Assembly: GCA_017435255.1 (NCBI GenBank)
Contig: JAFSFI010000001.1
Span: 40,055-104,054, forward strand
DNA length: 64,000 bases
Source of the DNA: Bacilli bacterium
GTDB taxonomy: Bacteria; Bacillota_I; Bacilli_A; RF39; UBA660
Reading direction: 5' to 3'
The translations under genes and the position numbers were made by a program. The notes under the pieces are model-generated. The model worked only from the letters and a program-made list of their open reading frames with translations. It was not told the origin of the DNA and ran no database searches. Within the stretch, counting starts at the first letter, position 1. Each line of letters begins with the position of its first letter. Below, in pieces: positions 1-64,000 of this stretch.

Positions 1-1
1 A

Positions 2-1603
2 GAATCTCTTCCTTCAGTTATTATAAACGACAATACATCTAATAAAATGGTTGTATCTAGTATCGAAGAGTTAACAAACATTAAAGAGGAAGTAAAAACT
101 GAAGAGAAAAATTCTCAAGAAGTTATTCAAAATTCTAATTATAAATTGCCTAGTTTATCAATTTTAAATCCACCTAAGAAATCAAAAAATAATAATAATC
201 AAACTGCAATAGAAAACAATATTGTAATTTTGGAAAGAGTTTTAAAAGACTTTGGAATTATTGGAAAAGTAGTAGAAGTAAACTCAGGGCCTTCTGTTAC
301 TCAATATGAAATGGAAATACAATCAGGTACTAAATTAAGTAGAATACTTAGTATTAACCGCGAAATATCTTTAGCGCTTGCTAAAAAAGATGTTCGTATA
401 CAAGCGCCTATTCCTGGTAAAAGTACAATAGGTATAGAAATAGCTAATGATACAACGTCACCTGTATCTTTAAGAGAAATATTAGAGACAATACCTAGTA
501 ATAAATCTAATAGCAAATTATTGGTTGCATTAGGTAAAAATATTATGGGTAATAGTATTTATTGTGAAGTTGATAAGACTCCTCACTTATTAGTAGCGGG
601 TGCTACTGGTAGTGGTAAGTCCGTTTGTATAAATTGTATTATTGCATCTATTCTTATGAGGACTAAACCAGATGAAGTAAAACTTATGATGGTTGACCCT
701 AAAAAGGTAGAGCTTAGTATGTATAATGGAATACCTCATTTAATGATGCCTGTAGTAACAGATCCAAAAAAAGCAAGTGTTGCTTTACAAAAAGTAGTTA
801 GTGAAATGGAATCTCGCTATGATTTATTTAGTGAGAAGAATGTAAAAAATATAGCAACATATAACGAATGGGTGGATAAGCAAAATGCTAATCGACATGG
901 TGATGATAAAATTAAGAAAATGCCATACATAGTAGTTATTGTGGATGAACTTGCAGACTTGATGTTGGTAGCTAGTAAAGAAGTGGAAGACTCTATTATG
1001 CGTATTACTCAAATGGCTCGTGCCGCAGGAATTCATTTGATTATAGCGACACAAAGACCATCTACTGATGTTATTACAGGTGTAGTTAAAGCAAACATTC
1101 CTTCACGTATATCTTTTGCAGTTTCTTCTAGCATTGACTCACGCACTATTTTGGATATGATGGGAGCAGAAAAACTTCTTGGTAAAGGAGATATGTTATT
1201 CTTGCCTATGGGTGAAAATGCACCTCAACGTGTGCAAGGTGCATATGTATCTGATGAAGAATTACAAAAATTAGTTGATTATACAGTGTCTCAACAAAAG
1301 GCTCAATATGATGAAAGATTTATGAATTTATCTTCTGCTAAGGATCAAGGTAACGCTGGAGGAGAGGTTAAGACAGTAGAAGAAGAATATGATGATCCGC
1401 TATATAATGATATAGTAGAATTTGTTGTAACTAGTGGTAAAGCTAGCGCGTCATTATTACAAAGAAGATTTAAATTAGGATATAATAGAGCAGCAAGAAT
1501 TATTGACTTGCTCGAAGAAAGGGGTATTATCGGTCCACAGAACGGTTCTAAACCAAGAGAAGTTTTGGTAAAACTAGATGATGGAATAGATAATGAAGAA
1601 TAA
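2..1603 (+). CDS. ftsK: DNA translocase FtsK/SpoIIIE (5' end lies before the window)
   Basis: Frame is open from position 2. Walker A GATGSGKS, VDPKKVEL, IVDELADLM, LIIATQRPS and C-terminal gamma domain (SASLLQRRFKLGYNRAARIID). Confidence 0.97.
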   Translation, partial: ESLPSVIINDNTSNKMVVSSIEELTNIKEEVKTEEKNSQEVIQNSNYKLPSLSILNPPKKSKNNNNQTAIENNIVILERVLKDFGIIGKVVEVNSGPSVTQYEMEIQSGTKLSRILSINREISLALAKKDVRIQAPIPGKSTIGIEIANDTTSPVSLREILETIPSNKSNSKLLVALGKNIMGNSIYCEVDKTPHLLVAGATGSGKSVCINCIIASILMRTKPDEVKLMMVDPKKVELSMYNGIPHLMMPVVTDPKKASVALQKVVSEMESRYDLFSEKNVKNIATYNEWVDKQNANRHGDDKIKKMPYIVVIVDELADLMLVASKEVEDSIMRITQMARAAGIHLIIATQRPSTDVITGVVKANIPSRISFAVSSSIDSRTILDMMGAEKLLGKGDMLFLPMGENAPQRVQGAYVSDEELQKLVDYTVSQQKAQYDERFMNLSSAKDQGNAGGEVKTVEEEYDDPLYNDIVEFVVTSGKASASLLQRRFKLGYNRAARIIDLLEERGIIGPQNGSKPREVLVKLDDGIDNEE

Positions 1604-1605
1604 AT

Positions 1606-1636
1606 AAAAACTACTTCTTATTTTGAAGTAGTTTTT
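1606..1636. terminator. Bidirectional intrinsic terminator
   Basis: AAAAACTACTTC-N7-GAAGTAGTTTTT between convergent genes; overlaps the 3' end of the minus-strand gene. Confidence 0.85.
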
Positions 1637-2721
1637 GTTTTCAATAATTGTTTGCATTTTTTATCTAAATTTTGATATCCATCCTCAAAGAAAGATACAC
1701 CAATAGTTGGTAGTTCGCTTCTTGGAGATTTTCCATGAATAGTTACCAAATTTAATAAATTGTTAAGCACTTGTTCTGGGTCATTTTGATAAGAATCAAA
1801 TAAATCCAAACTAACTAAGTATGATAGTGCACCGTTAATTTCATCACGGTTTTCTTGTCGCACTAATTCTGGTAAGGTATCTCTAGTTAAAGAAAAATTA
1901 ATCCCCTTGCTACGTAAGATAGGGGAAACACTTTCAAAATCAATTTGTCCTTTTTTATTAAGGGTAGAAAAAGATTGCTCTAAAATAAAGCAGTTTCTAA
2001 TTATATCTATTGTTGTAATTAAATCGATTTTTTCAAATAAAAGAATATTTTCTTTATTATATCCCATTTTTATTAGTAATGAAGCGAAAAGCATATTAGC
2101 AAAATATCCTTCAACTTCACCATATGTACCTTGATATGGATTTATATAGAAAGGTAATTCAAGTTCTCTAATAATCGCATGAAATGCTTCATGGCCTAAA
2201 GAAATAACATCCTGTATAGAATGATATCTAGAGATTAATCCATAAGGTTTATGTTCAATTGGATCTGTAAATGTAAGACCATAATAGTTTGTCGGTAAAG
2301 TTCTGTTGCTCCTGATATGTAGTAAGTGATTATCTTTGTTTGTTAATTCATCAAATTTATCTAAAAAATATCTATTTGGTATTTGTTCAAATAAAGAGCG
2401 TGTTAATAGGACTAAATCATCATCGCTTAAATCCATTTTAGGGTGTACAGTTCTATCAAATTTAAATTCATAGGCACTAGTAACATAGATTGCATTTGAC
2501 ACAAGGGATATTTTCTCTTTACCAAATTCATAAAATTCATCTCTAAGTCGTATAAGATAAGGAACTTTTTTTATTTCTTCTTTTACTGGTTGATATTTTT
2601 TACTGTAGTTCTCAACCATTTCTGCATATAAATCATACAATTCTCCGTACATCTTGAATTTTTCTTCAAAAAAATCTCTTTTTTCAATTAACTTTTTTAT
2701 ATCCCAACTATATTTTGTCAT
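1618..2721 (-). CDS. Orphan zinc metallopeptidase-like protein (compact M3/oligoendopeptidase F-like)
   Basis: 367 aa. DVISLGHEAFHA (HExxH) with downstream GEVEGYF; N-terminal KYSWDI resembles the PepF start. RBS GAGGGG and its own promoter. Confidence 0.6.
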   Translation of the reverse strand: MTKYSWDIKKLIEKRDFFEEKFKMYGELYDLYAEMVENYSKKYQPVKEEIKKVPYLIRLRDEFYEFGKEKISLVSNAIYVTSAYEFKFDRTVHPKMDLSDDDLVLLTRSLFEQIPNRYFLDKFDELTNKDNHLLHIRSNRTLPTNYYGLTFTDPIEHKPYGLISRYHSIQDVISLGHEAFHAIIRELELPFYINPYQGTYGEVEGYFANMLFASLLIKMGYNKENILLFEKIDLITTIDIIRNCFILEQSFSTLNKKGQIDFESVSPILRSKGINFSLTRDTLPELVRQENRDEINGALSYLVSLDLFDSYQNDPEQVLNNLLNLVTIHGKSPRSELPTIGVSFFEDGYQNLDKKCKQLLKTKTTSK

Positions 2722-2744
2722 AACATCCCCTCATTTGAATAGAT

Positions 2745-2773
2745 ATTGTACTGGAGTTTATTTTAAAAGTCAA
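2745..2773 (-). promoter_or_regulatory. SigA-type promoter for 1618..2721
   Basis: TTGACT-N17-TACAAT on the minus strand. Confidence 0.7.
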
Positions 2774-2895
2774 TTTGAAAAGAAATATAATTGTGCTATA
2801 ATTCTATTAGAAGATGAAAAATGATGTCTTCTATTATCTGACATTTAATAAAACAAAAATATTTGAGTATAATAATGAATAAGGCGAGGTGGATT

Positions 2896-4155
2896 ATGCA
2901 ATATAAAAAAATAGAATTAGGTTCATATAACTTACACATGATAAAAACAGATCGTTTTAAAACTGTTAATGTGCAAATAATATTAAGTGATAAAATAAAA
3001 AAAGAAGATATTACTAAAAGAAATTTTTTATCAGATATGTTAACTTATTCTTCGCTAAAATATCCTACAAAAAAGGATATTTCTATGGCAAGTCAAGATT
3101 TATATGCTGCCAATATATATTCTACCAGTTATAGATTAGGTAATTATTATAATACTGATATTAATTTATATTTCTTAAATGAAAAATATAGTGAAGAAGG
3201 GATGACGGAAAAAAGTATAGAGTTTTTGTCTGAAATAATATTTAATCCAAATGTTACTAACAATAAGTTTGATAGTAGCTCTTTTAATGTAATTAAAAAT
3301 AACATGCGTATTCAAATAGAAAGCGTTAAAGAAGATACTAGAAAATATAGTATGATTAAAATGCTTGAGAATATGGGGAAAGACCAACCTTATAGTTATC
3401 ATGGGTTTGGTTATTTAGATGATTTAGAAAAAATAACAGAAGAAAACTTATATGAATATTATAAAGAATTTATAAAAAGTAGTAGTGTGGAGATTTTTGT
3501 AATAGGAAATATTGACTTTGATTTTATTGAAAAAATAATAAGAGAAAAATTTAAATTTAATGTTTATAAAAAGAAAAAAGAAAATCCTACTATAATTCAT
3601 GAAAACATTAGAAGTCGTGCCAAAACAATTATTGAAGAAGATGATATCAATCAATCTAAACTTACTATTGGCTGTAAAGTAAATGGATTAACAGATTTCG
3701 AAAAACACTATGTTTTGACTCTTTATAATATAATTTTAGGTGGTGGTAGTGAATCACTTTTATTCCAAAATGTGAGAGAGAAAAATTCATTGTGTTATTA
3801 TGTTAATTCCTCTTCTAATAAGGTTGATAATTTAATAATAATTTCATCTGGAATAACTAAGAAAAATTTTAAAAAGACTGTTTCCCTAATTAAAAAAGAA
3901 ATAAGTAATATAGAGAAGGGAAATTTTAGTGACGAGATAATAGAGCAGGCTAAAATTAGATATAAAAGTGTAATTGATGAGATTTATGATTATCCAAATC
4001 AAATAATTTCGTCATATTATGCATCAGAAATCTTAGGCGTCGATTTCCCTGATATACGTAAAAAGAAAATAATGGAAGTAACGAAAGAAGACATAATGAA
4101 GATAAGTAAAAAAATCAAAATAGATACAATCTATTTGTTAGGAGGGAAAGACTAA
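2896..4155 (+). CDS. ymfF: M16 peptidase family, inactive subunit (YmfF-like)
   Basis: KTDRFKT, ILGGGSESLLFQNVREKNSLCYY, no HxxEH. RBS GAGGTGG places the start at 2896. Paired with ymfH after ftsK as in Bacillus. Confidence 0.85.
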   Translation: MQYKKIELGSYNLHMIKTDRFKTVNVQIILSDKIKKEDITKRNFLSDMLTYSSLKYPTKKDISMASQDLYAANIYSTSYRLGNYYNTDINLYFLNEKYSEEGMTEKSIEFLSEIIFNPNVTNNKFDSSSFNVIKNNMRIQIESVKEDTRKYSMIKMLENMGKDQPYSYHGFGYLDDLEKITEENLYEYYKEFIKSSSVEIFVIGNIDFDFIEKIIREKFKFNVYKKKKENPTIIHENIRSRAKTIIEEDDINQSKLTIGCKVNGLTDFEKHYVLTLYNIILGGGSESLLFQNVREKNSLCYYVNSSSNKVDNLIIISSGITKKNFKKTVSLIKKEISNIEKGNFSDEIIEQAKIRYKSVIDEIYDYPNQIISSYYASEILGVDFPDIRKKKIMEVTKEDIMKISKKIKIDTIYLLGGKD

Positions 4156-5441
4156 TGAATAAATTAGAACTAATTGGAACTGATACAGAAATATTTCACG
4201 AAGTTCTTCCTAATGGATTAAATGTTTACTTACTTCCATATAAAAATAAGAACAATTACTTTATTAGTTATTTTACTAAGTTTGGTTCAGTTAATTTAGA
4301 GTTTATTCCTTGTGGTGAAAAGAAAATGACAACTGTTCCAGAAGGTATAGCACATTTCTTGGAGCATAAAATGTTTGAACAAGAAGATGGTATAACGCCT
4401 TTTGAATTCTATGCCAAAAGTGGTACTGGTTGTAATGCTTCAACAGGATTTAAGGCAACTAGATATATTGTATATGGAACAAATAATTTAAAAGAAAATT
4501 TAGAATATTTAATTAAATATTTAAACAATCCATATTTCACAAAAGAAAACGTAGAAAAAGAAAAAGGAATAATTGCCGAAGAAATTAAAATGTATGATGA
4601 TAATCCAGAATGGATTTTAACAGAAGAAGTGGAAAAAGCAACCTTCAAAAATCACCCAATCAGAAATGATATAGCAGGATATATCGATACTATAGAAAAA
4701 ATAACAAGTGAAGATTTATATAGGTGTTACAACACTTTTTATCAACCAAGTAATATGGGGCTTATTGTTGGTGGGGATTTTAATACTGAAGAAATTTTAA
4801 CGCTTATAAAAAACAATCAATACCTAATTGATAAAAAGAAAACTCCTTTACCAAAAACTAAAAATATAGATGAACCACTAAAAGTAAATAACGAATTAGT
4901 TGAAAAAAGTATTCACAATGTTACTAACCCTAAAGCAGGATTTACAGTTAAATTACCATTAATAGATATAAAGAAAAAAGATGTACATGAGTACAACATT
5001 TATATAGGAATGATTTTAAATATTTTATATGGTACTTCTTCTGGTTTTAGGGAAGAAATGATGAAACAAAACTTGTTAAATTCCTTAATATTAGAAAGGA
5101 TGATTGTTGATGATTATTTAACTATTACTTTTTGGATCGAAAGCAATAATCCTAAACAATTAATTGAAAGAATTAAGTCTCATTTTGAAAATACAGATAT
5201 AACAAAAGAAGAGGTAGAAAGATGTAAGAAAGTATGGATATCTTCTGAAGTTGTAATGACAGATAATATAGAAATAACTGTAGACAATTTAATAAACGAT
5301 ATTATTGAATATGGTGAAATTATTCCAAATAAGGTTCCTATAATAAGAGAAATGACATTAGAACGTTTAAATGAAATAAGAAAATCATTATCTTTTGATA
5401 ATAATTCAACAGTTATTTTGTGGCCAAAAAATTCAAAGTAA
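4155..5441 (+). CDS. ymfH: M16 peptidase (YmfH-like)
   Basis: PEGIAHFLEHKMFE (HxxEH), NAST, EKEKGIIAEEIKMYDD. Confidence 0.9.
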   Translation: MNKLELIGTDTEIFHEVLPNGLNVYLLPYKNKNNYFISYFTKFGSVNLEFIPCGEKKMTTVPEGIAHFLEHKMFEQEDGITPFEFYAKSGTGCNASTGFKATRYIVYGTNNLKENLEYLIKYLNNPYFTKENVEKEKGIIAEEIKMYDDNPEWILTEEVEKATFKNHPIRNDIAGYIDTIEKITSEDLYRCYNTFYQPSNMGLIVGGDFNTEEILTLIKNNQYLIDKKKTPLPKTKNIDEPLKVNNELVEKSIHNVTNPKAGFTVKLPLIDIKKKDVHEYNIYIGMILNILYGTSSGFREEMMKQNLLNSLILERMIVDDYLTITFWIESNNPKQLIERIKSHFENTDITKEEVERCKKVWISSEVVMTDNIEITVDNLINDIIEYGEIIPNKVPIIREMTLERLNEIRKSLSFDNNSTVILWPKNSK

Positions 5442-5443
5442 AC

Positions 5444-5472
5444 AAAAACTCTAGAATTAATCTAGAGTTTTT
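5444..5472. terminator. Bidirectional intrinsic terminator
   Basis: AAAAACTCTAGA-N5-TCTAGAGTTTTT. Confidence 0.85.
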
Positions 5473-5481
5473 TAATATTAT

Positions 5482-5877
5482 TTAGTTGCTATAACAATAA
5501 ACTTTTGTTTTTTGATTAGAAACTCTTGGTGAAATGCCCATAGTTTTTTGATAATCCCATGATATTTCGTAATATCTATCGCGTGCCCCTTCGATGTCTC
5601 TACTATCAACTAAAGATAAATGATATTTTTGAGCAAAGGAATCAAACGCTTGTAATTTTATTAATTCTTGTATTTGTACATAACCCTCATCAACAGCTCC
5701 ATCAAATGGTGATAAATAAAATTTAGTTGTAAGTACTCCATTATTGTCTTGGTTTATAGATGATAGATTGTTTTCAGCTCTATACATTAATGTATTTAGT
5801 AATTGTTGTTCTAGACTATCTATTTTTTGTTTTTTTACTAAAAGCTTTTTGAAATAATGTAAAGCATATTTATTCAT
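5482..5877 (-). CDS. Hypothetical soluble protein (orphan, 131 aa)
   Basis: RBS AAGGGGAAG, perfect promoter upstream, terminator downstream. Confidence 0.8.
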   Translation of the reverse strand: MNKYALHYFKKLLVKKQKIDSLEQQLLNTLMYRAENNLSSINQDNNGVLTTKFYLSPFDGAVDEGYVQIQELIKLQAFDSFAQKYHLSLVDSRDIEGARDRYYEISWDYQKTMGISPRVSNQKTKVYCYSN

Positions 5878-5907
5878 ATAAATCTTCCCCTTTCCACGAT
5901 AGTGGCT

Positions 5908-5936
5908 ATTATAATATATAATTTAAAGTATGTCAA
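5908..5936 (-). promoter_or_regulatory. Consensus SigA promoter for 5482..5877
   Basis: Exact TTGACA-N17-TATAAT on the minus strand. Confidence 0.85.
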
Positions 5937-6034
5937 ATTATCAATTGATAAACGCTTTGATATTGTTTTAAATGTTATTAATGAACTACTTTATTTATTA
6001 ATAAAAATGGTATATAATAATACATTGAAGGAGA

Positions 6035-7180
6035 ATGAATATGGATGAGTCATTAGATAGAAAAAACTTGGTGGTTATGAAATTACTTCATTATTTCATT
6101 ACAGAAAAAAATTATAACCCAATTATTTTGCAAGGTGCAGAGGATGAAATTTGGTTAGAAAACTTAGAAAGTGATTATAAAATTATTAGAATTGTATCTA
6201 ATCATATTCACAATGAAGAACAATTGGATTTTGATTTATATAAAGCAAGACATATTATAAAAAAAATAAAGAAGAAAACCTTTTCTTTAAAAATGAATGC
6301 ATTAAGTATTTTTACTGATCTAGGTGATAATGTAGAACTTAAAGAACAGCCTAATATTGATTGTATTTATTTATATGATGAAAAAGATATTAAAAAATAT
6401 GACTTTTTATATCAATATTTTCCAGATATAAATAAAAAACTAAAGTTTTCCGAAGAAGGGTTGCAACTATTTATAAAAATAACAAATGATATAAATCATA
6501 AAAACAAGAGAGATGCAGAGAAGGTAGAAGAAATATTTAAACCTAAGAAAAATGTTGTAACCATGTCTTTGATTACGATTAATGTTGTTATTTATTTATT
6601 TATGCTACTTTTTGGTCAATATGATTATATGATTAATGAATTTGCTTTATATGGGCCTTATGTAATAAAATTAAATCAATACTATAGATTAATCACTAGT
6701 GCATTTTTACATGCAAATATATTTCATTTATTGTTCAACTGTTATGCTTTACATATAATTGGTAGTCAAATAGAAAATTATATGGGACGAATAAAATATT
6801 TAATAGTTTATTTTGCTAGTGCAGTTGTAGGAAGCCTGTTCTCTATACTTTTAACTAACGGTGTTAGCGTAGGGGCTAGCGGTGCTGTATTTGGATTAAT
6901 GGGAAGCCTTTTATATTTTGGTTACCATTATAGAGTTTATCTAGGTACTGTGTTAAAAAGTCAAATAATTCCTTTAATAGTTATAAATTTATTAATAGGT
7001 TTTTCAAGCAGTGGAATAGATAATTTCGCACATATAGGTGGTCTTATAGGTGGAGCATTATCTACAGTAGCAGTTGGAGTAAAATATAAAAGTACAAAAT
7101 TTGAAATGGTTAATGGACTTATTGTATTACTATTATTAATCGCGTTTTTGATATTTATGTCGTCAAAATATATTGGTTGA
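6035..7180 (+). CDS. Rhomboid family intramembrane serine protease with soluble N-terminal domain (GluP/YqgP-like)
   Basis: YYRLITSAFLHANIFHLLFN, VGASGAVFG, DNFAHIGGLIGG. Confidence 0.93.
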   Translation: MNMDESLDRKNLVVMKLLHYFITEKNYNPIILQGAEDEIWLENLESDYKIIRIVSNHIHNEEQLDFDLYKARHIIKKIKKKTFSLKMNALSIFTDLGDNVELKEQPNIDCIYLYDEKDIKKYDFLYQYFPDINKKLKFSEEGLQLFIKITNDINHKNKRDAEKVEEIFKPKKNVVTMSLITINVVIYLFMLLFGQYDYMINEFALYGPYVIKLNQYYRLITSAFLHANIFHLLFNCYALHIIGSQIENYMGRIKYLIVYFASAVVGSLFSILLTNGVSVGASGAVFGLMGSLLYFGYHYRVYLGTVLKSQIIPLIVINLLIGFSSSGIDNFAHIGGLIGGALSTVAVGVKYKSTKFEMVNGLIVLLLLIAFLIFMSSKYIG

Positions 7181-7237
7181 TAACTTTATTTATTGGTGTT
7201 AAAATATAATTAGAAATGATAAATAAGAGGTGATAAT

Positions 7238-7486
7238 ATGAACGATACTACTCACTTATATTCAATTGAAGAATTTGAAGAAAAATTAGTAAGTGAAACT
7301 GTAAAAGAAGTATATCATGCGTTAGAGGAAAGGGGATATAATCCTGTAAATCAATTAGTAGGTTATTTAATGAGTGGAGATCCTGGTTATATATCTTCTC
7401 ATAAAGAATCAAGAAACAAAATAACTAAAATTGATCGTAGTAAAATATTAGAAGTTTTATTAAAGGATTATATAAAAAATATATAA
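7238..7486 (+). CDS. ireB: IreB family (UPF0297) regulatory phosphoprotein
   Basis: VYHALEERGYNPVNQLVGYLMSGDPGYI; directly upstream of ruvX. Confidence 0.93.
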   Translation: MNDTTHLYSIEEFEEKLVSETVKEVYHALEERGYNPVNQLVGYLMSGDPGYISSHKESRNKITKIDRSKILEVLLKDYIKNI

Positions 7487-7902
7487 TGAGATATTTAGGT
7501 CTTGACCTTGGTAGTAGGACACTCGGTGTAGCAATTTCTGATCCTACTGGATTAATAGCTTCTAGTTATACCATAATAAGACATAATGAAGAATATGACA
7601 GGTTAATTTCTGATGTTAAAGAAATCGTTCTAGATAAAAGAATAGACGAAATAGTCTTAGGACTTCCAAAGAATATGAATAATACCATAGGTCCTAAGGG
7701 AGAATTATCATTTCAATTTAAAGAAAAATTAGAACATCAATTAAATATACCAGTTCATTTAGTTGATGAAAGATTAACTACTAAGCAAGCTACTGATTTG
7801 TTAATTAGTAATGATACTAGTAGAAAAAAAAGAAAAAAAGTAATTGATAGTGTTGCTGCTACAATTATTTTACAATCATACTTAGATAAAAAGGAGAGAT
7901 AA
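7486..7902 (+). CDS. ruvX: RuvX/YqgF family nuclease (pre-16S rRNA maturation)
   Basis: LGLDLGSRTLGVAISD, VLGLPKNMN, VDERLTT, IDSVAATIILQSYLD. Confidence 0.95.
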   Translation: MRYLGLDLGSRTLGVAISDPTGLIASSYTIIRHNEEYDRLISDVKEIVLDKRIDEIVLGLPKNMNNTIGPKGELSFQFKEKLEHQLNIPVHLVDERLTTKQATDLLISNDTSRKKRKKVIDSVAATIILQSYLDKKER

Positions 7903-7904
7903 TT

Positions 7905-8207
7905 ATGGAAAATAATAATACTTTTAAAGTAATAAATGATGAAGGACAAGAAATAGTATGCGATATATTATTTACTTTTGATTCAGAAGAAACAAAGAAA
8001 AGTTATATTGTATATACAGACAATAGCAGAGATGCTGAAGGAAATATTCAAGTTTATGCTTCAATATATGATCCAAAACAAGATAATCCTAGATTAGAAC
8101 CAATCGAAACTGAACAAGAATGGAAAATAATTGAAACTATATTAAATACATTACAAGATGAAATAAAAAAGAAAACAAGTGGACAAACTGGAGATAACGA
8201 GCAGTAA
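7905..8207 (+). CDS. DUF1292 family protein (YrzB-like)
   Basis: CDILFTFDSEETKKSYIVY, LEPIETEQEWKIIE; synteny after ruvX. Confidence 0.85.
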   Translation: MENNNTFKVINDEGQEIVCDILFTFDSEETKKSYIVYTDNSRDAEGNIQVYASIYDPKQDNPRLEPIETEQEWKIIETILNTLQDEIKKKTSGQTGDNEQ

Positions 8208-8234
8208 TGCTCGTTATTTATTCGAGGTAGTAAA

Positions 8235-9314
8235 ATGAAGATATTTAGAAATATTGCATTAGCATTATTAATTGCATTATCCTCTATTATTATTTTTATT
8301 GGTGTATATTTTAATATTAATTTATCACCTATAGATAAAAATAATGATGAGTTTAAAATGGTAATAATTCCACCTAAGACTAGTACTAAAAAAATAGGGG
8401 AGATTTTAGAAAAAGAGGGTTTGGTACGTTCCGGACAGTTCTTTTATATTTATTGTAGAATCTATAATATAAACGATTTAAAGGCATCTACTTATGAATT
8501 ATCTCCTAATATGAGTTTAGAAAAAATAGTAGAAATATTAAAAGAAGGGAATAATTACAATCCTGATATGATTAGTATTACTTTTATGGAAGGAATTAAT
8601 ATGAAAAAAATAGCTTCCATTATAGAGAAAAACACTAATAATACAGCTGATGATGTTTATAATAAATTAAAAGATAAAGATTATTTAGATAGAATTATTG
8701 CAGAATATTGGTTTTTAACAGATAAAGTTAGAAACGAAAACATTTATTACCCATTAGAAGGTTATTTATATCCAGATACTTATTTTTTAGAAAATAAAGA
8801 TGTTAATGTAGAACAAATATTTAAAATTATGTTGGATGAAATGAATAAAAGATTGACTCCATATCAACAAAAGATAGAGTCTAGTAATTATACAGTTCAC
8901 AACTATTTAACTATTGCATCAATAACTGAGTTAGAAGGAGTATTAAAAGAAGATAGAGCTAACATTGCAGGAGTATTCTATAATAGATTAAATAAAAATA
9001 TGAGTTTAGGTAGTGATGTTACAACATATTATGCATTTGGCATTGATATGAATGAAAGAGATTTAAAAGCGAGTGAAATAAACACATATAATCCATATAA
9101 TACTAGAGGGCCTAAAATGGAAGGTAAAATACCTGTAGGACCTGTTTGCATGCCATCAATAGATAGCATTGATGCAAGTATTAATTACACAGGTAATGAT
9201 TATTTGTATTTTGTAGCTGATAAAAATAGAAAAGTTTATTTTACAAAAACATTAAAAGAACATAATGCAAAAATAAAAGAACTTAAGGATAAAGGAGTAT
9301 GGATAGAATGGTAG
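8235..9314 (+). CDS. mltG: Endolytic transglycosylase MltG
   Basis: N-terminal TM, LEGYLYPDTY, IASITELEG, VFYNRL..MSLGSDVT, YNTRG, YLYFVAD. Confidence 0.93.
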   Translation: MKIFRNIALALLIALSSIIIFIGVYFNINLSPIDKNNDEFKMVIIPPKTSTKKIGEILEKEGLVRSGQFFYIYCRIYNINDLKASTYELSPNMSLEKIVEILKEGNNYNPDMISITFMEGINMKKIASIIEKNTNNTADDVYNKLKDKDYLDRIIAEYWFLTDKVRNENIYYPLEGYLYPDTYFLENKDVNVEQIFKIMLDEMNKRLTPYQQKIESSNYTVHNYLTIASITELEGVLKEDRANIAGVFYNRLNKNMSLGSDVTTYYAFGIDMNERDLKASEINTYNPYNTRGPKMEGKIPVGPVCMPSIDSIDASINYTGNDYLYFVADKNRKVYFTKTLKEHNAKIKELKDKGVWIEW

Positions 9315-9901
9315 AATTACACCATGATATAAAAGAATTAAAAGAATATGCCAAAGAAAACAATGTTCCTATTATGATGGAAGATGGAATTAATTTTCTA
9401 ACAACATTTGTAATAAAACATCAGACAAAAACTGTTTTAGAAATTGGTACAGCTATAGGATATTCAGCAATAATGATGGCGTTAGCTAGTCCTAATTTAA
9501 AAATTACATCAATTGAAAGAGATGAAGAAAGATACTTAGAAGCAGTAAAAAACATAAAAAAATTTAAATTAGAGGATAGAATTACTTTAATATATAGGGA
9601 TGCTGAAGAAGTAGAATTAAAAGAAAAATTTGATTTAGTTTTTATAGACGCAGCAAAAGGAAAAAATATGATGTTTTTCGAAAAATTCTCTAAAAACCTA
9701 AACCAGAACGGATTTATTATAACTGACAATATAAATTTTCATGGATATGTGAATAAAGATGAAAGCAAGATAAAATCCAGAAATTTAAGAGGGCTTGTTA
9801 GAAAAATAAAAGATTACATTTCTTTTCTTAAAGAAAATGAAGAATTCAAAACAGAGTTCTATGAAACTGGGGATGGTATTGCAGTAAGTACTAGAATATA
9901 G
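9308..9901 (+). CDS. trmR: O-methyltransferase (TrmR/YrrM-like tRNA 5-hydroxyuridine methyltransferase)
   Basis: VLEIGTAIGYSA, FDLVFIDAAKG, IITDNINFHG, GDGIAVS; synteny with the U32 pair. Start chosen at the ATG overlapping the mltG end. Confidence 0.85.
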   Translation: MVELHHDIKELKEYAKENNVPIMMEDGINFLTTFVIKHQTKTVLEIGTAIGYSAIMMALASPNLKITSIERDEERYLEAVKNIKKFKLEDRITLIYRDAEEVELKEKFDLVFIDAAKGKNMMFFEKFSKNLNQNGFIITDNINFHGYVNKDESKIKSRNLRGLVRKIKDYISFLKENEEFKTEFYETGDGIAVSTRI

Positions 9902-9996
9902 AAATATATAATTATATTTCTTTTTTTATATAATTAAAAGCAAGATAGAGTTTTTTCAACTTTTATGATACAATACAGATGTTATTGAGGTGAAGT

Positions 9997-10869
9997 ATGA
10001 AAATAGTTGTTGTACCAAATGATATTAAAGATTTAGATAAATATGTTTCTTCTGGAGCAGAAGGATTTATTTTGGGGTTAAAAGATTATTCAGTTAATTA
10101 TTTTGGAATTACTATAGAGGAAATAAAAAATATTGTAGAAAAATATAAAGATTTAGATATATTTATAAGTATTAATAAAACTATATTTAATAAAGAACTT
10201 AAAGAATTAGAAGAAAAACTTATAGAATTAGATTCTATTCCTATTAAAGGAGTTTTATTTTATGACTTAGGAGTTTTATCAATTTATAAAAAACACAATT
10301 TTTCATATTCATTAGGATGGCATCAAACTCACATGGTTACTAATTATAATACTTGCAATTTCTATTATGATAATGGTGTAGAATACGGTGTATTAGCTAG
10401 TGAAATTACAAAAGATGAAATGATAGAAATAAAAAGGAATACTAATATGAAACTATTTAGTTTTATTATTGGTCATCCTATTATGGCGCATTCTAAAAGA
10501 AGGTTATTAACTAATTATTATAGAAGTCAAAATAAAGAGTATGATGGTAGTTTAAAAAGCATATATGAACGAGATAAAGAATATTTAATTTCTGATAATA
10601 GTGATGGGACATGTATATATGAAGGAGATATAATATCAGGAATAGATTATTTAGGCGAATTAAAAGATTCTCTTATAGAATATGGAATAATACATGGGTT
10701 TAATATAGAAGATAATTTGATAGTTAAATTAGTTTCTTTAACAAAAGAGATAATTACTAATAACAGTAATACAGCTATTAATGAGATTAAATTATTAATT
10801 TGTAATAATACAAGTTTTTTTGATAAGAAGACGATATTTAAGGTGAAGAAAGATGAAAAAAAGAATTGA
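9997..10869 (+). CDS. trhP1: U32 family protein (TrhP1/YrrN-like)
   Basis: HQTHMVTNY, VLASEIT, lacks the Cys cluster; first of a tandem U32 pair. Confidence 0.75.
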   Translation: MKIVVVPNDIKDLDKYVSSGAEGFILGLKDYSVNYFGITIEEIKNIVEKYKDLDIFISINKTIFNKELKELEEKLIELDSIPIKGVLFYDLGVLSIYKKHNFSYSLGWHQTHMVTNYNTCNFYYDNGVEYGVLASEITKDEMIEIKRNTNMKLFSFIIGHPIMAHSKRRLLTNYYRSQNKEYDGSLKSIYERDKEYLISDNSDGTCIYEGDIISGIDYLGELKDSLIEYGIIHGFNIEDNLIVKLVSLTKEIITNNSNTAINEIKLLICNNTSFFDKKTIFKVKKDEKKN

Positions 10870-12037
10870 GTTATTATCTCCTGCGGGGGATTTAGAAAGA
10901 TTAAAAGTAACTTTATTATATGGTGCTGATGCAGTATATATAGGTGGTAAAGATTATAGTTTAAGAGCTAATGCGAATAATTTTTCTATTGAAGAAATAA
11001 AAGAAGCTTGTGATTTTGCACACAAATTAAATAAAAAAGTATATTTAACACTTAATATTGTTTTTCATAATGAAGATATTAGTGGTGTAGAAGACTATAT
11101 CAAATCTGTAGCAGAATGTGGTATAGATGCGTTTATTGTTAGTGATCCCTTTATTATTAGACATATAAAAAATAATTATCCTAATGTTGAAGTGCATTTG
11201 AGTACTCAAAATTCCACTGCTAATATTGAATCGGTTAACTTTTTTAAAGAAGAAGGTATCGATAGAGTAGTACTTGCGCGCGAATTATCTTTATGTGAAA
11301 TAAAAGAAGTAATAGATAATACAGAAGTAGATGTTGAAATATTTATTCATGGTGCTATGTGCACTTTCTATAGTGGTAGATGTACTTTATCAAACTATTT
11401 AACTAATAGAGACTCTAATCGTGGTGGATGTAGTCAGGTATGTCGTTTCGCTTTTAATATAGAAAATGAAGGGCAAAAATTTACTATGGCTACTAAAGAT
11501 TTAAATGCATCTCGTTATATTAGTTCTTTGATAGGTATAGGTGTTACGTCATTAAAAGTTGAAGGAAGGATGCGCTCTTTATACTATTTGGCTACAGTTA
11601 TTGGGTGTTATAGAAAAATAATTGATGCATATTATGATAATAAACTAACTGAAGAATATTTAGAATATCAAGAAAAGGTCTTATCTCGTGTTGCAAATAG
11701 AGAAACTTCTGCCCATTATTTAGAACATGAAGCTGATTATAAAGATCAATATTATACAGGTAGACAAGAACTGTCTAATCAAGATTTTTTAGGACTAGTT
11801 ATTTCTTATGATGAACAAGAAAAAATTGTAACTCTAGTTGAGAGAAATTATTTTGAAGTAGGAGATGAAGTTGAACTATTTACTCCTAGTGGTGAAATAT
11901 ATTCGTTTACTATTAATGAAATGTATAATGATGATATGGAATCTATAAGTGTTGCAAGACATCCTGAAGAAATTATTAAATTAAAATTAGATGGAAATAT
12001 TGTAGAATATTCTATGTTAAGAAAGAAAGTGAAATAA
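10853..12037 (+). CDS. trhP2: U32 family tRNA hydroxylation protein (TrhP2/YrrO-like)
   Basis: ELLSPAG, GADAVYIG, HGAMCTFYSGRCTLS, RGGCSQVCR, SLKVEGRMRS. Confidence 0.9.
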   Translation: MKKRIELLSPAGDLERLKVTLLYGADAVYIGGKDYSLRANANNFSIEEIKEACDFAHKLNKKVYLTLNIVFHNEDISGVEDYIKSVAECGIDAFIVSDPFIIRHIKNNYPNVEVHLSTQNSTANIESVNFFKEEGIDRVVLARELSLCEIKEVIDNTEVDVEIFIHGAMCTFYSGRCTLSNYLTNRDSNRGGCSQVCRFAFNIENEGQKFTMATKDLNASRYISSLIGIGVTSLKVEGRMRSLYYLATVIGCYRKIIDAYYDNKLTEEYLEYQEKVLSRVANRETSAHYLEHEADYKDQYYTGRQELSNQDFLGLVISYDEQEKIVTLVERNYFEVGDEVELFTPSGEIYSFTINEMYNDDMESISVARHPEEIIKLKLDGNIVEYSMLRKKVK

Positions 12038-12038
12038 T

Positions 12039-13163
12039 ATGAATTTTGATGACATTAAGAAAAACTTAATTGAAAGAGAAAACTCTTTATCAATCCATGC
12101 GACTAAAAGTACTAGTTCAATTAGATTGAAAGAAGAAACCAGCGATCTTAGACCGGCGTTTTTTAGGGATGTAGATAGAATTCTTCATAGTATTTCTTAC
12201 ACTAGATATATGGATAAGACACAAGTGTTTTCCTTTAAAGATAATGATCATATATCTAAAAGAATTGTACATGTTCAACTAGTTAGTAAAGTGGCAAGAA
12301 CCATAGGAAGATGTTTAAATTTAAATGAAGATTTAATAGAAGCTATAGCATTAGGACATGATATTGGTCATACTCCTATTGGGCATGTTGGAGAAGCTAT
12401 ATTAAATGAAATATCACAAAGAGAACTAAATGAATATTTTATGCATAATGTTCAAAGCGTTAGAACTTATCTCGATATAGATAACTTTGGTAAGGGAAAT
12501 AATTTGTCAGTACAAGTATTAGATGGAATTTTATGTCATAACGGAGAAATTCTAGAGAATATCTATGAACCTAATTTTACTAAAACAAAAGAAATGTTTT
12601 TAGAAGAATACAAGAATTGTTATACAAACTTGGAAGTCGCGAGAAAACTTAGACCAATGACTTTAGAAGGCTGTATAGTAAGAATATCTGATATAATCGC
12701 ATACATTGGTAGAGATATAGAAGACGCTATTAGACTAGGAGAATTAGAAAGAAGTGATATACCTAGTCATATAACAGATGTACTGGGGGATAATAACAAA
12801 AGCATAGTAAATACTATTATTATGGATATAGTAAAAAACAGTTATAATAAACCATATATAAAAATGAGTAAAGAAGTATATGATGCCGTATTTGAACTAA
12901 AAAGCTTCAATAGAAAAAATATTTATGCTAAAGCAAATAGTAAAGAAGAAGTAAACTATTATAAAGATGCATTTAATAAATTATTTAGTAAATATTTAGA
13001 AGATTTAGAATATAATAGAAAAGATAGCGAAATATATACACTTTATATTAATAATATGAGTAAAGATTATGTTGAAAAAACAGTAAAACAAAGAATCGTG
13101 CTAGATTTTATATCTGGTATGACCGATGATTTTTTTATTAAATCATATAATAATATTAAGTAG
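12039..13163 (+). CDS. HD-domain dNTP triphosphohydrolase (dGTPase-like)
   Basis: FFRDVDRILHS, MDKTQVF, LGHDIGHTPIGHVGE, LEGCIVRISDIIAY, DFISGMTD. Confidence 0.9.
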   Translation: MNFDDIKKNLIERENSLSIHATKSTSSIRLKEETSDLRPAFFRDVDRILHSISYTRYMDKTQVFSFKDNDHISKRIVHVQLVSKVARTIGRCLNLNEDLIEAIALGHDIGHTPIGHVGEAILNEISQRELNEYFMHNVQSVRTYLDIDNFGKGNNLSVQVLDGILCHNGEILENIYEPNFTKTKEMFLEEYKNCYTNLEVARKLRPMTLEGCIVRISDIIAYIGRDIEDAIRLGELERSDIPSHITDVLGDNNKSIVNTIIMDIVKNSYNKPYIKMSKEVYDAVFELKSFNRKNIYAKANSKEEVNYYKDAFNKLFSKYLEDLEYNRKDSEIYTLYINNMSKDYVEKTVKQRIVLDFISGMTDDFFIKSYNNIK

Positions 13164-13186
13164 AAATTGCTGTTAACAAAATTAAC

Positions 13187-13215
13187 TTGACAAAAAAATA
13201 TAAATGTAGTATTAT
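13187..13215 (+). promoter_or_regulatory. SigA promoter of greA
   Basis: TTGACA-N17-TATTAT. Confidence 0.7.
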
Positions 13216-13240
13216 GTTGAATTGTATGAGGTGACCAGAT

Positions 13241-13711
13241 ATGCGTGAAAAGAAAATATATTTGACCCAGGAAGGTCTAGAAGAATTAAAAAAAGAGTTA
13301 GATGAATTAATAAATGTAAAACGTCCTGAAAACATTCAAGCAATTAAAGAAGCTAGGGCATTAGGGGACTTATCTGAAAACGCTGACTATGATGCAGCTA
13401 AAAATGATCAGGCTGAGATTGAAGGGCGTATTAAAAGAATAGAAAAAATGTTAGACAATGTAGAAATAATTGAAAAAAAGATTAGTGATGTAGTGTCACT
13501 TGGTTCTACTGTATGTATCAAATATTGTGATGACGATGATGAAGAAGATGAATATCAAATCGTAGGTAGTCAAGAAGCAGACCCATTTATGAGTAAAATT
13601 TCAAACGAAAGTCCAATTGCTAAAGCAATTATGAATAAAAGAGTTGGAGATGTTGTAGAAGTAGAAAGCCCAAATGGTGTTTATAAAATAGAAATAACTG
13701 AAATAAAATAG
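13241..13711 (+). CDS. greA: Transcription elongation factor GreA
   Basis: GDLSENADYDAAK, ISNESPIAKAI. Confidence 0.97.
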   Translation: MREKKIYLTQEGLEELKKELDELINVKRPENIQAIKEARALGDLSENADYDAAKNDQAEIEGRIKRIEKMLDNVEIIEKKISDVVSLGSTVCIKYCDDDDEEDEYQIVGSQEADPFMSKISNESPIAKAIMNKRVGDVVEVESPNGVYKIEITEIK

Positions 13712-13806
13712 TGTAAAAAAGTGCATTTTGTCACTTTTTTTTATTTGTTCTATTTATAAATATATTAAAATGTGTTATTATTTATTTAAAGATAGAGGAG
13801 GATATT

Positions 13807-14490
13807 ATGAAAAAATTTAAATTTGTAAACATTTTACTAATATTAATGATGATTTTTACTATTCCTGTGGCTCATGCTCATGAGGTTGAAGTAGATAAAG
13901 ATAACATTACAATTCAATCTGTGGAGGGAACTATTTACAGTGGAAGTGAGATTGTTGTTAATAAGGAGAAACTAGGCATTAGTGATTATGAAGTGTATTA
14001 TCAATATGTTGTAATTGAAAATCAAGTATATAAATTATATATGGAAAAATTAGAAGAACAAAATGAATACATAAAAAACTTTCTAAAAGATAATAATCTA
14101 GAAGATATAAATGATGCTAGCAATGAATTAAAAGAGGATTATATAGCAGCAATGGAAGGGTTTATTGAAGAAGCAGAAACAATTTTACCAGCATATGTGG
14201 AAGATAACTGGGTAAAATCTACAGATGGTACAACAAAACTAGACTTAACAGAGGTACCAGAAAACTCTTTAGGATTTCAACCTTACTCATTATGGATAAA
14301 AGTTGTACCAACAGATGAAGGTAAAGAACCAGTTTATAATGATATTGTTGTTGAGGCAGAAAGACAAGTAGTAGATAGTGAATTAAAAGAAGAAAATGCT
14401 AGTACTGGTGACGGTGTTATGTGGATTGCATTAAGTGCAGTAGTACTTGCTGGTATAATGGTTGTAAGTTATAAAAAATCAAATGCATAA
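13807..14490 (+). CDS. Secreted protein with C-terminal sortase-like anchor
   Basis: Signal peptide ending AHA; C-terminus ENASTGD + hydrophobic helix + KK. Confidence 0.7.
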   Translation: MKKFKFVNILLILMMIFTIPVAHAHEVEVDKDNITIQSVEGTIYSGSEIVVNKEKLGISDYEVYYQYVVIENQVYKLYMEKLEEQNEYIKNFLKDNNLEDINDASNELKEDYIAAMEGFIEEAETILPAYVEDNWVKSTDGTTKLDLTEVPENSLGFQPYSLWIKVVPTDEGKEPVYNDIVVEAERQVVDSELKEENASTGDGVMWIALSAVVLAGIMVVSYKKSNA

Positions 14491-14519
14491 TAAAAGGTAG
14501 CTTAGCTACCTTTATTTTT
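14491..14519. terminator. Bidirectional terminator
   Basis: AAAAGGTAGC-TTA-GCTACCTTTATTTTT. Confidence 0.8.
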
Positions 14520-14607
14520 GTTTGAAAAATAATAATTCAGTTAACAAAATCACAATTATACAAACTAATAATATAATAAATAAATTTATAAAATCACTAC
14601 TTATCAT
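14512..14607 (-). CDS. Putative 31-aa single-pass membrane peptide (not in ORF track)
   Basis: MISSDFINLFIILLVCIIVILLTELLFFKQK. RBS GAGGT 6 nt before ATG, TTGTAT-N17-TAAAAT upstream, ends in the shared terminator. Confidence 0.5.
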   Translation of the reverse strand: MISSDFINLFIILLVCIIVILLTELLFFKQK

Positions 14608-14773
14608 GGTACTACCTCAATCCACTAAGTTAACTATCTGCTATACTATAATAGTATTTTATCCTAATATTAAAAAAAATACAACAAATAAAATAATAAT
14701 TTAAACGTATTTCAAAAAATCTTGAATAAAAAGCATATTTCATATATAATATAGGAGTATTGGAGGAAATATT

Positions 14774-16033
14774 ATGGCAAAAAAAGATAATAAACATGAA
14801 ATTATAGTAAAAATAGAAGGTGAATCTTGGGAGAGTGCCCTTGATAAAGCATTTAAAGAAGAAGTAAAAAAAGTAAATGTAGATGGTTTTAGAAAAGGTA
14901 AAGTTCCAAGAGACGTTTTTGAAAAAAGATATGGTAAGGAACGTTTATATATTCCTGCAGTTGACTATGTTATTGAAGAAGCATATGTTAAAGCAATAGA
15001 AGATTCTAAACTAATTCCAGTAGTACAACCAAAATTAGAAATTGTTAGTGTTAACGAAAGTGGAGTAGAAATTAAATTTATTATAACTACTAAACCTGAA
15101 GTTAAAATTAAAAAATATAAGGGATTAGGAATTAAACCAGAAAAAGTTAAAGTTACTAAAGAAGAAATAGAACATGAACTAGGACACATATTAGAAAGAT
15201 ATAGCGAATTAAAAGTAAAAGAAGGTTCTGTTGAGGAAGGTAATATTGCTATAATCGATTTTGAAGGGTTTAAAGATGGTGTTGCATTCGAAGGTGGAAA
15301 AGGTGAAAACTATGAGCTTGAAATCGGAAGTCACACGTTTATTCCAGGATTTGAAGAACAATTAGTAGGAATGAATACTAACGAAGAAAAAGAAATCGAA
15401 GTTACATTCCCAGAAGAATATCCTGCTGAAGAATTAAAAGGTGCTAAAGCGACTTTTAAAGTTAAAGTTAATGAAATTAAAGAAAAAGTGGCAAGAGATT
15501 TTGATGAAGAATTATTTGAAGACCTTGGTATGGAAGGCGTAGATTCAAAAGAATCTTTAGAAAAAGAAATTGAAGCTAATATTAAGGCACATAAAGAAGT
15601 TGATTCTGAAAACAAATATGTTGATGCATTATTAGAAGCAGTTGGAAAAAATACAGAAGTAGATATTCCAGAAGAAATGGTTGAAGAAGAAGTAGATAGA
15701 TTACTACATAGATTTGAAGAACAAATTAAAATGCAAGGAATCTCTTTAGAATTGTATTATCAATTTACTAACTCTAAAGAAGAAGACTTAAGAAATCAAT
15801 TAGAGAAAGAAGCTTATAATCATGTATTATATCGTCTAATGCTAGAAGAAGTAGCTATCTTAGAAAAGATAGAAATTACTGATGAAGAAGCAGAAAAAGA
15901 AGCTGATAACTTATCTAGCAAATACCAAATGGAAAAAGAAGAGTTCTTAAAGATGTTTGGTGGATTAGATATGATTAAATACGATTTAGAAATGCGCAGA
16001 GTAATTGATCTATTAAAAGAATTAAATAAATAA
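14774..16033 (+). CDS. tig: Trigger factor
   Basis: GFRKGKVP ribosome-binding motif; FKBP domain (IDFEG, LEIGSHTFIPGFEEQLVG, FPEEY). Confidence 0.97.
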   Translation: MAKKDNKHEIIVKIEGESWESALDKAFKEEVKKVNVDGFRKGKVPRDVFEKRYGKERLYIPAVDYVIEEAYVKAIEDSKLIPVVQPKLEIVSVNESGVEIKFIITTKPEVKIKKYKGLGIKPEKVKVTKEEIEHELGHILERYSELKVKEGSVEEGNIAIIDFEGFKDGVAFEGGKGENYELEIGSHTFIPGFEEQLVGMNTNEEKEIEVTFPEEYPAEELKGAKATFKVKVNEIKEKVARDFDEELFEDLGMEGVDSKESLEKEIEANIKAHKEVDSENKYVDALLEAVGKNTEVDIPEEMVEEEVDRLLHRFEEQIKMQGISLELYYQFTNSKEEDLRNQLEKEAYNHVLYRLMLEEVAILEKIEITDEEAEKEADNLSSKYQMEKEEFLKMFGGLDMIKYDLEMRRVIDLLKELNK

Positions 16034-16188
16034 TAAAAATAAGAAACTATATTCTAATATCAGGATATAGTTTTAATTTACACTTTTTGTCAAAGGAAAA
16101 AATTTTATAACTAATTATAATTCTGTACTTGCAAATTCCTAGTGGTTGGGCGGTATAATGTGTATATAAAGAAAGAAGGAGTGAAAGG

Positions 16189-16902
16189 ATGGAAAAGAAA
16201 AATAATAAAGGGGTAGTAATTTCATTATTGGTAGTAATAGCAGTATTAATAGTTTCTATTACATACATGTTTATAAGTGGAACAATATCATTAAATAGTA
16301 ACGAAAAAGACAAATGTGATGTAGAAGTAGTTGAAGATGATGAAATTAATTATCTAAAACAAATACCGGTAAAAGTCTTATTTGGACGCTATGGTGATAG
16401 TCCAACAAATATTATATTATATGATGGAGCGGTATATATTCGAATGGAAGAATGTTTTCCAAAAGAGAATATTCTTGCATATATTTGTGATCCGGTTAGT
16501 AATATAACAACAGCATATCAAAAATATAATTTTGAGCATTTTGAATACAATATGGTCTTTAATTATCCACTAGAAGATACAGAATTTGTAGGGTTAAAAT
16601 TGAATGTTGATGATGTTAAAGCAATATATTCTGTTGAACAAGGTCAAGCAAACGCACCTCGTAGTCAAGGTTTTGTATTAGTAAAAAATGATGGCTCAGT
16701 TGAAATGATTTCTTATCAGGATATTTTTGACTTGAATTTAACACCAACTAAGATTTCTGATTTAAAAAATATCGTTAATGTTGTTAATGAGGTTCATGAA
16801 GATCAAGGTGGTCCTGATGGTGTTGTATTAGGTGGTGGAATATACACTTATGCAATAGATTCTGAGGGCAACAGGTATAATTTATACAATTATTTTAATT
16901 AA
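16189..16902 (+). CDS. Membrane-anchored hypothetical protein
   Basis: N-terminal basic + TM segment almost identical to that of 55284..56144; beta-rich ectodomain. Confidence 0.8.
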   Translation: MEKKNNKGVVISLLVVIAVLIVSITYMFISGTISLNSNEKDKCDVEVVEDDEINYLKQIPVKVLFGRYGDSPTNIILYDGAVYIRMEECFPKENILAYICDPVSNITTAYQKYNFEHFEYNMVFNYPLEDTEFVGLKLNVDDVKAIYSVEQGQANAPRSQGFVLVKNDGSVEMISYQDIFDLNLTPTKISDLKNIVNVVNEVHEDQGGPDGVVLGGGIYTYAIDSEGNRYNLYNYFN

Positions 16903-16978
16903 TTTAAATAATAAAAAGTCGTAAGGCTTTTTTTTTATTTAAAATTATGTTAACATATACATAGAATAGGGTGATGAT

Positions 16979-17482
16979 ATGAAAAATAATAGTAATGATT
17001 CAGGGGCAACAAAACTTTTATGTTATTTGGGGATTTTTATTTTGTTATTATTTATAATACTGCCTCCATTGTTTAGGGTTTTATTCCCTGTAGAAGAGGA
17101 AATAGAGGAGGAAAAGAAACAGGTTATAATGAACTTAACATGTGAAAAAACAGAAGATTTTGTAGAATATAAGGTAAAAACAACTATTAATACTAATTAT
17201 GTAGATGGTGTAATTAATGACTCAGTATTTAAATATGAAATAGAAATAGTTGAAGAATTTATGGAGAATGATGATATTGAGATAGAAGAATATGAAACGT
17301 TGAAAAGGATAAATAATGTTGATTTTGAAGAAGAGGAAAATTTATATACATTAAAGATTGACTATAAAAAATTTGGTTATAATGACGAACCATTGTTAGA
17401 TGAACACAGAAAAAATATAAGTGATCAAATGCGTTTTTATACAGAAGAAGAACACTTTGAATGTAAAACTACCCAAAGTTAA
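16979..17482 (+). CDS. Membrane-anchored hypothetical protein (acidic ectodomain, two Cys)
   Basis: One TM near the N-terminus; RBS GGGTGA. Confidence 0.75.
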   Translation: MKNNSNDSGATKLLCYLGIFILLLFIILPPLFRVLFPVEEEIEEEKKQVIMNLTCEKTEDFVEYKVKTTINTNYVDGVINDSVFKYEIEIVEEFMENDDIEIEEYETLKRINNVDFEEEENLYTLKIDYKKFGYNDEPLLDEHRKNISDQMRFYTEEEHFECKTTQS

Positions 17483-17493
17483 CAGGAGGTTTT

Positions 17494-18858
17494 ATGAAAA
17501 TTAATAAGCATATCTTTAGAGGGTATGATATAAGAGGAAAGTATCCTACTGATTTAAATAGTGATGTTGCTAATATTATTGGTAGAAGTTTTGGTACATA
17601 TGTAAAAAGACTTGGTAAAGATACTTGTATTGTAGGAAGAGATAACAGATATTCTTCTTTAGAGTTATCTACTTCTTTAATAGAGGGTATTTTATCAACA
17701 GGTATTAATGTCATCGACATAGGTCTTGTTACCACGCCGATGTATTATTATGCTTGTATTTTAAAAAACAATCCGACAGGAATTATGATCACTGCTAGTC
17801 ATAATCCAAAAGATGATAATGGATTTAAGTTTGCTTTTGATGAAAGAGGAAATGCAAGAGGTGAAATGATTGAAGACTTTAGAGCTTTTACTCTAAAGGG
17901 AGAGTTTGACACAGGAGTTGGAAGATTAACTAAATTTGATGTTAGAGATGATTATATAAAACTGATGTTATCATCTATTAATTTTGGAAAAAAAGAATTA
18001 AAAGTAGTATTGGATTTAGGAAATGGTACAACTTCGTTTATAGCTAAGGATATATTTTATCGTTTTCCTGTTGATGTAGAAGTAATTTATGGTGAGAGTG
18101 ATCCTAATTTTCCTAATCATCATCCAGATCCAAGTATAGAAGAAAATCTAAAATCACTAAAAAGAAAAGTATTAGAACTAGATGCTGATATAGGTATTGC
18201 ATTTGATGGTGATGGTGATAGACTTGGCGTTATTGATGAGAAAGGTAACTATGTTTCAACTGATAAATTAATGATTGTAATAATTAGAGATATTATTAAT
18301 AAAGTTAATAATAAAAAGTTTCTATATGATGTAAAATGTTCAAAATCTTTAGAAGATGAAATAATAAAACTTGGTGGCATTCCGGTTTGTTATAGAACAG
18401 GTAATTCATATGTTAAAGCAAAAATTAAAGAGGATAATATTCCTTTTGGAGGAGAACTATCAGGACATGTTTATTTCAATGATACTTGGCCAGGTTTTGA
18501 TTCAGGAATATACGCTGGACTAAGATTAATTGAAATTTTATCAAAAAATGATAAAAGCTTAAGTGAATTATTAGATGGAATTAACTATTATGAGGAAACT
18601 CCAGAAATAAAAATTATATCAAAAGACGAAGTGAAATTTGATGTAGTTAATAAAATAAAAGATTATTGTATAGAAAAAGGATATAATATTATCAGTATTG
18701 ATGGTGTTAAAGTGAATTTTTCTTTCGGATGGGCACTTATTAGGTGTAGTAACACAGGCCCTCATATAACTATGAAATTTGAAGCCGACAACAAAGAAAA
18801 ATTAAAAGAAATGCAGGATGAATTTATGGTTTTGGTTGATAAGTATAACAATGTGTAA
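17494..18858 (+). CDS. Phosphomannomutase/phosphoglucomutase
   Basis: ITASHNP, FDGDGDR, GGELSGH, LIRCSNT. Confidence 0.95.
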   Translation: MKINKHIFRGYDIRGKYPTDLNSDVANIIGRSFGTYVKRLGKDTCIVGRDNRYSSLELSTSLIEGILSTGINVIDIGLVTTPMYYYACILKNNPTGIMITASHNPKDDNGFKFAFDERGNARGEMIEDFRAFTLKGEFDTGVGRLTKFDVRDDYIKLMLSSINFGKKELKVVLDLGNGTTSFIAKDIFYRFPVDVEVIYGESDPNFPNHHPDPSIEENLKSLKRKVLELDADIGIAFDGDGDRLGVIDEKGNYVSTDKLMIVIIRDIINKVNNKKFLYDVKCSKSLEDEIIKLGGIPVCYRTGNSYVKAKIKEDNIPFGGELSGHVYFNDTWPGFDSGIYAGLRLIEILSKNDKSLSELLDGINYYEETPEIKIISKDEVKFDVVNKIKDYCIEKGYNIISIDGVKVNFSFGWALIRCSNTGPHITMKFEADNKEKLKEMQDEFMVLVDKYNNV

Positions 18859-18961
18859 ATTTACATTAACTTTATTAATAACAAAGCAAAGTAACTTTAC
18901 TTTGTTTTTTAATTTTGTTATTCTTAATTTAAGATAATAAGTTAATGATAAGGAGTTAAAA

Positions 18962-19483
18962 ATGAAAAAATTAGTTTATTTATTATTAGTAGTATCCATT
19001 ATGTTTAGTGGGGTAGTTGCTTATGCTGCATTACCATATCAAGAAAATATTAAAAGGGTAACATTATATACTTATGATGGTATATACACAACACGTAGAT
19101 ATGTTGAAAATTATTCTAGAATGGAAAATGTTTTGAAAGTTATTAGCGATAAGAAGGAAACTGATAAAACAGTAGGGGAAAAAGAAAAATTAACAAATTT
19201 GGAACTATCATACGCAGATGGAAGTGTAAAAAAAGTTGTTTTTTATGGTAATAACATTATTGGTGTAACAGAAAATGGTACTGAAGTTATGTATGAAGTT
19301 GATTATGGTAGTGATATTGAAGCCACTATTATTGCTCAATTTAGTGATATAAAAGTTGGAAGTGGAAGTGAAAGTACTAATGGAAATCCTCAAACAGGAG
19401 ATAATGTATTATTGATTGGAGGACTACTAATTGTTACTTCTTGTGTTGCATTTATAGCGTATCGTAAAACAAGATTAAGTTAA
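18962..19483 (+). CDS. Secreted protein with NPQTGD sorting signal
   Basis: Signal peptide ending AYA; C-terminus NPQTGD + TM + YRKTR. Confidence 0.75.
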   Translation: MKKLVYLLLVVSIMFSGVVAYAALPYQENIKRVTLYTYDGIYTTRRYVENYSRMENVLKVISDKKETDKTVGEKEKLTNLELSYADGSVKKVVFYGNNIIGVTENGTEVMYEVDYGSDIEATIIAQFSDIKVGSGSESTNGNPQTGDNVLLIGGLLIVTSCVAFIAYRKTRLS

Positions 19484-19572
19484 TTAATTTACAAAGTATT
19501 TACAAACATTAGACTAAAGAATCTTTTCTTTAGTCTTTAATTTTATTATAATTACAATAGAGGTGTTACGAT

Positions 19573-20694
19573 ATGAGTATGAAGAAAAAATGGGGAATAA
19601 TATTATTGATTGCACTAGGAATAATATTAATAGGTTCTGCAATGTCGTTTATGAATACAAACATCGACAATAAGGAATCATCCAATAATGAAGAAGAAAA
19701 GAAAGAAGAAAAAGATAATATCGAAGACGAATCAAAAGAATTTAAATGGGGGACTTATGTACCTGTTCCTTATATAGATGAAAAATATGGTCAGATAGAA
19801 GTCACGGCTTACGGAATCGCATATTATGAAACAAAGGAAGGTGTTGAATTTAATAGCACCATTGAAGATATTGTGAGAAGATCAACTATTTCTGCATTTA
19901 GTAGTAGATTATCACGTTATAATAACAATAGTTATACTACGCTTCTTCAATCCTTTAATGATGATAAAGAGGAAATGTTGAAAAATATTAATGAAAACTT
20001 TGAAGATTATGGTGTTGAGCTTGTTGATATTAAAATAGAAGCAATCAATTTAACAGAAGAAAGTAATCAAAAAGTAAAAGAACAACAAAAGCAAGAACTA
20101 TCTAATGCTAATACTGGAAGTTATTCAGATAATTATACTAACAATATAAATAATTATAAAATTAAAGCAACTTCTACAATGAAAATGCAAGGAGTTGAAT
20201 ATATAACATTAATTGATGGTATATTAGATGAAAAAAATCAAAAAGAATATTTGAAAACAACGATATCCACTTCTGGCGTAGGCGTTGTTATGGAAACCTA
20301 TACAGATTTTCAAACTGGTTATACTTATTCTTCTGATACGCTTTCAAAACAATGGCAAAAAACCGAAGGCGCTAGTATGTTTATAGATTTAAAATCAATT
20401 ATGGAACAATTGGATAAAAACGAACATGTAATTAAAGTTAATGATAGTAAATATCAAATAAAATTAACAAAAGAAGAGGTTAATGAATTGGTAGGTTCCG
20501 AAGAAAGTCTTGGTTCAGTTGAAGTAACAAAAGACATTTATATTACTGTTTATGTAAGTAATAAATATATTACAAAACTAGAGTATGACTTTTCTGGGTT
20601 GATCACTGATGTAGAAAAATTTACTATGGTAATTGAGCTTCTTGATTTTAATCAAGCAGGAGAAGTTGCAATACCTAGTTCAGTAACAGGGTAA
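19573..20694 (+). CDS. Membrane-anchored fusion: SPFH (YdjI-like) domain + LolA/DUF6612-like domain
   Basis: TM; then KWGTYVPVPYIDEKYG..A.G and YGVELVDIKIEAINLTEE (SPFH); then a beta-rich domain ending FNQAGEVAIP. Confidence 0.55.
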   Translation: MSMKKKWGIILLIALGIILIGSAMSFMNTNIDNKESSNNEEEKKEEKDNIEDESKEFKWGTYVPVPYIDEKYGQIEVTAYGIAYYETKEGVEFNSTIEDIVRRSTISAFSSRLSRYNNNSYTTLLQSFNDDKEEMLKNINENFEDYGVELVDIKIEAINLTEESNQKVKEQQKQELSNANTGSYSDNYTNNINNYKIKATSTMKMQGVEYITLIDGILDEKNQKEYLKTTISTSGVGVVMETYTDFQTGYTYSSDTLSKQWQKTEGASMFIDLKSIMEQLDKNEHVIKVNDSKYQIKLTKEEVNELVGSEESLGSVEVTKDIYITVYVSNKYITKLEYDFSGLITDVEKFTMVIELLDFNQAGEVAIPSSVTG

Positions 20695-20759
20695 TAATTG
20701 AGACACTTAATATTAAGTGTCTTTTTTCGTTAAACTTTGAGCTTATTTCAAGCTATTTA

Positions 20760-20788
20760 TTGACTTGTATTTTCCTTTTATATATACT
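20760..20788 (+). promoter_or_regulatory. SigA promoter of the ABC transporter operon
   Basis: TTGACT-N17-TATACT. Confidence 0.65.
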
Positions 20789-20834
20789 GAATAAGTACAG
20801 TTATTAATATAATAGATTGTGTGGGGTGTAGAAA

Positions 20835-23021
20835 ATGTTAAAATTATTTAAATATTTAAAAAGTTCAATATTATCGATTTTAATAATTATTGTTTTATTA
20901 ATGTGTCAAGCTGGATTAGATTTATCTTTACCAGATTATACTTCTAAAATCATTAATGTAGGTATAGGACAATATGGGATAGAGGATTCAGTAGCAAAAG
21001 TTATTACAGAAGAAACACTTGATAATTTAAGTGTGTTTTTAACTGATGAAGAAGAATCCGTTATTAACAATAATTATATCTTATTAGAAAAAACAGAATC
21101 TAATATAAGAGAATATCCATTATTAAAGAAAGAAAATTTATTTATTTATAATGGAAAAGAAAGAGAAGAAGTAAATAAAGTATTAGAACATGCTTTTGCA
21201 CTATCTTATGTTAGTAATATGATATCTAATAATCCTGATAGTTCAGGTATTGTTATTCCAGAAGGATTATCTTTTATCGATATGTTAAAAATGATGGATA
21301 TAGATACTAGAGAAAGTATCATTTCTAATATAGATGAGAAAGTAAGCGAAATGCCCGAATCCATTTTAAAAAGTACGGCGATAGAAAATATAAAGTTAGA
21401 ATATGAGCATATTGGTATAGATTTAGGTAAGATGCAGACCAATTATATTTTAATAAGTGGAGCTAAGATGATTGGCATTGCACTATTAATTATGGCAGTA
21501 TCAATATCAATAATCTTCTTTGGTTCACGACTTGCAGCGCGACTTGCTAGAACACTAAGATCTAAGGTGTTTGAAAAAGTTGTAAAATTTTCTAAGAATG
21601 AAATGAAGAAGTTTGGTACATCATCATTAATTACTAGAACAACAAACGATATTCAACAAATTCAACAAGTTGTTGTTATGCTTATGAGAGTTGTTTTTTA
21701 TGCACCAATAATTGCCATAGGTGGAATAATTAAGACTACACGCGCAGATAATTCAATGTTATGGATTATTGTAATTGCGGTAGCAGCATTATTTATTATT
21801 GTAGGAACATTATTTATAACTGTAATGCCTAAGTTTAAAATCTTCCAATCTTTGATAGATAAGCTAAATTTAGTGTCAAGAGAAATCTTAACGGGAATTC
21901 CGGTTATTCGTGCATTCAGTAATGAACGTCATGAGGAAAAAAGGTTTGATGAAGCAAACACAAGACTTACTAAAGTTAATTTGTTTGTAAATAGAACAAT
22001 GGCTTTAATGATGCCCTTAATGATGTTACTTATGAACGTTGTTTGTATTGCAATAGTATGGTATGGTGCAAAAGGAGTAGATGCTGGTACTATTCAAGTG
22101 GGGGACATTATGGCATATATTCAATATACAATGCACATAATTATGTCTTTCCTAATGATATCTATGATTTCTATTATGCTACCAAGAGCAAGTATTTCTG
22201 CTAGAAGAATTATTGAAGTAATAGAGACTGAATCAACTATTAACGATTCTGAGACAACTAAAAAAGGAGATATTCAAAAAAAAGGAGTAGTAGAATTTAG
22301 AAATGTATGTTTTAGATATCCTGATGCTAAAGAAGATGTTATAACAGATGTTAATTTTATTGCTAATCCGGGTGAAACTGTAGCATTTATCGGTTCTACT
22401 GGTAGTGGTAAATCTACTTTAATTAACCTAATACCAAGATTTTATGATGTTACTGAAGGTGCTATTTTAGTTGATGGAGTAGACATAAGAAATATTAAAC
22501 TAAAAACGCTAAGAGATAAAATAGGTTACGTTCCTCAAAAGGGAATCTTGTTTAGTGGAACAATAGAATCTAATATTAAATATGGAAACGAAAAGATTAG
22601 TAAAGAAAAAATGATTGAAGCTGCAAGTATAGCTCAAGCTAGTGAATTCATTAATAAACTAGATAATAATTACGCATCTAATATTTCACAAGGTGGTACT
22701 AATGTATCTGGTGGTCAAAGACAAAGACTATCAATTGCAAGGGCAATCGCTACAGATCCTGAAATATACATATTTGATGATAGTTTTTCAGCACTTGATT
22801 TTAAAACAGATGCAAAACTAAGAAAAGAATTAAAAAAAGTAACTAAAAATAGTACAGTGTTTATTGTAGCTCAAAGAATTTCAACAATAATGCACGCTGA
22901 TAAAATAATAGTATTAGATGAGGGAAAAGTAGCAGGTATCGGAACTCATGAGGAATTAATTGAAAAGTGTAATGTATATAAAGAAATTGCGTTATCGCAA
23001 TTAAGTAAGGAGGAAATATAA
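20835..23021 (+). CDS. Heterodimeric ABC exporter subunit A (with large extracytoplasmic insert)
   Basis: SLITRTTNDI, GSTGSGKS, VSGGQRQRLSIARA, FDDSFSALD (degenerate site), AQRIS. Confidence 0.93.
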   Translation: MLKLFKYLKSSILSILIIIVLLMCQAGLDLSLPDYTSKIINVGIGQYGIEDSVAKVITEETLDNLSVFLTDEEESVINNNYILLEKTESNIREYPLLKKENLFIYNGKEREEVNKVLEHAFALSYVSNMISNNPDSSGIVIPEGLSFIDMLKMMDIDTRESIISNIDEKVSEMPESILKSTAIENIKLEYEHIGIDLGKMQTNYILISGAKMIGIALLIMAVSISIIFFGSRLAARLARTLRSKVFEKVVKFSKNEMKKFGTSSLITRTTNDIQQIQQVVVMLMRVVFYAPIIAIGGIIKTTRADNSMLWIIVIAVAALFIIVGTLFITVMPKFKIFQSLIDKLNLVSREILTGIPVIRAFSNERHEEKRFDEANTRLTKVNLFVNRTMALMMPLMMLLMNVVCIAIVWYGAKGVDAGTIQVGDIMAYIQYTMHIIMSFLMISMISIMLPRASISARRIIEVIETESTINDSETTKKGDIQKKGVVEFRNVCFRYPDAKEDVITDVNFIANPGETVAFIGSTGSGKSTLINLIPRFYDVTEGAILVDGVDIRNIKLKTLRDKIGYVPQKGILFSGTIESNIKYGNEKISKEKMIEAASIAQASEFINKLDNNYASNISQGGTNVSGGQRQRLSIARAIATDPEIYIFDDSFSALDFKTDAKLRKELKKVTKNSTVFIVAQRISTIMHADKIIVLDEGKVAGIGTHEELIEKCNVYKEIALSQLSKEEI

Positions 23022-24823
23022 TGGCAAGAGGACCTATGGTAAAGTCTATTGATAAGGCCAAAGACTTTAAAGGTACATTTAAAAAATTATTAAGCTATAT
23101 AAAGAAATATAGACTAGCAATATTTGCTGTTGTAATTTTCTCAGTATTAAGTACTATCTTTTCAATAGTTGGACCCAATATTTTGGGAGATGTAACAACA
23201 GAAATATTTAATGGTCTAGTAAATAAAATTACGGGTAGTGGAGAAATAAATTTTGATTTTATCAGAAATACATTATTATTGTTATTAGGATTATATGCTT
23301 TTAGTGCCTTTTGTACATTTATTCAAAACTTTATAATGAATACTATTACATGTAAAATATCATATAGCCTAAGAAAAGAAATAAGTTCAAAATTACATAA
23401 ATTACCACTTTCATATTTCGAGACTAGAACGCATGGTGAAACTTTATCAAGAATTACTAATGATGTTGATACATTTTCATCTAATTTAAGTCAAACATTA
23501 AGCCAAATAGTACACTCTATTGCTGTTTTAATTGGAACTATTGTTATGATGATAAGTATTTCTTCTAGAATGACTATTGCGTCAATTTTGTTACTTCCTA
23601 TATCGGTATTTGGGATGGGATTTATTATGAAACATTCTCAAAAATTTTTCACGAGGCAACAAAAGAATTTGGGAGATATGAATGGTATTGTTGAAGAAGT
23701 ATATGGGGGACATGATGTAGTTCAAGTGTTTAATTCAGAAGAAAAAGAAATTGAAAGATTCGAAGAAGTAAATAAAAAGTTATATGACTCGGGTTGGAAG
23801 AGCCAATTTGCTTCAACATCAATGCATCCTTTAATGAATTTTGTAGGTAATATAAATTATGTTTTTGTATCTATTTATGGGGGATATTTAACAATAAAAA
23901 ACAAAATTCAAGTAGGGGATATATTATCTTTTTCACAATATATAAAAAACTTAAATCGTTCAGTAAGTGATATTGCTCAAATATTTAGCATGTTGCAACC
24001 AACTGTAGCAGCAGCTGAAAGAATCTTTGATTTCTTAGAAGAACAAGAAGAAGTAAAGGATATTAAAGAATCACATTCTATTGAAGGCATAGAAGGTAAT
24101 GTAGAGTTTAAAAATGTTGAATTTGGTTATACTGAAGAAAAAACGGTTATTCATGGATTTAATGCTAAAGTTAAAAAAGGACAAAAAATCGCTATAGTAG
24201 GACCAACCGGTGCTGGAAAAACCACTATGGTAAAACTTTTAATGAGATTCTATGATATTAATAAAGGTAATATTTTAATTGATGGAGTAGATATTAGAAA
24301 GTTTAAACGAAGCGATTTAAGAAGCTTATTTGGAATGGTTTTACAAGATACATGGCTATTTAATGGTACTATAGCAGATAATATTAGGTATGGTAAACTA
24401 GATGCAGATATTGAAGAAGTAAAAGACGCCGCAAGAAGCGCTAGTGTTCACCACTTCATAAAAACTCTGCCTGATAATTACAATATGGTTTTAAATGAAG
24501 AAAGTGACAATATCTCTTTAGGTCAAAAACAATTATTAACCATTGCTAGAGTAATATTATCTGATCCTAAAATACTTATTTTAGATGAAGCTACTAGTAG
24601 TGTTGATACTAGAACTGAAGAGCTAATTCAGAAAGCGATGGATAAACTTATGGAAGGTAGAACTAGTTTCATAATCGCGCATAGGTTATCAACAATAAAA
24701 AATGCTGATCTAATATTAGTTATGGATAATGGTGATATTGTAGAACAGGGAAATCATGAAGAATTATTAAAGAAAAATGGTTTTTATGCTAAACTTTATA
24801 ATTCACAATTTGATATTGTTTAG
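23021..24823 (+). CDS. Heterodimeric ABC exporter subunit B
   Basis: GPTGAGKTT, ISLGQKQLLTIAR, LDEATSSVD, IAHRLSTI. Confidence 0.95.
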   Translation: MARGPMVKSIDKAKDFKGTFKKLLSYIKKYRLAIFAVVIFSVLSTIFSIVGPNILGDVTTEIFNGLVNKITGSGEINFDFIRNTLLLLLGLYAFSAFCTFIQNFIMNTITCKISYSLRKEISSKLHKLPLSYFETRTHGETLSRITNDVDTFSSNLSQTLSQIVHSIAVLIGTIVMMISISSRMTIASILLLPISVFGMGFIMKHSQKFFTRQQKNLGDMNGIVEEVYGGHDVVQVFNSEEKEIERFEEVNKKLYDSGWKSQFASTSMHPLMNFVGNINYVFVSIYGGYLTIKNKIQVGDILSFSQYIKNLNRSVSDIAQIFSMLQPTVAAAERIFDFLEEQEEVKDIKESHSIEGIEGNVEFKNVEFGYTEEKTVIHGFNAKVKKGQKIAIVGPTGAGKTTMVKLLMRFYDINKGNILIDGVDIRKFKRSDLRSLFGMVLQDTWLFNGTIADNIRYGKLDADIEEVKDAARSASVHHFIKTLPDNYNMVLNEESDNISLGQKQLLTIARVILSDPKILILDEATSSVDTRTEELIQKAMDKLMEGRTSFIIAHRLSTIKNADLILVMDNGDIVEQGNHEELLKKNGFYAKLYNSQFDIV

Positions 24824-24882
24824 AATTCCACAAAAGGGAATTCTTTTTTTATTATATAAATGCTAAAAATTGGTAGTAAATA

Positions 24883-24923
24883 AACATGCTTGTTCGATTG
24901 TTTTTGCATCGAACATATGTTAA
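24883..24923. promoter_or_regulatory. Inverted repeat with LexA (Cheo)-like box upstream of the RhuM-Fic gene
   Basis: TGTTCGAT-N9-ATCGAACA; overlapping CGAACATATGTTAA is one mismatch from GAAC-N4-GTTC. Confidence 0.35.
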
Positions 24924-25006
24924 AGTTAAGCTTGAAGTTATAGATATGTTTATATAACCACCAATATACTTATATTTTAACTTTAAAATAAAATAGGGGG
25001 TTATAT

Positions 25007-25951
25007 ATGAAAAACGAAATTATAATATTTGAAAATCAAAATGTAAAATTAGAAGTAAATATGAAGGATGAGACGGTGTGGTTGTCATTAGAACAAATAA
25101 GCACATTATTTGGAAGGGATAAATCAGTTATATCAAGACATTTAAAAAATGTGTTTAGTGAGGAAGAGTTAAATGAAACTGCAGTTGTTGCAAAATTTGC
25201 AACAACTGCTAATGATGGTAAAACATATAATGTTGAACATTACAATTTAGATGTTATTATATCTGTTGGTTATCGTGTTAAGTCTAAGAATGATATTTTA
25301 TTTAGAAAATGGTCTAATAAAGTATTAAAAGAGCATTTATTAAAAGGATATACAGTCAATGAAAAAAGATTAGAATTTTTAGAAAAGAAAGTAAAATTAA
25401 TTGATATAGCAACAAGAATTAATAAAGATTCTAACGATATTAAAGAAGTATTAGAGGTTATTAATAGCTTTTCGGAAGGATTAGATATACTAGATAATTA
25501 TGATCACAGAAGTTTTAAAAAGATAAAAGGAGCCTCATCAGATAAGAAAGTATCATATGATAATTGTTTAGAGATAATAAACCTACTAAAGTATAGTAGT
25601 GATTCTAATTTATTTGCGCTAGAAAGAAATAACGGATTAGAATCAATTATTAATAATATATATCAATCATTTGATGGAAAAGATGTATATGAAACTACTA
25701 TTGAGAAAGCTGCTAATTTTTTATATTTAATTGTAAAGAATCATGCGTTTATAGATGGGAATAAAAGAATTGCTGCAACACTATTTATTTACTTTTTACA
25801 TTTCTATAATATATTAACTATAGAAGGAAAAAATGTTATTGACAACAATACATTAGCAGCAATAACCCTTTTAATTGCAGAGTCTGATCCTAAAGAAAAA
25901 ATAATTATTATAGATTTAATACAAAATATGTTAGGGAATAGTTTGTCATAA
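25007..25951 (+). CDS. RhuM-like N-terminal domain + Fic/Doc domain protein
   Basis: ETVWLSLEQISTLF, YNLDVIISVGYRVKS (RhuM/Bro-like); HAFIDGNKRIA (Fic motif). Confidence 0.88.
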   Translation: MKNEIIIFENQNVKLEVNMKDETVWLSLEQISTLFGRDKSVISRHLKNVFSEEELNETAVVAKFATTANDGKTYNVEHYNLDVIISVGYRVKSKNDILFRKWSNKVLKEHLLKGYTVNEKRLEFLEKKVKLIDIATRINKDSNDIKEVLEVINSFSEGLDILDNYDHRSFKKIKGASSDKKVSYDNCLEIINLLKYSSDSNLFALERNNGLESIINNIYQSFDGKDVYETTIEKAANFLYLIVKNHAFIDGNKRIAATLFIYFLHFYNILTIEGKNVIDNNTLAAITLLIAESDPKEKIIIIDLIQNMLGNSLS

Positions 25952-25955
25952 AGAT

Positions 25956-25996
25956 AATAATATAAGAAAGGTAATTTACCTTTCTTATATTATTTT
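25956..25996. terminator. Long near-perfect palindromic terminator
   Basis: AATAATATAAGAAAGGTAA-T-TTACCTTTCTTATATTATT (19-bp arms). Confidence 0.75.
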
Positions 25997-26067
25997 AGAG
26001 TTAAAATTTACATATTAATATTGAATAAATAATATTATATAAACATACATATAAAAAAGTAATGATG

Positions 26068-26096
26068 TTGACAAAATTCTTTTTAACTAGTATAAG
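26068..26096 (+). promoter_or_regulatory. SigA promoter of topA
   Basis: TTGACA-N17-TATAAG. Confidence 0.7.
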
Positions 26097-26120
26097 TATA
26101 AAAGTGAAAGAGGTGTTTCT

Positions 26121-28145
26121 ATGACTAAAAATTTAGTAATTGTAGAGTCTCCAAGTAAAAGTAAGACGATAGAAAAATATTTAGGTAAAGACTATAAAGT
26201 GGTATCTTCCAAAGGACATATTAGAGATTTAGCTACTACTGGTAAGTTTGGATTAGGAGTAGATGTTGATAATAATTTTGAACCTAATTATATTCCTATA
26301 GCAGGTAAGAAAAAAGTTATTAGTGAATTAAAAAAAGATATAAAAGAGAGTTCTAAAGTATATCTTGCAACCGACCCAGACCGTGAAGGGGAAGCTATAT
26401 CATGGCATTTAAAAGATGCATTAGGTATAAAAGATAAAGATTATGAAAGAGTATTATTTCATGAGATTACAAAAGATAAAGTTATAGAAGCTTTTAAAAG
26501 TCCAAGAAAAATAGATGATAATTTAGTACATAGTCAAGAAACTAGAAGAATATTAGATAGAATAATAGGATTTAGATTATCTAGATTAATGCAATCTAAA
26601 ACGGGAGGTAAAAGTGCAGGTCGTGTACAAAGTGTTGCACTTAAACTAATCGTTGATAGAGAACGTGAAATAGAAAACTTTATTAAAGAAGAATATTGGA
26701 CTATTACGGGAATATTTGACGAACTAGAAGCTGATTTATTTAATTATGATCATAAAGATATAGAAATAAAGTCAGAAAGTGAAGCTGATGAAATATTAAA
26801 CAAATTATCAAAAGAGTTTGTTGTAGAAAGTATCGAATCCAAAAAGAAAAATAAAAAGGCTAGACCTCCATTTATTACTAGTACATTACAACAAGAAGCA
26901 TCAACTAAATTAGGTTTTACCGCTAAAAAGACTATGTCTATAGCGCAAAAGTTATATGAAGGAATTGACTTAGAAAATGAAACAACAGGTCTTATTACTT
27001 ACATGAGAACGGATTCTATTCGCTTAAGTGATGAGTTTATAAAAAGTGGATATGCATATATTGATAAAACTTATGGTAAAGAATATGTTGGATATGTAAA
27101 GACAGCTAAGAAAAAAGATAATGTTCAAGATGCTCATGAAGCTATTAGACCTACAAGTATTAATAGAGAGCCACTAACAATTAAAAAGTATTTAACTAAT
27201 GACGAATATAAATTATATTCCCTTATATACTATAGAGCACTAGCAAGTCTTATGGCAGATGCTAAAGTAGATGCTACTACTATAATTCTTGATAATAATA
27301 ATTATCAATTTAAAGCTACTGGTCAAATATTAATATATGATGGATATTTAAAAGTATATAAAGATTATGAGAAAAGTGAAGATAGAGTTTTACCAGTGTT
27401 AAAAGAAAATGATATATTAATATCTAATTCTATAGAAAAAAATCAACACTTTACTGCGCCTCCATCAAGATATACTGAAGCTAAGTTAATTAAAGAGATG
27501 GAAGATTTAGGTATTGGTAGACCTTCTACTTATGCTAAAACTATGGATACAATTAAAGAACGAGAATATGTTGTTTTAGAAGATAAGAAGTTTAAACCTA
27601 CTGTTATTGGTATTGAAACTACTGATAAATTACAAGAATTCTTTAGTGATTTAATAAATGTAGAATACACTGCGGAAATGGAAGAAGACTTGGATAAAAT
27701 TGCAGAAGGAAATAAAGAATCATTAAATATATTAAGAGCATTTTATGATAAATTTGAACCAGAAGTAGAATCTGCTTTTAAAAATATGGAAAAGAAAAAA
27801 GCAGAGGAAACGGGAGAGATATGTCCTAATTGTGGTAATCCACTAGTAATTAGAAAAGGTAGATATGGAGAATTTACGGCATGTAGTAATTATCCAGAGT
27901 GTAAATATATAAAGAAAGAAGAAAAAGAAATAAAAGAAGTTTGCTCTTGTCCAAAATGTGGAGGAACAATTATAGAAAAAAATACTAGAAAAGGTAAAGT
28001 GTTCTACGGATGTAATAACTATCCAAAATGTAAAGTAGCACTTTGGGATATACCAACAGGTAATGTTTGCCCAGAATGTGGAGAGTTATTAATTAATAAA
28101 AATAACATAACAAAATGTAGTAGTTGTAAATATGAAGAAAAATAA
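26121..28145 (+). CDS. topA: DNA topoisomerase I
   Basis: LVIVESP, ATDPDREGEAI, SAGRVQS, ITYMRTDS, GIGRPSTY, C-terminal zinc ribbons. Confidence 0.98.
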   Translation: MTKNLVIVESPSKSKTIEKYLGKDYKVVSSKGHIRDLATTGKFGLGVDVDNNFEPNYIPIAGKKKVISELKKDIKESSKVYLATDPDREGEAISWHLKDALGIKDKDYERVLFHEITKDKVIEAFKSPRKIDDNLVHSQETRRILDRIIGFRLSRLMQSKTGGKSAGRVQSVALKLIVDREREIENFIKEEYWTITGIFDELEADLFNYDHKDIEIKSESEADEILNKLSKEFVVESIESKKKNKKARPPFITSTLQQEASTKLGFTAKKTMSIAQKLYEGIDLENETTGLITYMRTDSIRLSDEFIKSGYAYIDKTYGKEYVGYVKTAKKKDNVQDAHEAIRPTSINREPLTIKKYLTNDEYKLYSLIYYRALASLMADAKVDATTIILDNNNYQFKATGQILIYDGYLKVYKDYEKSEDRVLPVLKENDILISNSIEKNQHFTAPPSRYTEAKLIKEMEDLGIGRPSTYAKTMDTIKEREYVVLEDKKFKPTVIGIETTDKLQEFFSDLINVEYTAEMEEDLDKIAEGNKESLNILRAFYDKFEPEVESAFKNMEKKKAEETGEICPNCGNPLVIRKGRYGEFTACSNYPECKYIKKEEKEIKEVCSCPKCGGTIIEKNTRKGKVFYGCNNYPKCKVALWDIPTGNVCPECGELLINKNNITKCSSCKYEEK

Positions 28146-28193
28146 TCCGTAAGGGTTATTTTTTTGCTGTAAATATATTTTGAAAGGCTTGAA

Positions 28194-28646
28194 ATGATTA
28201 CTAGTGCAGAGATCTGTTCTAAAGAGGGAAATATAAAAATACCAAAAGAAGATATTGAAACTATGATTTATAATCAATACCTAAAAGATAATTTTGAACA
28301 CCAGGATTTTATTTATACGCATTATATTGATTATGAGTTTAGTACATACATTAGATTTGTTTATAGCGATAATTATTACGTTTTGTTCTGTGATGTTGAA
28401 CCTCAAAATAAATATGAAAGTGTAGCAAAATCAGTTATAAAAGAAAAAGATTATATTAAAATAAAAGCAAAAGCTTATTTTCAAACAGAAGAAAGTATTT
28501 ATAGCGATTACGGTTTAACAAACAAAATTTCAGATAATCCAAGTGAAGATATGTTGAATTATATATCTGACGCAAGCGAATATGAATATATATATATATT
28601 AGATAATAATAACTATAAGTTAGAAAAAATAATAAGAATTAATTAA
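28194..28646 (+). CDS. Hypothetical protein; N-terminally truncated paralog of 33769..34740
   Basis: Aligns by eye with the C-terminal ~150 aa of 33769..34740 (IPKEDIE..QDF / ITTEQLN..QNF; IYSD..TNKIS / IYGD..NNLLS). No anchor; in-frame stop at 28170. Confidence 0.6.
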   Translation: MITSAEICSKEGNIKIPKEDIETMIYNQYLKDNFEHQDFIYTHYIDYEFSTYIRFVYSDNYYVLFCDVEPQNKYESVAKSVIKEKDYIKIKAKAYFQTEESIYSDYGLTNKISDNPSEDMLNYISDASEYEYIYILDNNNYKLEKIIRIN

Positions 28647-28769
28647 AAGAACCATATTATATGAAAGAGTGTAAAGAGATTTGCACTTTTTGTGATTTTT
28701 AAATTTTATGTATTGAATGATTAAAGATTTACATGTATAATAAAGCTAGAATAGAAAGTAGGCGAGGAA

Positions 28770-30185
28770 ATGAAGAAGAAATTGCTTTTTTTATTTGTCT
28801 TTAGTACGATATTGTTTTTTGTGGATTCTGACGTTTTTGCTACTATGAACTATAAAAATACGGAATTACAATGTATTTATGGTAATGGTGTTCAAGTAAA
28901 TATGAAATATGATAGAACAATTAATTCAAAGACAGATTTAGACCATATATCTATTACTTTGGCTGATTATCCAACTAATTCCACTGTAATATATGGAGAC
29001 GAAATTACTAATCCAGGTTTATTTGATTGTGATGGTGGATGTGTTCCTCAAATGCAAAAAGAAAATTTTAATGATCTAAAAACTTTGAGATGCCCCAGTA
29101 ATATCAAATTATGGAATGCAGTTATATACGAAAGGCAAGCTGATAGTTCAGAGTGGATAAGCAAAACAAAGGGTGTATATGCGTTTAGATACACTTATTC
29201 TTTTTTGGCTTCTGATTTTGGTAGCTCTTTTAATTCTTATGTTACCGATTATTATAAGGGGACGGATGGAAATGGTAGATTTGATGGTTTTGGATACAAT
29301 TTGTGGTGGAAATGGTACTCAAACCTTAATAAAATGACTCACTTGACGCCCATAAATGCAACTAATATTGTTGATAAAGGCAATGCTTATAATAAAGGTT
29401 ATAACTGGATAGCTATTCCTTTGGTAGCAGAGCGATTATATATTGTGGAAGATATAGGAGATGATTCTTATTCTCCTGCATTTAGAGTATATAGGGGTGA
29501 CGCTAATAAAGATGGTAAAGAGGATGATGCTCAAGCAGTAGGGGCAAACAAGTATGCGCAATTATATAAGGGTGATGGTGGTTCCTATTACTTGCATCTT
29601 GGAGATGCAATAACATCATTATCTTCAGATGAGGCGGAATTATTTAATAACGAGTATATCTGTCTTAAAGAGTCTATTGCCAGTGAAAACGCTTCACGTG
29701 GTGATGGTAGCCAATCTTTTTCAAGTTCAAGACATATAGTAGAATCAAGCTCTGCTAAAGCTAACTGTGACGAGGGATTTACTAAATATGTTAGAACAAC
29801 AAAAATATGTAAACCTCAAGTAACACCTTCGGCCGGATCGTTTTGTGATAAATATCCAAATGTGGCTTTTGTTTTGATTGATATCATACAAGTGTTACAG
29901 GTTCTAATTCCAGCCTTGGTTATAGTGCTTACAGGAATAGAAATAGGTAGAATTGTTGTAGCAGGTAATATAGAAGAAGAATTGCCAAAAAGGAAACAAA
30001 GTATGATTATAAGAGGTATTGTCATGGTTTCGTTTTTCTTCTTACCATATATAACACAATTAATCATTTCTTTAGCTGAGGGTGTGTCTATATTAGAAGT
30101 TAACTGCTTATTTGGAATTTCAAAAGATCCAGGAGAGCTTTCTGAAGAAGATTGTGAAGAAGCGGTTAAAACTGAAGAGGAATAA
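28770..30185 (+). CDS. Secreted Cys-rich protein with C-terminal VirB2/TrbC-like pilin domain (copy 1)
   Basis: Signal peptide; variable ~330-aa head; C-terminal FCD..P, helix-loop-helix (IPALVIVLTGIEI..GNIEEELPKRK..IIR..FFFLP) and VNCLF. Confidence 0.7.
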   Translation: MKKKLLFLFVFSTILFFVDSDVFATMNYKNTELQCIYGNGVQVNMKYDRTINSKTDLDHISITLADYPTNSTVIYGDEITNPGLFDCDGGCVPQMQKENFNDLKTLRCPSNIKLWNAVIYERQADSSEWISKTKGVYAFRYTYSFLASDFGSSFNSYVTDYYKGTDGNGRFDGFGYNLWWKWYSNLNKMTHLTPINATNIVDKGNAYNKGYNWIAIPLVAERLYIVEDIGDDSYSPAFRVYRGDANKDGKEDDAQAVGANKYAQLYKGDGGSYYLHLGDAITSLSSDEAELFNNEYICLKESIASENASRGDGSQSFSSSRHIVESSSAKANCDEGFTKYVRTTKICKPQVTPSAGSFCDKYPNVAFVLIDIIQVLQVLIPALVIVLTGIEIGRIVVAGNIEEELPKRKQSMIIRGIVMVSFFFLPYITQLIISLAEGVSILEVNCLFGISKDPGELSEEDCEEAVKTEEE

Positions 30186-30213
30186 AAAAGCTTAAATAAG
30201 GAGAGTGATGTAG

Positions 30214-32442
30214 ATGCCAACAATAGATCTTCCTGCAATTGGGGGAATACTAGCCGATTTAGCATTAAGTATATTAACATATGCTGGTATAGCTGCCATT
30301 CTATATTCTATAGGTGGTATATTAATAAGGACTGTAAGTTGGACCTTTGATACGTTATTGGTTAGTTTTATTGGAAAATTTTACAGTTACTTTGAAACTA
30401 TTATAAATGGAACTTTATTAACCGACAAAGCTGTATCAGATATGATGAACAGAGTATATTTACTAGTAGGAGTTTTTGTAGTATTTAGGTTAGGAGTGTT
30501 ACTTATAAGCTATATAATAAATCCCAGCGAAGTAATGGATGAAAAAGTAGGAGTCAGTGCTCTTGTAAAACGAATTATAATAGGTCTTATACTGATAATA
30601 TTTATGCCTACTATATTTAAATATGCTTTTAGGTTACAGGATGCTATTTTGGACGATCAAGTTATAGAACGGGTTATAATGTCGGATGATGAAATGAAAA
30701 AAGCAGACGAATATAAAAAGAAACATGGTATGGGTAAAATTATAGGAATGACTGTTTTTCAGGGATTTTTCAGTTTATCAGAAAGCGCCAAGTCAAATGG
30801 CAGTGTAAAGAAAAATTATGAGAAGGCTACCGACATTGATAAAACATATGACTTGACAGTTATTAATTCTTTAGGAAGTGGACTAAATTCGGGGATACTT
30901 CATGAAGTTGGTGACGAGTATGCTCACGATTATTTTCCAATATTTTCTTGTGCGGTTCTAATATATGTTTTATATATGTTAGTTCAATATTGTCTAGATG
31001 CAGTTGTTAGAAGTTTAAAACTATCGGTATTACAAGTTATTGCGCCAATATGTATTGTAGAATATATGATCAACAATGATAGAAACGAGGTATTTAAAAG
31101 TTGGAGAAAGGCTGTAATTTCAACTTTTGCAATGCTACTTATGAGGGTAGCATCTATTTGGTTTGTAGCATATGTAACGATGCTAATGCAACCTGGAATG
31201 ATTGATAGTTCTAGTTTACTACAAACTAGTGATAACCTTTTAAAAGCTATAATAGTGCTTGGTTTATTAGCGTTTATGATGGATTTTCCAAAAATGATGT
31301 CTGATATTTTTGGTTTAGATTTAGATCAAAGTGGATCAGTAAAAGGTGTTCTTGGTAAAGCAATGGGAGTTGCTACTGCTGGTTTAGCGATAGGTGGCGC
31401 TGCTGCTGGTTTTGGACTTAAGGCTGCCGGCGGCTTAAAAAATACTGCAAAAGGAGGCATAAGTGCTTTAGCTAATAAATCCGCTGACAAATTTAAAAAC
31501 TTTGCTGACGCTAATGCTAAAAGAGCAGCTACGGCTAAGGCTAATGGTATGAGTCGTTTTGGTAATAGATTGCAAGACCTTTCCGATAAACAAGCGAAAA
31601 AAGCTGATAGAAGAGCTTCGTTTGCAGCTGGTCTTAATAACCCTGGTAAGACAGCTTTAGCACAGGCAGGGGCTTTAGGCGCATTTGGAATAGCTGGTGC
31701 TAACGCGCTTAGCCAAACTGCTAGAGAAGGTGGAAGTGTTAGAGCTAATTATAAGATGAATAGGTCGGCACTTGACAGAGCAGTTCAAAAAGCAGGAAGT
31801 GGTAAAGTTGGAAAAACTATGGCAGAACTTGGTGTAGAATTTGTTGCAAGCGCTAAAGCAAGCAATTTAGGAACTATCTTAAAATCTGGTGGATTAGCAA
31901 TGGGTGCAGCTGTATTAGCTTCTAATGCAGTAACTAAGTCTGCTCAAAGCGGATATCAACAAACTTCCGGTGCTGTTGATTCAAAAGTTTCCGGTAAAGA
32001 ACAAAAAGAAAGAGAACAAGCTTATCGAGAAAAAACAATCTCTGTTATGGAAAATATTGATGTTACTACACAAGCATCCTATGGTCAACAGACTGCGGCT
32101 AACCATAAATTAGATAGTATTGTTGATAATACAGAAGTTACAGCCACACAAACAGTTAATATTGATCAAAAGATAGGAAAAATTAGTGGGGATGTATCAT
32201 CTATATCTGATACAACAAATACAATATCACAAAACGTAAATACAGTTGTTGAACAAAATGCTACTATCAGTCATACTCTTAATCAAATAGAAGATAATAC
32301 ATTTCATACAGATGTAGAATCTGTTGAAAATAATGATACTATAGGTGGAGTAGCTGTTAGCGAGCCAGATTCTAACACAGGAGAAAGGACAACAAAATCA
32401 GGATTAATAATACCAGGAAGTATAGATGTTGATAATTATTAG
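30214..32442 (+). CDS. VirB6/TrbL-like polytopic membrane protein with Gly/Ala-rich and coiled-coil tail (copy 1)
   Basis: Multiple TMs; VRSLKLSVLQVIAPICI..VFKSWRK..FAMLLMRV; LLAFMMDFPKMMSDIFG; Gly/Ala-rich segment; polar heptad tail. Confidence 0.7.
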   Translation: MPTIDLPAIGGILADLALSILTYAGIAAILYSIGGILIRTVSWTFDTLLVSFIGKFYSYFETIINGTLLTDKAVSDMMNRVYLLVGVFVVFRLGVLLISYIINPSEVMDEKVGVSALVKRIIIGLILIIFMPTIFKYAFRLQDAILDDQVIERVIMSDDEMKKADEYKKKHGMGKIIGMTVFQGFFSLSESAKSNGSVKKNYEKATDIDKTYDLTVINSLGSGLNSGILHEVGDEYAHDYFPIFSCAVLIYVLYMLVQYCLDAVVRSLKLSVLQVIAPICIVEYMINNDRNEVFKSWRKAVISTFAMLLMRVASIWFVAYVTMLMQPGMIDSSSLLQTSDNLLKAIIVLGLLAFMMDFPKMMSDIFGLDLDQSGSVKGVLGKAMGVATAGLAIGGAAAGFGLKAAGGLKNTAKGGISALANKSADKFKNFADANAKRAATAKANGMSRFGNRLQDLSDKQAKKADRRASFAAGLNNPGKTALAQAGALGAFGIAGANALSQTAREGGSVRANYKMNRSALDRAVQKAGSGKVGKTMAELGVEFVASAKASNLGTILKSGGLAMGAAVLASNAVTKSAQSGYQQTSGAVDSKVSGKEQKEREQAYREKTISVMENIDVTTQASYGQQTAANHKLDSIVDNTEVTATQTVNIDQKIGKISGDVSSISDTTNTISQNVNTVVEQNATISHTLNQIEDNTFHTDVESVENNDTIGGVAVSEPDSNTGERTTKSGLIIPGSIDVDNY

Positions 32443-32453
32443 AGTATTAATAC

Positions 32454-32492
32454 AAAAAAGAAGAATTTACATTATATAATTCTTCTTTTTTT
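32454..32492 (+). terminator. Terminator after VirB6-like copy 1
   Basis: AAAAAAGAAGAATT-N10-AATTCTTCTTTTTT; same arms as 38266..38301. Confidence 0.85.
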
Positions 32493-32691
32493 ATGGATTA
32501 ATTAATGGGTGTATGATACCATAATTACGATCGATAATAGATGCTGACTCTAGATTTTATTAACTAATTAAAATTGATTGTGGTTTATATTTATATTGTC
32601 TTTGTAAGTGATAATTGACTATTAAAAACAAAAAAGCATATACATTGTTTTTTCTTATTTATATTGAATAATTTATTGTAAGTGTGATAAG

Positions 32692-33613
32692 ATGAAAGAA
32701 AGTGATAGTATGGAAGAACTTTTAATAGAAATAGAACAATTAAAATTATTGTTATCAAGTATAGATAAAATAGACAAGCCAATTGCTTCTTCTTCGAGCG
32801 AACAAGAAAAGTTTGAATTGGAAAATAAAAAACAGGAATGTTTATTGCAAATAGGAGAGTTAGGTTTGCAAAGAAAAATCAAAAATGGGGAAATAACAGA
32901 AGAGGTGATACAGGCTTCTGCAACTTTAGCCTCAAAACGAATGTTGTTAAAAAAGGAGCTGAAAAAGAAGAAAATAGATATAACCTATCTTCAGAATTTG
33001 TTGTTTCTAATAAAACAGATGAAAAAATTGGTATTAAATATATGAATATGTCTGAAAAGATAAGAACAATATACGAACATACTGGAGAAATAGTTTCATG
33101 CCAAGATCCAGTTGTTTTAAATTATAAAAACAATTCTTGTGCGGCTTTTGTTCAATATCTAGTATCTTCGAGGGTTAAAAATGAAATGATAAAAAGGTTG
33201 GGCCCTGATTGGAAACAAAAAATAGAACAATTATACATGCGAGGATATGATAATTATATTAACGGTTATATAGAAAATATAGTTGAATCAGTAGATAATA
33301 AATATAAAAAAATAATAATGCTCAGCGTGATACTACTGCAACACAGCCATTATCAAAAGAGGAAATACTTGTACATGAAAACAAAGGTTTAAGAAAAGCA
33401 CTAATAGTGGCGAATGAAGAAATAAATAGATTAAAAGTACAAAACAGGGAATTGCAAGCAGAAAATACAATATTAAGGTCTGATATTGTTAAAATGCAAC
33501 ATGAACATAAAGCGGATATGGAAAGTTTAAGAAATAATGTGGTTGCCATAAACAATCAACAAAGTGTAGGTTTAGAAGTAGATGCTCAAGGAGTTTATCA
33601 TTCAAAAAAATAA
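32692..33613 (+). pseudogene. Single ~307-aa orphan coiled-coil gene interrupted by two -1 frameshifts (ORF track shows three pieces)
   Basis: Codon usage switches frame near 32934-32955 (A4 run and A AAA AAG) and at the A7 run 33306-33312. Adding one A at each gives a continuous ORF ending GVYHSKK. Confidence 0.65.
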
Positions 33614-33768
33614 TACTTTCCTGTCAAATACTGAACTTTTACGAGGAATTATCAAATTCTTCTTTTTATATTGAAAAAAAACATATATATGATAAAATTA
33701 AAATAGATGATAGTAGAGGGTATTTTTTTGTGTTCTACTTAAAATTATTTAAGATAGTTGGTGATGAA

Positions 33769-34740
33769 ATGGGAAAAAAAGAAGAACAAACATTAAATGA
33801 AGTTAATGAGCAACATAACGAATTAAAATCTAGAATAGATTCTTTATATGGACTTAGTGATACACCTGTAAAGAAGCATACTGAATTATCGGAGGAAGAA
33901 AAACGACAAATTAGAAAAAAAATGGTCCTTTTAATTTGGTTTTGTATATTTATGGGGGGATTAATGATATTCAATACAATTTATCCAATAAATAATTTTT
34001 TTGAAAAAAAAGAAGTTGTTAAAGTGGAAGAACAAGAAAAATTACCTAGTTTACCATCGGGTGATGTCCCATTAGATAATGAAGAAATTCAAACAATGAT
34101 CGAAATGTTCAATTTTGATATAAATAATCCCTTATATGAAACAAACGTTGCTAAACTGTTTAATGGTAAGCAAGAAGTAGAAGATATGGATTTTGAATTA
34201 CAAATGTTTTTATTAACATCTAATGATAAATTTAATAAATATATAGCAGAAAAAACAACAATTGATGATTATTATACCAATGAAAATGACGTAGAGGTCT
34301 CTATTACTACTGAACAATTGAATAGTATTGTTAAAGAAATTTTTGGTGAGGAAATAGCAATTGATTATCAAAATTTTAAATATTATTATAACTATGGTGA
34401 AGATAATATTGTTTATTTTGATGCTATGTTAGATGAGTCAGCCGGCATCTATACATTTACACCTATAGAGCAGCCTATAAAAACAAAAACAGAGATGCAT
34501 TTAGAGGTTTTTTCTGCTAACAATTTAGCTGATACTATATATATAAACTATTATGTTATATATACAAACGAAAAAGGTATTTATGGTGATGCTATGACAA
34601 ATAATCTTTTAAGTAATGATACAACCAAAATAAATGATATCATTACATATGGTGCGAGAGTGGAAATGATGTTTAAAAGAGTAGTAGAACAAAAAAATAA
34701 TTTAATAAAATATTATTTAATATCTACTAATCGATACTAG
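33769..34740 (+). CDS. Membrane-anchored hypothetical protein, first gene of module copy 2
   Basis: RBS GGTGA before ATG 33769; cytoplasmic N-terminus, one TM, ectodomain; 12 nt from the pilin-like gene. Confidence 0.8.
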   Translation: MGKKEEQTLNEVNEQHNELKSRIDSLYGLSDTPVKKHTELSEEEKRQIRKKMVLLIWFCIFMGGLMIFNTIYPINNFFEKKEVVKVEEQEKLPSLPSGDVPLDNEEIQTMIEMFNFDINNPLYETNVAKLFNGKQEVEDMDFELQMFLLTSNDKFNKYIAEKTTIDDYYTNENDVEVSITTEQLNSIVKEIFGEEIAIDYQNFKYYYNYGEDNIVYFDAMLDESAGIYTFTPIEQPIKTKTEMHLEVFSANNLADTIYINYYVIYTNEKGIYGDAMTNNLLSNDTTKINDIITYGARVEMMFKRVVEQKNNLIKYYLISTNRY

Positions 34741-34752
34741 GAGGAAAATATT

Positions 34753-36039
34753 ATGAAAAAATATGCAATTCTAATTTTAACAGTACTAATTTGTTTATCG
34801 TTTGATGTGGTGACTGCTGAAGAAGGAACACTAAAACCAGAAGAAATATTAGTAACGTGTGTTTATGAAAATGGTTTTCAATTAGAAGCATTTTATTCAG
34901 AGGGTGCATATGGTATATTTGGTAGTTCAATTAAAGTTAGCAACATGATTGAGGCTCCTACAGCTAGTGGTATTAAAATATTTTATAATGAGGGCAATTA
35001 TGCAAAAAAAATTGTTGATTCTGCACAATGCCCGGACAAGCTTAATGGTGGAATAATGATTCAGGGGGCTGAGGATGTGGAGACAACGGCTACAGCAAGT
35101 CTATATTTTCATGCTGATGATAAAAGTAAGGTTAGTTGCGGAGTAACGACCGGTTGGGCAAATGGATTGCAATATTGCAGTGATAATAGCTCTGATTTCG
35201 ATCATAATTTTTTTAATAAGACAAAAATTAGCCAAGGATTTGAGCCTAAATACGGTTATTGGTACACGAATACCGTTCAAGTGGGCTCAGCGTTAGAGAA
35301 AAAGTGTATTTCTGGTGGTAGTGGCTGGTGTAACTTTTTTTCGTTTAATTTGTTAAATGAACGTGTTGAAATTGCTACTGAAACAAAGCCATTAGGGCAA
35401 TGGGCATTTAAGAGTGAAGGTGATCAGGCCGCAAGTAAGGCAATGTATGCAAGGTTATATAAATATAAATTACCTAATGGTGATAATAGGTTTTTTATTG
35501 AAAAGGATAATATTATGACCAGTGTGCCGACGATAAAGGAAGAACCTGATAAAACAGGAACAAAAACAAATTGGTTATGTTTAAAAGCTTCGTCAAAAAG
35601 TATAAATGAATCAAGTTTTTATTATTCTGAAATTAGGCACAGAGGTGGAATTGGCAGTGGTCCTGTTGGCAAAACTCCTACTTGTAAACAAGATTCGTTT
35701 ACCTTATATAAAGAGGTTGATTGGGATGAAGCGGCAGCAACCGGGGGAACTATGACTTCTATTTGTGATATCATACCAGAGACTTCATTAATTTTGGCCG
35801 AATTTACACAGTGGGCTAGAATAATTGTTCCAGCGTTTTTAATCATTTTAACCGGCTTTGATATATCTAAAATTGTAATAAACGGAAATTTAGAAGAAGA
35901 ATTACCAAAGAGAAGAAAACATATAATAATTAGGGCTGTAATAGCATTGATTTTCTTCTTCTTACCATTATTTGTTCAAGCTATTATAGGAGCAACTCAG
36001 GGTGTAGATTTTGGTGATGTTTCATGCATTTGGAATTAG
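34753..36039 (+). CDS. Secreted Cys-rich protein with C-terminal VirB2/TrbC-like pilin domain (copy 2)
   Basis: Paralog of 28770..30185: CVYENG, QCP, YARLYK, CLKAS, ICDIIP, GNLEEELPKRRK..IIR..FFFLP, VSCIW. Confidence 0.7.
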   Translation: MKKYAILILTVLICLSFDVVTAEEGTLKPEEILVTCVYENGFQLEAFYSEGAYGIFGSSIKVSNMIEAPTASGIKIFYNEGNYAKKIVDSAQCPDKLNGGIMIQGAEDVETTATASLYFHADDKSKVSCGVTTGWANGLQYCSDNSSDFDHNFFNKTKISQGFEPKYGYWYTNTVQVGSALEKKCISGGSGWCNFFSFNLLNERVEIATETKPLGQWAFKSEGDQAASKAMYARLYKYKLPNGDNRFFIEKDNIMTSVPTIKEEPDKTGTKTNWLCLKASSKSINESSFYYSEIRHRGGIGSGPVGKTPTCKQDSFTLYKEVDWDEAAATGGTMTSICDIIPETSLILAEFTQWARIIVPAFLIILTGFDISKIVINGNLEEELPKRRKHIIIRAVIALIFFFLPLFVQAIIGATQGVDFGDVSCIWN

Positions 36040-36056
36040 AGAGAAGGTGACTATTG

Positions 36057-38261
36057 ATGTTATTTATGTTTCCTGTTATTGACCTTACTACTATTGGGAC
36101 AATAATTGAACTGGTTATTCAAATAGGACAAACAGCTGTAGAAATAGGCATCTTGCACTATTTGGTTTTTGAAAAAGGATGGCTTGACTTGATTCGTTTA
36201 ATATCGTTTTGGCTAGACACCCTTGTAATTAAATATATTGATAAATTTTATTCCTATTTTGATAAAATTTTGAATGGTAAAATTTTTGCACCAGATGTTA
36301 TAGAACGCGTTATGAATAGCGTGTATTTGTTCGTATCTGTAATAGTATTATTTAAGTTAATAATGTTATTAATCAAATATGTTGCTAACCCAGAAATGGT
36401 GTCTGATGAAAAAGGTGGCGGTGGAGCCTTAGTAAAAAGAATAGTAATAGGAATGAGCTTAATGCTCTTTCTTAACACCATTTTTGATTATGGATATAAA
36501 TTACAATCGGCTATTTTAAATGATAATATATTTGGTAAGGTTTTACTTACAAAAGGACAACTAAGTTCTTATGAAAAAAACAAAGATCAAATGGGGAGAT
36601 TATTGGGTTTTAATATTTATCAAGCATTTTGGAATCTTGATACAAATCAGATTACCAAAAAATCTATAATTAATAGATATAATAATGCGATTAGTATAAA
36701 GGATCCAACCGCTTTTGGTGATATCAATGAAAAATATGGAAATGATTACGCAATCGATTATTTTCCTATTTTATCTACTGTAATGTTATTTTATGTATTA
36801 TATTTGATAATAAAATATTGTATAGACATAGTCGTCCGAATGTTTAAATTATTTGTGTTACAAATGTTAGGGCCAATTGCCATAGCAGACTATATGGTAG
36901 ATGGTGATAAAGAGGGAATGTTTAAAGCTTGGACTAAAACCACGATTGCGGCATATGCAATGTTATTTATGAGAGTATTTTGTATATGGTTTGTAGCTTT
37001 TATAACAACCCTTATGAATCAAAAGTGTACGAAGACTGTAAATGGTGTTTGTACGGATAGTTTATTGTATATTACGACGGATTCTGCTGGGAATGCCACC
37101 CCTGACTATTTATTAAGAGCCTTGATTACGTTAGGCCTTTTAGCTTTCTTAATGGATTTACCTAAATTATTATCTGAATTGTTTGGGCTTGATTTAGAAC
37201 AAGATGCATCTGTTAAAGGATTGATGGGGAAAGTCGGTGGAGCTGCAAAAATGGTTGGAATGGGAGCTCTTGCTGCGGGTGGAGCTGCTGTAGGTGGAGC
37301 TCTTGGTAGTATGAAAGCTGGGACTAGTGCGTTGAAACAGTTCGGTCAAAATAAAGCTCAAACTAAGGCAAAATTAGCTAAATTAGATCCTAGCGATCCT
37401 AATTACGCACAAAAATCAAAGGCTATAAAACAACAGTCTAGATTACATAACGCGACATTAGCGTCTAATACTCTTGGTACTGCAGGAGGTTTTGCTTCAG
37501 GTGTTATGGCTGCAGCGTTATCTTCAACCCCTCTTAATAGTGCTGTTGGAAGCTCTAGCAATGCATCTAGTTCTGTTCAAAACAGATCTAATGAGTATGG
37601 CAACAACACTGCTGTTGCATTAAAAGTTAAAGAAGATAAGTTGGCAGATATTAAGTCAGAAGAGGAAAAAGCAAAAGCAGAAAAAGCGGAAGCTGATACT
37701 GCTCAATATCGTCAACATCAAATGGCAACATCCGCAGCTTCTTATGGACAACAAGTGGCAACTAATAAACGATTGAGTCAAATTTCAGAAAATACAGAAG
37801 TTACTGCAACTCAAACAGTTAATATGAATCAACAATTAGGAACAGTAAGTGGAAATATTGAAGCAATCGCGCAAAATACGGAAACAACCGCGCAACAAAT
37901 TGTAAATGTAGATCAAAAATTAGGAACAGTAAGTGGAAATATTGAAGCAATCGCGCAAAATACGGAAACAACCGCGCAACAAATTGTAAATGTAGATCAA
38001 AAATTAGGAAAGATTGACGATAATGTTGGTCAAATTAAAACTAATACTAATATGATTGCGGAAGACACAATTCAACAAACAATCAACGTGGAACAACAGC
38101 TAGGTGAAATTAGTAGTAATGTTGGAAAGGTTGCAGCTAACACGGATATGATAGCAGAAGACACAATTCAACAAACACTTAATGTTGAACAGTTAGTTGA
38201 AACAACAACTGGTGGTGAGGTACCTTCTACAAATGATAATAAATCTATATTAGATGAATAA
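36057..38261 (+). CDS. VirB6/TrbL-like membrane protein with expanded repeat tail (copy 2)
   Basis: Paralog of 30214..32442: VRMFKLFVLQMLGPIAI..MFKAWTK..YAMLFMRV; LLAFLMDLPKLLSELFG; shared ASYGQQ..NTEVTATQTVN. Confidence 0.7.
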   Translation: MLFMFPVIDLTTIGTIIELVIQIGQTAVEIGILHYLVFEKGWLDLIRLISFWLDTLVIKYIDKFYSYFDKILNGKIFAPDVIERVMNSVYLFVSVIVLFKLIMLLIKYVANPEMVSDEKGGGGALVKRIVIGMSLMLFLNTIFDYGYKLQSAILNDNIFGKVLLTKGQLSSYEKNKDQMGRLLGFNIYQAFWNLDTNQITKKSIINRYNNAISIKDPTAFGDINEKYGNDYAIDYFPILSTVMLFYVLYLIIKYCIDIVVRMFKLFVLQMLGPIAIADYMVDGDKEGMFKAWTKTTIAAYAMLFMRVFCIWFVAFITTLMNQKCTKTVNGVCTDSLLYITTDSAGNATPDYLLRALITLGLLAFLMDLPKLLSELFGLDLEQDASVKGLMGKVGGAAKMVGMGALAAGGAAVGGALGSMKAGTSALKQFGQNKAQTKAKLAKLDPSDPNYAQKSKAIKQQSRLHNATLASNTLGTAGGFASGVMAAALSSTPLNSAVGSSSNASSSVQNRSNEYGNNTAVALKVKEDKLADIKSEEEKAKAEKAEADTAQYRQHQMATSAASYGQQVATNKRLSQISENTEVTATQTVNMNQQLGTVSGNIEAIAQNTETTAQQIVNVDQKLGTVSGNIEAIAQNTETTAQQIVNVDQKLGKIDDNVGQIKTNTNMIAEDTIQQTINVEQQLGEISSNVGKVAANTDMIAEDTIQQTLNVEQLVETTTGGEVPSTNDNKSILDE
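37834..38010 (+). repeat. Exact 84-bp coding tandem repeat (2.1 copies), followed by degenerate 96-bp units to ~38192
   Basis: AATTAGGAA starts at 37834, 37918 and 38002; encodes LGTVSGNIEAIAQNTETTAQQIVNVDQK twice. MIAEDTIQQT recurs at 38052 and 38148. Confidence 0.95.
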
Positions 38262-38265
38262 TTGT

Positions 38266-38301
38266 AAAGAAGAATTATGTAATGATAATTCTTCTTTTTT
38301 T
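38266..38301 (+). terminator. Terminator after VirB6-like copy 2
   Basis: AAAGAAGAATTAT-N6-ATAATTCTTCTTTTTTT. Confidence 0.85.
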
Positions 38302-38336
38302 AGGTATGAAATGTTATAATATTTATAGGTGATATA

Positions 38337-40949
38337 ATGAAAAAAGTAATATTGATAGATGGTAATAATATTTTATTTAGGAGTTATTATGCTACTGCAT
38401 ATACAGGAACAATTATGAGAAATTCTAAAGGATTTCCTACTAATGCTTTATATGGTTTTATTAATATGATAAATAAAATTATTAATGAAGAACGCCCTTC
38501 ATATGTTATGATTGCGTTTGATAAAGGTAAAACATTTAGACATGATAAATATGAAGTATATAAAGATGGTAGACGTGAGACACCAAGTGAATTAAAGGAA
38601 CAGTTTCCTGTTGCTAAAAGATTAGTAGAAGCTATGGGAATTGCTTGCTATGAAATTGATAATTATGAAGCCGATGATATTATTGGTACTTTTGCTAGAT
38701 GTGTCGATGAAGATAAAGAATATACTGCTACTATTATTAGTAGTGATAAAGATTTATTACAATTAATTAGTGATGAAGTAGATGTTAAGTTATTAAAACA
38801 AACAGGGTTCATTCGCATGGATAGAAATGAATTTATTAATACATATGGTGTTGAACCAGCAAGAATGGTAGATTTAAAAGCATTAATGGGGGATGCTTCT
38901 GATAATATTCCTGGAGTAAAAGGTATAGGGGAAAAGACTGCGATTAACCTATTAAAAGAATATGGAACTTTAGAAAATTTATATAATAATATTGATAGTG
39001 TTAAAGGTAAAATGAAAGAAAAGTTAATTGATGATAAAGAAAATGCTTTTATGAGTTATGATCTTGCAACAATTTATAAAGAAGTACCTATTGATACTGA
39101 TTTTGAAAAAATTAAATATAGGGGAATAGATGCTTTAAAATATATTGAAATATTAGAAGAATTAGAGTTTTATTCTTTATTAAAAAAAGTAAATATAGAT
39201 AAAGATCTAATGCGAGAAAATGAGACAAATGATATAGAGTATACTATTGTAGACGATTTAAGTAATTTAAATATTACTTCCAATTATTCAATATATTTAG
39301 AAACTCTTGGCTACAATTATCATAAAGATGCTCCTATAGGATTAGGTATATATGATGGAGAGAAAGCTTATTATGTTCCTTTTTCTGTATTAGAAAAATG
39401 TCCTAATTTTTTAGAAAGTTCTTTTGAAAAATATACATATGATGTAAAGAAATTAATAGTAGTATTAGATAGATATGGAATAAAGATTAATAACTTATGT
39501 TATGATGCTATGATAGCAGGTTACTTATTAAATCTTAATGTAAAAGATGATATTGGATATTTAATGAATAATAAAGGTTATAAAGTAGATTTTTATTTAG
39601 ATTATTTTGGTAATCCTAATAAATTAAAGATGCCTGACGATGATTTATATATAAGTAATATTATTAAGAAGGCCAAGTTCTTATATGAATCTAGGGAAGA
39701 GTTATTAGATAGTTTAAAAAAAGAAGAGTCATACGAATTATATAATAATATTGAACTTCCTTTAGCGTTTGTTCTTGCTGATATGGAATTAACAGGTATT
39801 AAAATTGATCAAGAATTCTTACGTGATATGGGAAAAGAATTAGATACTAAAATAGAGATGTTAGAAGATACTATTCATGAATATGCTGGAAAAGAATTTA
39901 ATATTTCGTCTCCTAAACAATTAGCGGAAGTTTTATTTATAGATTTAGGAATTCCTTATCCTAAAAGAACTAAAGATAATAGTTATTCTACTAGTAAAGA
40001 AATATTAGATAAAATAGTAAATATTCATCCAATAATACCTGCAATTATGGAATATAGGTTGTTATCTAAATTAAATGGGAATTATGTAATTGGTTTATTA
40101 AATGAAGTCCATGATGACGGTAAAATACACACCATGTTTAATCAAACTTTAACTAGAACAGGAAGACTATCATCATCTAATCCTAATTTACAAAATTTAC
40201 CAATTCGTCAAGAATATGGTAAGTGTCTAAGAAAAGCCTTTATTCCAGAGGAAAATAGTCTTTTATTATCATCTGACTATTCACAAATAGAACTTAGAAT
40301 TTTTGCGCATATGGCTAATGCTAAGAATTTAATAGAGGCATTTAAAGAAGGAAAAGACATACATACTAAAACAGCTAGTGATATATTTGGTGTAAGTGAA
40401 GATATGGTCACTAAAGAAATGCGTCATCAAGCTAAAGCGGTTAATTTTGGCATATTATATGGTATTAGTAGTTTTGGTTTAGGAGAAGACTTAAATATTG
40501 ATTATATAACTGCTAAGAACTTTATTACCAATTATTTAAATAGTTATCCAGAAATTAAGCTGTATATGGATAATATTATTAAAGAAGCATATGAAAAAGG
40601 ATTTGTTAAAACTATTATGAATAGAAAAAGAACAATTGAAGAATTAAGTAGTAAAAACTATATGATTAGAACTAGTGGTGAAAGAATAGCACTTAATACT
40701 CCAATTCAAGGTAGCAGTGCTGATATTTTGAAAAAAGCGATGGTTGAAATATATGATGAGTTCAAAAAAAGGAATTTGAAAAGTAAAATGTTAATTCAAG
40801 TACACGATGAACTTGTTATTAACACATTAGAAGAAGAAATAGAAGAAGTTGAGGGTATTGTTAAAAATATTATGGAAAATACATATAAATTAGAGGTTCC
40901 TTTAAAGGTAGAAATAAGTACAGGAAATAATTTATATGATGCAAAGTAG
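38337..40949 (+). CDS. polA: DNA polymerase I
   Basis: 5'-3' exonuclease (LIDGN, EADDIIG, GDASDNIPGVKGIG); pol A motifs (TGRLSS..PNLQN, DYSQIELR, KAVNFGILYG, QVHDEL). Confidence 0.98.
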   Translation: MKKVILIDGNNILFRSYYATAYTGTIMRNSKGFPTNALYGFINMINKIINEERPSYVMIAFDKGKTFRHDKYEVYKDGRRETPSELKEQFPVAKRLVEAMGIACYEIDNYEADDIIGTFARCVDEDKEYTATIISSDKDLLQLISDEVDVKLLKQTGFIRMDRNEFINTYGVEPARMVDLKALMGDASDNIPGVKGIGEKTAINLLKEYGTLENLYNNIDSVKGKMKEKLIDDKENAFMSYDLATIYKEVPIDTDFEKIKYRGIDALKYIEILEELEFYSLLKKVNIDKDLMRENETNDIEYTIVDDLSNLNITSNYSIYLETLGYNYHKDAPIGLGIYDGEKAYYVPFSVLEKCPNFLESSFEKYTYDVKKLIVVLDRYGIKINNLCYDAMIAGYLLNLNVKDDIGYLMNNKGYKVDFYLDYFGNPNKLKMPDDDLYISNIIKKAKFLYESREELLDSLKKEESYELYNNIELPLAFVLADMELTGIKIDQEFLRDMGKELDTKIEMLEDTIHEYAGKEFNISSPKQLAEVLFIDLGIPYPKRTKDNSYSTSKEILDKIVNIHPIIPAIMEYRLLSKLNGNYVIGLLNEVHDDGKIHTMFNQTLTRTGRLSSSNPNLQNLPIRQEYGKCLRKAFIPEENSLLLSSDYSQIELRIFAHMANAKNLIEAFKEGKDIHTKTASDIFGVSEDMVTKEMRHQAKAVNFGILYGISSFGLGEDLNIDYITAKNFITNYLNSYPEIKLYMDNIIKEAYEKGFVKTIMNRKRTIEELSSKNYMIRTSGERIALNTPIQGSSADILKKAMVEIYDEFKKRNLKSKMLIQVHDELVINTLEEEIEEVEGIVKNIMENTYKLEVPLKVEISTGNNLYDAK

Positions 40950-40957
40950 GTGATAAT

Positions 40958-41779
40958 ATGCCTGAATTACCAGAGGTAGAAACAGTCAAAGAAACATTAA
41001 AAAGAAAAGTCCTAAATAAAACAATAACAGAAGTTACTGTTTTATACGAAGGTATTATTGAAAGCCCAAGTGTTTTAGATTTTGCAAATAAAATACAAGG
41101 GCAAACTATTAAAGATATTACTAGACTAGGTAAGTGGTTGATATTTCATTTGGATGATTACTTTCTATTATCACATTTAAGAATGGAAGGCAAATACTTC
41201 TTAAAAAATACTAACGAAGATTACACCAAGCATGAACATGTGATATTTAAGTTTTCTGATAATACTGATTTAAGATATCAAGACACTAGAAAATTTGGTA
41301 AAATGCTTCTTGTTGATAAAGATAAATTAAATGAAGCTCGTCCTATAAAAGAATTGGGTTTAGAGCCGTGGTCCAATCTTCTTACTAAAGAATATCTTAA
41401 ATTAAAATATAAAACCAAAAGATTACCTATAAAAACAGTTATATTAGATCAAAGTATTATAACTGGAATAGGTAATATATATGCAGATGAAATATTATTT
41501 TTAAGTAGAATTAATCCTTTAACTAAAGTAAATTTATTACGTAACAAAGATCTTGATAATATTATAGATAATACTAGAAAAGTATTAGAAAAAGCTATTA
41601 AAGAAGGTGGAACTACTATTAGAAGTTATACATCTGATGAAGGTGTTACTGGTAGATTTCAAAATGAACTATATGTTCATTGTAGAGAAAATGAGTCTTG
41701 TTTAATATGTGGAAGTAAGATATTAAAAACAAGAGTTGGTGGAAGAGGGACGTATTATTGTCCTAAATGTCAAAAATAA
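40958..41779 (+). CDS. mutM: Formamidopyrimidine-DNA glycosylase
   Basis: MPELPEVET, HLRMEG, GIGNIYADE, C-terminal zinc finger RGTYYCPKCQ. Confidence 0.98.
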   Translation: MPELPEVETVKETLKRKVLNKTITEVTVLYEGIIESPSVLDFANKIQGQTIKDITRLGKWLIFHLDDYFLLSHLRMEGKYFLKNTNEDYTKHEHVIFKFSDNTDLRYQDTRKFGKMLLVDKDKLNEARPIKELGLEPWSNLLTKEYLKLKYKTKRLPIKTVILDQSIITGIGNIYADEILFLSRINPLTKVNLLRNKDLDNIIDNTRKVLEKAIKEGGTTIRSYTSDEGVTGRFQNELYVHCRENESCLICGSKILKTRVGGRGTYYCPKCQK

Positions 41780-41790
41780 AAAGAGTCTTT

Positions 41791-42363
41791 TTATGAATAA
41801 AGACTCTTCATTTTTTGTGTTTGATATGAACCAAAGTCACTAATCGTCGTAAGCATTTGGTTTACTTCATTATATCCTATATTCCATGATTTATTTATTG
41901 CTAAATGATGGTTAGGCATTCCCATACTATCTATGTAAGTAGAAATTAAAGCAGTTCGAATATCTGGATCGTTTTTAATTTTGCTTTCTACTGTATCAAA
42001 GTATTCTTCTTTTAAAAGAACAGTAAACATATCTAAGTATTGTGAATTTTGAGAAGTTAGATAATATCTTTTTAATAAAATAAAATCTAATTTTCTTTCT
42101 GAAATTATTCCATTTGTAAACATACAACAAAACATATTGTAATCTCTAGCATAAGCAATCACATTATCTCTACCAAAGTTATTAACTAAATAATTCATTT
42201 TATCTAAAAAGTATTTTTCGTGTTGTGTATCCATTGACATAAGTACTAAATCTTCGTTATTTTGCGTAGCCATTATTGCACCCCCTTTTTTAAGCGCTTC
42301 TAAAGTATAATATTTTTCTTTAGTTTTGTCAACTAATAAAAAAGAATGAATAGTTTTATTCAT
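41791..42363 (-). CDS. Hypothetical protein (orphan), coupled to the murD2 end
   Basis: 190 aa; start overlaps the murD2 stop by 8 nt. Confidence 0.7.
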   Translation of the reverse strand: MNKTIHSFLLVDKTKEKYYTLEALKKGGAIMATQNNEDLVLMSMDTQHEKYFLDKMNYLVNNFGRDNVIAYARDYNMFCCMFTNGIISERKLDFILLKRYYLTSQNSQYLDMFTVLLKEEYFDTVESKIKNDPDIRTALISTYIDSMGMPNHHLAINKSWNIGYNEVNQMLTTISDFGSYQTQKMKSLYS

Positions 42364-43708
42364 TCTTAACTAACTTTTTAAATACTTCGCCTTTTTCTTG
42401 AAAGTTTTTAAAATATTCATAACTAGCTGCCGCGGGGGACAACAAACATATTTGTCCACTTCTAGTTACCTCTTTAGCTTTTTCTACAGCTTCTTCTAAA
42501 GTATCTACTATGTAGATATTTTTGTTTGCTGTTTTTAATTTTTTTGCAATAGTATGTCCTGTAGTAGGCATACATATTAAGTTTTCTATATTAGAGTTTT
42601 TTAAATACTTTATGAAATAATTATAATTAATACCTCTATCTAATCCACCAAAAATAAGTGTATTGACTTTTTCTAATGAATTGATTGCATTTATAGTTGC
42701 TTCAGGGATAGTTGCAATAACGTCATTATAATAGGTAATATCATTAAAAGTTCCAACTAATTCAAGTCTATGTTCTAATGGCTTAAAGTTATTAATCGCA
42801 TCAATTGTATTTTGATTATTTAGTCCTAAGATATTACTTACTGTTAATACTAACATAATATTAATAATGTTGTGATTACCAATTAAGTTTCTTTTATTAG
42901 TTAAATCGTATACTTTTTCACCGTTAATATAAATGAAATGATTATCACAGTAAGTATGTAAGTTTTGATTATTAAAATCTACAGTTAGTATTTTGGTGTT
43001 AGTGTTAGTAGAACTAATATATTTGTTAATAGTATTACAACCTTCAAAATATATTAAATAATCATTTTCATCTTGATATCTAGTTATATTAAGTTTTGAC
43101 TGATAATAAGCATCTATTCCATTTGTATGATCTAGATGATCTTGATAGAAATTAGTAATTATTGATATTCTTGGAGAATAGTTAATAAATTCTAGTTGAT
43201 GAGAAGACATTTCTACAACTAGTAATGTATCTTTTCGAATTTGATCTATAAAGTCAAAAATAGGAGTTCCAATATTTCCTAATAAAAAACAATCTTTATT
43301 ATTATTTTTTAAAATATCATACATAAGTGATGATGTTGTACTTTTACCTTTAGTACCCGTAACTCCTATAATGTTATTTTTAAAATATTTTATTAGAAAC
43401 TCTAACTGAGAAAAGATTTTGTGTTCTATGTTTTTGATATTAATATCTTTAAAAGATATACCAGGAGTTTTCATAATGATATCATACTGTTCTAAGTTAT
43501 CCAGATAATCATCACCTGTAATAAAAGTGATATTTTTATCTTTTGATAATACTGGATCACATTTTATTTCGCCATTATTATCTCTTATAGTAATAGTAAT
43601 ATCTTTAAAATATTTTCTTAAGAATATATATGTTGATCTTCCTTCTTTACCAAAACCTAAAATAACTATATTTTTATTTTTAAATTCATTTATTAATTGT
43701 TCTAACAA
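42356..43708 (-). CDS. murD: UDP-MurNAc-L-Ala:glutamate ligase, probably L-Glu-specific MurD2
   Basis: LGFGKEGRS, KTPGIS, VTGTKGKSTT, GNIG.P, EMSSHQL, HRLE, YNDVIATIPEAT, LLSPAAASY; abuts murL. Confidence 0.9.
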   Translation of the reverse strand: MLEQLINEFKNKNIVILGFGKEGRSTYIFLRKYFKDITITIRDNNGEIKCDPVLSKDKNITFITGDDYLDNLEQYDIIMKTPGISFKDINIKNIEHKIFSQLEFLIKYFKNNIIGVTGTKGKSTTSSLMYDILKNNNKDCFLLGNIGTPIFDFIDQIRKDTLLVVEMSSHQLEFINYSPRISIITNFYQDHLDHTNGIDAYYQSKLNITRYQDENDYLIYFEGCNTINKYISSTNTNTKILTVDFNNQNLHTYCDNHFIYINGEKVYDLTNKRNLIGNHNIINIMLVLTVSNILGLNNQNTIDAINNFKPLEHRLELVGTFNDITYYNDVIATIPEATINAINSLEKVNTLIFGGLDRGINYNYFIKYLKNSNIENLICMPTTGHTIAKKLKTANKNIYIVDTLEEAVEKAKEVTRSGQICLLSPAAASYEYFKNFQEKGEVFKKLVKNE

Positions 43709-45070
43709 TTAAATCAACTCCTTTTTGATTTTATCTATATATTGTGCTTTAACATTGTGCTCATCGTTAAAATAATTTATTAGTTCATAATCGGTTAAAG
43801 GATAGTTATCAAAATAAAATTGTAATAAATAAGGTAATTTTTTGTTTTTGTTTAATATTCTTTTAATTGTTCTTGTGCAAGCATATCTTACTTCTTCATA
43901 TGTACCAACACATTCGAATGGTTTGTTAGAAGAATATCCTAATAATTCTTTAAATTCTTCTAACATGTTATTATCATCTAACATGTTTTTTTGAAATATC
44001 TGAGTAAGTTTATCTAATTCAATAAAAGGACTTAGTATAGTAAATACAAATAAGCATTTAGGACAATCGCTACACCAATTAGTATTAGAATTTTTACTAC
44101 TTAAATTGCAACTTCTAAATATATTATGATATTTTTCATGCTTAGCAAAAATTTTAGCAATTTGGATTTCTAATAATGGTCTTAATAGACTATAGTATTC
44201 AATTTCTTTAGTGAAATATTTGTTTGTATATTCTCTAAAGTCATTTTCAAATTCTATACTTTTTGAATATTGATGGTTAACAGTTGTTCCATTTACATTA
44301 CCTTCGTTGCTACTAGCTTCATTAGAAGTAACAATATATTTTTTATTGTTTAGATATGCCATAATAAAACTGGAAAAAGCAAGTAGTGAAGATACCGGTA
44401 CATGCCCATTTAAAAATCCTTTTTTATTTAATTCTAGTAATAGACTGTCTATTTCAGCATCAAATATTACTATATCATCATCTGTATAGTTAGCGGTATA
44501 AATAGAATTATATGAAGGCATATTTTTAGGATAAATATTTCTTTCAAATAGAAAGCATTTATTTTGTTCATGCTCTTCTTTTAATAACTCTAATGATACG
44601 ATGGAATCTTTACCTCCACCAACAAGTATTAAATTACCACTAAATTGTTCTTCTAAATTAAAATTAAATTGTTTATTACTATTTATCTTAAAATCAATAA
44701 ATTCTTCATATGATAAATTTATTTTATTACGATAAAAATATTCACCTAAACCATTATATATAAGTTTTTTAAAAAAATTTATTTGGTAATCATCGATATA
44801 TCCTGCTTCTATAGTAATTGTTTTTGGGCAACTTAATTTATAATAATTAATAATATTAACAATACCATAGTTGAAAAATAAATATTCTAAGAAAACATTA
44901 TTAATATTTTTATTAGTGATAAATCTTTTATCTATCGAAATACTAGGAGTAAAAGTATATTCTTCCAAAACATATGTGTATTTAACTTGTATCTTTTCTA
45001 AATCATCTAATATCTCATAACTTTTATAAATGATATTATTATATTTATTTCTTAAATCAACGTTTGTCAT
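43709..45070 (-). CDS. murL: UDP-MurNAc-L-Ala-L-Glu epimerase MurL
   Basis: GLGEYFYRN, GGGKDS, LNGHVPVS, SNEASS, VNHQYSKS, FRSCN, WCSDCPKCLFVF, KPFECVG. Confidence 0.9.
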   Translation of the reverse strand: MTNVDLRNKYNNIIYKSYEILDDLEKIQVKYTYVLEEYTFTPSISIDKRFITNKNINNVFLEYLFFNYGIVNIINYYKLSCPKTITIEAGYIDDYQINFFKKLIYNGLGEYFYRNKINLSYEEFIDFKINSNKQFNFNLEEQFSGNLILVGGGKDSIVSLELLKEEHEQNKCFLFERNIYPKNMPSYNSIYTANYTDDDIVIFDAEIDSLLLELNKKGFLNGHVPVSSLLAFSSFIMAYLNNKKYIVTSNEASSNEGNVNGTTVNHQYSKSIEFENDFREYTNKYFTKEIEYYSLLRPLLEIQIAKIFAKHEKYHNIFRSCNLSSKNSNTNWCSDCPKCLFVFTILSPFIELDKLTQIFQKNMLDDNNMLEEFKELLGYSSNKPFECVGTYEEVRYACTRTIKRILNKNKKLPYLLQFYFDNYPLTDYELINYFNDEHNVKAQYIDKIKKELI

Positions 45071-45200
45071 AACTCCTCCAAAAAAATATTTTTACTAATA
45101 CAATTATATCATATAGATAATATTAATATAACTAAACCGACAAACAGTTGACATGTTATTTAAAAAAATAGTAAAATTAATTATAGTAGGAGTGTTTGTT

Positions 45201-45710
45201 ATGAATAAGAGTCAAAAACAAATAAAAAGGATAATAGCAATAGTATTAGTAACTATTTGCCTTATGATAACAGGGGCTATTGCTTTAGCGCACAATAATG
45301 AAATATTTAAACCAAAACCTGGTGATGGTGCAAGATGGAAAGTTGAATTCACAAGTATTGCTGAAGGTGAAAAAACAGGTAATGCTACTAGTAGAAAACT
45401 ACCAGAGTATACATCTACTAATGTATGGTTTTATGTTGACCTTGTAATGCCGGGTGATTCTATTACTTATGATTTACAAGTTTCTAATTTAGGTAATCTT
45501 GATTCTGTTTTAAACAATATAGAAATAATAACAAGTCCTAATAAGGAAGCTATTAAGTATGAAATCATTGGTATTAAAGAAGGAGACGAACTTCTAGCAG
45601 GGGAAGTGAAAAACTTTCAAGTAAAAGTATCATATATATTAGATGCAGAAGAGGCTGTAACATTTAATAAACCAATATCAATAGTTTTTGATTTTAGACA
45701 AGCACAATAG
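45201..45710 (+). CDS. Secreted/anchored Ig-like protein, TasA/CalY-like motif (paralog of 52119..52637)
   Basis: N-terminal hydrophobic helix; W.V.F, VDLVMPGDSITYDLQVSNLG, GDELLAGE. RBS AGGAG favours start 45201. Confidence 0.6.
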   Translation: MNKSQKQIKRIIAIVLVTICLMITGAIALAHNNEIFKPKPGDGARWKVEFTSIAEGEKTGNATSRKLPEYTSTNVWFYVDLVMPGDSITYDLQVSNLGNLDSVLNNIEIITSPNKEAIKYEIIGIKEGDELLAGEVKNFQVKVSYILDAEEAVTFNKPISIVFDFRQAQ

Positions 45711-45803
45711 TAATAAATTAAAAGTGAAATCGTTTAAATTTTACTTTTTTTTATTTAAAATATTGCATTTTGTAGTATAATAATAATCAGTTTGGAGGTA
45801 GTC

Positions 45804-47528
45804 ATGAATAATCAAAGTATTTTCAATGAAATAAGAGAAAAAATTGATATAGTTGATTTAATTGGTGAATATGTACCTCTTGTTCAAAAAGGACGTAATT
45901 TCTTTGGGGTATGTCCTTTTCATAATGATACAAACCCTTCTATGAGTGTGTCTCGTGATAAGCAAATTTATAAATGTTTTTCTTGTGGTGCATCTGGTAA
46001 TATTTTTACTTTTATAAGAGATTATGAACATATGGATATGAAAGATGTATTAGAACTTCTTGCTCCTCGCGCAGGCGTTACACTTAATACTACTAATATT
46101 CAAAGAAAGACCACCAAATATGACAAGTTCTATGAAATATATAATTTAACTAATAAATTTTATCAAAATAATATAAATACCAAAGATGGAATGGCTGCTA
46201 AAGAATATTTAAAAAATAGACAAATTAGTGAAGAAGTGATTAAAGAATTTGAAATTGGACTTTCACTTGATAGTATGGATTCACTTACTAAAGTATTAAC
46301 TAAAAAAGGCTATGATATATTAACTCTTGATAAAATTGGTCTATCTAGTAATAATCATGATTTGTTTATAAATAGAATAATGGTTCCAATTCATGATATT
46401 TCTGGTAGGGTAGTAGCGTTCTCTGGGAGAATCTATAATAAAAAAAGTGATCATAAATATGTAAATACAAAAGAAACAGAAATTTTTAGAAAAGGAACAA
46501 TTCTTTATAATTATCATCGTTGTAAAGAAACAGCGAGACGTAGTAAATATGTAATTGTTATGGAAGGATACATGGATGTATTTCGTGCTGCGTCTGTAGA
46601 TATTAAAAATGTTGTTGCAATAATGGGAACAGCTCTAACTATAGAACAAGCTAATTTAATAAAAAAGCTATCTAACAATGTTTATTTATGTTTAGATGGG
46701 GATGCTCCAGGACAAAAAGCCATGTTATCTATTGGAGAAGAATTAGAAAAGAATGGTTTGAATGTAAAAATAATAACTCTTACAAATAATGAGGATCCTG
46801 ATACATATATATTAAAGTATGGTAAAGAAGGATTTGAAGACCAAGTTGAAAAAGCAATATCCTTTAGTGACTTTAAATTACAGTCATTAAAAAAAGGGGT
46901 AAATTTTGCTAGTGATTTGGAACTGTCTAATTACGTTAATTCAGTAATAAGAGAAGCAAGCAGCATAGAAGATGAAATTAGAAGAGAAATAATATTGAAA
47001 AAACTTGCATTAGAGACTAATTTGAGTTATAATACCCTAGAAAAAAGGTTGAATGAGTATTTAGAAAAAAGACAAACAAAAAATGTAGTAATTAAAGAAC
47101 TAAAACCAAATAATAAATTATCTAAATATGAAAAAGCAGTATACGGAATGATTTATGCCATATTAACTGATTATAAGTATTTTAAAAAGTTCCAAGATGA
47201 GTCGCTTTATTTTGTAGATCAAAAAACTAGATATTTATTGATGGAAATAGAGTATTATTACAAGAAATTTGGCAATATAGAAATACCAGACTTCTATACT
47301 TATTTACTAGAAAAAGGTGAACTCTTAGAGTTATATAATAATATTATTAATTATGTTGATATTAATAATATTAGCGAAGAAGCAGTAAATGATTTTATGA
47401 GTGTCATTAGGTCGTATAATTTGAGGCTAGAAATTAATCGCCTAACGGAAATGATGAAGAAACAGACAAATGACTTGGAAAAAGCAAAAATTGCTGAACG
47501 AATAAAAGCTCTAAGAATAGGGGAGTGA
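45804..47528 (+). CDS. dnaG: DNA primase
   Basis: CPFHND..CFSCG zinc finger, KYVNTKET, VMEGYMDV, LDGDAPGQ, EDPD. Confidence 0.97.
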   Translation: MNNQSIFNEIREKIDIVDLIGEYVPLVQKGRNFFGVCPFHNDTNPSMSVSRDKQIYKCFSCGASGNIFTFIRDYEHMDMKDVLELLAPRAGVTLNTTNIQRKTTKYDKFYEIYNLTNKFYQNNINTKDGMAAKEYLKNRQISEEVIKEFEIGLSLDSMDSLTKVLTKKGYDILTLDKIGLSSNNHDLFINRIMVPIHDISGRVVAFSGRIYNKKSDHKYVNTKETEIFRKGTILYNYHRCKETARRSKYVIVMEGYMDVFRAASVDIKNVVAIMGTALTIEQANLIKKLSNNVYLCLDGDAPGQKAMLSIGEELEKNGLNVKIITLTNNEDPDTYILKYGKEGFEDQVEKAISFSDFKLQSLKKGVNFASDLELSNYVNSVIREASSIEDEIRREIILKKLALETNLSYNTLEKRLNEYLEKRQTKNVVIKELKPNNKLSKYEKAVYGMIYAILTDYKYFKKFQDESLYFVDQKTRYLLMEIEYYYKKFGNIEIPDFYTYLLEKGELLELYNNIINYVDINNISEEAVNDFMSVIRSYNLRLEINRLTEMMKKQTNDLEKAKIAERIKALRIGE

Positions 47529-47534
47529 ATACTA

Positions 47535-48623
47535 ATGGTAGGAGAAATCAAAACAATAGAAGATAGAAAACAGTCTTTATTAAAATATGGAAAAGAAAAT
47601 GGATATGTAACATATGAACAACTAGCAGAAGAATTAAAAGGGTTAGAGGTTGATAGCGATACATTAGATGACATTTATAATATGTTAGTTGAAAACAATA
47701 TTGAGATAATGTCTGATACTGTAGATAATAGTAATGATGATGAAGATCCATCTAGTTTAGTAGTAGAAGATTTGACTTTATCTAAAGATATTAAAATAAA
47801 TGATCCGGTACGTATGTATTTAAAAGAAATTGGTAGAATTAATTTGCTTACTACTGATGAAGAATTTGAATATGCACGTCTTGCTGAACAAGGAGATGAA
47901 TATGCTAAGAAAATGTTAGCAGAATCTAACCTTCGTTTAGTAGTATCAATTGCCAAAAGATATGTAGGACGAGGAATGTTATTCTTAGATTTAATTCAAG
48001 AAGGAAACATAGGACTTATGAAAGCAGTAGATAAGTATGATCCTGATAAAGGATTTAAATTCTCTACTTATGCTACATGGTGGATACGTCAAGCCATTAC
48101 TCGTGCTATAGCAGATCAAGCTAGAACAATAAGAGTTCCAGTTCATATGGTTGAGACTATTAATAAATTAGCAAGAGCACAAAGACAATTAACACAAGAA
48201 TTAAATAGAGAGCCTAGTGAAGAAGAACTTGCAAAGAAATTAGGTATTACTGTAGAAAAAGTAAGAGAAGTATATAAAATTTCTCAAGATCCAGTATCAC
48301 TTGAAACACCAATTGGTGAAGAAGATGATTCTCACTTAGGAGATTTTATAAAAGATGAAAGAACAATGTCTCCTGAAGAATATGCTACAGTAGAAATGTT
48401 AAAAGAAGAATTAACTAATGTTTTATTAACTTTAACTGATAGAGAAGAAAAAGTATTAAGATTAAGATTTGGTCTTGATGATGGACAATGTAGGACACTT
48501 GAAGAAGTAGGGCAAATCTTTGGTGTAACACGTGAACGTATCCGTCAGATTGAAGCTAAAGCATTAAGAAAATTAAGACATCCATCAAGATCTAGAAAAT
48601 TAAAGGATTTCTTAATTGACTAA
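47535..48623 (+). CDS. sigA: Primary sigma factor SigA/RpoD
   Basis: [53 protein letters not shown]. Confidence 0.98.
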
Positions 48624-49288
48624 TGAAAATAAGTAAAAGATTAAAAGCAATTAGTAATTTTATAGAAGATAATAGTAATGTAATAGATGTCGGGTGCGAT
48701 CATGCGCTTTTAGACATCTATTTGTTTAATAATAAAAAAAATATAAAATTAATTGCATCTGATATTAAAGAAGGGCCCCTAGAACAAGCCCAAAAAAACA
48801 TAAAAAAGTATGGATGTAATATAAAAGTTAAATTAGGATATGGAATATCTACTATAGAAGAAGATATTGATACAATAGTTATTGCTGGAATGGGTGGAGA
48901 TACTATTGTTGATATATTAGATGAAGATAAAGATAAGTTAAACAATGTCAAAACTATAGTCATATCTCCTCAAAGCGAGTGGAAAAAAACCAGAAAATTT
49001 ATCAATGATTTAGGATTTTACATATCTAGTGAACAAATTATAGAGGATAATAACAAGTTCTATTTAATAATTAAATTTGTTAAAGGAAATAAAAAATATA
49101 GTAATAAAGAATTAGAATATGGCCCTATTCTTTTACAACAAAAATCTAAAGAATTTATTAAATATTACAATATAGTGTTAGAAGAAAAAATAAACATTTT
49201 AAAAAAGATACCAATATTAAAAATAAAAAAGAGAATAGATAATAAAAATCAAATAAAGTCTATTAGAAAAACATTAAAAAGTGAATGA
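48623..49288 (+). CDS. trmK: tRNA m1A22 methyltransferase
   Basis: SKRLKAI, DVGCDHALL, IAGMGG; synteny after sigA. Confidence 0.93.
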   Translation: MKISKRLKAISNFIEDNSNVIDVGCDHALLDIYLFNNKKNIKLIASDIKEGPLEQAQKNIKKYGCNIKVKLGYGISTIEEDIDTIVIAGMGGDTIVDILDEDKDKLNNVKTIVISPQSEWKKTRKFINDLGFYISSEQIIEDNNKFYLIIKFVKGNKKYSNKELEYGPILLQQKSKEFIKYYNIVLEEKINILKKIPILKIKKRIDNKNQIKSIRKTLKSE

Positions 49289-49383
49289 ATTATGTCATTC
49301 ATTTTTTAATTTTGTCTATTTGTGTTATAAATATTGTTTTCTTATAATCTTTTATAAAGATATTTATAAGAAAGGAGTAAGGA

Positions 49384-50159
49384 GTGAATTATTATAATGA
49401 GATTAAAAATGAATTAATAAACAATGAGATAAATAGAAAAATAAAAAGTCATTCGATAAATAAAAGTGATTTAAATACTTATTATAATGTTGGTAAAATT
49501 TTAAGTGAGGCCGGAAAACATTATGGCGAAGGAATAATAAAAGAATATTCAGAAAGATTAACTTTAGAGGTTGGTCAAGGATATGGAATTTCAAATTTAA
49601 AAAGAATGAGACAATTTTATTATATGATTGAAAAAGGTGTTGCGGTGCCACACCAATTAAGTTGGTCACATGTTTTGGCTATATTGCCCATAGAAAATAC
49701 AAAAAACAAATTAATTAGTAATAAAGAAATAAGTATAATGGATTTTGTTAAAAGTCCCATATTGATTAAGAATAGTTGCAATTATGAAAATTTATCTGAA
49801 AAAGTTTTACAAAAACTGATTCTTGAAGATATAGAAATGTTTATGAAAGAACTTGGGAATTCATTTAGTTTTATTGGAAGCAAATATAAAATTAGAATAG
49901 GAACAATTTTAATTATATAGATTTATTACTTTTTAATATTGAATATAATTGTTATGTAGTTGTTGAATTAAAAGTAATAGAATTAAAAAAAGAACATATC
50001 GGACAAATTCAAGTGTATATGAATTATATAGATGAGAATTTAAGAAAAATTAATCAAGATAAAACTATTGGAATAATAATTTGTAAACAAGATAATAAAT
50101 ATGTAATTAAATATTGTTCAGACGATAGAATTATTGCAAGAGAATATGAATTAGTGTGA
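49384..50159 (+). pseudogene. DUF1016/YhcG PD-(D/E)xK nuclease family pseudogene
   Basis: N-terminal YYNVGKIL..YGEGII..LSWSH. -1 frameshift at ~49902; continuation NFNYIDLLLFN..VVVELKV..HIGQIQVYMNY..TIGIIICK ends TGA 50159. Probable internal in-frame deletion after SWSH. Confidence 0.85.
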
Positions 50160-50185
50160 TAAAATATAGTAGGAGAGGGTTATTT

Positions 50186-50716
50186 ATGAAAATAGATAAA
50201 GTTGTTACTGGATATTTAGAAGGAAATTGTTATATTTTAACTATTGATAATGAATCATTAATCATAGATCCTGGAGATGATTATCATTTGATAAAAGAAA
50301 AGTTAGGAAAAAATAAAGTTATAGGTATACTTTTAACTCATAGCCATTTTGATCATACTGGGGCAGTAGAAAAAATATTGGAAGATTATAATACTCAGGT
50401 ATATGCCTTTGATAATTTATCTGAGGGTTCGTTTAAAATAAAAAACTTTACCTTCGAAGTTGTTTATACACCTGGTCATACGGCTGATTCTATAAGTTTT
50501 TATTTTGAACAAGAAAAAATAATGTTTACTGGGGATTTTCTATTTAAAGAGAGTATTGGTAGATGTGATTTACCAACAGGAAGTATTGATCAGATGAAAA
50601 AAAGCCTTAATAAAATAAATAAGTATAGCAATGATGTTATTATTTATCCTGGACATGGAGATGAAACGACACTTCTATATGAAAGAAGTAATAATCAATA
50701 TTTATTTACGAAATAA
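50186..50716 (+). CDS. MBL-fold metallo-hydrolase (YqgX-like)
   Basis: LTHSHFDHTGA, TPGHTADS, FTGDFLF, YPGHG. Confidence 0.92.
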   Translation: MKIDKVVTGYLEGNCYILTIDNESLIIDPGDDYHLIKEKLGKNKVIGILLTHSHFDHTGAVEKILEDYNTQVYAFDNLSEGSFKIKNFTFEVVYTPGHTADSISFYFEQEKIMFTGDFLFKESIGRCDLPTGSIDQMKKSLNKINKYSNDVIIYPGHGDETTLLYERSNNQYLFTK

Positions 50717-50757
50717 AAAGTTTATGATATATTTAAATATAGTAAAGAGGTGGTAAC

Positions 50758-51066
50758 ATGTATATAGATTTAATTATAGTTTTAGTTTTATTAGCGTTAG
50801 TTATTTTTTGTTTTAGAAAGTTTTCTTCATTTGTTTATTCTGTGGCAATAATAGATATATTTTTAAGAATATTGACTTTTATAAAATATAATAGTGTACC
50901 AGAATTAAAAAGTTTAATTGGGAAATATTTTCCAGAATCTATTCCAAGTATTATTGCTAAATATTCGGATGGAATATTTTATACAATACTAATGTGGGCT
51001 TATGTAGGAATATTTACTGTATTTTTGGTTTATACAATTAAATATTTTTGGAAAAAAAGAAAATAA
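50758..51066 (+). CDS. Small membrane protein, unknown function
   Basis: Three hydrophobic segments, RBS GAGGTGG, basic C-terminus. Confidence 0.75.
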   Translation: MYIDLIIVLVLLALVIFCFRKFSSFVYSVAIIDIFLRILTFIKYNSVPELKSLIGKYFPESIPSIIAKYSDGIFYTILMWAYVGIFTVFLVYTIKYFWKKRK

Positions 51067-51089
51067 AAAAAGCATTATTAAATGCTTTT

Positions 51090-51638
51090 TTATATTGGTC
51101 TATATTTGTCTTTATCCTTATAAGGATTATTTTTATCTATGTGATCAATAAATAGTATTCCGTTTAAATGATCTATTTCATGTTGAAATGCAATTGCTAA
51201 TTCTTCACGTGCTCTAATTTGAATTTTTCTACCTTCAGTATCATATCCTTCTACTGTAATTCTAGCATATCTTGGTACTATTCCACATGTTTCTCTATTT
51301 ATACTTAAACATCCTTCGCCATCTTCAACATATATCTTTTCTAAAGAAGAACTTACTATTTTGGGATTAACTATTACATAATTATCAAAAATACCATCAT
51401 CAACTTCATGTACAATTGTTAAATAACGCTTAGGTATACCCAGTTGAATAGCAGCAAGTCCCATTCCTGGACGCAAATCATATTTTTCAGCTTTTTCTTC
51501 TATTTGACTATTTGTTAAGTATTCAATCATTAAATCAATTGTATTTAAATCTTCTTTGGACATTGGAAAAGTTACTTCTTTACTAACTGTTCTTAATATT
51601 TTATTTTTTTCATCTACTATATCTTTAGTTTTTAGCAT
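51090..51638 (-). CDS. def: Peptide deformylase
   Basis: GMGLAAIQLG, EGCLSI, HEIDHLNG. Confidence 0.97.
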   Translation of the reverse strand: MLKTKDIVDEKNKILRTVSKEVTFPMSKEDLNTIDLMIEYLTNSQIEEKAEKYDLRPGMGLAAIQLGIPKRYLTIVHEVDDGIFDNYVIVNPKIVSSSLEKIYVEDGEGCLSINRETCGIVPRYARITVEGYDTEGRKIQIRAREELAIAFQHEIDHLNGILFIDHIDKNNPYKDKDKYRPI

Positions 51639-51772
51639 ACAACCACCTCAATAACTTTATTTTAACATAAAATAGTTTAATTATTAATAGTAATAATAAT
51701 TTATTTACACGGTTAAAAATATTATCATGGATTGTTAAAAAATGCAAATAAAAAGAAAAGAGATTATATCTC

Positions 51773-51943
51773 TTATCTTGTGAATCTACAACCGATTACG
51801 ATGACTAATAAAATAAATAAAACTAATATAATAGCGTAAGACGAAGAATTATTGTTATATCCATAATTGTTTCCCCATCCCCATCCACCATAGAATGGGT
51901 AAGTTCCTCCTTGCCCGCAGCAAGAATTTCCACCATAGTACAT
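51773..51943 (-). CDS. YjcZ/SscA family small sporulation protein, 56 aa (not in ORF track)
   Basis: MYYGGNSCCGQGGTYPFYGGWGWGNNYGYNNNSSSYAIILVLFILLVIVIGCRFTR; RBS AGGAGG 7 nt upstream; terminator hairpin downstream. Confidence 0.8.
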   Translation of the reverse strand: MYYGGNSCCGQGGTYPFYGGWGWGNNYGYNNNSSSYAIILVLFILLVIVIGCRFTR

Positions 51944-52118
51944 AGTCATTCCTCCTTTTCATTTTCTAATATAGTTTATTATGAATAACTAATTTTGCTA
52001 CTATATATGACTATAAGTTTTACAAATTTTTGTCAATAAATTAAAAAATAATCTAATTATATTGTTGATAGATTAAAAAAATGTTATCATTATAATGATA
52101 AATGGGATTGGTGATTAT

Positions 52119-52637
52119 ATGAGGATGAATAAAAAATTAATTATTTCATTAGTTCTTTGTATAGGTGTTTTATTCATGGCAGTAGGTTACTCTTTTCTTA
52201 TGACGGAATTAAAAATAAATGGTTCTGCTAGTATATCATCTACTTGGGATATTCGAGTAACTGGTATTTCTGAGACATCTAGAACAGGAAGTGCTTATAA
52301 CATTGAGGAACCAAGATACACCGCTAATACAGCGAAATTTAATGTTGCATTAGTTAATCCAGGGGACTCTATTTCATTTAAAGTAACCATAGAAAACAAA
52401 GGAACCCTAACAGCAATATTAAATAGTATGGATATAACCACAAGTGGAACAAGTGCGATTATTTATGAAGTAACAGGACTTGTTGATGGCGATACTCTTG
52501 CAGCTGGAGAAGTAAAAACTTTATATGTAACGGCTACTTATGATTCTAATCAAATAGCTGATCCTTACGATAGAGTAAAAAGATTAACGGTAGGGCTTGA
52601 TTGGGTTCAATATACCAATCAAGAAATAACAAAATAA
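52119..52637 (+). CDS. Secreted/anchored Ig-like protein, TasA/CalY-like motif
   Basis: AVGYS..ELKINGSA..WDIRVT, FNVALVNPGDSISFKVTIENKG, GDTLAAGE; paralog of 45201..45710. Confidence 0.6.
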   Translation: MRMNKKLIISLVLCIGVLFMAVGYSFLMTELKINGSASISSTWDIRVTGISETSRTGSAYNIEEPRYTANTAKFNVALVNPGDSISFKVTIENKGTLTAILNSMDITTSGTSAIIYEVTGLVDGDTLAAGEVKTLYVTATYDSNQIADPYDRVKRLTVGLDWVQYTNQEITK

Positions 52638-52726
52638 AGATATTGTTATTATGTGTTGTTAAGTAAAAATCATTTTGATTTTTACTTTTTTAAATGTATA
52701 ATAAAGTTACTTACAACTAGAAAGAG

Positions 52727-54922
52727 GTGAATATATTGGAATTTATTAAAGGAAATTTAAAAAAAATATTGTTTCAAGGAGATAATGGATATTTAGTTGG
52801 ACTTTTTAAAATAAAAGAAGCCGATAATGAAAATTTAGATTTAATAAATCAAACAATAACATTCACCGGTTATTTTCATGAATTTAACGATATGGATACA
52901 TATATTTTATATGGTAAATTTGTATTTCATCCAAAATATGGAGAACAATTTCAAACAGAAAATTATGAGCGTTGCAATAAAGAAGATAAAGAATCAATAA
53001 TTGAATTTCTAACTAGTGGACTTTTTAAAGGTATCGGGGAGAAAAAAGCTAAAAAAATTGTAGACGTTTTAGGTAACGATACATTAAAAATCATTTTAGA
53101 AAATCCCGATAACTTACTTCTTGTGCCTACAATAACGAAAAAACAAATAGATATGCTTCACAATACTTTATTAGAATATGAAAGTAGTTACCAAATTATA
53201 TTATATTTAACTGAATTAGGTTTTTCTACTAAAGAGAGTATGATGATTTATAATAAATATAAGTCTAAAACTATGGATATAATTACAAATAATTTATATC
53301 AATTAGTATACGATGTACAAGACTTGACATTTAAAAAAGTAGATATGATATTTTTAAAGAAGGAAAACAATTTAACTGATTCGAGAAGAATAGAAGCAGT
53401 AATTATATATGTTATGAATGAAATGTGTAATATTTGGGGTCATACATATTTATTAATTGAAGATATTTATATAAACTCGATAAAGGTTTTAACTACAAGA
53501 ATAGAAAAAGAAGAATTTATAAATCATTTAAATAATTTAATTTTATCTTCTAAAGTTATAAAAGAAGAAGAAAAATATTATTTATTTGAAATGTATGATG
53601 CGGAAGATTATATTACAAATAGAATTAAATATTTAGTAAATAAAGCTGATATTAAATATAAAAAGTTGGATGAAAAAATATTTGCCATAGAAAATAGTAA
53701 TAATATTAAATATAATGATGAACAATTAGATGCAATTAAGTCTAGTATAAGTAAACACTTTTTAGTTATTACTGGTGGTCCTGGGACAGGAAAAACAACT
53801 ATTATTAAAACAATAGTAGATCTATATCAAGAAATAAATAAATTATCTTATTCAGGTTTGAAGGAAGAAATATCCTTATTAGCGCCAACGGGAAGAGCAA
53901 GTAAAAGAATGAGTGAATCTACAAGTATTCAAGCTTCTACTATTCATAGATTTCTAAAATGGAATAAAGAAAATAATAAATTTGCTGTAAATGAGTACAA
54001 TAAAAGTGATACTAAATTAGTTATTATAGATGAAGCCAGTATGGTTGATGTTAATTTGTTTTTTAGCCTTTTAAAAGGTATAAAGAAAGACGCAAGGATT
54101 ATTTTAGTAGGGGATTATTTCCAACTTCCTAGTGTTGGTCCTGGTCAAGTATTAAAAGATATAATTGAAAGTGATGTTGTACCTGTTGTAAAACTAAATT
54201 ATTTATATAGGCAAAAAGAAGGCTCTAACATTATTAATCTTGCTTATGATATTAATAATGGCAACATAAATGAAGAGATGTTTGAAAGTAAAAATGACTT
54301 GGATTTTTCAGATATAGATTCATCCTTAGTATTAGATAAAATAAAACAGATATGTGTTCATCACAAAAAAAATTCATATAAGGATTTTCAAGTTTTAGTA
54401 CCCATGTATAAAACTGTTAATGGAATTGATAATTTAAATAAAAGTATACAAGAGATATTTAATCCAAAATCACATAAAAAAAATGAATATGTATTAGGGG
54501 ATGTTATATATAGAGAAGGAGATAAAATTCTACAATTAACTAACATGCCGGATGAAAATATATTTAATGGTGATATAGGAATAATTAATTGTATAGACAA
54601 AAAAGAGATAGTAATTGATTTCGATGGCAATTTAGTAAGGTTTACGCCAAGTAATTTTAATAAATTTAAACATGGATATGCAATAAGTATTCACAAATCA
54701 CAAGGAAGCGAGTTTAAAAATGTTGTTATTCCAGTAGTAAATGGTTATGGCAAAATGTTATATAGAAAACTTTATTACACTGCGGTAACTAGAGCAAAAA
54801 AGAAATTGTATATAGTAGGGGAACTTAATGCATTAAAAAAAGCTAGCTTAAATAATAATTCAGATATTAGAAGAACTACAATAAAAGCTAGGTTAATGTC
54901 AAAATTAGCAAAAGAAGAATAA
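52727..54922 (+). CDS. recD2: RecD2 helicase
   Basis: YGEQF, GIGEKKA, TGGPGTGKTT, LAPTGRA, IDEASMV, YAISIHKSQGSEF, YTAVTRAKK. Confidence 0.96.
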   Translation: MNILEFIKGNLKKILFQGDNGYLVGLFKIKEADNENLDLINQTITFTGYFHEFNDMDTYILYGKFVFHPKYGEQFQTENYERCNKEDKESIIEFLTSGLFKGIGEKKAKKIVDVLGNDTLKIILENPDNLLLVPTITKKQIDMLHNTLLEYESSYQIILYLTELGFSTKESMMIYNKYKSKTMDIITNNLYQLVYDVQDLTFKKVDMIFLKKENNLTDSRRIEAVIIYVMNEMCNIWGHTYLLIEDIYINSIKVLTTRIEKEEFINHLNNLILSSKVIKEEEKYYLFEMYDAEDYITNRIKYLVNKADIKYKKLDEKIFAIENSNNIKYNDEQLDAIKSSISKHFLVITGGPGTGKTTIIKTIVDLYQEINKLSYSGLKEEISLLAPTGRASKRMSESTSIQASTIHRFLKWNKENNKFAVNEYNKSDTKLVIIDEASMVDVNLFFSLLKGIKKDARIILVGDYFQLPSVGPGQVLKDIIESDVVPVVKLNYLYRQKEGSNIINLAYDINNGNINEEMFESKNDLDFSDIDSSLVLDKIKQICVHHKKNSYKDFQVLVPMYKTVNGIDNLNKSIQEIFNPKSHKKNEYVLGDVIYREGDKILQLTNMPDENIFNGDIGIINCIDKKEIVIDFDGNLVRFTPSNFNKFKHGYAISIHKSQGSEFKNVVIPVVNGYGKMLYRKLYYTAVTRAKKKLYIVGELNALKKASLNNNSDIRRTTIKARLMSKLAKEE

Positions 54923-55000
54923 ATAATATATCTTTTGATCATAATAATAGTGGTATTCCTAAGAATACTATCATATTTTTGATCAAGAGGTGATAATGAT

Positions 55001-55156
55001 ATGAAAAGAACATGGAAATATTTAGTAGCAGGTGCAGTAGGAGCTGGAGCAGTGGCATTATATAAAAAATATAGTCCCGAAATGATGCATGACATTAAAA
55101 AGTCAGTAAGTAAGATGAGTAAAAACGCTACTAAATCAATCGAAAATATGATGTAA
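55001..55156 (+). CDS. Small 51-aa protein, YrzQ/DUF3918-like (not in ORF track)
   Basis: MKRTWKYLVAGAVGAGAVALYKKYSPEMMHDIKKSVSKMSKNATKSIENMM; RBS GAGGTGA; terminator follows; position after recD2 as in Bacillus. Confidence 0.7.
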   Translation: MKRTWKYLVAGAVGAGAVALYKKYSPEMMHDIKKSVSKMSKNATKSIENMM

Positions 55157-55283
55157 TAAAAAAGCAAGATTATTCTTGCTTTTTTGTATATAAAATGTAA
55201 AGTAACAAAGTTGATTGCTTTTTTAATTGAAAAGACATTATCAGCATTGTATAATAAAAGTATAAGAATAAGGAGGAAATTAA

Positions 55284-56144
55284 ATGGAAAAGAAAAATAA
55301 TAAAGGAGTAGTTATTTCACTATTAATTGTAATAGCAGTGTTAATTGGTTCTATTGCATACATGTTTATAAGTGGAATAGCATCATTTGATATTAAGAAA
55401 AATAATGACAACGAAACAGAAGAAAAAGAAAATAATAAAAACGATATATTAACATTAAATTTGACTGAGACTGAAAAAAAATATTTTATGGAATCTTTAA
55501 TGCCGATATTTGACGAAAAAACATATACATCTACAAATTATGAAATATCCAAACTGTCTAATTTTGATAAAATAATGTTTGCATTATATTTGGAAGATCC
55601 TACCAATAAATGGAATGATATGAAAACCAATTATACTGTCGATGATCTGTTAGAAATTTTGCAAAAATATTTAGGCCCAGGTGCAACTTTTGTGCCAGAA
55701 ACCGTAAAATGTGGTGATCATTATTATTTCGAATATAACAGTCATAACCCATATCATAATAATAAACCAACTATTGAAAAAGATGTTCATTATCATGGCG
55801 GAGTTGAGTATCATTCGGATGCTGTAAATCAGTTTGTTGAAGGAACAATTACTAAAAAGGATGGTCAAATAGCGTATGCTACCGTTAAAGTTAGAAAATC
55901 TTTTGGTGATGCATGCAACGACGAATGTGCAGCAAATGGAAGATATGGAACTGTCGAAGATGCTCTTAATAGAACAAATTTAGTGCTTTCAATTGAAAAT
56001 ATGAAAGATGTTCCTTATAGTGAGTATAACAATTATTATAAAAAAGAAATAGAGCAAAACCCAGATGCATACCCAATTCATACTTATGTATTTAATTATG
56101 AAAATGGTAATTATTACTTAGAAAGCATTACAATTGAAAAATAA
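55284..56144 (+). CDS. Membrane-anchored hypothetical protein
   Basis: Same N-terminal anchor as 16189..16902; ectodomain ends YVFNYENGNYYLESI. Confidence 0.8.
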   Translation: MEKKNNKGVVISLLIVIAVLIGSIAYMFISGIASFDIKKNNDNETEEKENNKNDILTLNLTETEKKYFMESLMPIFDEKTYTSTNYEISKLSNFDKIMFALYLEDPTNKWNDMKTNYTVDDLLEILQKYLGPGATFVPETVKCGDHYYFEYNSHNPYHNNKPTIEKDVHYHGGVEYHSDAVNQFVEGTITKKDGQIAYATVKVRKSFGDACNDECAANGRYGTVEDALNRTNLVLSIENMKDVPYSEYNNYYKKEIEQNPDAYPIHTYVFNYENGNYYLESITIEK

Positions 56145-56269
56145 AAATTTTAAGCTCCGTGTAAATGGAGTTTTTTTTGTAAAGTTTAGTAAAACAAGTA
56201 AATCTTGAAGATTAATATTTAAAAAAATATGTTATATTTAACATATAAGTATGATTGGAGGATTAGGCT

Positions 56270-57445
56270 ATGTTTGGAAGAAAAAAAGAAGATAAAAGTA
56301 TAGATTATCCTAGATTAAATGAAGTCATTAAACTAACTAGAGATATATTAAAGATAGTTTTAATATTAATAGTATTCGTTTTAATAGTTTTGGGGTCATA
56401 TATTTTAAGAGAGTGGAAAATATTTGACATAATAGGAACAATTTTAGGTATAATATCGCCATTCTTTATAGGAATAGTAATTGCATGGCTATTTGATCCG
56501 ATAGTAACATTTATAAGCAAAAGGGGATTAAATAGATTATTATCTACTGCTATAGTGTTTGTATTATTTATTGCCCTAGTTGCGGTAGGAGGAACACTAA
56601 TAGCTCCATCATTAGGAGAACAGATAAATGAAATAATTACAACAGCACCTTCTGTAATAGATAATTTAACTGGATTTTTTAATAACTTTATTAATAATTT
56701 ATCAAACGTATATGGATATGATTTTGATATAGTAAGAGCCAACGTAATAGAAATTTTTAATAACTTAGTATTATCTATTACTGTAGATTTACCGACGATG
56801 TTAATTAATATAGTAAAAGCAATTATAAATGGTGGAATTAACTTTATATTTGGTTTGTTTATTGCATTTTATTTGTTGTTGGACTTTAGAAATGTAAGAA
56901 AACATCTATTAACATTTGTTCCTAAAAGATTGCATGATGAGATAATTGGTTTAACTGATAGATTGAACTCAATGTTAAGAAATTATGTTCAAGGAACTTT
57001 AATTATAATGTTCTTATTATTTATTTGCCAATCAGTGGGATTTACTTTGGCGGGATTAAGAGCACCGTTAGTATTTGGGTTATTCTGTGCCATAACTAAT
57101 ATAATTCCATATTTTGGTCCGTATATAGGTGGAATACCAGCTATTATAGTTGGATTTACTATGGATCCGTTAATTGGAGTATTTTGTTTAGTTTCTGTTA
57201 TAACCTGCCAATTCTTAGAAAGCTATTTCTTAAATCCTGTGGTTATGAGTAAAACTATGAAGTTGCATCCAGTAACAATAATGATTGGACTATTGATATT
57301 TGGACACTTCTTTGGTATACTAGGTATGATTTTATCAACGCCAGTAATATCTTGTGCAAAAGTAGTAATACTTTATTTAAATGAGAAATATCAATTACTA
57401 AATATGATAAATGAAGAAAATGACAATATAGAAATAAAAGAATAA
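56270..57445 (+). CDS. AI-2E family transporter (YrrI/PerM-like)
   Basis: SPFFIGIVIAWLFDP, NIIPYFGPYIG, LESYFLNPVVM, LHPVTIM, GILGMILSTP. Confidence 0.93.
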   Translation: MFGRKKEDKSIDYPRLNEVIKLTRDILKIVLILIVFVLIVLGSYILREWKIFDIIGTILGIISPFFIGIVIAWLFDPIVTFISKRGLNRLLSTAIVFVLFIALVAVGGTLIAPSLGEQINEIITTAPSVIDNLTGFFNNFINNLSNVYGYDFDIVRANVIEIFNNLVLSITVDLPTMLINIVKAIINGGINFIFGLFIAFYLLLDFRNVRKHLLTFVPKRLHDEIIGLTDRLNSMLRNYVQGTLIIMFLLFICQSVGFTLAGLRAPLVFGLFCAITNIIPYFGPYIGGIPAIIVGFTMDPLIGVFCLVSVITCQFLESYFLNPVVMSKTMKLHPVTIMIGLLIFGHFFGILGMILSTPVISCAKVVILYLNEKYQLLNMINEENDNIEIKE

Positions 57446-57449
57446 TGAA

Positions 57450-57630
57450 AAAGAAGAGTATAGTAAAAAGTATTTTAAAGAGAGTTAATGATGGTGGAAA
57501 TTTAACATATACATTACTAGAAAGCTACTTTGGAGTTCTATCGGTAATACCGTTATAAGAATTAAGACCAAAATAGGATGGTACCGCGAATTAGTCGCTC
57601 CTATATTTTGGTCTTTTATATTGAAAGGAG
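57450..57630 (+). ncRNA. T-box riboswitch, Ala specifier (GCU)
   Basis: AAGAGTA, AGAGAG, GGTGGAA, GAAAGCTA (GCT at 57524-57526), stem II, T-box AGGATGGTACCGCG at 57575-57588. Confidence 0.92.
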
Positions 57631-57636
57631 ATTTTT

Positions 57637-58173
57637 ATGAAAATATTTTTAGTTAGTGGAGCATCTCGTAATGGAAAAGATACTATAGGAAATTTTATAC
57701 AAGGGTATTGTGATAAAAATAATATTAAGGTGTGTCGTACACAAATATCTAAATATTTAAAGCAGTATATTAAAGATTATTTTGGGTGGGATGGTAGTGA
57801 AGAGACTAAGCCTAGAACATTATTACAGGAATTAGGGACAGATATTATTAGAGAAAAATTAAATAAGCCTTACTTTTTTGCTAATCGAACTGTTGAAGAT
57901 TTAGAAATTTTAAGTCACTTCTTTGATGTGGCCTTAGTAACTGATATACGTGTTCCTTTAGAAATTGAAACGATTAAAGAAAATTTTGATGATGTGGTTG
58001 TTATTAAAGTAGAAAGAGTTAACTATGAACAAGAAATGACCGCGGAACAGCAAAAACATAAAATTGAAAATGCGATGAATGATTATAATGATTATAAATA
58101 TATTTTGATAAATGATACTCTTGAAAAATTAGAGGAAGATGTAATGGATATTCTTAAGAAAGAAGGTATGTAA
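57637..58173 (+). CDS. P-loop kinase, phage-type deoxynucleoside monophosphate kinase / phosphomevalonate kinase-like
   Basis: SGASRNGKDT, FGWDG, RTLLQELGT, VTDIR..E, KHKIENAMNDY, ILIND. Confidence 0.65.
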   Translation: MKIFLVSGASRNGKDTIGNFIQGYCDKNNIKVCRTQISKYLKQYIKDYFGWDGSEETKPRTLLQELGTDIIREKLNKPYFFANRTVEDLEILSHFFDVALVTDIRVPLEIETIKENFDDVVVIKVERVNYEQEMTAEQQKHKIENAMNDYNDYKYILINDTLEKLEEDVMDILKKEGM

Positions 58174-58174
58174 T

Positions 58175-60853
58175 ATGAGACAAATGAGTAGTACAGAGAT
58201 AAGAAATATGTGGTTTAAGTTCTTTGAATCGAAAGGACATAAAATATTAGAAAGTGCACCACTAGTACCAATAGATGATGACAGTCTTTTATTTATAAAT
58301 GCTGGAGTAGCACCACTTAAAAAATATTTTGATGGTAGTGTGGTACCAGATAACAAAAGATTATCGAGTGTTCAAAAATGTATTCGTACTAATGATATAG
58401 ATAATGTAGGAGTTACTAAAAGACACCAAACATTCTTTGAAATGATGGGAAATTTTTCAATCGGTGACTATTTCAAAAACGAAGCACTCGAATTTGCTTT
58501 TGAACTATTAACAGGAGAAGAATGGTTTGCTATTCCAAAAGAAAAAATATATGTAACAGTATATTCAAAAGATGATGAGGCATTTAATAAATGGGTATCT
58601 CTAGGTCTTGATCCTAGTCATATTGCAAGACTTGAAGGTAACTTTTGGGAAATAGGAGAAGGACCTTGTGGACCGGACAGCGAAATATTCTTTGATAGAG
58701 GAAGCGAATACGATGATGGGAATGCGCTAGCTCATTTTATGATGGATGAAGACCAAGAGCGTTATGTAGAAATTTGGAATAATGTATTTAGTCAGTTTAA
58801 TTCTAAAAGTGGAATGTCTCGTGACGAATATCCTGAGCTTCCAAATAAAAATATAGATACGGGAGCAGGACTAGAGAGATGGTGCTGTATATTCCAAGGA
58901 GTTGATTCTAACTTTGAAACTGACTTGTTTGTACCATTAATTAAAAGAATAGAAGAACTTACTGGAAAAGAGTATCATGGAGAAATGCCTTATAAAGTTA
59001 TTGCAGATCACATAAGAGCTATAACTATGGCTTTAACGGACGGGGCAATATTTGAAAATACAGGCAGAGGTTACGTATTAAGAAGACTTCTTCGTAGAAG
59101 TGTTAGAATGGGTAAAAAACTAGGCATGAATGAACCATTTATTTATAAGCTAGTAGATACAGTAGCAGAAATTATGGGAGAAAGTTATAAAGAAGTTGAA
59201 GATGGCAAAGGTTTTGTTAAAACACTTGTATTACAAGAAGAAGAATTGTTTTATAAAACTCTTGAACAAGGTGAAAGAAGATTATTAGAATTAATAGAAG
59301 AGTCGGTTGATAAAACAATTTCTGGTTATGATGCGTTTAAACTATATGATACATATGGATTCCCTTTTGAATTAACATTAGAATATTTACAAGAAGTAGG
59401 TTTTACTACTTCAAGAGAAGAATTTGATAAATATATGACTGAAGCTAAACAACTAGCTAAAAGTAATAGAAAAGATAATGCGAATATGAATATTCAAAAT
59501 GAAGCCTTGTTAAATTTTCATGAAGAAAGCACATTCTTATATGGTACCTATGAAACAAATTCTAAAGTAATCGGATTATTCGATGGAAATAACTTTGTTA
59601 ATAGTTTAGACAAATCTGGTTATATAGTACTAGATAAGACATGTTTTTATGCTACTAGTGGTGGACAAGTTAATGATATTGGTACTATTAATAATAGTAG
59701 TTTTGATGCTAATGTAATAGATGTTATTAAAGCGCCTAATGGGCAACACTTACACAAAGTAGAATTAAATAATGGAATTGTTTCTGTTGGTGATGAATGC
59801 TTTGTTTCAATAGATAAAGTTAAAAGAGACTCCACAGCTAGAAATCATAGTAGTGTTCATATTCTACAAAAATCTCTACAAGAGGTATTATCAAATAACA
59901 TTCACCAAGCAGGTAGTTATGTAGATAATGAAAGATTAAGATTTGATTTTACTTTTACTGGTAAGATTATGGAAAATGAAATTATTGAAGTAGAAAGAGT
60001 TTGTAATGAAAAAATACTTCAAAATAATGATGTTGTGGTTCAAGAAATGAGCCTTGACGAAGCCAAAAAACTAGGTGCGATGGCATTATTTAGTGAAAAA
60101 TATAAAGATGTAGTACGTGTTGTTACTATTGGAGACTCTATTGAATTGTGTGGTGGTACTCATGTATCTAATACTAGTGATATTAATCGTCTTGCTATAG
60201 TTAAACTAGAGTCTAAAGGAAGTAATGTATACAGAATAGAAGCTGCTACAAATGATAATATTTCAAGGGAAGTTGCAGAAGTAATAAAAAATTATGTAGA
60301 AGAAATCAAAAAATTATTAGACAAAGCTAAAAACATTCTAGAGCTAGCAAAAGAAGAAGGAATAGCCCTTGCTTTTGATGTAGTGCTAGAGCAAACATCT
60401 TTATCTTCTTACCAAGATATTATTTCTAATAAAAATCAACTTGAATATATTCAAAAAGAGGTTAAAGAATTAGAAAAAAAATATAATGAAGAAAAACTAA
60501 ATAAATCAGTAAGTAATCTTGATAGTTTCTTAAATAGTGTTGAAGATATTAATAATCAGAAAGTAATTATTGCTAAAGTAGATAATTATGACATGGAAGT
60601 TTTAAAAGGAATTATAGATAATTTAATGGTTAAATTAGAAAAAGGATTAGTTTTTATTGCTAATGTACATGAAAACAATGTTAATTTTGTATGTCGAAGC
60701 AATATTTCTACACCAGCTGGACTGTTAGTAAAAAATGCATCCATTAAATCATTAGGTAATGGTGGAGGTTCGCCTACATTTGCTCAAGGAGGAGGAAAAA
60801 CGATAGAATTCCTTGATGAAATATTTAACGATATCAAAAATGAAATTAAATAG
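58175..60853 (+). CDS. alaS: Alanyl-tRNA synthetase
   Basis: LLFINAGVAPLK, RHQTFFEMMGNFS, GPCGPDSEI, IDTGAGLER, NHSSVH, ELCGGTHV, GGGSPTFAQGGG. Confidence 0.98.
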   Translation: MRQMSSTEIRNMWFKFFESKGHKILESAPLVPIDDDSLLFINAGVAPLKKYFDGSVVPDNKRLSSVQKCIRTNDIDNVGVTKRHQTFFEMMGNFSIGDYFKNEALEFAFELLTGEEWFAIPKEKIYVTVYSKDDEAFNKWVSLGLDPSHIARLEGNFWEIGEGPCGPDSEIFFDRGSEYDDGNALAHFMMDEDQERYVEIWNNVFSQFNSKSGMSRDEYPELPNKNIDTGAGLERWCCIFQGVDSNFETDLFVPLIKRIEELTGKEYHGEMPYKVIADHIRAITMALTDGAIFENTGRGYVLRRLLRRSVRMGKKLGMNEPFIYKLVDTVAEIMGESYKEVEDGKGFVKTLVLQEEELFYKTLEQGERRLLELIEESVDKTISGYDAFKLYDTYGFPFELTLEYLQEVGFTTSREEFDKYMTEAKQLAKSNRKDNANMNIQNEALLNFHEESTFLYGTYETNSKVIGLFDGNNFVNSLDKSGYIVLDKTCFYATSGGQVNDIGTINNSSFDANVIDVIKAPNGQHLHKVELNNGIVSVGDECFVSIDKVKRDSTARNHSSVHILQKSLQEVLSNNIHQAGSYVDNERLRFDFTFTGKIMENEIIEVERVCNEKILQNNDVVVQEMSLDEAKKLGAMALFSEKYKDVVRVVTIGDSIELCGGTHVSNTSDINRLAIVKLESKGSNVYRIEAATNDNISREVAEVIKNYVEEIKKLLDKAKNILELAKEEGIALAFDVVLEQTSLSSYQDIISNKNQLEYIQKEVKELEKKYNEEKLNKSVSNLDSFLNSVEDINNQKVIIAKVDNYDMEVLKGIIDNLMVKLEKGLVFIANVHENNVNFVCRSNISTPAGLLVKNASIKSLGNGGGSPTFAQGGGKTIEFLDEIFNDIKNEIK

Positions 60854-60861
60854 AAAAAACC

Positions 60862-61260
60862 TTATAAAAAATTGTTTTCTACTTCTGCTGTTTGGAAATT
60901 AGTATCGTTGTAATTAGTTAACACAACATAAAGACCGATTATTGCAACAGCAAGAGATAAATAAGAGGCGCCAATTTGTAATTTTAGCGAAGAGGTATCT
61001 TGATTGGTTATTTCAGCCAAATTATAACTTTGATAGTTTAAATATAATGAGTAGAAGACTACAAATATAAAAATTAATTTAGTAAGAAGAGCTAAATTTT
61101 GGGAATCATTGTCATTTAAAAAACCATCTTTCCCGTTAGCTTTTTCTTTTTGATCTAAAATAATAATTATTCCTAAAATAATTCCTACAATAGATAAAAT
61201 ACTATTTAATAATTGTCCATCTATTATATGGTTTTTAATATTTTTAAGTTCATTATTCAT
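60862..61260 (-). CDS. Small three-TM membrane protein, unknown function
   Basis: Three hydrophobic helices. ATG at 61260 preferred over 61302, but no clear RBS. Confidence 0.65.
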   Translation of the reverse strand: MNNELKNIKNHIIDGQLLNSILSIVGIILGIIIILDQKEKANGKDGFLNDNDSQNLALLTKLIFIFVVFYSLYLNYQSYNLAEITNQDTSSLKLQIGASYLSLAVAIIGLYVVLTNYNDTNFQTAEVENNFL

Positions 61261-61366
61261 ATAAAAATATATGTATTTAAAATTGGTTTTTAACCGAAAC
61301 AATATAAATTTATATTGATATTCTTGATTTTTTTATATATTTGATTTAAAATACAAGTAACTTCTA

Positions 61367-61555
61367 TGTAAGAAGAGTAGTTATAATTGTTTTTTTAGAG
61401 AAAGTATGGTTGGTGAAAATACTTATAATATTTATAATGAAGACACTTACACTAGTTAGAAGCGTATATCTGCGTTAAGGATTTTAAAGCATATTAATTA
61501 TGGAATTAAGGTGGCACCGCGATATTTTATCGCCCTTATAGGTGACGCCTTTTTA
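61367..61555 (+). ncRNA. T-box riboswitch for the hisS-aspS operon, probably Asp specifier (GAC)
   Basis: AAGAGTA, AGAGAA, GGTGAAA, GAAGACAC (GAC 61442-44; CAC 61444-46 is the alternative), T-box AAGGTGGCACCGCG at 61508-61521. Confidence 0.9.
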
Positions 61556-61570
61556 TTTTAGGAGGGTAAC

Positions 61571-62101
61571 ATGAATTATTTTAAACCAAAAACAAAGTAT
61601 TATATTGTCGATATTTTATCAAAAGGCAATGAAGAGTTAGAATTTTATGGAACAAATATTTATGAATATGTAAAAGAAACTTTTCCTGTTTTATATGATT
61701 TAGAACAAGAAAGACAAAATCTTTTGCGTATGGGTATAAAACAAAATAGTGAGGATTATAGGCAACATGTTAAATTGATGCACTTTGCATTGCGATATTT
61801 AAATTTACCTCGTTATCTATTAGCAAGTGGTGATAATGATATATTTGCAATTGAACCAGTTACTGGAAATAAGATTGAAACCATGGATAAAGATGTATAT
61901 ACTCTAGAAGATAGACGAGTAAGTGATGTTAATTTAGAAAACTATTATGTTTCTAATTATGAAGAAAAAGCAAGAAACTTCTTTGAACCTACACTTGAAA
62001 CTCAAAGAAGAGCAAAATTAAGTATAGAACATTTAGCGATGATAAAAGTAAAGCAAGATATTTATAATAGAAAAAGTGTAAGAATATTAAGGAAAGGGTG
62101 A
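61571..62101 (+). CDS. Hypothetical soluble protein (orphan) between the T-box and hisS
   Basis: RBS AGGAGGG; stop overlaps the hisS start (GTGA). Confidence 0.8.
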   Translation: MNYFKPKTKYYIVDILSKGNEELEFYGTNIYEYVKETFPVLYDLEQERQNLLRMGIKQNSEDYRQHVKLMHFALRYLNLPRYLLASGDNDIFAIEPVTGNKIETMDKDVYTLEDRRVSDVNLENYYVSNYEEKARNFFEPTLETQRRAKLSIEHLAMIKVKQDIYNRKSVRILRKG

Positions 62102-63630
62102 AAAAAATGATAATTAAACCAAAAGGATGCCATGATATATATGGTATAGAAGGGAAAAAATGGCAGTATGTTAACAAAGTTATTGATTCGTTAATGGAAA
62201 AATACAATTATGAATTTATTCGTACTCCAATATTTGAATCGAGTGAAGTGTTTCATAGAGGAATGGGTAACACTACTGATGTAGTTACTAAAGAAACATA
62301 TGATTTTACAGATAGAGGAGATCGTAAAATGACTTTACGTCCAGAAGGTACTGCGGGTATTGTTAGAAGCTATATAGAGAATAAAATGTATGGGAATATG
62401 CCTAATCCTGTAAAATTATATTACAACGGAACTATGTATCGATATGAGCGCCCTCAATCAGGAAGAGATAGAGAACTTACTCAATTTGGTATTGAATTAT
62501 TAGGTAGTGATGATCCATATAGTGATTCAGAAGTAATATCAGTAGCGGTGAATCTATATAAAATGTTAGGACTAAGAGAAATTAAAGTTAAGATTAATTC
62601 GTTGGGAGATAATGAGTCTAGAAATAATTATAGGGAAGCGTTAAAAGATTATTTCCGCCCATATTTAAGCGAATTGTGCCCTGATTGTAAAGAAAGATTT
62701 GAAAAAAATCCTTTACGAATCTTGGATTGTAAAGTAGACAAAGATAATGAAATATTAAAGAATGCTCCAATTACTCTTGATTATTTAAATGAAGAGAGTA
62801 AAGAAAGATTCGATAAAGTTAGAGAATATTTAGAGGCGTTAGAAGTAGATTACGAAATAGATCCTAAGTTAGTAAGAGGACTTGATTACTATAACCACAC
62901 AGTATTTGAAATCGAAGCTCATGTAGAAGGATTTGGCTCAAATAATGTACTAGGTGCAGGGGGAAGATATAATGGTCTTGTTGAGCTGTTGGGAGGACCA
63001 TCTACACCAGGTGTTGGTTTTGCTTGTGGTATAGGTAGACTTATAATGGCTCTTGATCTAGAAAATATTAAATTACCAATCAAAGAAGATATAGAAGTAT
63101 TTGTTATGTATGTATCTGATACAGAGAAGAATTATGCAGCTACTTTAGTACAAAGCCTTAGAATGAGCGGATTTAGAGTAGAAACAGAATATACTGGAAG
63201 AAGTCTAAAAGCGCAATTCAAACAAGCAGATAGATTAGGTGCTAAATATTTAATTATCTTAAATGATGAAGACTTAAGACGTAATGAATTAAAAATTAAA
63301 AATAATAAGACTAAAGAAGAAGTAACTATAGGACTTGATTATTTACTATACTATCTGGATGAAGTTTTATTAGAAGATGAAATAGAATATAAGGAGGAAG
63401 AATATATGGAAAGATGTACTTGTGGAGATGAATGCAACTGTACTGAAGAAAAACACTGCGGTTGTATGGGAGAACACAACTGCAATTGTGGTGAACATTG
63501 TGAATGCACTCATGAAGATAATTGTGGATGCTTAGACGGTTGTGATTGCGATGATGATTGTTGCTGTGGACATAATGAACACGAATGTCATTGTGGAGAA
63601 GATTGTAAATGCCATCATGAAGGAGAGTAA
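62098..63630 (+). CDS. hisS: Histidyl-tRNA synthetase with C-terminal metallothionein-like extension
   Basis: TPIFES, LRPEGTA, RYERPQSGR.RE, LVRGLDYYN, GGRYNGL, KAQFKQAD; then a 74-aa Cys/His-rich tail. Confidence 0.97.
   Translation: MKKMIIKPKGCHDIYGIEGKKWQYVNKVIDSLMEKYNYEFIRTPIFESSEVFHRGMGNTTDVVTKETYDFTDRGDRKMTLRPEGTAGIVRSYIENKMYGNMPNPVKLYYNGTMYRYERPQSGRDRELTQFGIELLGSDDPYSDSEVISVAVNLYKMLGLREIKVKINSLGDNESRNNYREALKDYFRPYLSELCPDCKERFEKNPLRILDCKVDKDNEILKNAPITLDYLNEESKERFDKVREYLEALEVDYEIDPKLVRGLDYYNHTVFEIEAHVEGFGSNNVLGAGGRYNGLVELLGGPSTPGVGFACGIGRLIMALDLENIKLPIKEDIEVFVMYVSDTEKNYAATLVQSLRMSGFRVETEYTGRSLKAQFKQADRLGAKYLIILNDEDLRRNELKIKNNKTKEEVTIGLDYLLYYLDEVLLEDEIEYKEEEYMERCTCGDECNCTEEKHCGCMGEHNCNCGEHCECTHEDNCGCLDGCDCDDDCCCGHNEHECHCGEDCKCHHEGE
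63406..63630 (+). CDS. Nested in-frame metallothionein-like ORF with its own RBS
   Basis: AAGGAGG at 63391-63397, ATG at 63406; 74 aa with 21 Cys and 9 His. Confidence 0.6.
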   Translation: MERCTCGDECNCTEEKHCGCMGEHNCNCGEHCECTHEDNCGCLDGCDCDDDCCCGHNEHECHCGEDCKCHHEGE

Positions 63631-63635
63631 TATAA

Positions 63636-64000
63636 ATGAAAAAATATAACAATATAGAATTTAACATAAATAATGTAGGGGATGAAGTTGAATTATATGG
63701 TTGGGTTGCTAAAAAAAGAAATTTAGGTGGACTAATATTTATAGATTTAAGAGATAGAAGCGGTATTATTCAACTTGCTTTAAGACCTGAAAACAAATGT
63801 TATGAATTGGCTGAATCTTTAAGAAATGAATATGTAATTAAAGTAATTGGGAGAATCGTAGAAAGAGAAAGCAAAAATTTAAATATACCAACAGGTGAAA
63901 TTGAAGTAGATGTAGAACAATTAGAATTGATAAATACAAGTGCAGATTTGCCGTTTACAATATCAGAAGATACTACAGCACTTGAAGATACTAGACTAAA
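63636..64000 (+). CDS. aspS: Aspartyl-tRNA synthetase (5' part; runs off the window)
   Basis: MKKYNN..GWVAKKRNLGGLIFIDLRDRSGIIQL, LRNEYVI, PTGEIEV; RBS AAGGAG. Confidence 0.95.
   Translation, partial: MKKYNNIEFNINNVGDEVELYGWVAKKRNLGGLIFIDLRDRSGIIQLALRPENKCYELAESLRNEYVIKVIGRIVERESKNLNIPTGEIEVDVEQLELINTSADLPFTISEDTTALEDTRL

Follow-up and report, generated by a model that had tools for sequence, protein, structure and literature searches.

Two proteins encoded between positions 28770 and 36039 of the window, the whole 64,000-nucleotide stretch of DNA analyzed here, raise the question of what a pilin-like hairpin is doing at the end of a large exported protein. VirB2/TrbC-type T4SS pilins have a mature length of ~50-150 aa and carry no extra domains, and the two proteins, A1 (471 aa) and A2 (428 aa), fall outside this norm. 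A preliminary description proposed that they are adhesin-like minor pilins or tip proteins with variable heads. The same span also holds the gene B1, one broken gene, and a gene for a 323/336-aa protein. The features of the island are as follows.

28194..28646, + strand: ORF of 150 aa, putative remnant (tblastn/BLASTP against L010, L008, and L013 proteins)
28713..28741, + strand: best sigma-70-like promoter match, TTGAAT-17-TATAAT, just 5' of A1 (consensus scan only)
28770..30185, + strand: A1, headed pilin-like protein, 471 aa
30214..32442, + strand: B1, VirB6-like polytopic membrane protein, 742 aa
32692..33613, + strand: three overlapping ORFs of 117, 184, and 68 aa (tblastn, 184-aa frame only)
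33671..33698, + strand: promoter-like site, TTGAAA-16-TAAAAT with extended TG, 5' of the 323/336-aa gene (consensus scan only)
33730..34740, + strand: single-pass membrane protein, 336 aa from GTG or 323 aa from ATG at 33769
34753..36039, + strand: A2, headed pilin-like protein, 428 aa
36054..38261, + strand: B2, VirB6-like paralog, 735 aa

Architecture of A1 and A2

A1 is composed of a signal peptide (~aa 1-24), a head (~25-345), a VirB2-like hairpin (~346-450), and, last, an acidic tail; A2 has a signal peptide (aa 1-22), a beta-rich head (23-~330), and a low-confidence linker (331-335) followed by the hairpin. The head is ~310 aa long in both. All seven ordered anchors described earlier are present in both translations: CxYxNG (C35-IYGNG in A1, C36-VYENG in A2), RCP/QCP (C108 in A1, C93 in A2), ER (LVAER, LLNER), YAxLYK (YAQLYK, YARLYK), CLKxS (CLKES, CLKAS), SxxRH (SSSRH, SEIRH), and CD..P (CDKYP, CDIIP). 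Across the 25 aligned sequences of the family, six residues never vary (C36, Y38, C93, E203, C338, and C425 in A2 numbering), and G41, P94, Q225, A226, Y232, Y238, and C311 are conserved in at least 90% of the sequences.

A BLASTP alignment of A1 with A2 is confined to the final ~210 residues (32% identity, E = 7e-28), and the sequence between the anchors had been taken as unrelated. This does not hold, because a head-only profile built without A1 finds the A1 head with 39.3 bits, compared with a maximum of 7.2 bits for 200 shuffles against the same profile; the two heads are thus divergent homologs. Mapping variability across the homologs gave a mean pairwise identity of 30% in the head versus 58% in the C-terminal domain.

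Among the heads, structure prediction covered that of A2, which was folded confidently by AlphaFold2 (mean pLDDT 81.7 and pTM 0.72 for the whole A2 model) as a beta-rich head with a helical hairpin. A Foldseek search of this model against PDB and BFVD (viral) yielded no match below E = 1e-3 (TM ≤0.15), so that an adhesin, lectin, or enzyme fold cannot be named. Neither head belongs to a family in Pfam, NCBIfam, or PHROGs, and nothing in these searches marks the heads as conserved enzymes. Likewise, no Pfam match to the helical bundle of VirB5 was found for the A heads, and that of A2 is beta-rich and lacks such a match in Foldseek. With zero PHROG matches for A1 and A2, a phage origin was rejected.

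The hairpin and T4SS pilins

The two-helix hydrophobic domain flanked by cysteines, as first described, was borne out by hydropathy and by the AlphaFold2 model, in which the helices of A2 span residues 342-377 and 380-416. The invariant Cys338 and Cys425 lie on either side of this hairpin, and the family alignment shows a conserved charged loop, GN(I/L)EEELPKR(R/K)K, between the helices. A signal peptide followed by two hydrophobic helices with a short charged loop, a feature of VirB2/TrbC-type pilins, is present in both A1 and A2.

We searched a profile of the hairpin against the 3,944 ORFs of the genome. Four proteins were matched, namely A1, A2, and two small pilin-like proteins of the T4SS cluster (E = 1.8e-13 and 3.6e-13), and the next-best ORF had E = 0.89. 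Because the profile is specific to these four proteins in the genome, the reading of the domain as a generic membrane anchor was rejected. This supports the pilin assignment of the preliminary description, with the domain as a specific homolog of the VirB2-type (PF18895-like) pilins of T4SSs. The Pfam family PF18895 (T4SS_pilin) matches 13 of the 20 family hairpins at E ≤0.01 (best 4.7e-12); A2 scores 15.6 bits at full length and 19.3 bits with the hairpin alone against a Pfam cut-off of 26.6, and A1 has no direct match to PF18895. The small T4SS-cluster proteins match PF18895 (E = 7e-5) and TrbC/VirB2 PF04956 (E = 1.4e-3). Among PDB sequences the hairpin profile gave chance matches to GPCR helices at E ≥0.16 and none to solved VirB2 pilins, and tblastn with A2 and the 106-aa small pilin found no match in 72,556 plasmids.

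Each A protein is accordingly predicted to be a T4SS pilin hairpin with a large outer head, paired with its own copy of a VirB6 channel protein. It is doubtful that A1 or A2 forms a homopolymer, since a VirB2-type filament would be crowded if each subunit bore a head of 35 kDa.

VirB6-like partners and other genes of the island

The VirB6-like gene directly after each A gene was absent from the preliminary description. The gaps are 28 nt for A1-B1 and 14 nt for A2-B2, and the same order is seen in the core T4SS operon, where a small pilin gene directly precedes VirB6. Hydropathy of B1 and B2 shows 6-7 TM segments, a polytopic topology as in VirB6/TrbL channel proteins; in B1, ~7 TM segments within aa 1-360 are followed by a 380-aa Gly/Ala-rich, coiled-coil-like C-terminal extension. 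B1 matches the NCBIfam models NF045848 (E = 1.8e-11, with a score below the curated cut-off) and NF045889 (E = 2.7e-9), and B2 matches NF045848 (E = 2.6e-10), also below the curated cut-off. By BLASTP, B1 (E = 1.6e-28) and B2 (E = 2e-21) match the core-cluster VirB6, which passes PF19597 TrbL_4 (27.9 vs. 27 bits), and B2 matches B1 with E = 1e-99. The C-terminal extension of B2 is hypervariable and contains an 84-bp tandem repeat at 37828-38047 (TRF).

The 150-aa ORF upstream of A1 matches only the C-terminal half (~179-332) of ~310-343-aa proteins (E = 4e-32 to 1e-12), which are single-pass membrane proteins beside A-B pairs in relatives, and this ORF is probably a truncated gene. The 184-aa ORF downstream of B1 corresponds to residues ~86-208 of coiled-coil proteins, 305-567 aa long, which relatives encode intact. 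Together with the 117- and 68-aa ORFs, which were compared by eye, it apparently makes up one frameshifted gene, whose likely intact counterpart, also by eye, is a 364-aa gene at L015:13418-14512.

The gene for the 323/336-aa protein is kept directly 5' of A2-type genes, with orthologs in L007, L014, and L015. Its product has a charged N-terminal tail, a TM helix at aa 53-71 (323-aa numbering), and an outer alpha/beta domain of ~250 aa. Foldseek of the 323-aa AlphaFold2 model (pLDDT 81.2) gave weak matches to pIP501 TraM (E = 0.16), a designed NTF2 (E = 0.19, prob 0.95), and a Rickettsia VirB8-like protein (E = 0.30). Its single-pass topology with an N-terminal TM helix fits VirB8-like proteins, and it is possibly one of them.

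A conserved T4SS elsewhere in the genome

A complete Gram-positive-type T4SS lies on another contig, C1, which encodes VirD4, VirB4, a VirB3/TcpE-like protein, an M23+lysozyme hydrolase, VirB6, and two small pilins. The preliminary description was silent on the A-B pairs as satellites of this core, apparently relaxase-less chromosomal T4SS. VirB4, present as a single copy in the genome, is found in 142 of the 151 genomes of the order (81/86 genera) with 64-95% identity and belongs to the conserved core of the order. A domain scan of 19 proteins from the core cluster and its immediate surroundings turned up no relaxase or integrase. Headed pilins are frequent across the bacterial family of the host, which had also gone unmentioned; in sister genera, genes for headed pilin-domain proteins (290-426 aa) are located within the core operon, between the small pilins and VirB6.

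Synteny and sequence divergence

The host, a small-genome gut bacterium, bears two chromosomal pairs of this kind, A1-B1 and A2-B2. Of 10 related loci that were read, 9 have such pairs between topA and polA, comprising 7 of 8 MAG loci and both metagenome contigs with the closest A2 homolog. Because this synteny is conserved and VirB4 is distributed as a core gene, the interpretation as a mobile element or ICE remnant was rejected. Relatives differ in the number of modules and in their accessory genes.

In comparison with its closest relative, the A2 head shows 55% identity (dN 0.40) and the A2 hairpin 91% identity (dN 0.037, dN/dS ~0.04), and the flanking genes are 97% (topA) and 91% (polA) identical. 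The dN/dS of the A2 head, 0.33, is raised, yet below 1. For A1, the head is no more diverged than the hairpin in the close relative (83% and 82% identity). Fast evolution relative to this genome is thus seen in the head of A2 and not in that of A1. The VirB6 N-terminal halves of the B proteins are 87-91% identical in the close relative, compared with just 29% for the C-terminal half of B2. In the island dS is 0.85-1.23 versus 0.27-0.57 in the flanks, and nonsynonymous divergence is raised as well.

Discussion

The homologies, the gene order, the fixed chromosomal position, the rate contrast in A2, and the place of the T4SS in the conserved core were established directly. An adhesin-like role of A1 and A2 as minor or tip pilins is what we infer from their topology, their genomic context, and their rate of evolution. 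The target engaged by the secretion machine of the cell would then probably be set by the pairs of headed pilin and partner channel. We favor, as a reasonably probable reading, that the A-B pairs are interchangeable target-recognition modules of a domesticated T4SS, each consisting of a headed minor or tip pilin and a matched VirB6 platform.

Under this reading A1 and A2 would be VirB2/PF18895-type pilins to which an exported, cysteine-scaffolded, beta-rich head of ~310 aa has been added before the hairpin. A1-B1 and A2-B2 would each be co-transcribed, with an extra single-pass membrane partner upstream of A2. The head would cross the membrane by means of the signal peptide, and the hairpin would insert with its charged loop in the cytoplasm. 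Head and short C-terminal tail would then both be external, and the invariant cysteines on either side of the hairpin could staple the two ends together, on the assumption that disulfides form in a gut anaerobe. The hairpin may dock on the cognate VirB6 paralog, as small VirB2-like proteins have been modeled on VirB6 pentamers, and the A-B unit would plug into the single core T4SS on contig C1. The heads would be displayed at the surface of the cell, or else would form the distal layer of a short pilus by being loaded first, and determine the cell or surface engaged by the machine; two divergent modules, together with an A2 head and B tails that evolve fast, could then provide alternative or changing specificities.

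Other explanations have to be weighed. The A and B proteins could make up a self-contained surface organelle, a VirB6-derived platform with a hairpin-anchored adhesin or receptor, free of a pilus and independent of the core ATPases. The island and the core T4SS are on separate contigs, genes for an ATPase, VirB3, or a hydrolase are missing from the island, its B proteins carry long additional C-terminal regions, and the A-type loop GN(I/L)EEELPKRKK is unlike that of the small pilins, which is consistent with functional divergence. However, headed pilins of sister genera are encoded inside the core T4SS operon beside VirB6 and VirB4, all eight listed genomes with A-type heads carry the conserved VirB4, and the VirB6 fold is, to our knowledge, known solely from T4SS channels; we thus regard a separate organelle as unlikely. 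That the pairs are nonfunctional leftovers of an old duplication or an integrated element is far less probable still, even though one gene of the island is probably truncated (28194-28646) and another apparently frameshifted (32692-33613): the ORFs of A1, A2, B1, and B2 are all intact, the pairs are syntenic across genera, no integrase or relaxase was recognized among the ORFs flanking the island, and the low dN/dS of the hairpin and the conservation of the VirB6 N-terminal halves point to purifying selection.

The raised synonymous and nonsynonymous divergence would be expected with balancing or frequency-dependent selection or allele exchange, and the differences in module number and accessory genes among relatives could fit a defensive or discriminatory function, in which the heads serve in self/nonself recognition, exclusion, or as decoys against related T4SSs or pilus phages. 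Known exclusion factors, however, are small inner-membrane proteins or lipoproteins, no similarity to exclusion or defense proteins was found in Pfam, NCBIfam, or PHROGs, and a pilin-VirB6 pair is an assembly unit of the machine and no obvious blocker. We consider defense improbable.

VirB2-like pilins of Gram-positive T4SSs have been recognized only since late 2025, as small headless hairpins encoded near virB6 and modeled on pentamers of VirB6; these systems showed no VirB5-like tip (bioRxiv 10.64898/2025.12.18.695078). PrgF of pCF10 and its positional analogs share with A1 and A2 the two-TM hairpin, the short charged loop, and the adjacent virB6 (bioRxiv 10.64898/2025.12.18.695078), and assembly on a VirB6 pentamer is proposed for both. 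The core cluster here has the same gene order as pBMB68, a plasmid of B. thuringiensis (pilin-VirB6-VirB3-x-VirB4-hydrolase), and the 126-aa positional analog on that plasmid shows no significant sequence similarity. PrgF-type proteins are, however, headless, 50-150 aa long, and encoded on plasmids with relaxases, whereas here a head of ~310 aa precedes the hairpin, the genes are chromosomal, no relaxase is seen beside the T4SS, and each A protein has a private VirB6 paralog. Relative to the described small headless pilins, the predicted fusion of a large head to the hairpin and the co-duplicated VirB6-like partner are new here.

Arrays of VirB2-like proteins (PF18895/PF04956) in Patescibacteria are similar in several respects: they occur in reduced genomes with chromosomal, mostly relaxase-less T4SSs, they comprise several highly divergent pilin paralogs linked to the same Pfam family, and pilin variation has likewise been suggested to fit the machine to different partners (PMC12102498; PMC12857230). 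The arrays are described as tandem small pilins, with no mention of large heads as far as these two accounts were read, whereas the present case is from Bacillota and has a head-fused pilin domain duplicated with VirB6 at a satellite locus. In the Bartonella Trw system, trwL (VirB2) is amplified and trwJ-trwI-trwH (VirB5-VirB6-VirB7) are co-amplified, so that a fast-diverging pilus component on the cell surface has been duplicated together with VirB6, as is predicted here; there, adhesion to particular hosts depends on the variant copies, and the T4SS is put to use as an adhesion device (PMC2883598). Trw differs in being diderm and proteobacterial, in having its adhesin VirB5 as a separate protein rather than a VirB2-fused head, in tandem duplications inside the T4SS operon rather than satellite pairs, and in lacking a coupling protein, whereas VirD4 is present in this genome (PMC2883598). 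VirB5-type tip adhesins (TraC of pKM101, TrwJ) would have the same role as that proposed for the A heads, a distal target-binding cap seated on VirB6 before pilus growth; no sequence similarity to the heads was found, nor any fold similarity to that of A2, and A attachment would use a VirB2-type hairpin.

Pilin hairpins with fast-evolving heads, duplicated here along with VirB6 platforms, are a candidate for how single-membrane T4SSs choose their targets. The lineage concerned, gut Bacilli with small genomes, is abundant and uncultured, and it keeps the T4SS genes as a conserved core set, which suggests a contact-dependent lifestyle. As a tentative proposal, possible but rather doubtful at present, the headed pilin may take the place of the missing tip adhesin in single-membrane T4SSs, with a function like that of VirB5 fused to a VirB2 hairpin; together with its private VirB6 it may form a swappable targeting cassette of a domesticated, relaxase-less, family-wide T4SS through which gut Bacilli with genomes of 0.7-1.6 Mb make obligatory contact with partner cells. 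If true, this would be a second, independent instance of the T4SS-dependent lifestyle of the Patescibacteria.

Gene layout of the topA–polA island

The window (27% G+C) derives from a metagenome-assembled genome (MAG) of ~1.0 Mb in 15 contigs, 88% complete. Two headed pilin-like proteins (A1 and A2) are each encoded directly before a VirB6-like paralogue (B1 and B2) in the island between topA and polA:

26121-28145, topA, upstream flank of the island
28194-28646, + strand, 150-aa ORF, first in the island after topA
28770-30185, + strand, A1, 471 aa
30214-32442, + strand, B1, 742 aa
32692-33613, + strand, three overlapping short ORFs (117, 184 and 68 aa)
33730-34740, + strand, 336/323-aa ORF
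34753-36039, + strand, A2, 428 aa
36054-38261, + strand, B2, 735 aa
38337-40949, polA, downstream flank of the island
28713-28741 and 33671-33698, promoter-like sites, best consensus matches (pattern matches only)

The short gaps of 28 nt (A1–B1), 12 nt (336-aa ORF–A2) and 14 nt (A2–B2) suggest that the island is organized as two operons. The 150-aa ORF corresponds only to the C-terminal half of single-pass membrane proteins of ~310-343 aa that adjoin A–B pairs in relatives, a family with distant homology (BLASTP 1e-4) to the protein of 323 aa at 33769-34740, and it looks like a truncated remnant. Among the three overlapping ORFs, the 184-aa one matches the middle of coiled-coil proteins of 305-567 aa that are intact in relatives, and by eye the 117- and 68-aa ones resemble the N- and C-terminal parts of those proteins. 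A 364-aa gene after B2 in the closest relative, metagenome contig L015 (L015:13418-14512), resembles by eye their intact counterpart; the 32692-33613 region may be a pseudogene with frameshifts, or its breaks may come from errors in the MAG assembly. Outside the island, the gene at 25007-25951 directly upstream of topA is 93% identical to L015:2046-2978, whose annotation includes the Pfam domains Fic and Virulence_RhuM, and 42356-45070 (minus strand) is a predicted MurL–MurD-like pair, its equivalents in the close relative bearing MurL_N/MurL_epimerase_C and Mur-ligase Pfam domains.

Homologous heads on a VirB2-like hairpin

The ordered anchors that the preliminary description had listed (CxYxNG, RCP/QCP, ER, YAxLYK, CLKxS, SxxRH, CD..P) were all found in the translations of A1 and A2. 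In a 25-member alignment, C36, Y38, C93, E203, C338 and C425 (A2 numbering) are invariant or nearly so, and the last two bracket the C-terminal domain with cysteines as described. The sequence between the anchors had been called unrelated, which does not hold. Only the last ~210 residues of A1 and A2 align by BLASTP (32% identity, E 7e-28), but the heads are homologous: with A1 left out of the head profile, the A1 head still reaches 39.3 bits, whereas none of 200 shuffles exceeds 7.2 bits. The mean pairwise identity amounts to 30% for the head versus 58% for the C-terminal domain.

Hydropathy gives a signal peptide, a hydrophilic stretch of ~320-340 aa and a C-terminal hydrophobic helix pair flanking a charged loop, in agreement with the two-helix domain originally noticed. 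The AlphaFold2 model of A2 with alignment input is confident (mean pLDDT 81.7, pTM 0.72), with a beta-rich head at ~30-322 (many blocks >90), a low-confidence linker at 331-335 and helices at 342-377 and 380-416. Neither head matches a family in Pfam, NCBIfam or PHROG, and Foldseek searches of the A2 model against PDB and BFVD returned nothing at E<1e-3 (TM ≤0.15). In the model the A2 head folds into a beta-rich domain that contains the invariant cysteines and has no recognisable relative, and nothing points to the conserved enzymes raised earlier as an alternative.

The other alternative was that the C-terminal domain is a generic membrane anchor. When the hairpin (last ~95 residues) was used as a profile query against the genome's 3,944 ORFs, only four proteins matched: A1, A2 and, on another contig (C1), two small proteins of 106 aa (E 1.8e-13) and 137 aa (E 3.6e-13); the next match had E 0.89. 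These two lie in a type IV secretion system (T4SS) cluster and match PF18895 T4SS_pilin (7e-5) and TrbC/VirB2 PF04956 (1.4e-3). A2 itself scores 15.6-19.3 bits against PF18895, below the 26.6 threshold, and 13 of 20 hairpins of the wider family match that model (best 4.7e-12). This specificity and these links rule out a generic anchor and bear out the VirB2-like assignment, by which the A-type C-terminal domain is a predicted pilin hairpin. In the 20-sequence hairpin alignment, both small pilins included, every member has the first of the flanking cysteines and most have a C-terminal cysteine, so that the bracket seems to be characteristic of the pilin family as a whole. A disulfide staple would join the two extracellular ends of the hairpin. 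TrbC/VirB2 is cyclised head to tail, and such a staple would be functionally reminiscent of this.

Partner proteins and the core T4SS

B1 and B2 share 42% identity across their first ~400 residues, are paralogous to the VirB6 of the core cluster on C1 (BLASTP 1.6e-28 and 2e-21) and match the mycoplasma-ICE VirB6-like models NF045848 and NF045889. Gene order in the core cluster, where the gene for the 137-aa pilin lies directly 5' of VirB6, is that of A followed by B; each A–B pair is therefore a duplicated pilin–VirB6 unit. The C-terminal halves of the B proteins are long, Gly/Ala-rich and coiled-coil-like, and the extension of B2 contains an 84-bp (28-aa) tandem repeat at 37828-38047 (2.2-2.6 copies, 98% identity). 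Upstream of A2, the 323-aa protein combines a single TM helix with an alpha/beta outer domain modelled with confidence (pLDDT 81.2), whose model gives only weak Foldseek matches to NTF2, TraM and VirB8-like proteins (E 0.16-0.3); a VirB8-like role is possible. The loci on C1 are:

C1:56774-68625, complete Gram-positive-type T4SS cluster containing both small pilins
G000:C1:56774-78631, core T4SS plus joined Tad-like pilus module, outside the window
C1:78753-79178, thioredoxin-fold lipoprotein (lipobox LLTGC, CSHC motif; Pfam Thioredoxin 1.6e-6) beside the Tad/T4SS locus

The cluster encodes VirD4 (T4SS-DNA_transf, 6e-60), VirB4 (AAA_10/TraG P-loop/CagE matches), a TcpE/PrgI-like VirB3, a TrbL_4 VirB6 and an M23+lysozyme wall hydrolase, and is adjoined by the Tad-like module (T2SSE ATPase, RcpC). 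Several secreted proteins of the Tad/T4SS locus are cysteine-rich; the lipoprotein is a candidate extracytoplasmic disulfide oxidoreductase. The nearest plasmid VirB4s, from Bacillus thuringiensis conjugative plasmids, are 30% identical, and these plasmids are collinear with the core cluster (small hairpin, TrbL, PrgI, x, VirB4, hydrolase). They carry a relaxase, whereas the 19 proteins scanned here, in the core cluster and next to it, contain no relaxase or integrase domain.

Evolutionary rates and distribution

Ten related loci were compared, comprising eight MAG loci from uncultured gut Bacilli of goat, rabbit and human and the metagenome contigs L015 and L016, on which the closest A2 homologue is encoded. 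One or two A–B pairs lie between topA and polA in nine of the ten, and accessory genes vary. Across the eight MAG loci, identity to the window is 75-87% for topA, 67-84% for polA, 28-52% for B and 24-40% for A.

Comparison with L015 (amino acid identity, dN, dS; simple pairwise Nei-Gojobori estimates)
topA: 97%, 0.012, 0.32
polA: 91%, 0.048, 0.49
A2 hairpin: 91%, 0.037, 0.86
A2 head: 55%, 0.40, 1.22
B2 residues 1-400: 87%, 0.078, 1.17
B2 residues after 400: 29%, 0.86, 1.34

Relative to L015, dN/dS of the A2 head (~0.33) is raised over the five flanking genes (0.04-0.14) and below 1. A1 is more evenly conserved (head 83%, hairpin 82%). dS is ~2-3 times higher inside the island (28770-38261; 0.85-1.23) than in the flanks (0.27-0.57), which suggests old alleles or allele exchange by recombination.

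Searching 1.84 billion representative proteins with a profile yielded 95 representatives at E<1e-30, all A-type, and 1,494 at E<1e-3. At least 150 residues precede the hairpin in 146 of 163 collected hairpin-profile matches, a sample biased to long proteins by the query, and ~43 of those 146 have heads unrecognised by the A-type head profile. Among 151 genomes (86 genera) of the window's order, almost entirely one family, pilin-domain matches occur in 108 genomes and 63 genera; A-type heads are restricted to few genera. The core T4SS operon of three sister genera carries, ahead of VirB6-VirB3-x-VirB4, 3-6 pilin-domain genes, of which two to four are headed (290-426 aa). One such locus, L017 (G108:C11:4000-19000), has six in succession directly upstream (139, 426, 395, 155, 298 and 412 aa), an array in which small pilins and headed ones are mixed. 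VirB4 occurs in 142 of the 151 genomes (81 of 86 genera). Each of these has one copy at 64-95% identity to the query, and a minority have a second, distant one (27-34%); by this distribution VirB4 is a core gene and not a mobile one. The T4SS has therefore been domesticated as a core machine of the lineage, headed pilins being a regular part of it, and the topA–polA island is a satellite with extra headed-pilin–VirB6 modules.

Proposed role of the headed pilins

Beyond the observed homology, context and rates of the A–B modules, we propose that an A-type protein would be exported, adopt the proposed topology, form the disulfide staple and dock on its cognate VirB6, that the modules would use the core T4SS ATPases, and that the head would be displayed at the surface or tip and set target specificity. 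A VirB2-type filament would be crowded if every subunit bore a head, and we therefore favour minor or first-loaded (tip) subunits beside the small pilins.

According to the consulted text of published reports, Gram-positive VirB2-like proteins are hairpins of 50-150 aa modelled onto VirB6 pentamers, and no VirB5-like tip was found (December 2025; bioRxiv 10.64898/2025.12.18.695078); in Patescibacteria, the chromosomal T4SS, mostly without relaxase, includes arrays of small and divergent PF18895/PF04956 pilins (PMC12102498; PMC12857230); and in Bartonella Trw, TrwJ (VirB5, the surface component) is co-amplified with TrwI (VirB6), these variants setting host-specific adhesion (PMC2883598). Headed VirB2-type pilins are not described in that text. 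The A–B layout combines themes of these three systems and is new: in Bacillota, at a satellite site on the chromosome, a VirB2 hairpin with a fused head has been duplicated together with VirB6.

Follow-up and report, generated by a model that had tools for sequence, protein, structure and literature searches.

To our knowledge, bacterial aminoacyl-tRNA synthetases rarely carry appended domains. Near the end of the window (the whole 64,000 nt stretch of Bacilli DNA analysed here), the gene for histidyl-tRNA synthetase (HisRS) runs through an acidic linker into a segment rich in Cys and His, which raises the question of whether this segment is a true part of the synthetase, a small metal-binding protein that is also made on its own from an internal start, or a separate gene only recently joined to hisS. 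Judged from the comparisons described below, the 74 residues are likely (probability about 0.7) to be a genuine C-terminal part of HisRS that is translated, selectively maintained, disordered, metallothionein-like and probably metal-binding.

The hisS gene, its C-terminal tail and the operon

The hisS gene is complete (62107..63630, + strand, with an alternative GTG start at 62098) and codes for 507 aa, including the tail. Residues 4-408 match the NCBIfam hisS equivalog TIGR00442 (474.2 bits; cut-off, 286.75), and two Pfam domains are recognised, the class II catalytic domain tRNA-synt_His (PF13393; residues 8-310, 62128..63036, + strand, E=2.7e-43) and the anticodon-binding domain HGTP_anticodon (PF03129; residues 330-417, 63094..63357, + strand, E=4.3e-14); the Pfam ProRS-C domain was not detected. 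No second strong HisRS match occurs in the genome (88% complete), and the HisZ model gives the protein 158 bits, below its cut-off of 271.65. By these model matches, the product is the cell's working HisRS and not a HisZ-like paralogue. The identical 507 aa protein is present on four contigs of up to 355,827 bp (NCBI, Logan and ENA), and the fused arrangement of HisRS and tail recurs in more than 100 independent assemblies, so that an assembly artefact or a hidden stop codon is very unlikely.

A conserved helix end, YYLDE, closes at E419 (Y415 and E419 are invariant columns in an alignment of 82 sequences) and is directly followed by the acidic linker VLLEDEIEYKEEEY (residues 420-433; 63364..63405, + strand). 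The tail proper, MERCTCGDECNCTEEKHCGCMGEHNCNCGEHCECTHEDNCGCLDGCDCDDDCCCGHNEHECHCGEDCKCHHEGE (63406..63627, + strand), consists mainly of CxC and CxCGxxCxC elements. The preliminary description had HisRS continuing without a stop into a metallothionein-like domain of 74 aa with 21 Cys and 9 His, and this was confirmed. Cys makes up 28% of the tail, and Phe, Trp and Tyr are absent; across the proteome of this genome Cys and His account for 1.0% and 1.4% of residues, respectively. No hydrophobic or membrane segment is found in the tail. In the AlphaFold2 model the HisRS core is mostly confident and a helix spans residues 410-433, pLDDT drops to under 50 at around residue 428 and beyond, and the tail itself (pLDDT 29-43) is modelled as disordered and is not docked on the core. 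Predicted disorder of this kind is as expected for an apo-metallothionein. Searches of the tail against Pfam, NCBIfam, PHROGs and PDB sequences returned nothing above threshold, the best Pfam match being Metallothio_PEC (PF02068; 13.8 bits against a cut-off of 31.8, E=0.076), and the long tails of relatives have no Pfam matches.

The duplication of a Cys unit that had been noticed at the start of the tail is real. The first copy is MERCTCGDECNCTEEKHCGC (63406..63465, + strand), and the second, MGEHNCNCGEHCECTHEDNCGC (63466..63531, + strand), corresponds to a clean 66 nt gap in the two nearest relatives (P0001 and P0002) and is present in P0022 and P0029. The window thus carries a long variant of the tail, with an extra 22-residue CxCGxxCxC...CGC unit compared to those two relatives. 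Tandem Repeats Finder reported no repeat over 63300-63700, as the two copies are too diverged in DNA, and the duplication is visible only by comparison with relatives.

Upstream, the operon is preceded by a T-box leader (61361..61540, + strand; RF00230, 97.6 bits against a gathering threshold of 93, E=1.8e-21, full model matched), which bears out the T-box control proposed earlier. The specifier codon comes right behind the S-turn GAA, with an A next to it on the 3' side, and reads GAC (Asp) rather than a His codon; a CAC triplet overlaps it (GACAC). The T-box motif could be placed in 62 relatives, and 47 of these share the GAC specifier. An orphan ORF of 176 aa (61571..62101, + strand), transcribed together with hisS but outside the tail, sits between hisS and the T-box terminator; it has no family match in Pfam, NCBIfam and further library searches, and was detected by tblastn only in this genome and as a partial match (47% identity) in L103. 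The distance from the T-box motif to hisS is 585 nt in the window, compared to a median of 52 nt in relatives. Downstream, the last tail codons, GAA GGA GAG (E-G-E), contain the ribosome-binding site of aspS, AAGGAGAG (63620..63627, + strand), 8 nt before the aspS ATG; P0001, P0002 and several relatives of the genus end in the same ...EGE. The 5' part of aspS (63636..64000, + strand; NF001750 aspartate--tRNA ligase, E=3.1e-35) runs off the window. Since aspS starts 5 nt past the hisS stop codon, translational coupling of the two genes is likely.

Distribution and evolution of the tails

Across the roughly 80 family relatives compared, HisRS always carries a fused, acidic Cys/His tail, 21-132 residues long and containing 0-41 Cys, and a fused tail was found in every genome of the same genus that was examined. 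At least four Cys follow YYLDE in 68 of 81 family tails, while seven close relatives among the 81 have acidic/His tails with no Cys. Pooled over the 81 tails, the composition is 19% Cys, 17.5% Glu, 17% Asp, 11.6% His and 10% Gly, and CxC predominates among the motifs, with 255 occurrences spread over 70 of the 81 tails. A survey of the class, covering 131 species genomes from 21 families, scored HisRS proteins with at least three Cys within their last 40 residues. Forty species genomes (~30%) from eight families qualified, and the cultured Turicibacter is one of them; the tailed protein of T. sanguinis is annotated simply as histidine--tRNA ligase. The styles differ between groups: CxC elements in the family of the window, CCGGHGH repeats in Turicibacter, and in family f16 a fixed four-Cys knuckle, CxxCx4-5CxxC, seen in eight of nine genomes. 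The tails of f16 and f20 rely on Cys alone, His being rare or absent in them. On the HisRS tree, the Cys-tail state has to change at least 18 times. The function of the Cys tail is dispensable, because seven of the 81 close relatives lack Cys and many families of the class lack a tail, which counts against the metal-binding reading. Tails from ruminant-derived genomes tend to be longer, a difference that is not significant (Mann-Whitney p=0.06; the host could not be classified for many records).

Within the 90%-identity cluster of the window HisRS, protein lengths range from 463 to 507 aa, and turnover of tail length is rapid while the chemistry is kept. Fifteen Cys codons are shared with P0001 and P0002; they show five and four synonymous changes, respectively, and no non-synonymous ones, whereas the other ~36 tail codons have 10 and 11 non-synonymous changes (Fisher p=0.02). 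Because Cys codons change only synonymously while their neighbours change, selection acts at the protein level and is purifying on Cys. The best explanation of these patterns is that the family of the window, a group of gut Bacilli with reduced genomes, has had tails for a long time, and that several other families, including that of Turicibacter, gained or retained comparable ones.

Outside HisRS, similar sequences are scarce. A search with the tail alone of 5.8 billion proteins gave no match and no free-standing homologue, a region-restricted search found only two close HisRS proteins, and among 1.84 billion representatives there was just one HisRS fragment, together with two unrelated proteins sharing the 17-residue unit CxCGDxCxC[TDN]xE[ND]NCGC. 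One of these (P0005) is a small membrane protein encoded directly 3' of feoB, and the other carries the unit at the N-terminus of the product of a gene in the HemX position of a hemCD-X-hemY operon. By gene neighbourhood, both sit in metal-related contexts; with E-values of 1.7e-5 and 5e-4, these are weak matches that convergence could explain. In the genome of the window, feoAB lies on another contig and is not followed by a small Cys-rich ORF. Among the 855 ORFs of at least 150 aa in this genome, one other has a strongly Cys/His-rich C-terminus, a CDF metal exporter (PF01545) ending in ...ECHDECCQ...HHHHHH, and no other real Cys-rich stretches were found. The top Cys-rich match, an (SCC)n repeat on C12, was rejected as the wrong frame of a collagen-like GxT repeat.

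The possible internal start site and the age of the fusion

The linker codons AAG GAG G form an SD-like heptamer, AAGGAGG (63391..63397, + strand), 8 nt before an in-frame ATG (Met434; 63406..63408, + strand). It is present just as the preliminary description gave it, including the minority G-ending codons (AAG accounts for 19% of Lys codons and GAG for 17% of Glu codons in this genome). From this it had been proposed that one locus makes both the fusion and a free metallothionein of 74 aa, as ribosomes would also start at 63391-63408. The heptamer, spacing and start codon are optimal for a Firmicute, and of 122 AAGGAGG sites counted across the genome, 93 lie ahead of real starts. The heptamer is also kept in L103, where GGAGG-N8-ATG persists, and L232 retains the arrangement with GGAGG in place of the heptamer despite different encoded residues; SD and ATG are likewise kept in P0029 and P0031, and both have been lost together in L102/P0001.

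Conservation among relatives that keep the domain is, however, lacking. Of the 11 tail variants compared (the 90%-identity cluster of the window plus P0002), four have a Met before the first Cys, and none of the long-tailed lineages does. SD and ATG before the first Cys occur together in three of 81 family sequences scanned (the window, L025 and L041; L103 was outside that scan). Nor does the site exceed chance, as the 29 AAGGAGG sites with no productive start and the three internal in-frame ones are together close to the number estimated from base composition, a K/E-rich linker yields AAGGAGG readily, and the exact AAGGAGG-N8-ATG pattern is expected 0.11 times per window and appeared in 11 of 100 shuffles of the window. 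The two protein libraries also hold no free-standing homologue. The SD and ATG are therefore best explained as an incidental, polymorphic feature; since the site varies among the closest relatives and falls within chance expectation, a free peptide is possible but is no conserved feature, and a second product from this locus is unlikely.

The other origin put forward earlier, in which a separate metallothionein gene 3' of hisS was recently joined to it by loss of the hisS stop codon, has in its favour only that an SD and ATG are seen at the junction, and is contradicted by the comparison of hisS 3' ends. The tail is fused in essentially all of the ~80 family relatives, in the same genus and in seven further families, and no separate ORF was seen between hisS and aspS in any relative examined. 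Tail lengths form a graded series (~20 to 132 aa), homology of both the linker and the terminal residues extends through the genus, and no stand-alone homologue was found.

Possible functions and comparison with known systems

The tail, made as a fusion to HisRS, probably binds soft divalent metal ions in thiolate/imidazole clusters, with Zn(II) the most likely metal and Fe(II), Ni, Cd or Cu(I) also possible, and evolves through gain and loss of short CxC-based units. As to its physiological role, we infer that a protein-borne metal buffer or reservoir, carried on a constitutively needed enzyme, is the most likely, if somewhat short of even odds, because capacity (the number of Cys) varies freely while the chemistry is conserved. 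Metal binding does not account for the choice of HisRS over any other protein as the carrier. The histidine pool is itself a major ligand of Zn and Ni. A broader and more tentative proposal, drawn from sequence comparison, is that the HisRS of many gut Bacilli (the family of the window, Turicibacter and at least six others) have repeatedly acquired chemically different metal-binding tails, whether CxC units, CCGGHGH repeats, CxxC knuckles or His runs, so coupling histidine charging to metal homeostasis. If so, HisRS might buffer metal in the cytosol, taking the place of the histidine pool or shielding it, or else translation might come under metal- or redox-gated control via HisRS. Published feeding trials, in which Turicibacter abundance responds to dietary zinc in inconsistent directions, offer no support.

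Ranked second among the roles, and rather unlikely, is a metal- or redox-dependent modulator of HisRS. By analogy with Hsp33, which has a C-terminal Zn-Cys domain, metal occupancy or oxidation of a zinc-thiolate tail might change HisRS activity, dimerisation or tRNA binding, so that in a strict anaerobe histidine charging would respond to metal or oxygen stress. The tail lies directly after the anticodon-binding domain and is strongly anionic, and could thus compete with tRNA; the f16 knuckle resembles one defined site more than bulk capacity, and the repeated appearance of tails specifically on HisRS suggests an enzyme-linked role. The variation of Cys number and length in the family of the window, even among proteins that are more than 90% identical, fits a precise switch poorly, however, and AlphaFold2 places no part of the tail on the core. 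An iron site, with Fe(II) bound by the Cys units or an Fe-S cluster built on them, is improbable. It would suit the FeoB and haem settings of the sole non-HisRS carriers of the unit, and Cys-ligated Fe-S clusters are reported for other aminoacyl-tRNA synthetases, e.g., Thermotoga TrpRS, but those two matches are weak and possibly convergent, and hypervariable tails dominated by CxC and rich in His and Asp/Glu typify metallothionein-type binders of Zn, Cd or Cu, not Fe-S motifs.

More improbable still is that the tail has no metal function at all, being either a neutral or just tolerated low-complexity product of replication slippage or a codon-level sensor, in which ribosomes would be slowed at runs of His, Asp and Cys codons under a shortage of charged tRNA, tuning the coupled aspS. 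Its rapid indel turnover, repeat structure and disorder would fit the former, and the latter could draw on a tail that is rich in His and Asp, in an operon encoding HisRS and AspRS, and that ends in the ribosome-binding site of aspS. Against this, purifying selection keeps Cys while neighbouring residues change, Cys reaches 19% in the tails of more than 80 species, compared to a background of 1%, and stalling within hisS would cut HisRS just when more is needed. Because the f16 and f20 tails are Cys-only, His codons are not the common denominator, and attenuation-like sensing of His codons was rejected, given the Cys-only tails of several families and a T-box that reads Asp. Zinc-stimulated Ap4A synthesis by synthetases came up separately as an explanation of the tail; this is speculation, with general references only.

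No description of a metallothionein-like extension on HisRS was found in family libraries or the searchable literature, and a link between HisRS and metal binding is apparently undescribed. The tail is no curiosity of one metagenome bin, being carried by ~30% of the sampled species of the class, and since cultured Turicibacter sanguinis is among the carriers, bench experiments can address the question directly. Should the tails prove to bind metal, they would offer a new place to look for the buffering of zinc or iron by gut bacteria with reduced genomes, which vie with their host for metals, and a natural example of metal-binding capacity rapidly tuned by unit gain and loss; if they regulate HisRS, metal or redox state would be linked to translation.

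Several known systems invite comparison. P0005, like the FeoB-associated Cys-rich membrane proteins (PF12669), is encoded next to feoB, and its two CSCxDxCxCTPENNCGC copies represent the unit also seen in HisRS tails; it differs from those tails in having an N-terminal membrane helix, its match to PF12669 is weak (E=0.044), and the likeness, which may be convergent, does not extend beyond the Cys unit. The HisRS tail has neither the membrane helix nor the feoB neighbour that mark PF12669 proteins. Among the synthetases, archaeal-type ProRS has a Zn-binding module C-terminal to the HGTP anticodon-binding domain shared by class IIa enzymes. The zinc-dependent T1/T2 pair of ThrRS in Anabaena illustrates that zinc supply can control synthetase function (PMC9437257). 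These are folded, sequence-conserved domains or catalytic/structural sites, unlike the repetitive and hypervariable appendage of HisRS.

A further comparison is with the Cys/His-rich terminal tails of metal-handling proteins (CDF exporters, the plant P1B-ATPases HMA4/HMA2, HypB, SlyD, UreE and Hpn), which are likewise appended and disordered, conserved in composition and variable in sequence, and which supply extra metal sites, as is predicted for the HisRS tail. One study attributes nanomolar Zn affinity to di-Cys motifs in the C-terminal extension of plant HMA4 (PMC6255694). The carriers in those cases are themselves transporters or metallochaperones, whereas HisRS has no known role in metal trafficking. 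Differences from the metallothioneins (SmtA/BmtA and plant Ec/PEC, PF02068) are that the tail is the C-terminus of a synthetase, always fused and never a low-molecular-weight stand-alone protein, is much more acidic, scores far below the PF02068 cut-off, and is hypervariable in length even within one species-level cluster. In other respects it resembles them: Cys content is very high, in CxC, CxxC, CC and CxCGxxCxC motifs, His residues are interspersed, as they are in Ec-1 and SmtA, aromatic residues are absent, disorder is predicted for the metal-free state, and the element CNCGEHCEC is similar to CGCGEHCGC of wheat Ec-1.

A Cys/His-rich extension of HisRS

The hisS gene (62107–63630, + strand) is the sole strong HisRS match in the genome (1.0 Mb, 15 contigs, 88% complete) and specifies a protein of 507 aa. 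Residues 4–408 match the TIGR00442 hisS equivalog (474 bits; cut-off 286.75), with Pfam catalytic and anticodon-binding domains at 8–310 and 330–417, respectively. The frame is stop-free past the invariant YYLDE helix end (E419), and continues through an acidic linker, VLLEDEIEYKEEEY, into a C-terminal tail (residues 434–507; 63406–63627) of 74 residues that contains 21 Cys and 9 His but lacks aromatic residues. This composition is far above chance, since Cys and His make up 1.0% and 1.4% of the proteome. The preliminary description of the sequence (HisRS frame through an acidic linker, 74 aa tail, AAGGAGG-N8-ATG) was correct in every element. The same 507 aa protein is found on four contigs, up to 355,827 bp long, from three source collections, the HisRS-tail frame is continuous in every relative examined, and between the window and its closest relatives the tail Cys codons show synonymous changes only, the signature of a translated sequence; these observations speak against an assembly artefact. 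In the AlphaFold2 model, the HisRS core is mostly of high confidence and residues 428–507 have pLDDT values of 29–43, as would be expected of a metal-free, metallothionein-like chain.

In each of the eight further genomes of the genus, HisRS has an acidic Cys/His tail of 20–45 residues at its C-terminus (e.g. ...EDECDCDECHCEGEDKCHHHKGE), and scanning a single genome for each species retrieved 80 further loci, in bins from human, rabbit, ruminant and chicken gut, including Clostridium sp. CAG:710, CAG:451 and Candidatus Faecimonas. The scan loci, the window and the closely related metagenome contig L102 together gave 81 sequences with complete C-termini, in which the stretch following YYLDE is 21–132 residues long (median 36) and carries 0–41 Cys (median 6), with at least four Cys in 68 sequences. 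The pooled composition is 19% C, 17.5% E, 17% D, 11.6% H and 10% G. CxC predominates, occurring 255 times across 70 tails, while CxxC is rare, and one bin (L032) has about 20 CSCGDD repeats. It had been suggested that a separate gene was recently fused by loss of the hisS stop codon. This is contradicted by the fused tail in all relatives examined, and the Cys-rich part does not form an ORF of its own in any of the 81 family sequences, so by this distribution the tail is old and widespread and not a recent fusion.

A class-wide survey of 131 species genomes in 21 families used simple thresholds of ≥3 Cys or ≥4 His within the last 40 HisRS residues. The Cys threshold was reached in 40 genomes from 8 families, and short His-rich ends were seen in 6 additional genomes. 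Tail style depends on the family. In f16, the HisRS of 8 of 9 genomes ends in a four-Cys motif, CxxCx4-5CxxC, and family f15, the main genus of which is Turicibacter (T. sanguinis, T. faecis) by exact-sequence look-up, has the style GCCGGHGHG..ECCGGHGHG..CGCQH. The Turicibacter proteins (e.g. WP_195931941.1; genomes L130, L132, L133 and L142) are annotated merely as histidine--tRNA ligase; their repeat number differs between strains, giving lengths of 454–484 aa inside one 90% cluster. When Cys tails are scored as present or absent on a tree built from 217 HisRS cores, at least 18 changes of state are required.

Unit turnover and the candidate internal start

The window tail carries two short CxC-based units (63406–63465 and 63466–63531). 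The two closest relatives from the region search, P0001 (on contig L102) and P0002 (on contig L103), are both 484 aa proteins, 92% and 90% identical to the window HisRS, and align with it base for base save for a clean 66 nt gap over MGEHNCNCGEHCECTHEDNCGC. The window's 90%-identity cluster has 14 members, 463–507 aa long except for the N-terminally truncated P0033 (409 aa), with tails of about 35 to 79 residues. Members have one or two units (P0022 and P0029 also have two) on near-identical cores, indicating that strains are still gaining and losing units. In the comparisons with P0001 and P0002, the 15 common Cys codons have 5 and 4 synonymous changes, respectively, and no replacements, while the other 36 or so tail codons have 10 and 11 replacements (Fisher p = 0.02 for each relative). 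Selection is visible on the tail Cys codons, and comparison across genomes shows the tail to be a translated, selectively maintained and hypervariable Cys/His/acidic extension of HisRS in many species.

The preliminary description also proposed that a free metallothionein is made from an internal ribosome-binding site. The site exists, as AAGGAGG (63391–63397, + strand) lies 8 nt ahead of an in-frame ATG (63406), but it is unconserved. Its arrangement is that of a textbook Firmicute start, and a real ORF begins behind 93 of the 122 AAGGAGG heptamers in the genome. GGAGG-N8-ATG is retained in L103, and also, despite different encoded residues, in the metagenome scaffold L232. In L102, however, the Shine-Dalgarno sequence is gone (AAAGAAGA) and the ATG has become ATA, and a Met precedes the first Cys in just 4 of the 11 tail variants that were compared from the closest relatives. 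An SD-like sequence with a start at that place occurs in three of the 81 family sequences (window, L025 and L041; L103 falls outside that scan), and in none of the long-tailed lineages. The heptamer arises readily from a Lys/Glu-rich linker; non-start copies number 29 in the genome plus three internal in-frame ones, against a chance estimate of about 36 from base composition, and 11 of 100 window shuffles contained the exact SD-spacing-ATG pattern. Internal initiation in the window strain is physically plausible, though we lean against it, and by these comparisons the internal site is neither conserved nor necessary for the system. The L232 scaffold (616 bp; 1–616) consists of a gyrB/parE-like 3' end, the last ~120 hisS codons including the tail, and then aspS, and represents an assembly chimera or else a truncated copy of hisS; P0029 has its tail in the full-length form.

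The hisS-aspS operon and its T-box

A single transcription unit (61361–64000, + strand) comprises a T-box leader (61361–61540; Rfam RF00230, 97.6 bits, gathering threshold 93), an orphan ORF of 176 aa (61571–62101) that follows the T-box terminator and reaches up to the hisS start, then hisS and aspS. On the opposite strand, a 146 aa ORF with hydrophobic segments (60862–61302) lies between alaS and the T-box. The start of aspS (63636, + strand) is 5 nt past the hisS stop, and its RBS, AAGGAGAG (within 63620–63638, + strand), is encoded by the last three hisS sense codons (E-G-E), which is probably why the ...HHEGE end is conserved in close relatives while the rest of the tail varies. The orphan ORF had no match in Pfam, NCBIfam or PHROG, and was found only in the window genome and the P0002 contig (47% identity over 55 residues); in other relatives the distance from T-box to hisS is about 52 nt. 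Inside this ORF (61894–62002, + strand), a weak resemblance to the ribosomal S15 leader, below the model's threshold (RF00114; 24.6 versus 39.5 bits, E = 0.009), is probably due to chance.

T-box control of the locus, as earlier proposed, agrees with the leader found ahead of hisS; the specifier loop (...AGUA.../...GAA GAC A...), however, presents GAC (Asp). GAC is the specifier in 47 of 62 relatives with a located T-box motif, and an overlapping CAC (His), read as GACAC in the window, is present in just 18 of the 62. The operon is thus most likely controlled via tRNA-Asp rather than tRNA-His, judging from the specifier codons.

Putative role and related metal-binding systems

A search with the tail alone gave no match among 5.8 billion proteins of 41–130 aa, and a complete pass through 1.84 billion representatives yielded three. 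One of these, P0003, is a fragment from the C-terminus of HisRS. P0005 (L229:760–1080), encoded immediately 3' of feoB, is 106 aa long, has a membrane helix at its N-terminus and carries two CSCxDxCxCTPENNCGC units. P0004 (L231:5001–6659), from a genome outside the window's group, is a 552 aa protein in the HemX position of a hemC-hemD-X-hemY operon, with several CxCGDSCDCxEENNCGC repeats at its N-terminus. The 17-residue unit CxCGDxCxC[TDN]xE[ND]NCGC thus appears in three unrelated, metal-related contexts, although with E values of 1.7e-5 and 5e-4 these matches are weak, and convergence may account for them.

The tail would bind soft divalent metals in thiolate/imidazole clusters, and by analogy with 20-Cys metallothioneins its 21 Cys and 9 His could hold roughly 6–8 ions. 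We favor a role in metal buffering or storage, carried on an enzyme that the cell needs constitutively, since the number of Cys is free to vary while the chemistry stays conserved. The main rival, a metal- or redox-dependent switch on HisRS, would better suit the fixed four-Cys knuckle of family f16. The genome carries feoAB, one Fur-family regulator, two P-type ATPases and two CDF exporters. Of the 855 ORFs that are 150 aa or longer, just one besides hisS has a C-terminus strongly rich in Cys and His. It encodes one of the CDF exporters (Cation_efflux; contig C7, from 197191 onward, + strand), which ends ...INEECHDECCQINESKTKKHHHHHH and provides a positive control, internal to the genome, for the uses of such tails. 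Elsewhere in the genome, a predicted multi-pass membrane protein (C14:76897–77529, − strand) has an N-terminal TPTCGCCSCCCCCC, in which 9 of 12 residues are Cys. Contig C12 ends within a collagen-like gene (C12:24490–24789; MNNNCFEDIE...GPTGPTGPAGPAGGATGATGAT...); an (SCC)n reading there is spurious, being the other strand of the collagen-like GCAACAGGA repeats.

Full-text literature searches turned up no relevant account of a tRNA synthetase, HisRS or another, with a Cys-rich or metallothionein-like extension, and we consider the recurrence of chemically different tails on one enzyme, HisRS, to be the most interesting aspect. The tail is not a member of the curated metallothionein families (best match PF02068, 13.8 versus 31.8 bits). 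It is putatively like metallothioneins in its mode of action, yet is not a free small protein, and in the same putative action it resembles the metal-binding tails of CDF and HMA-type transporters.
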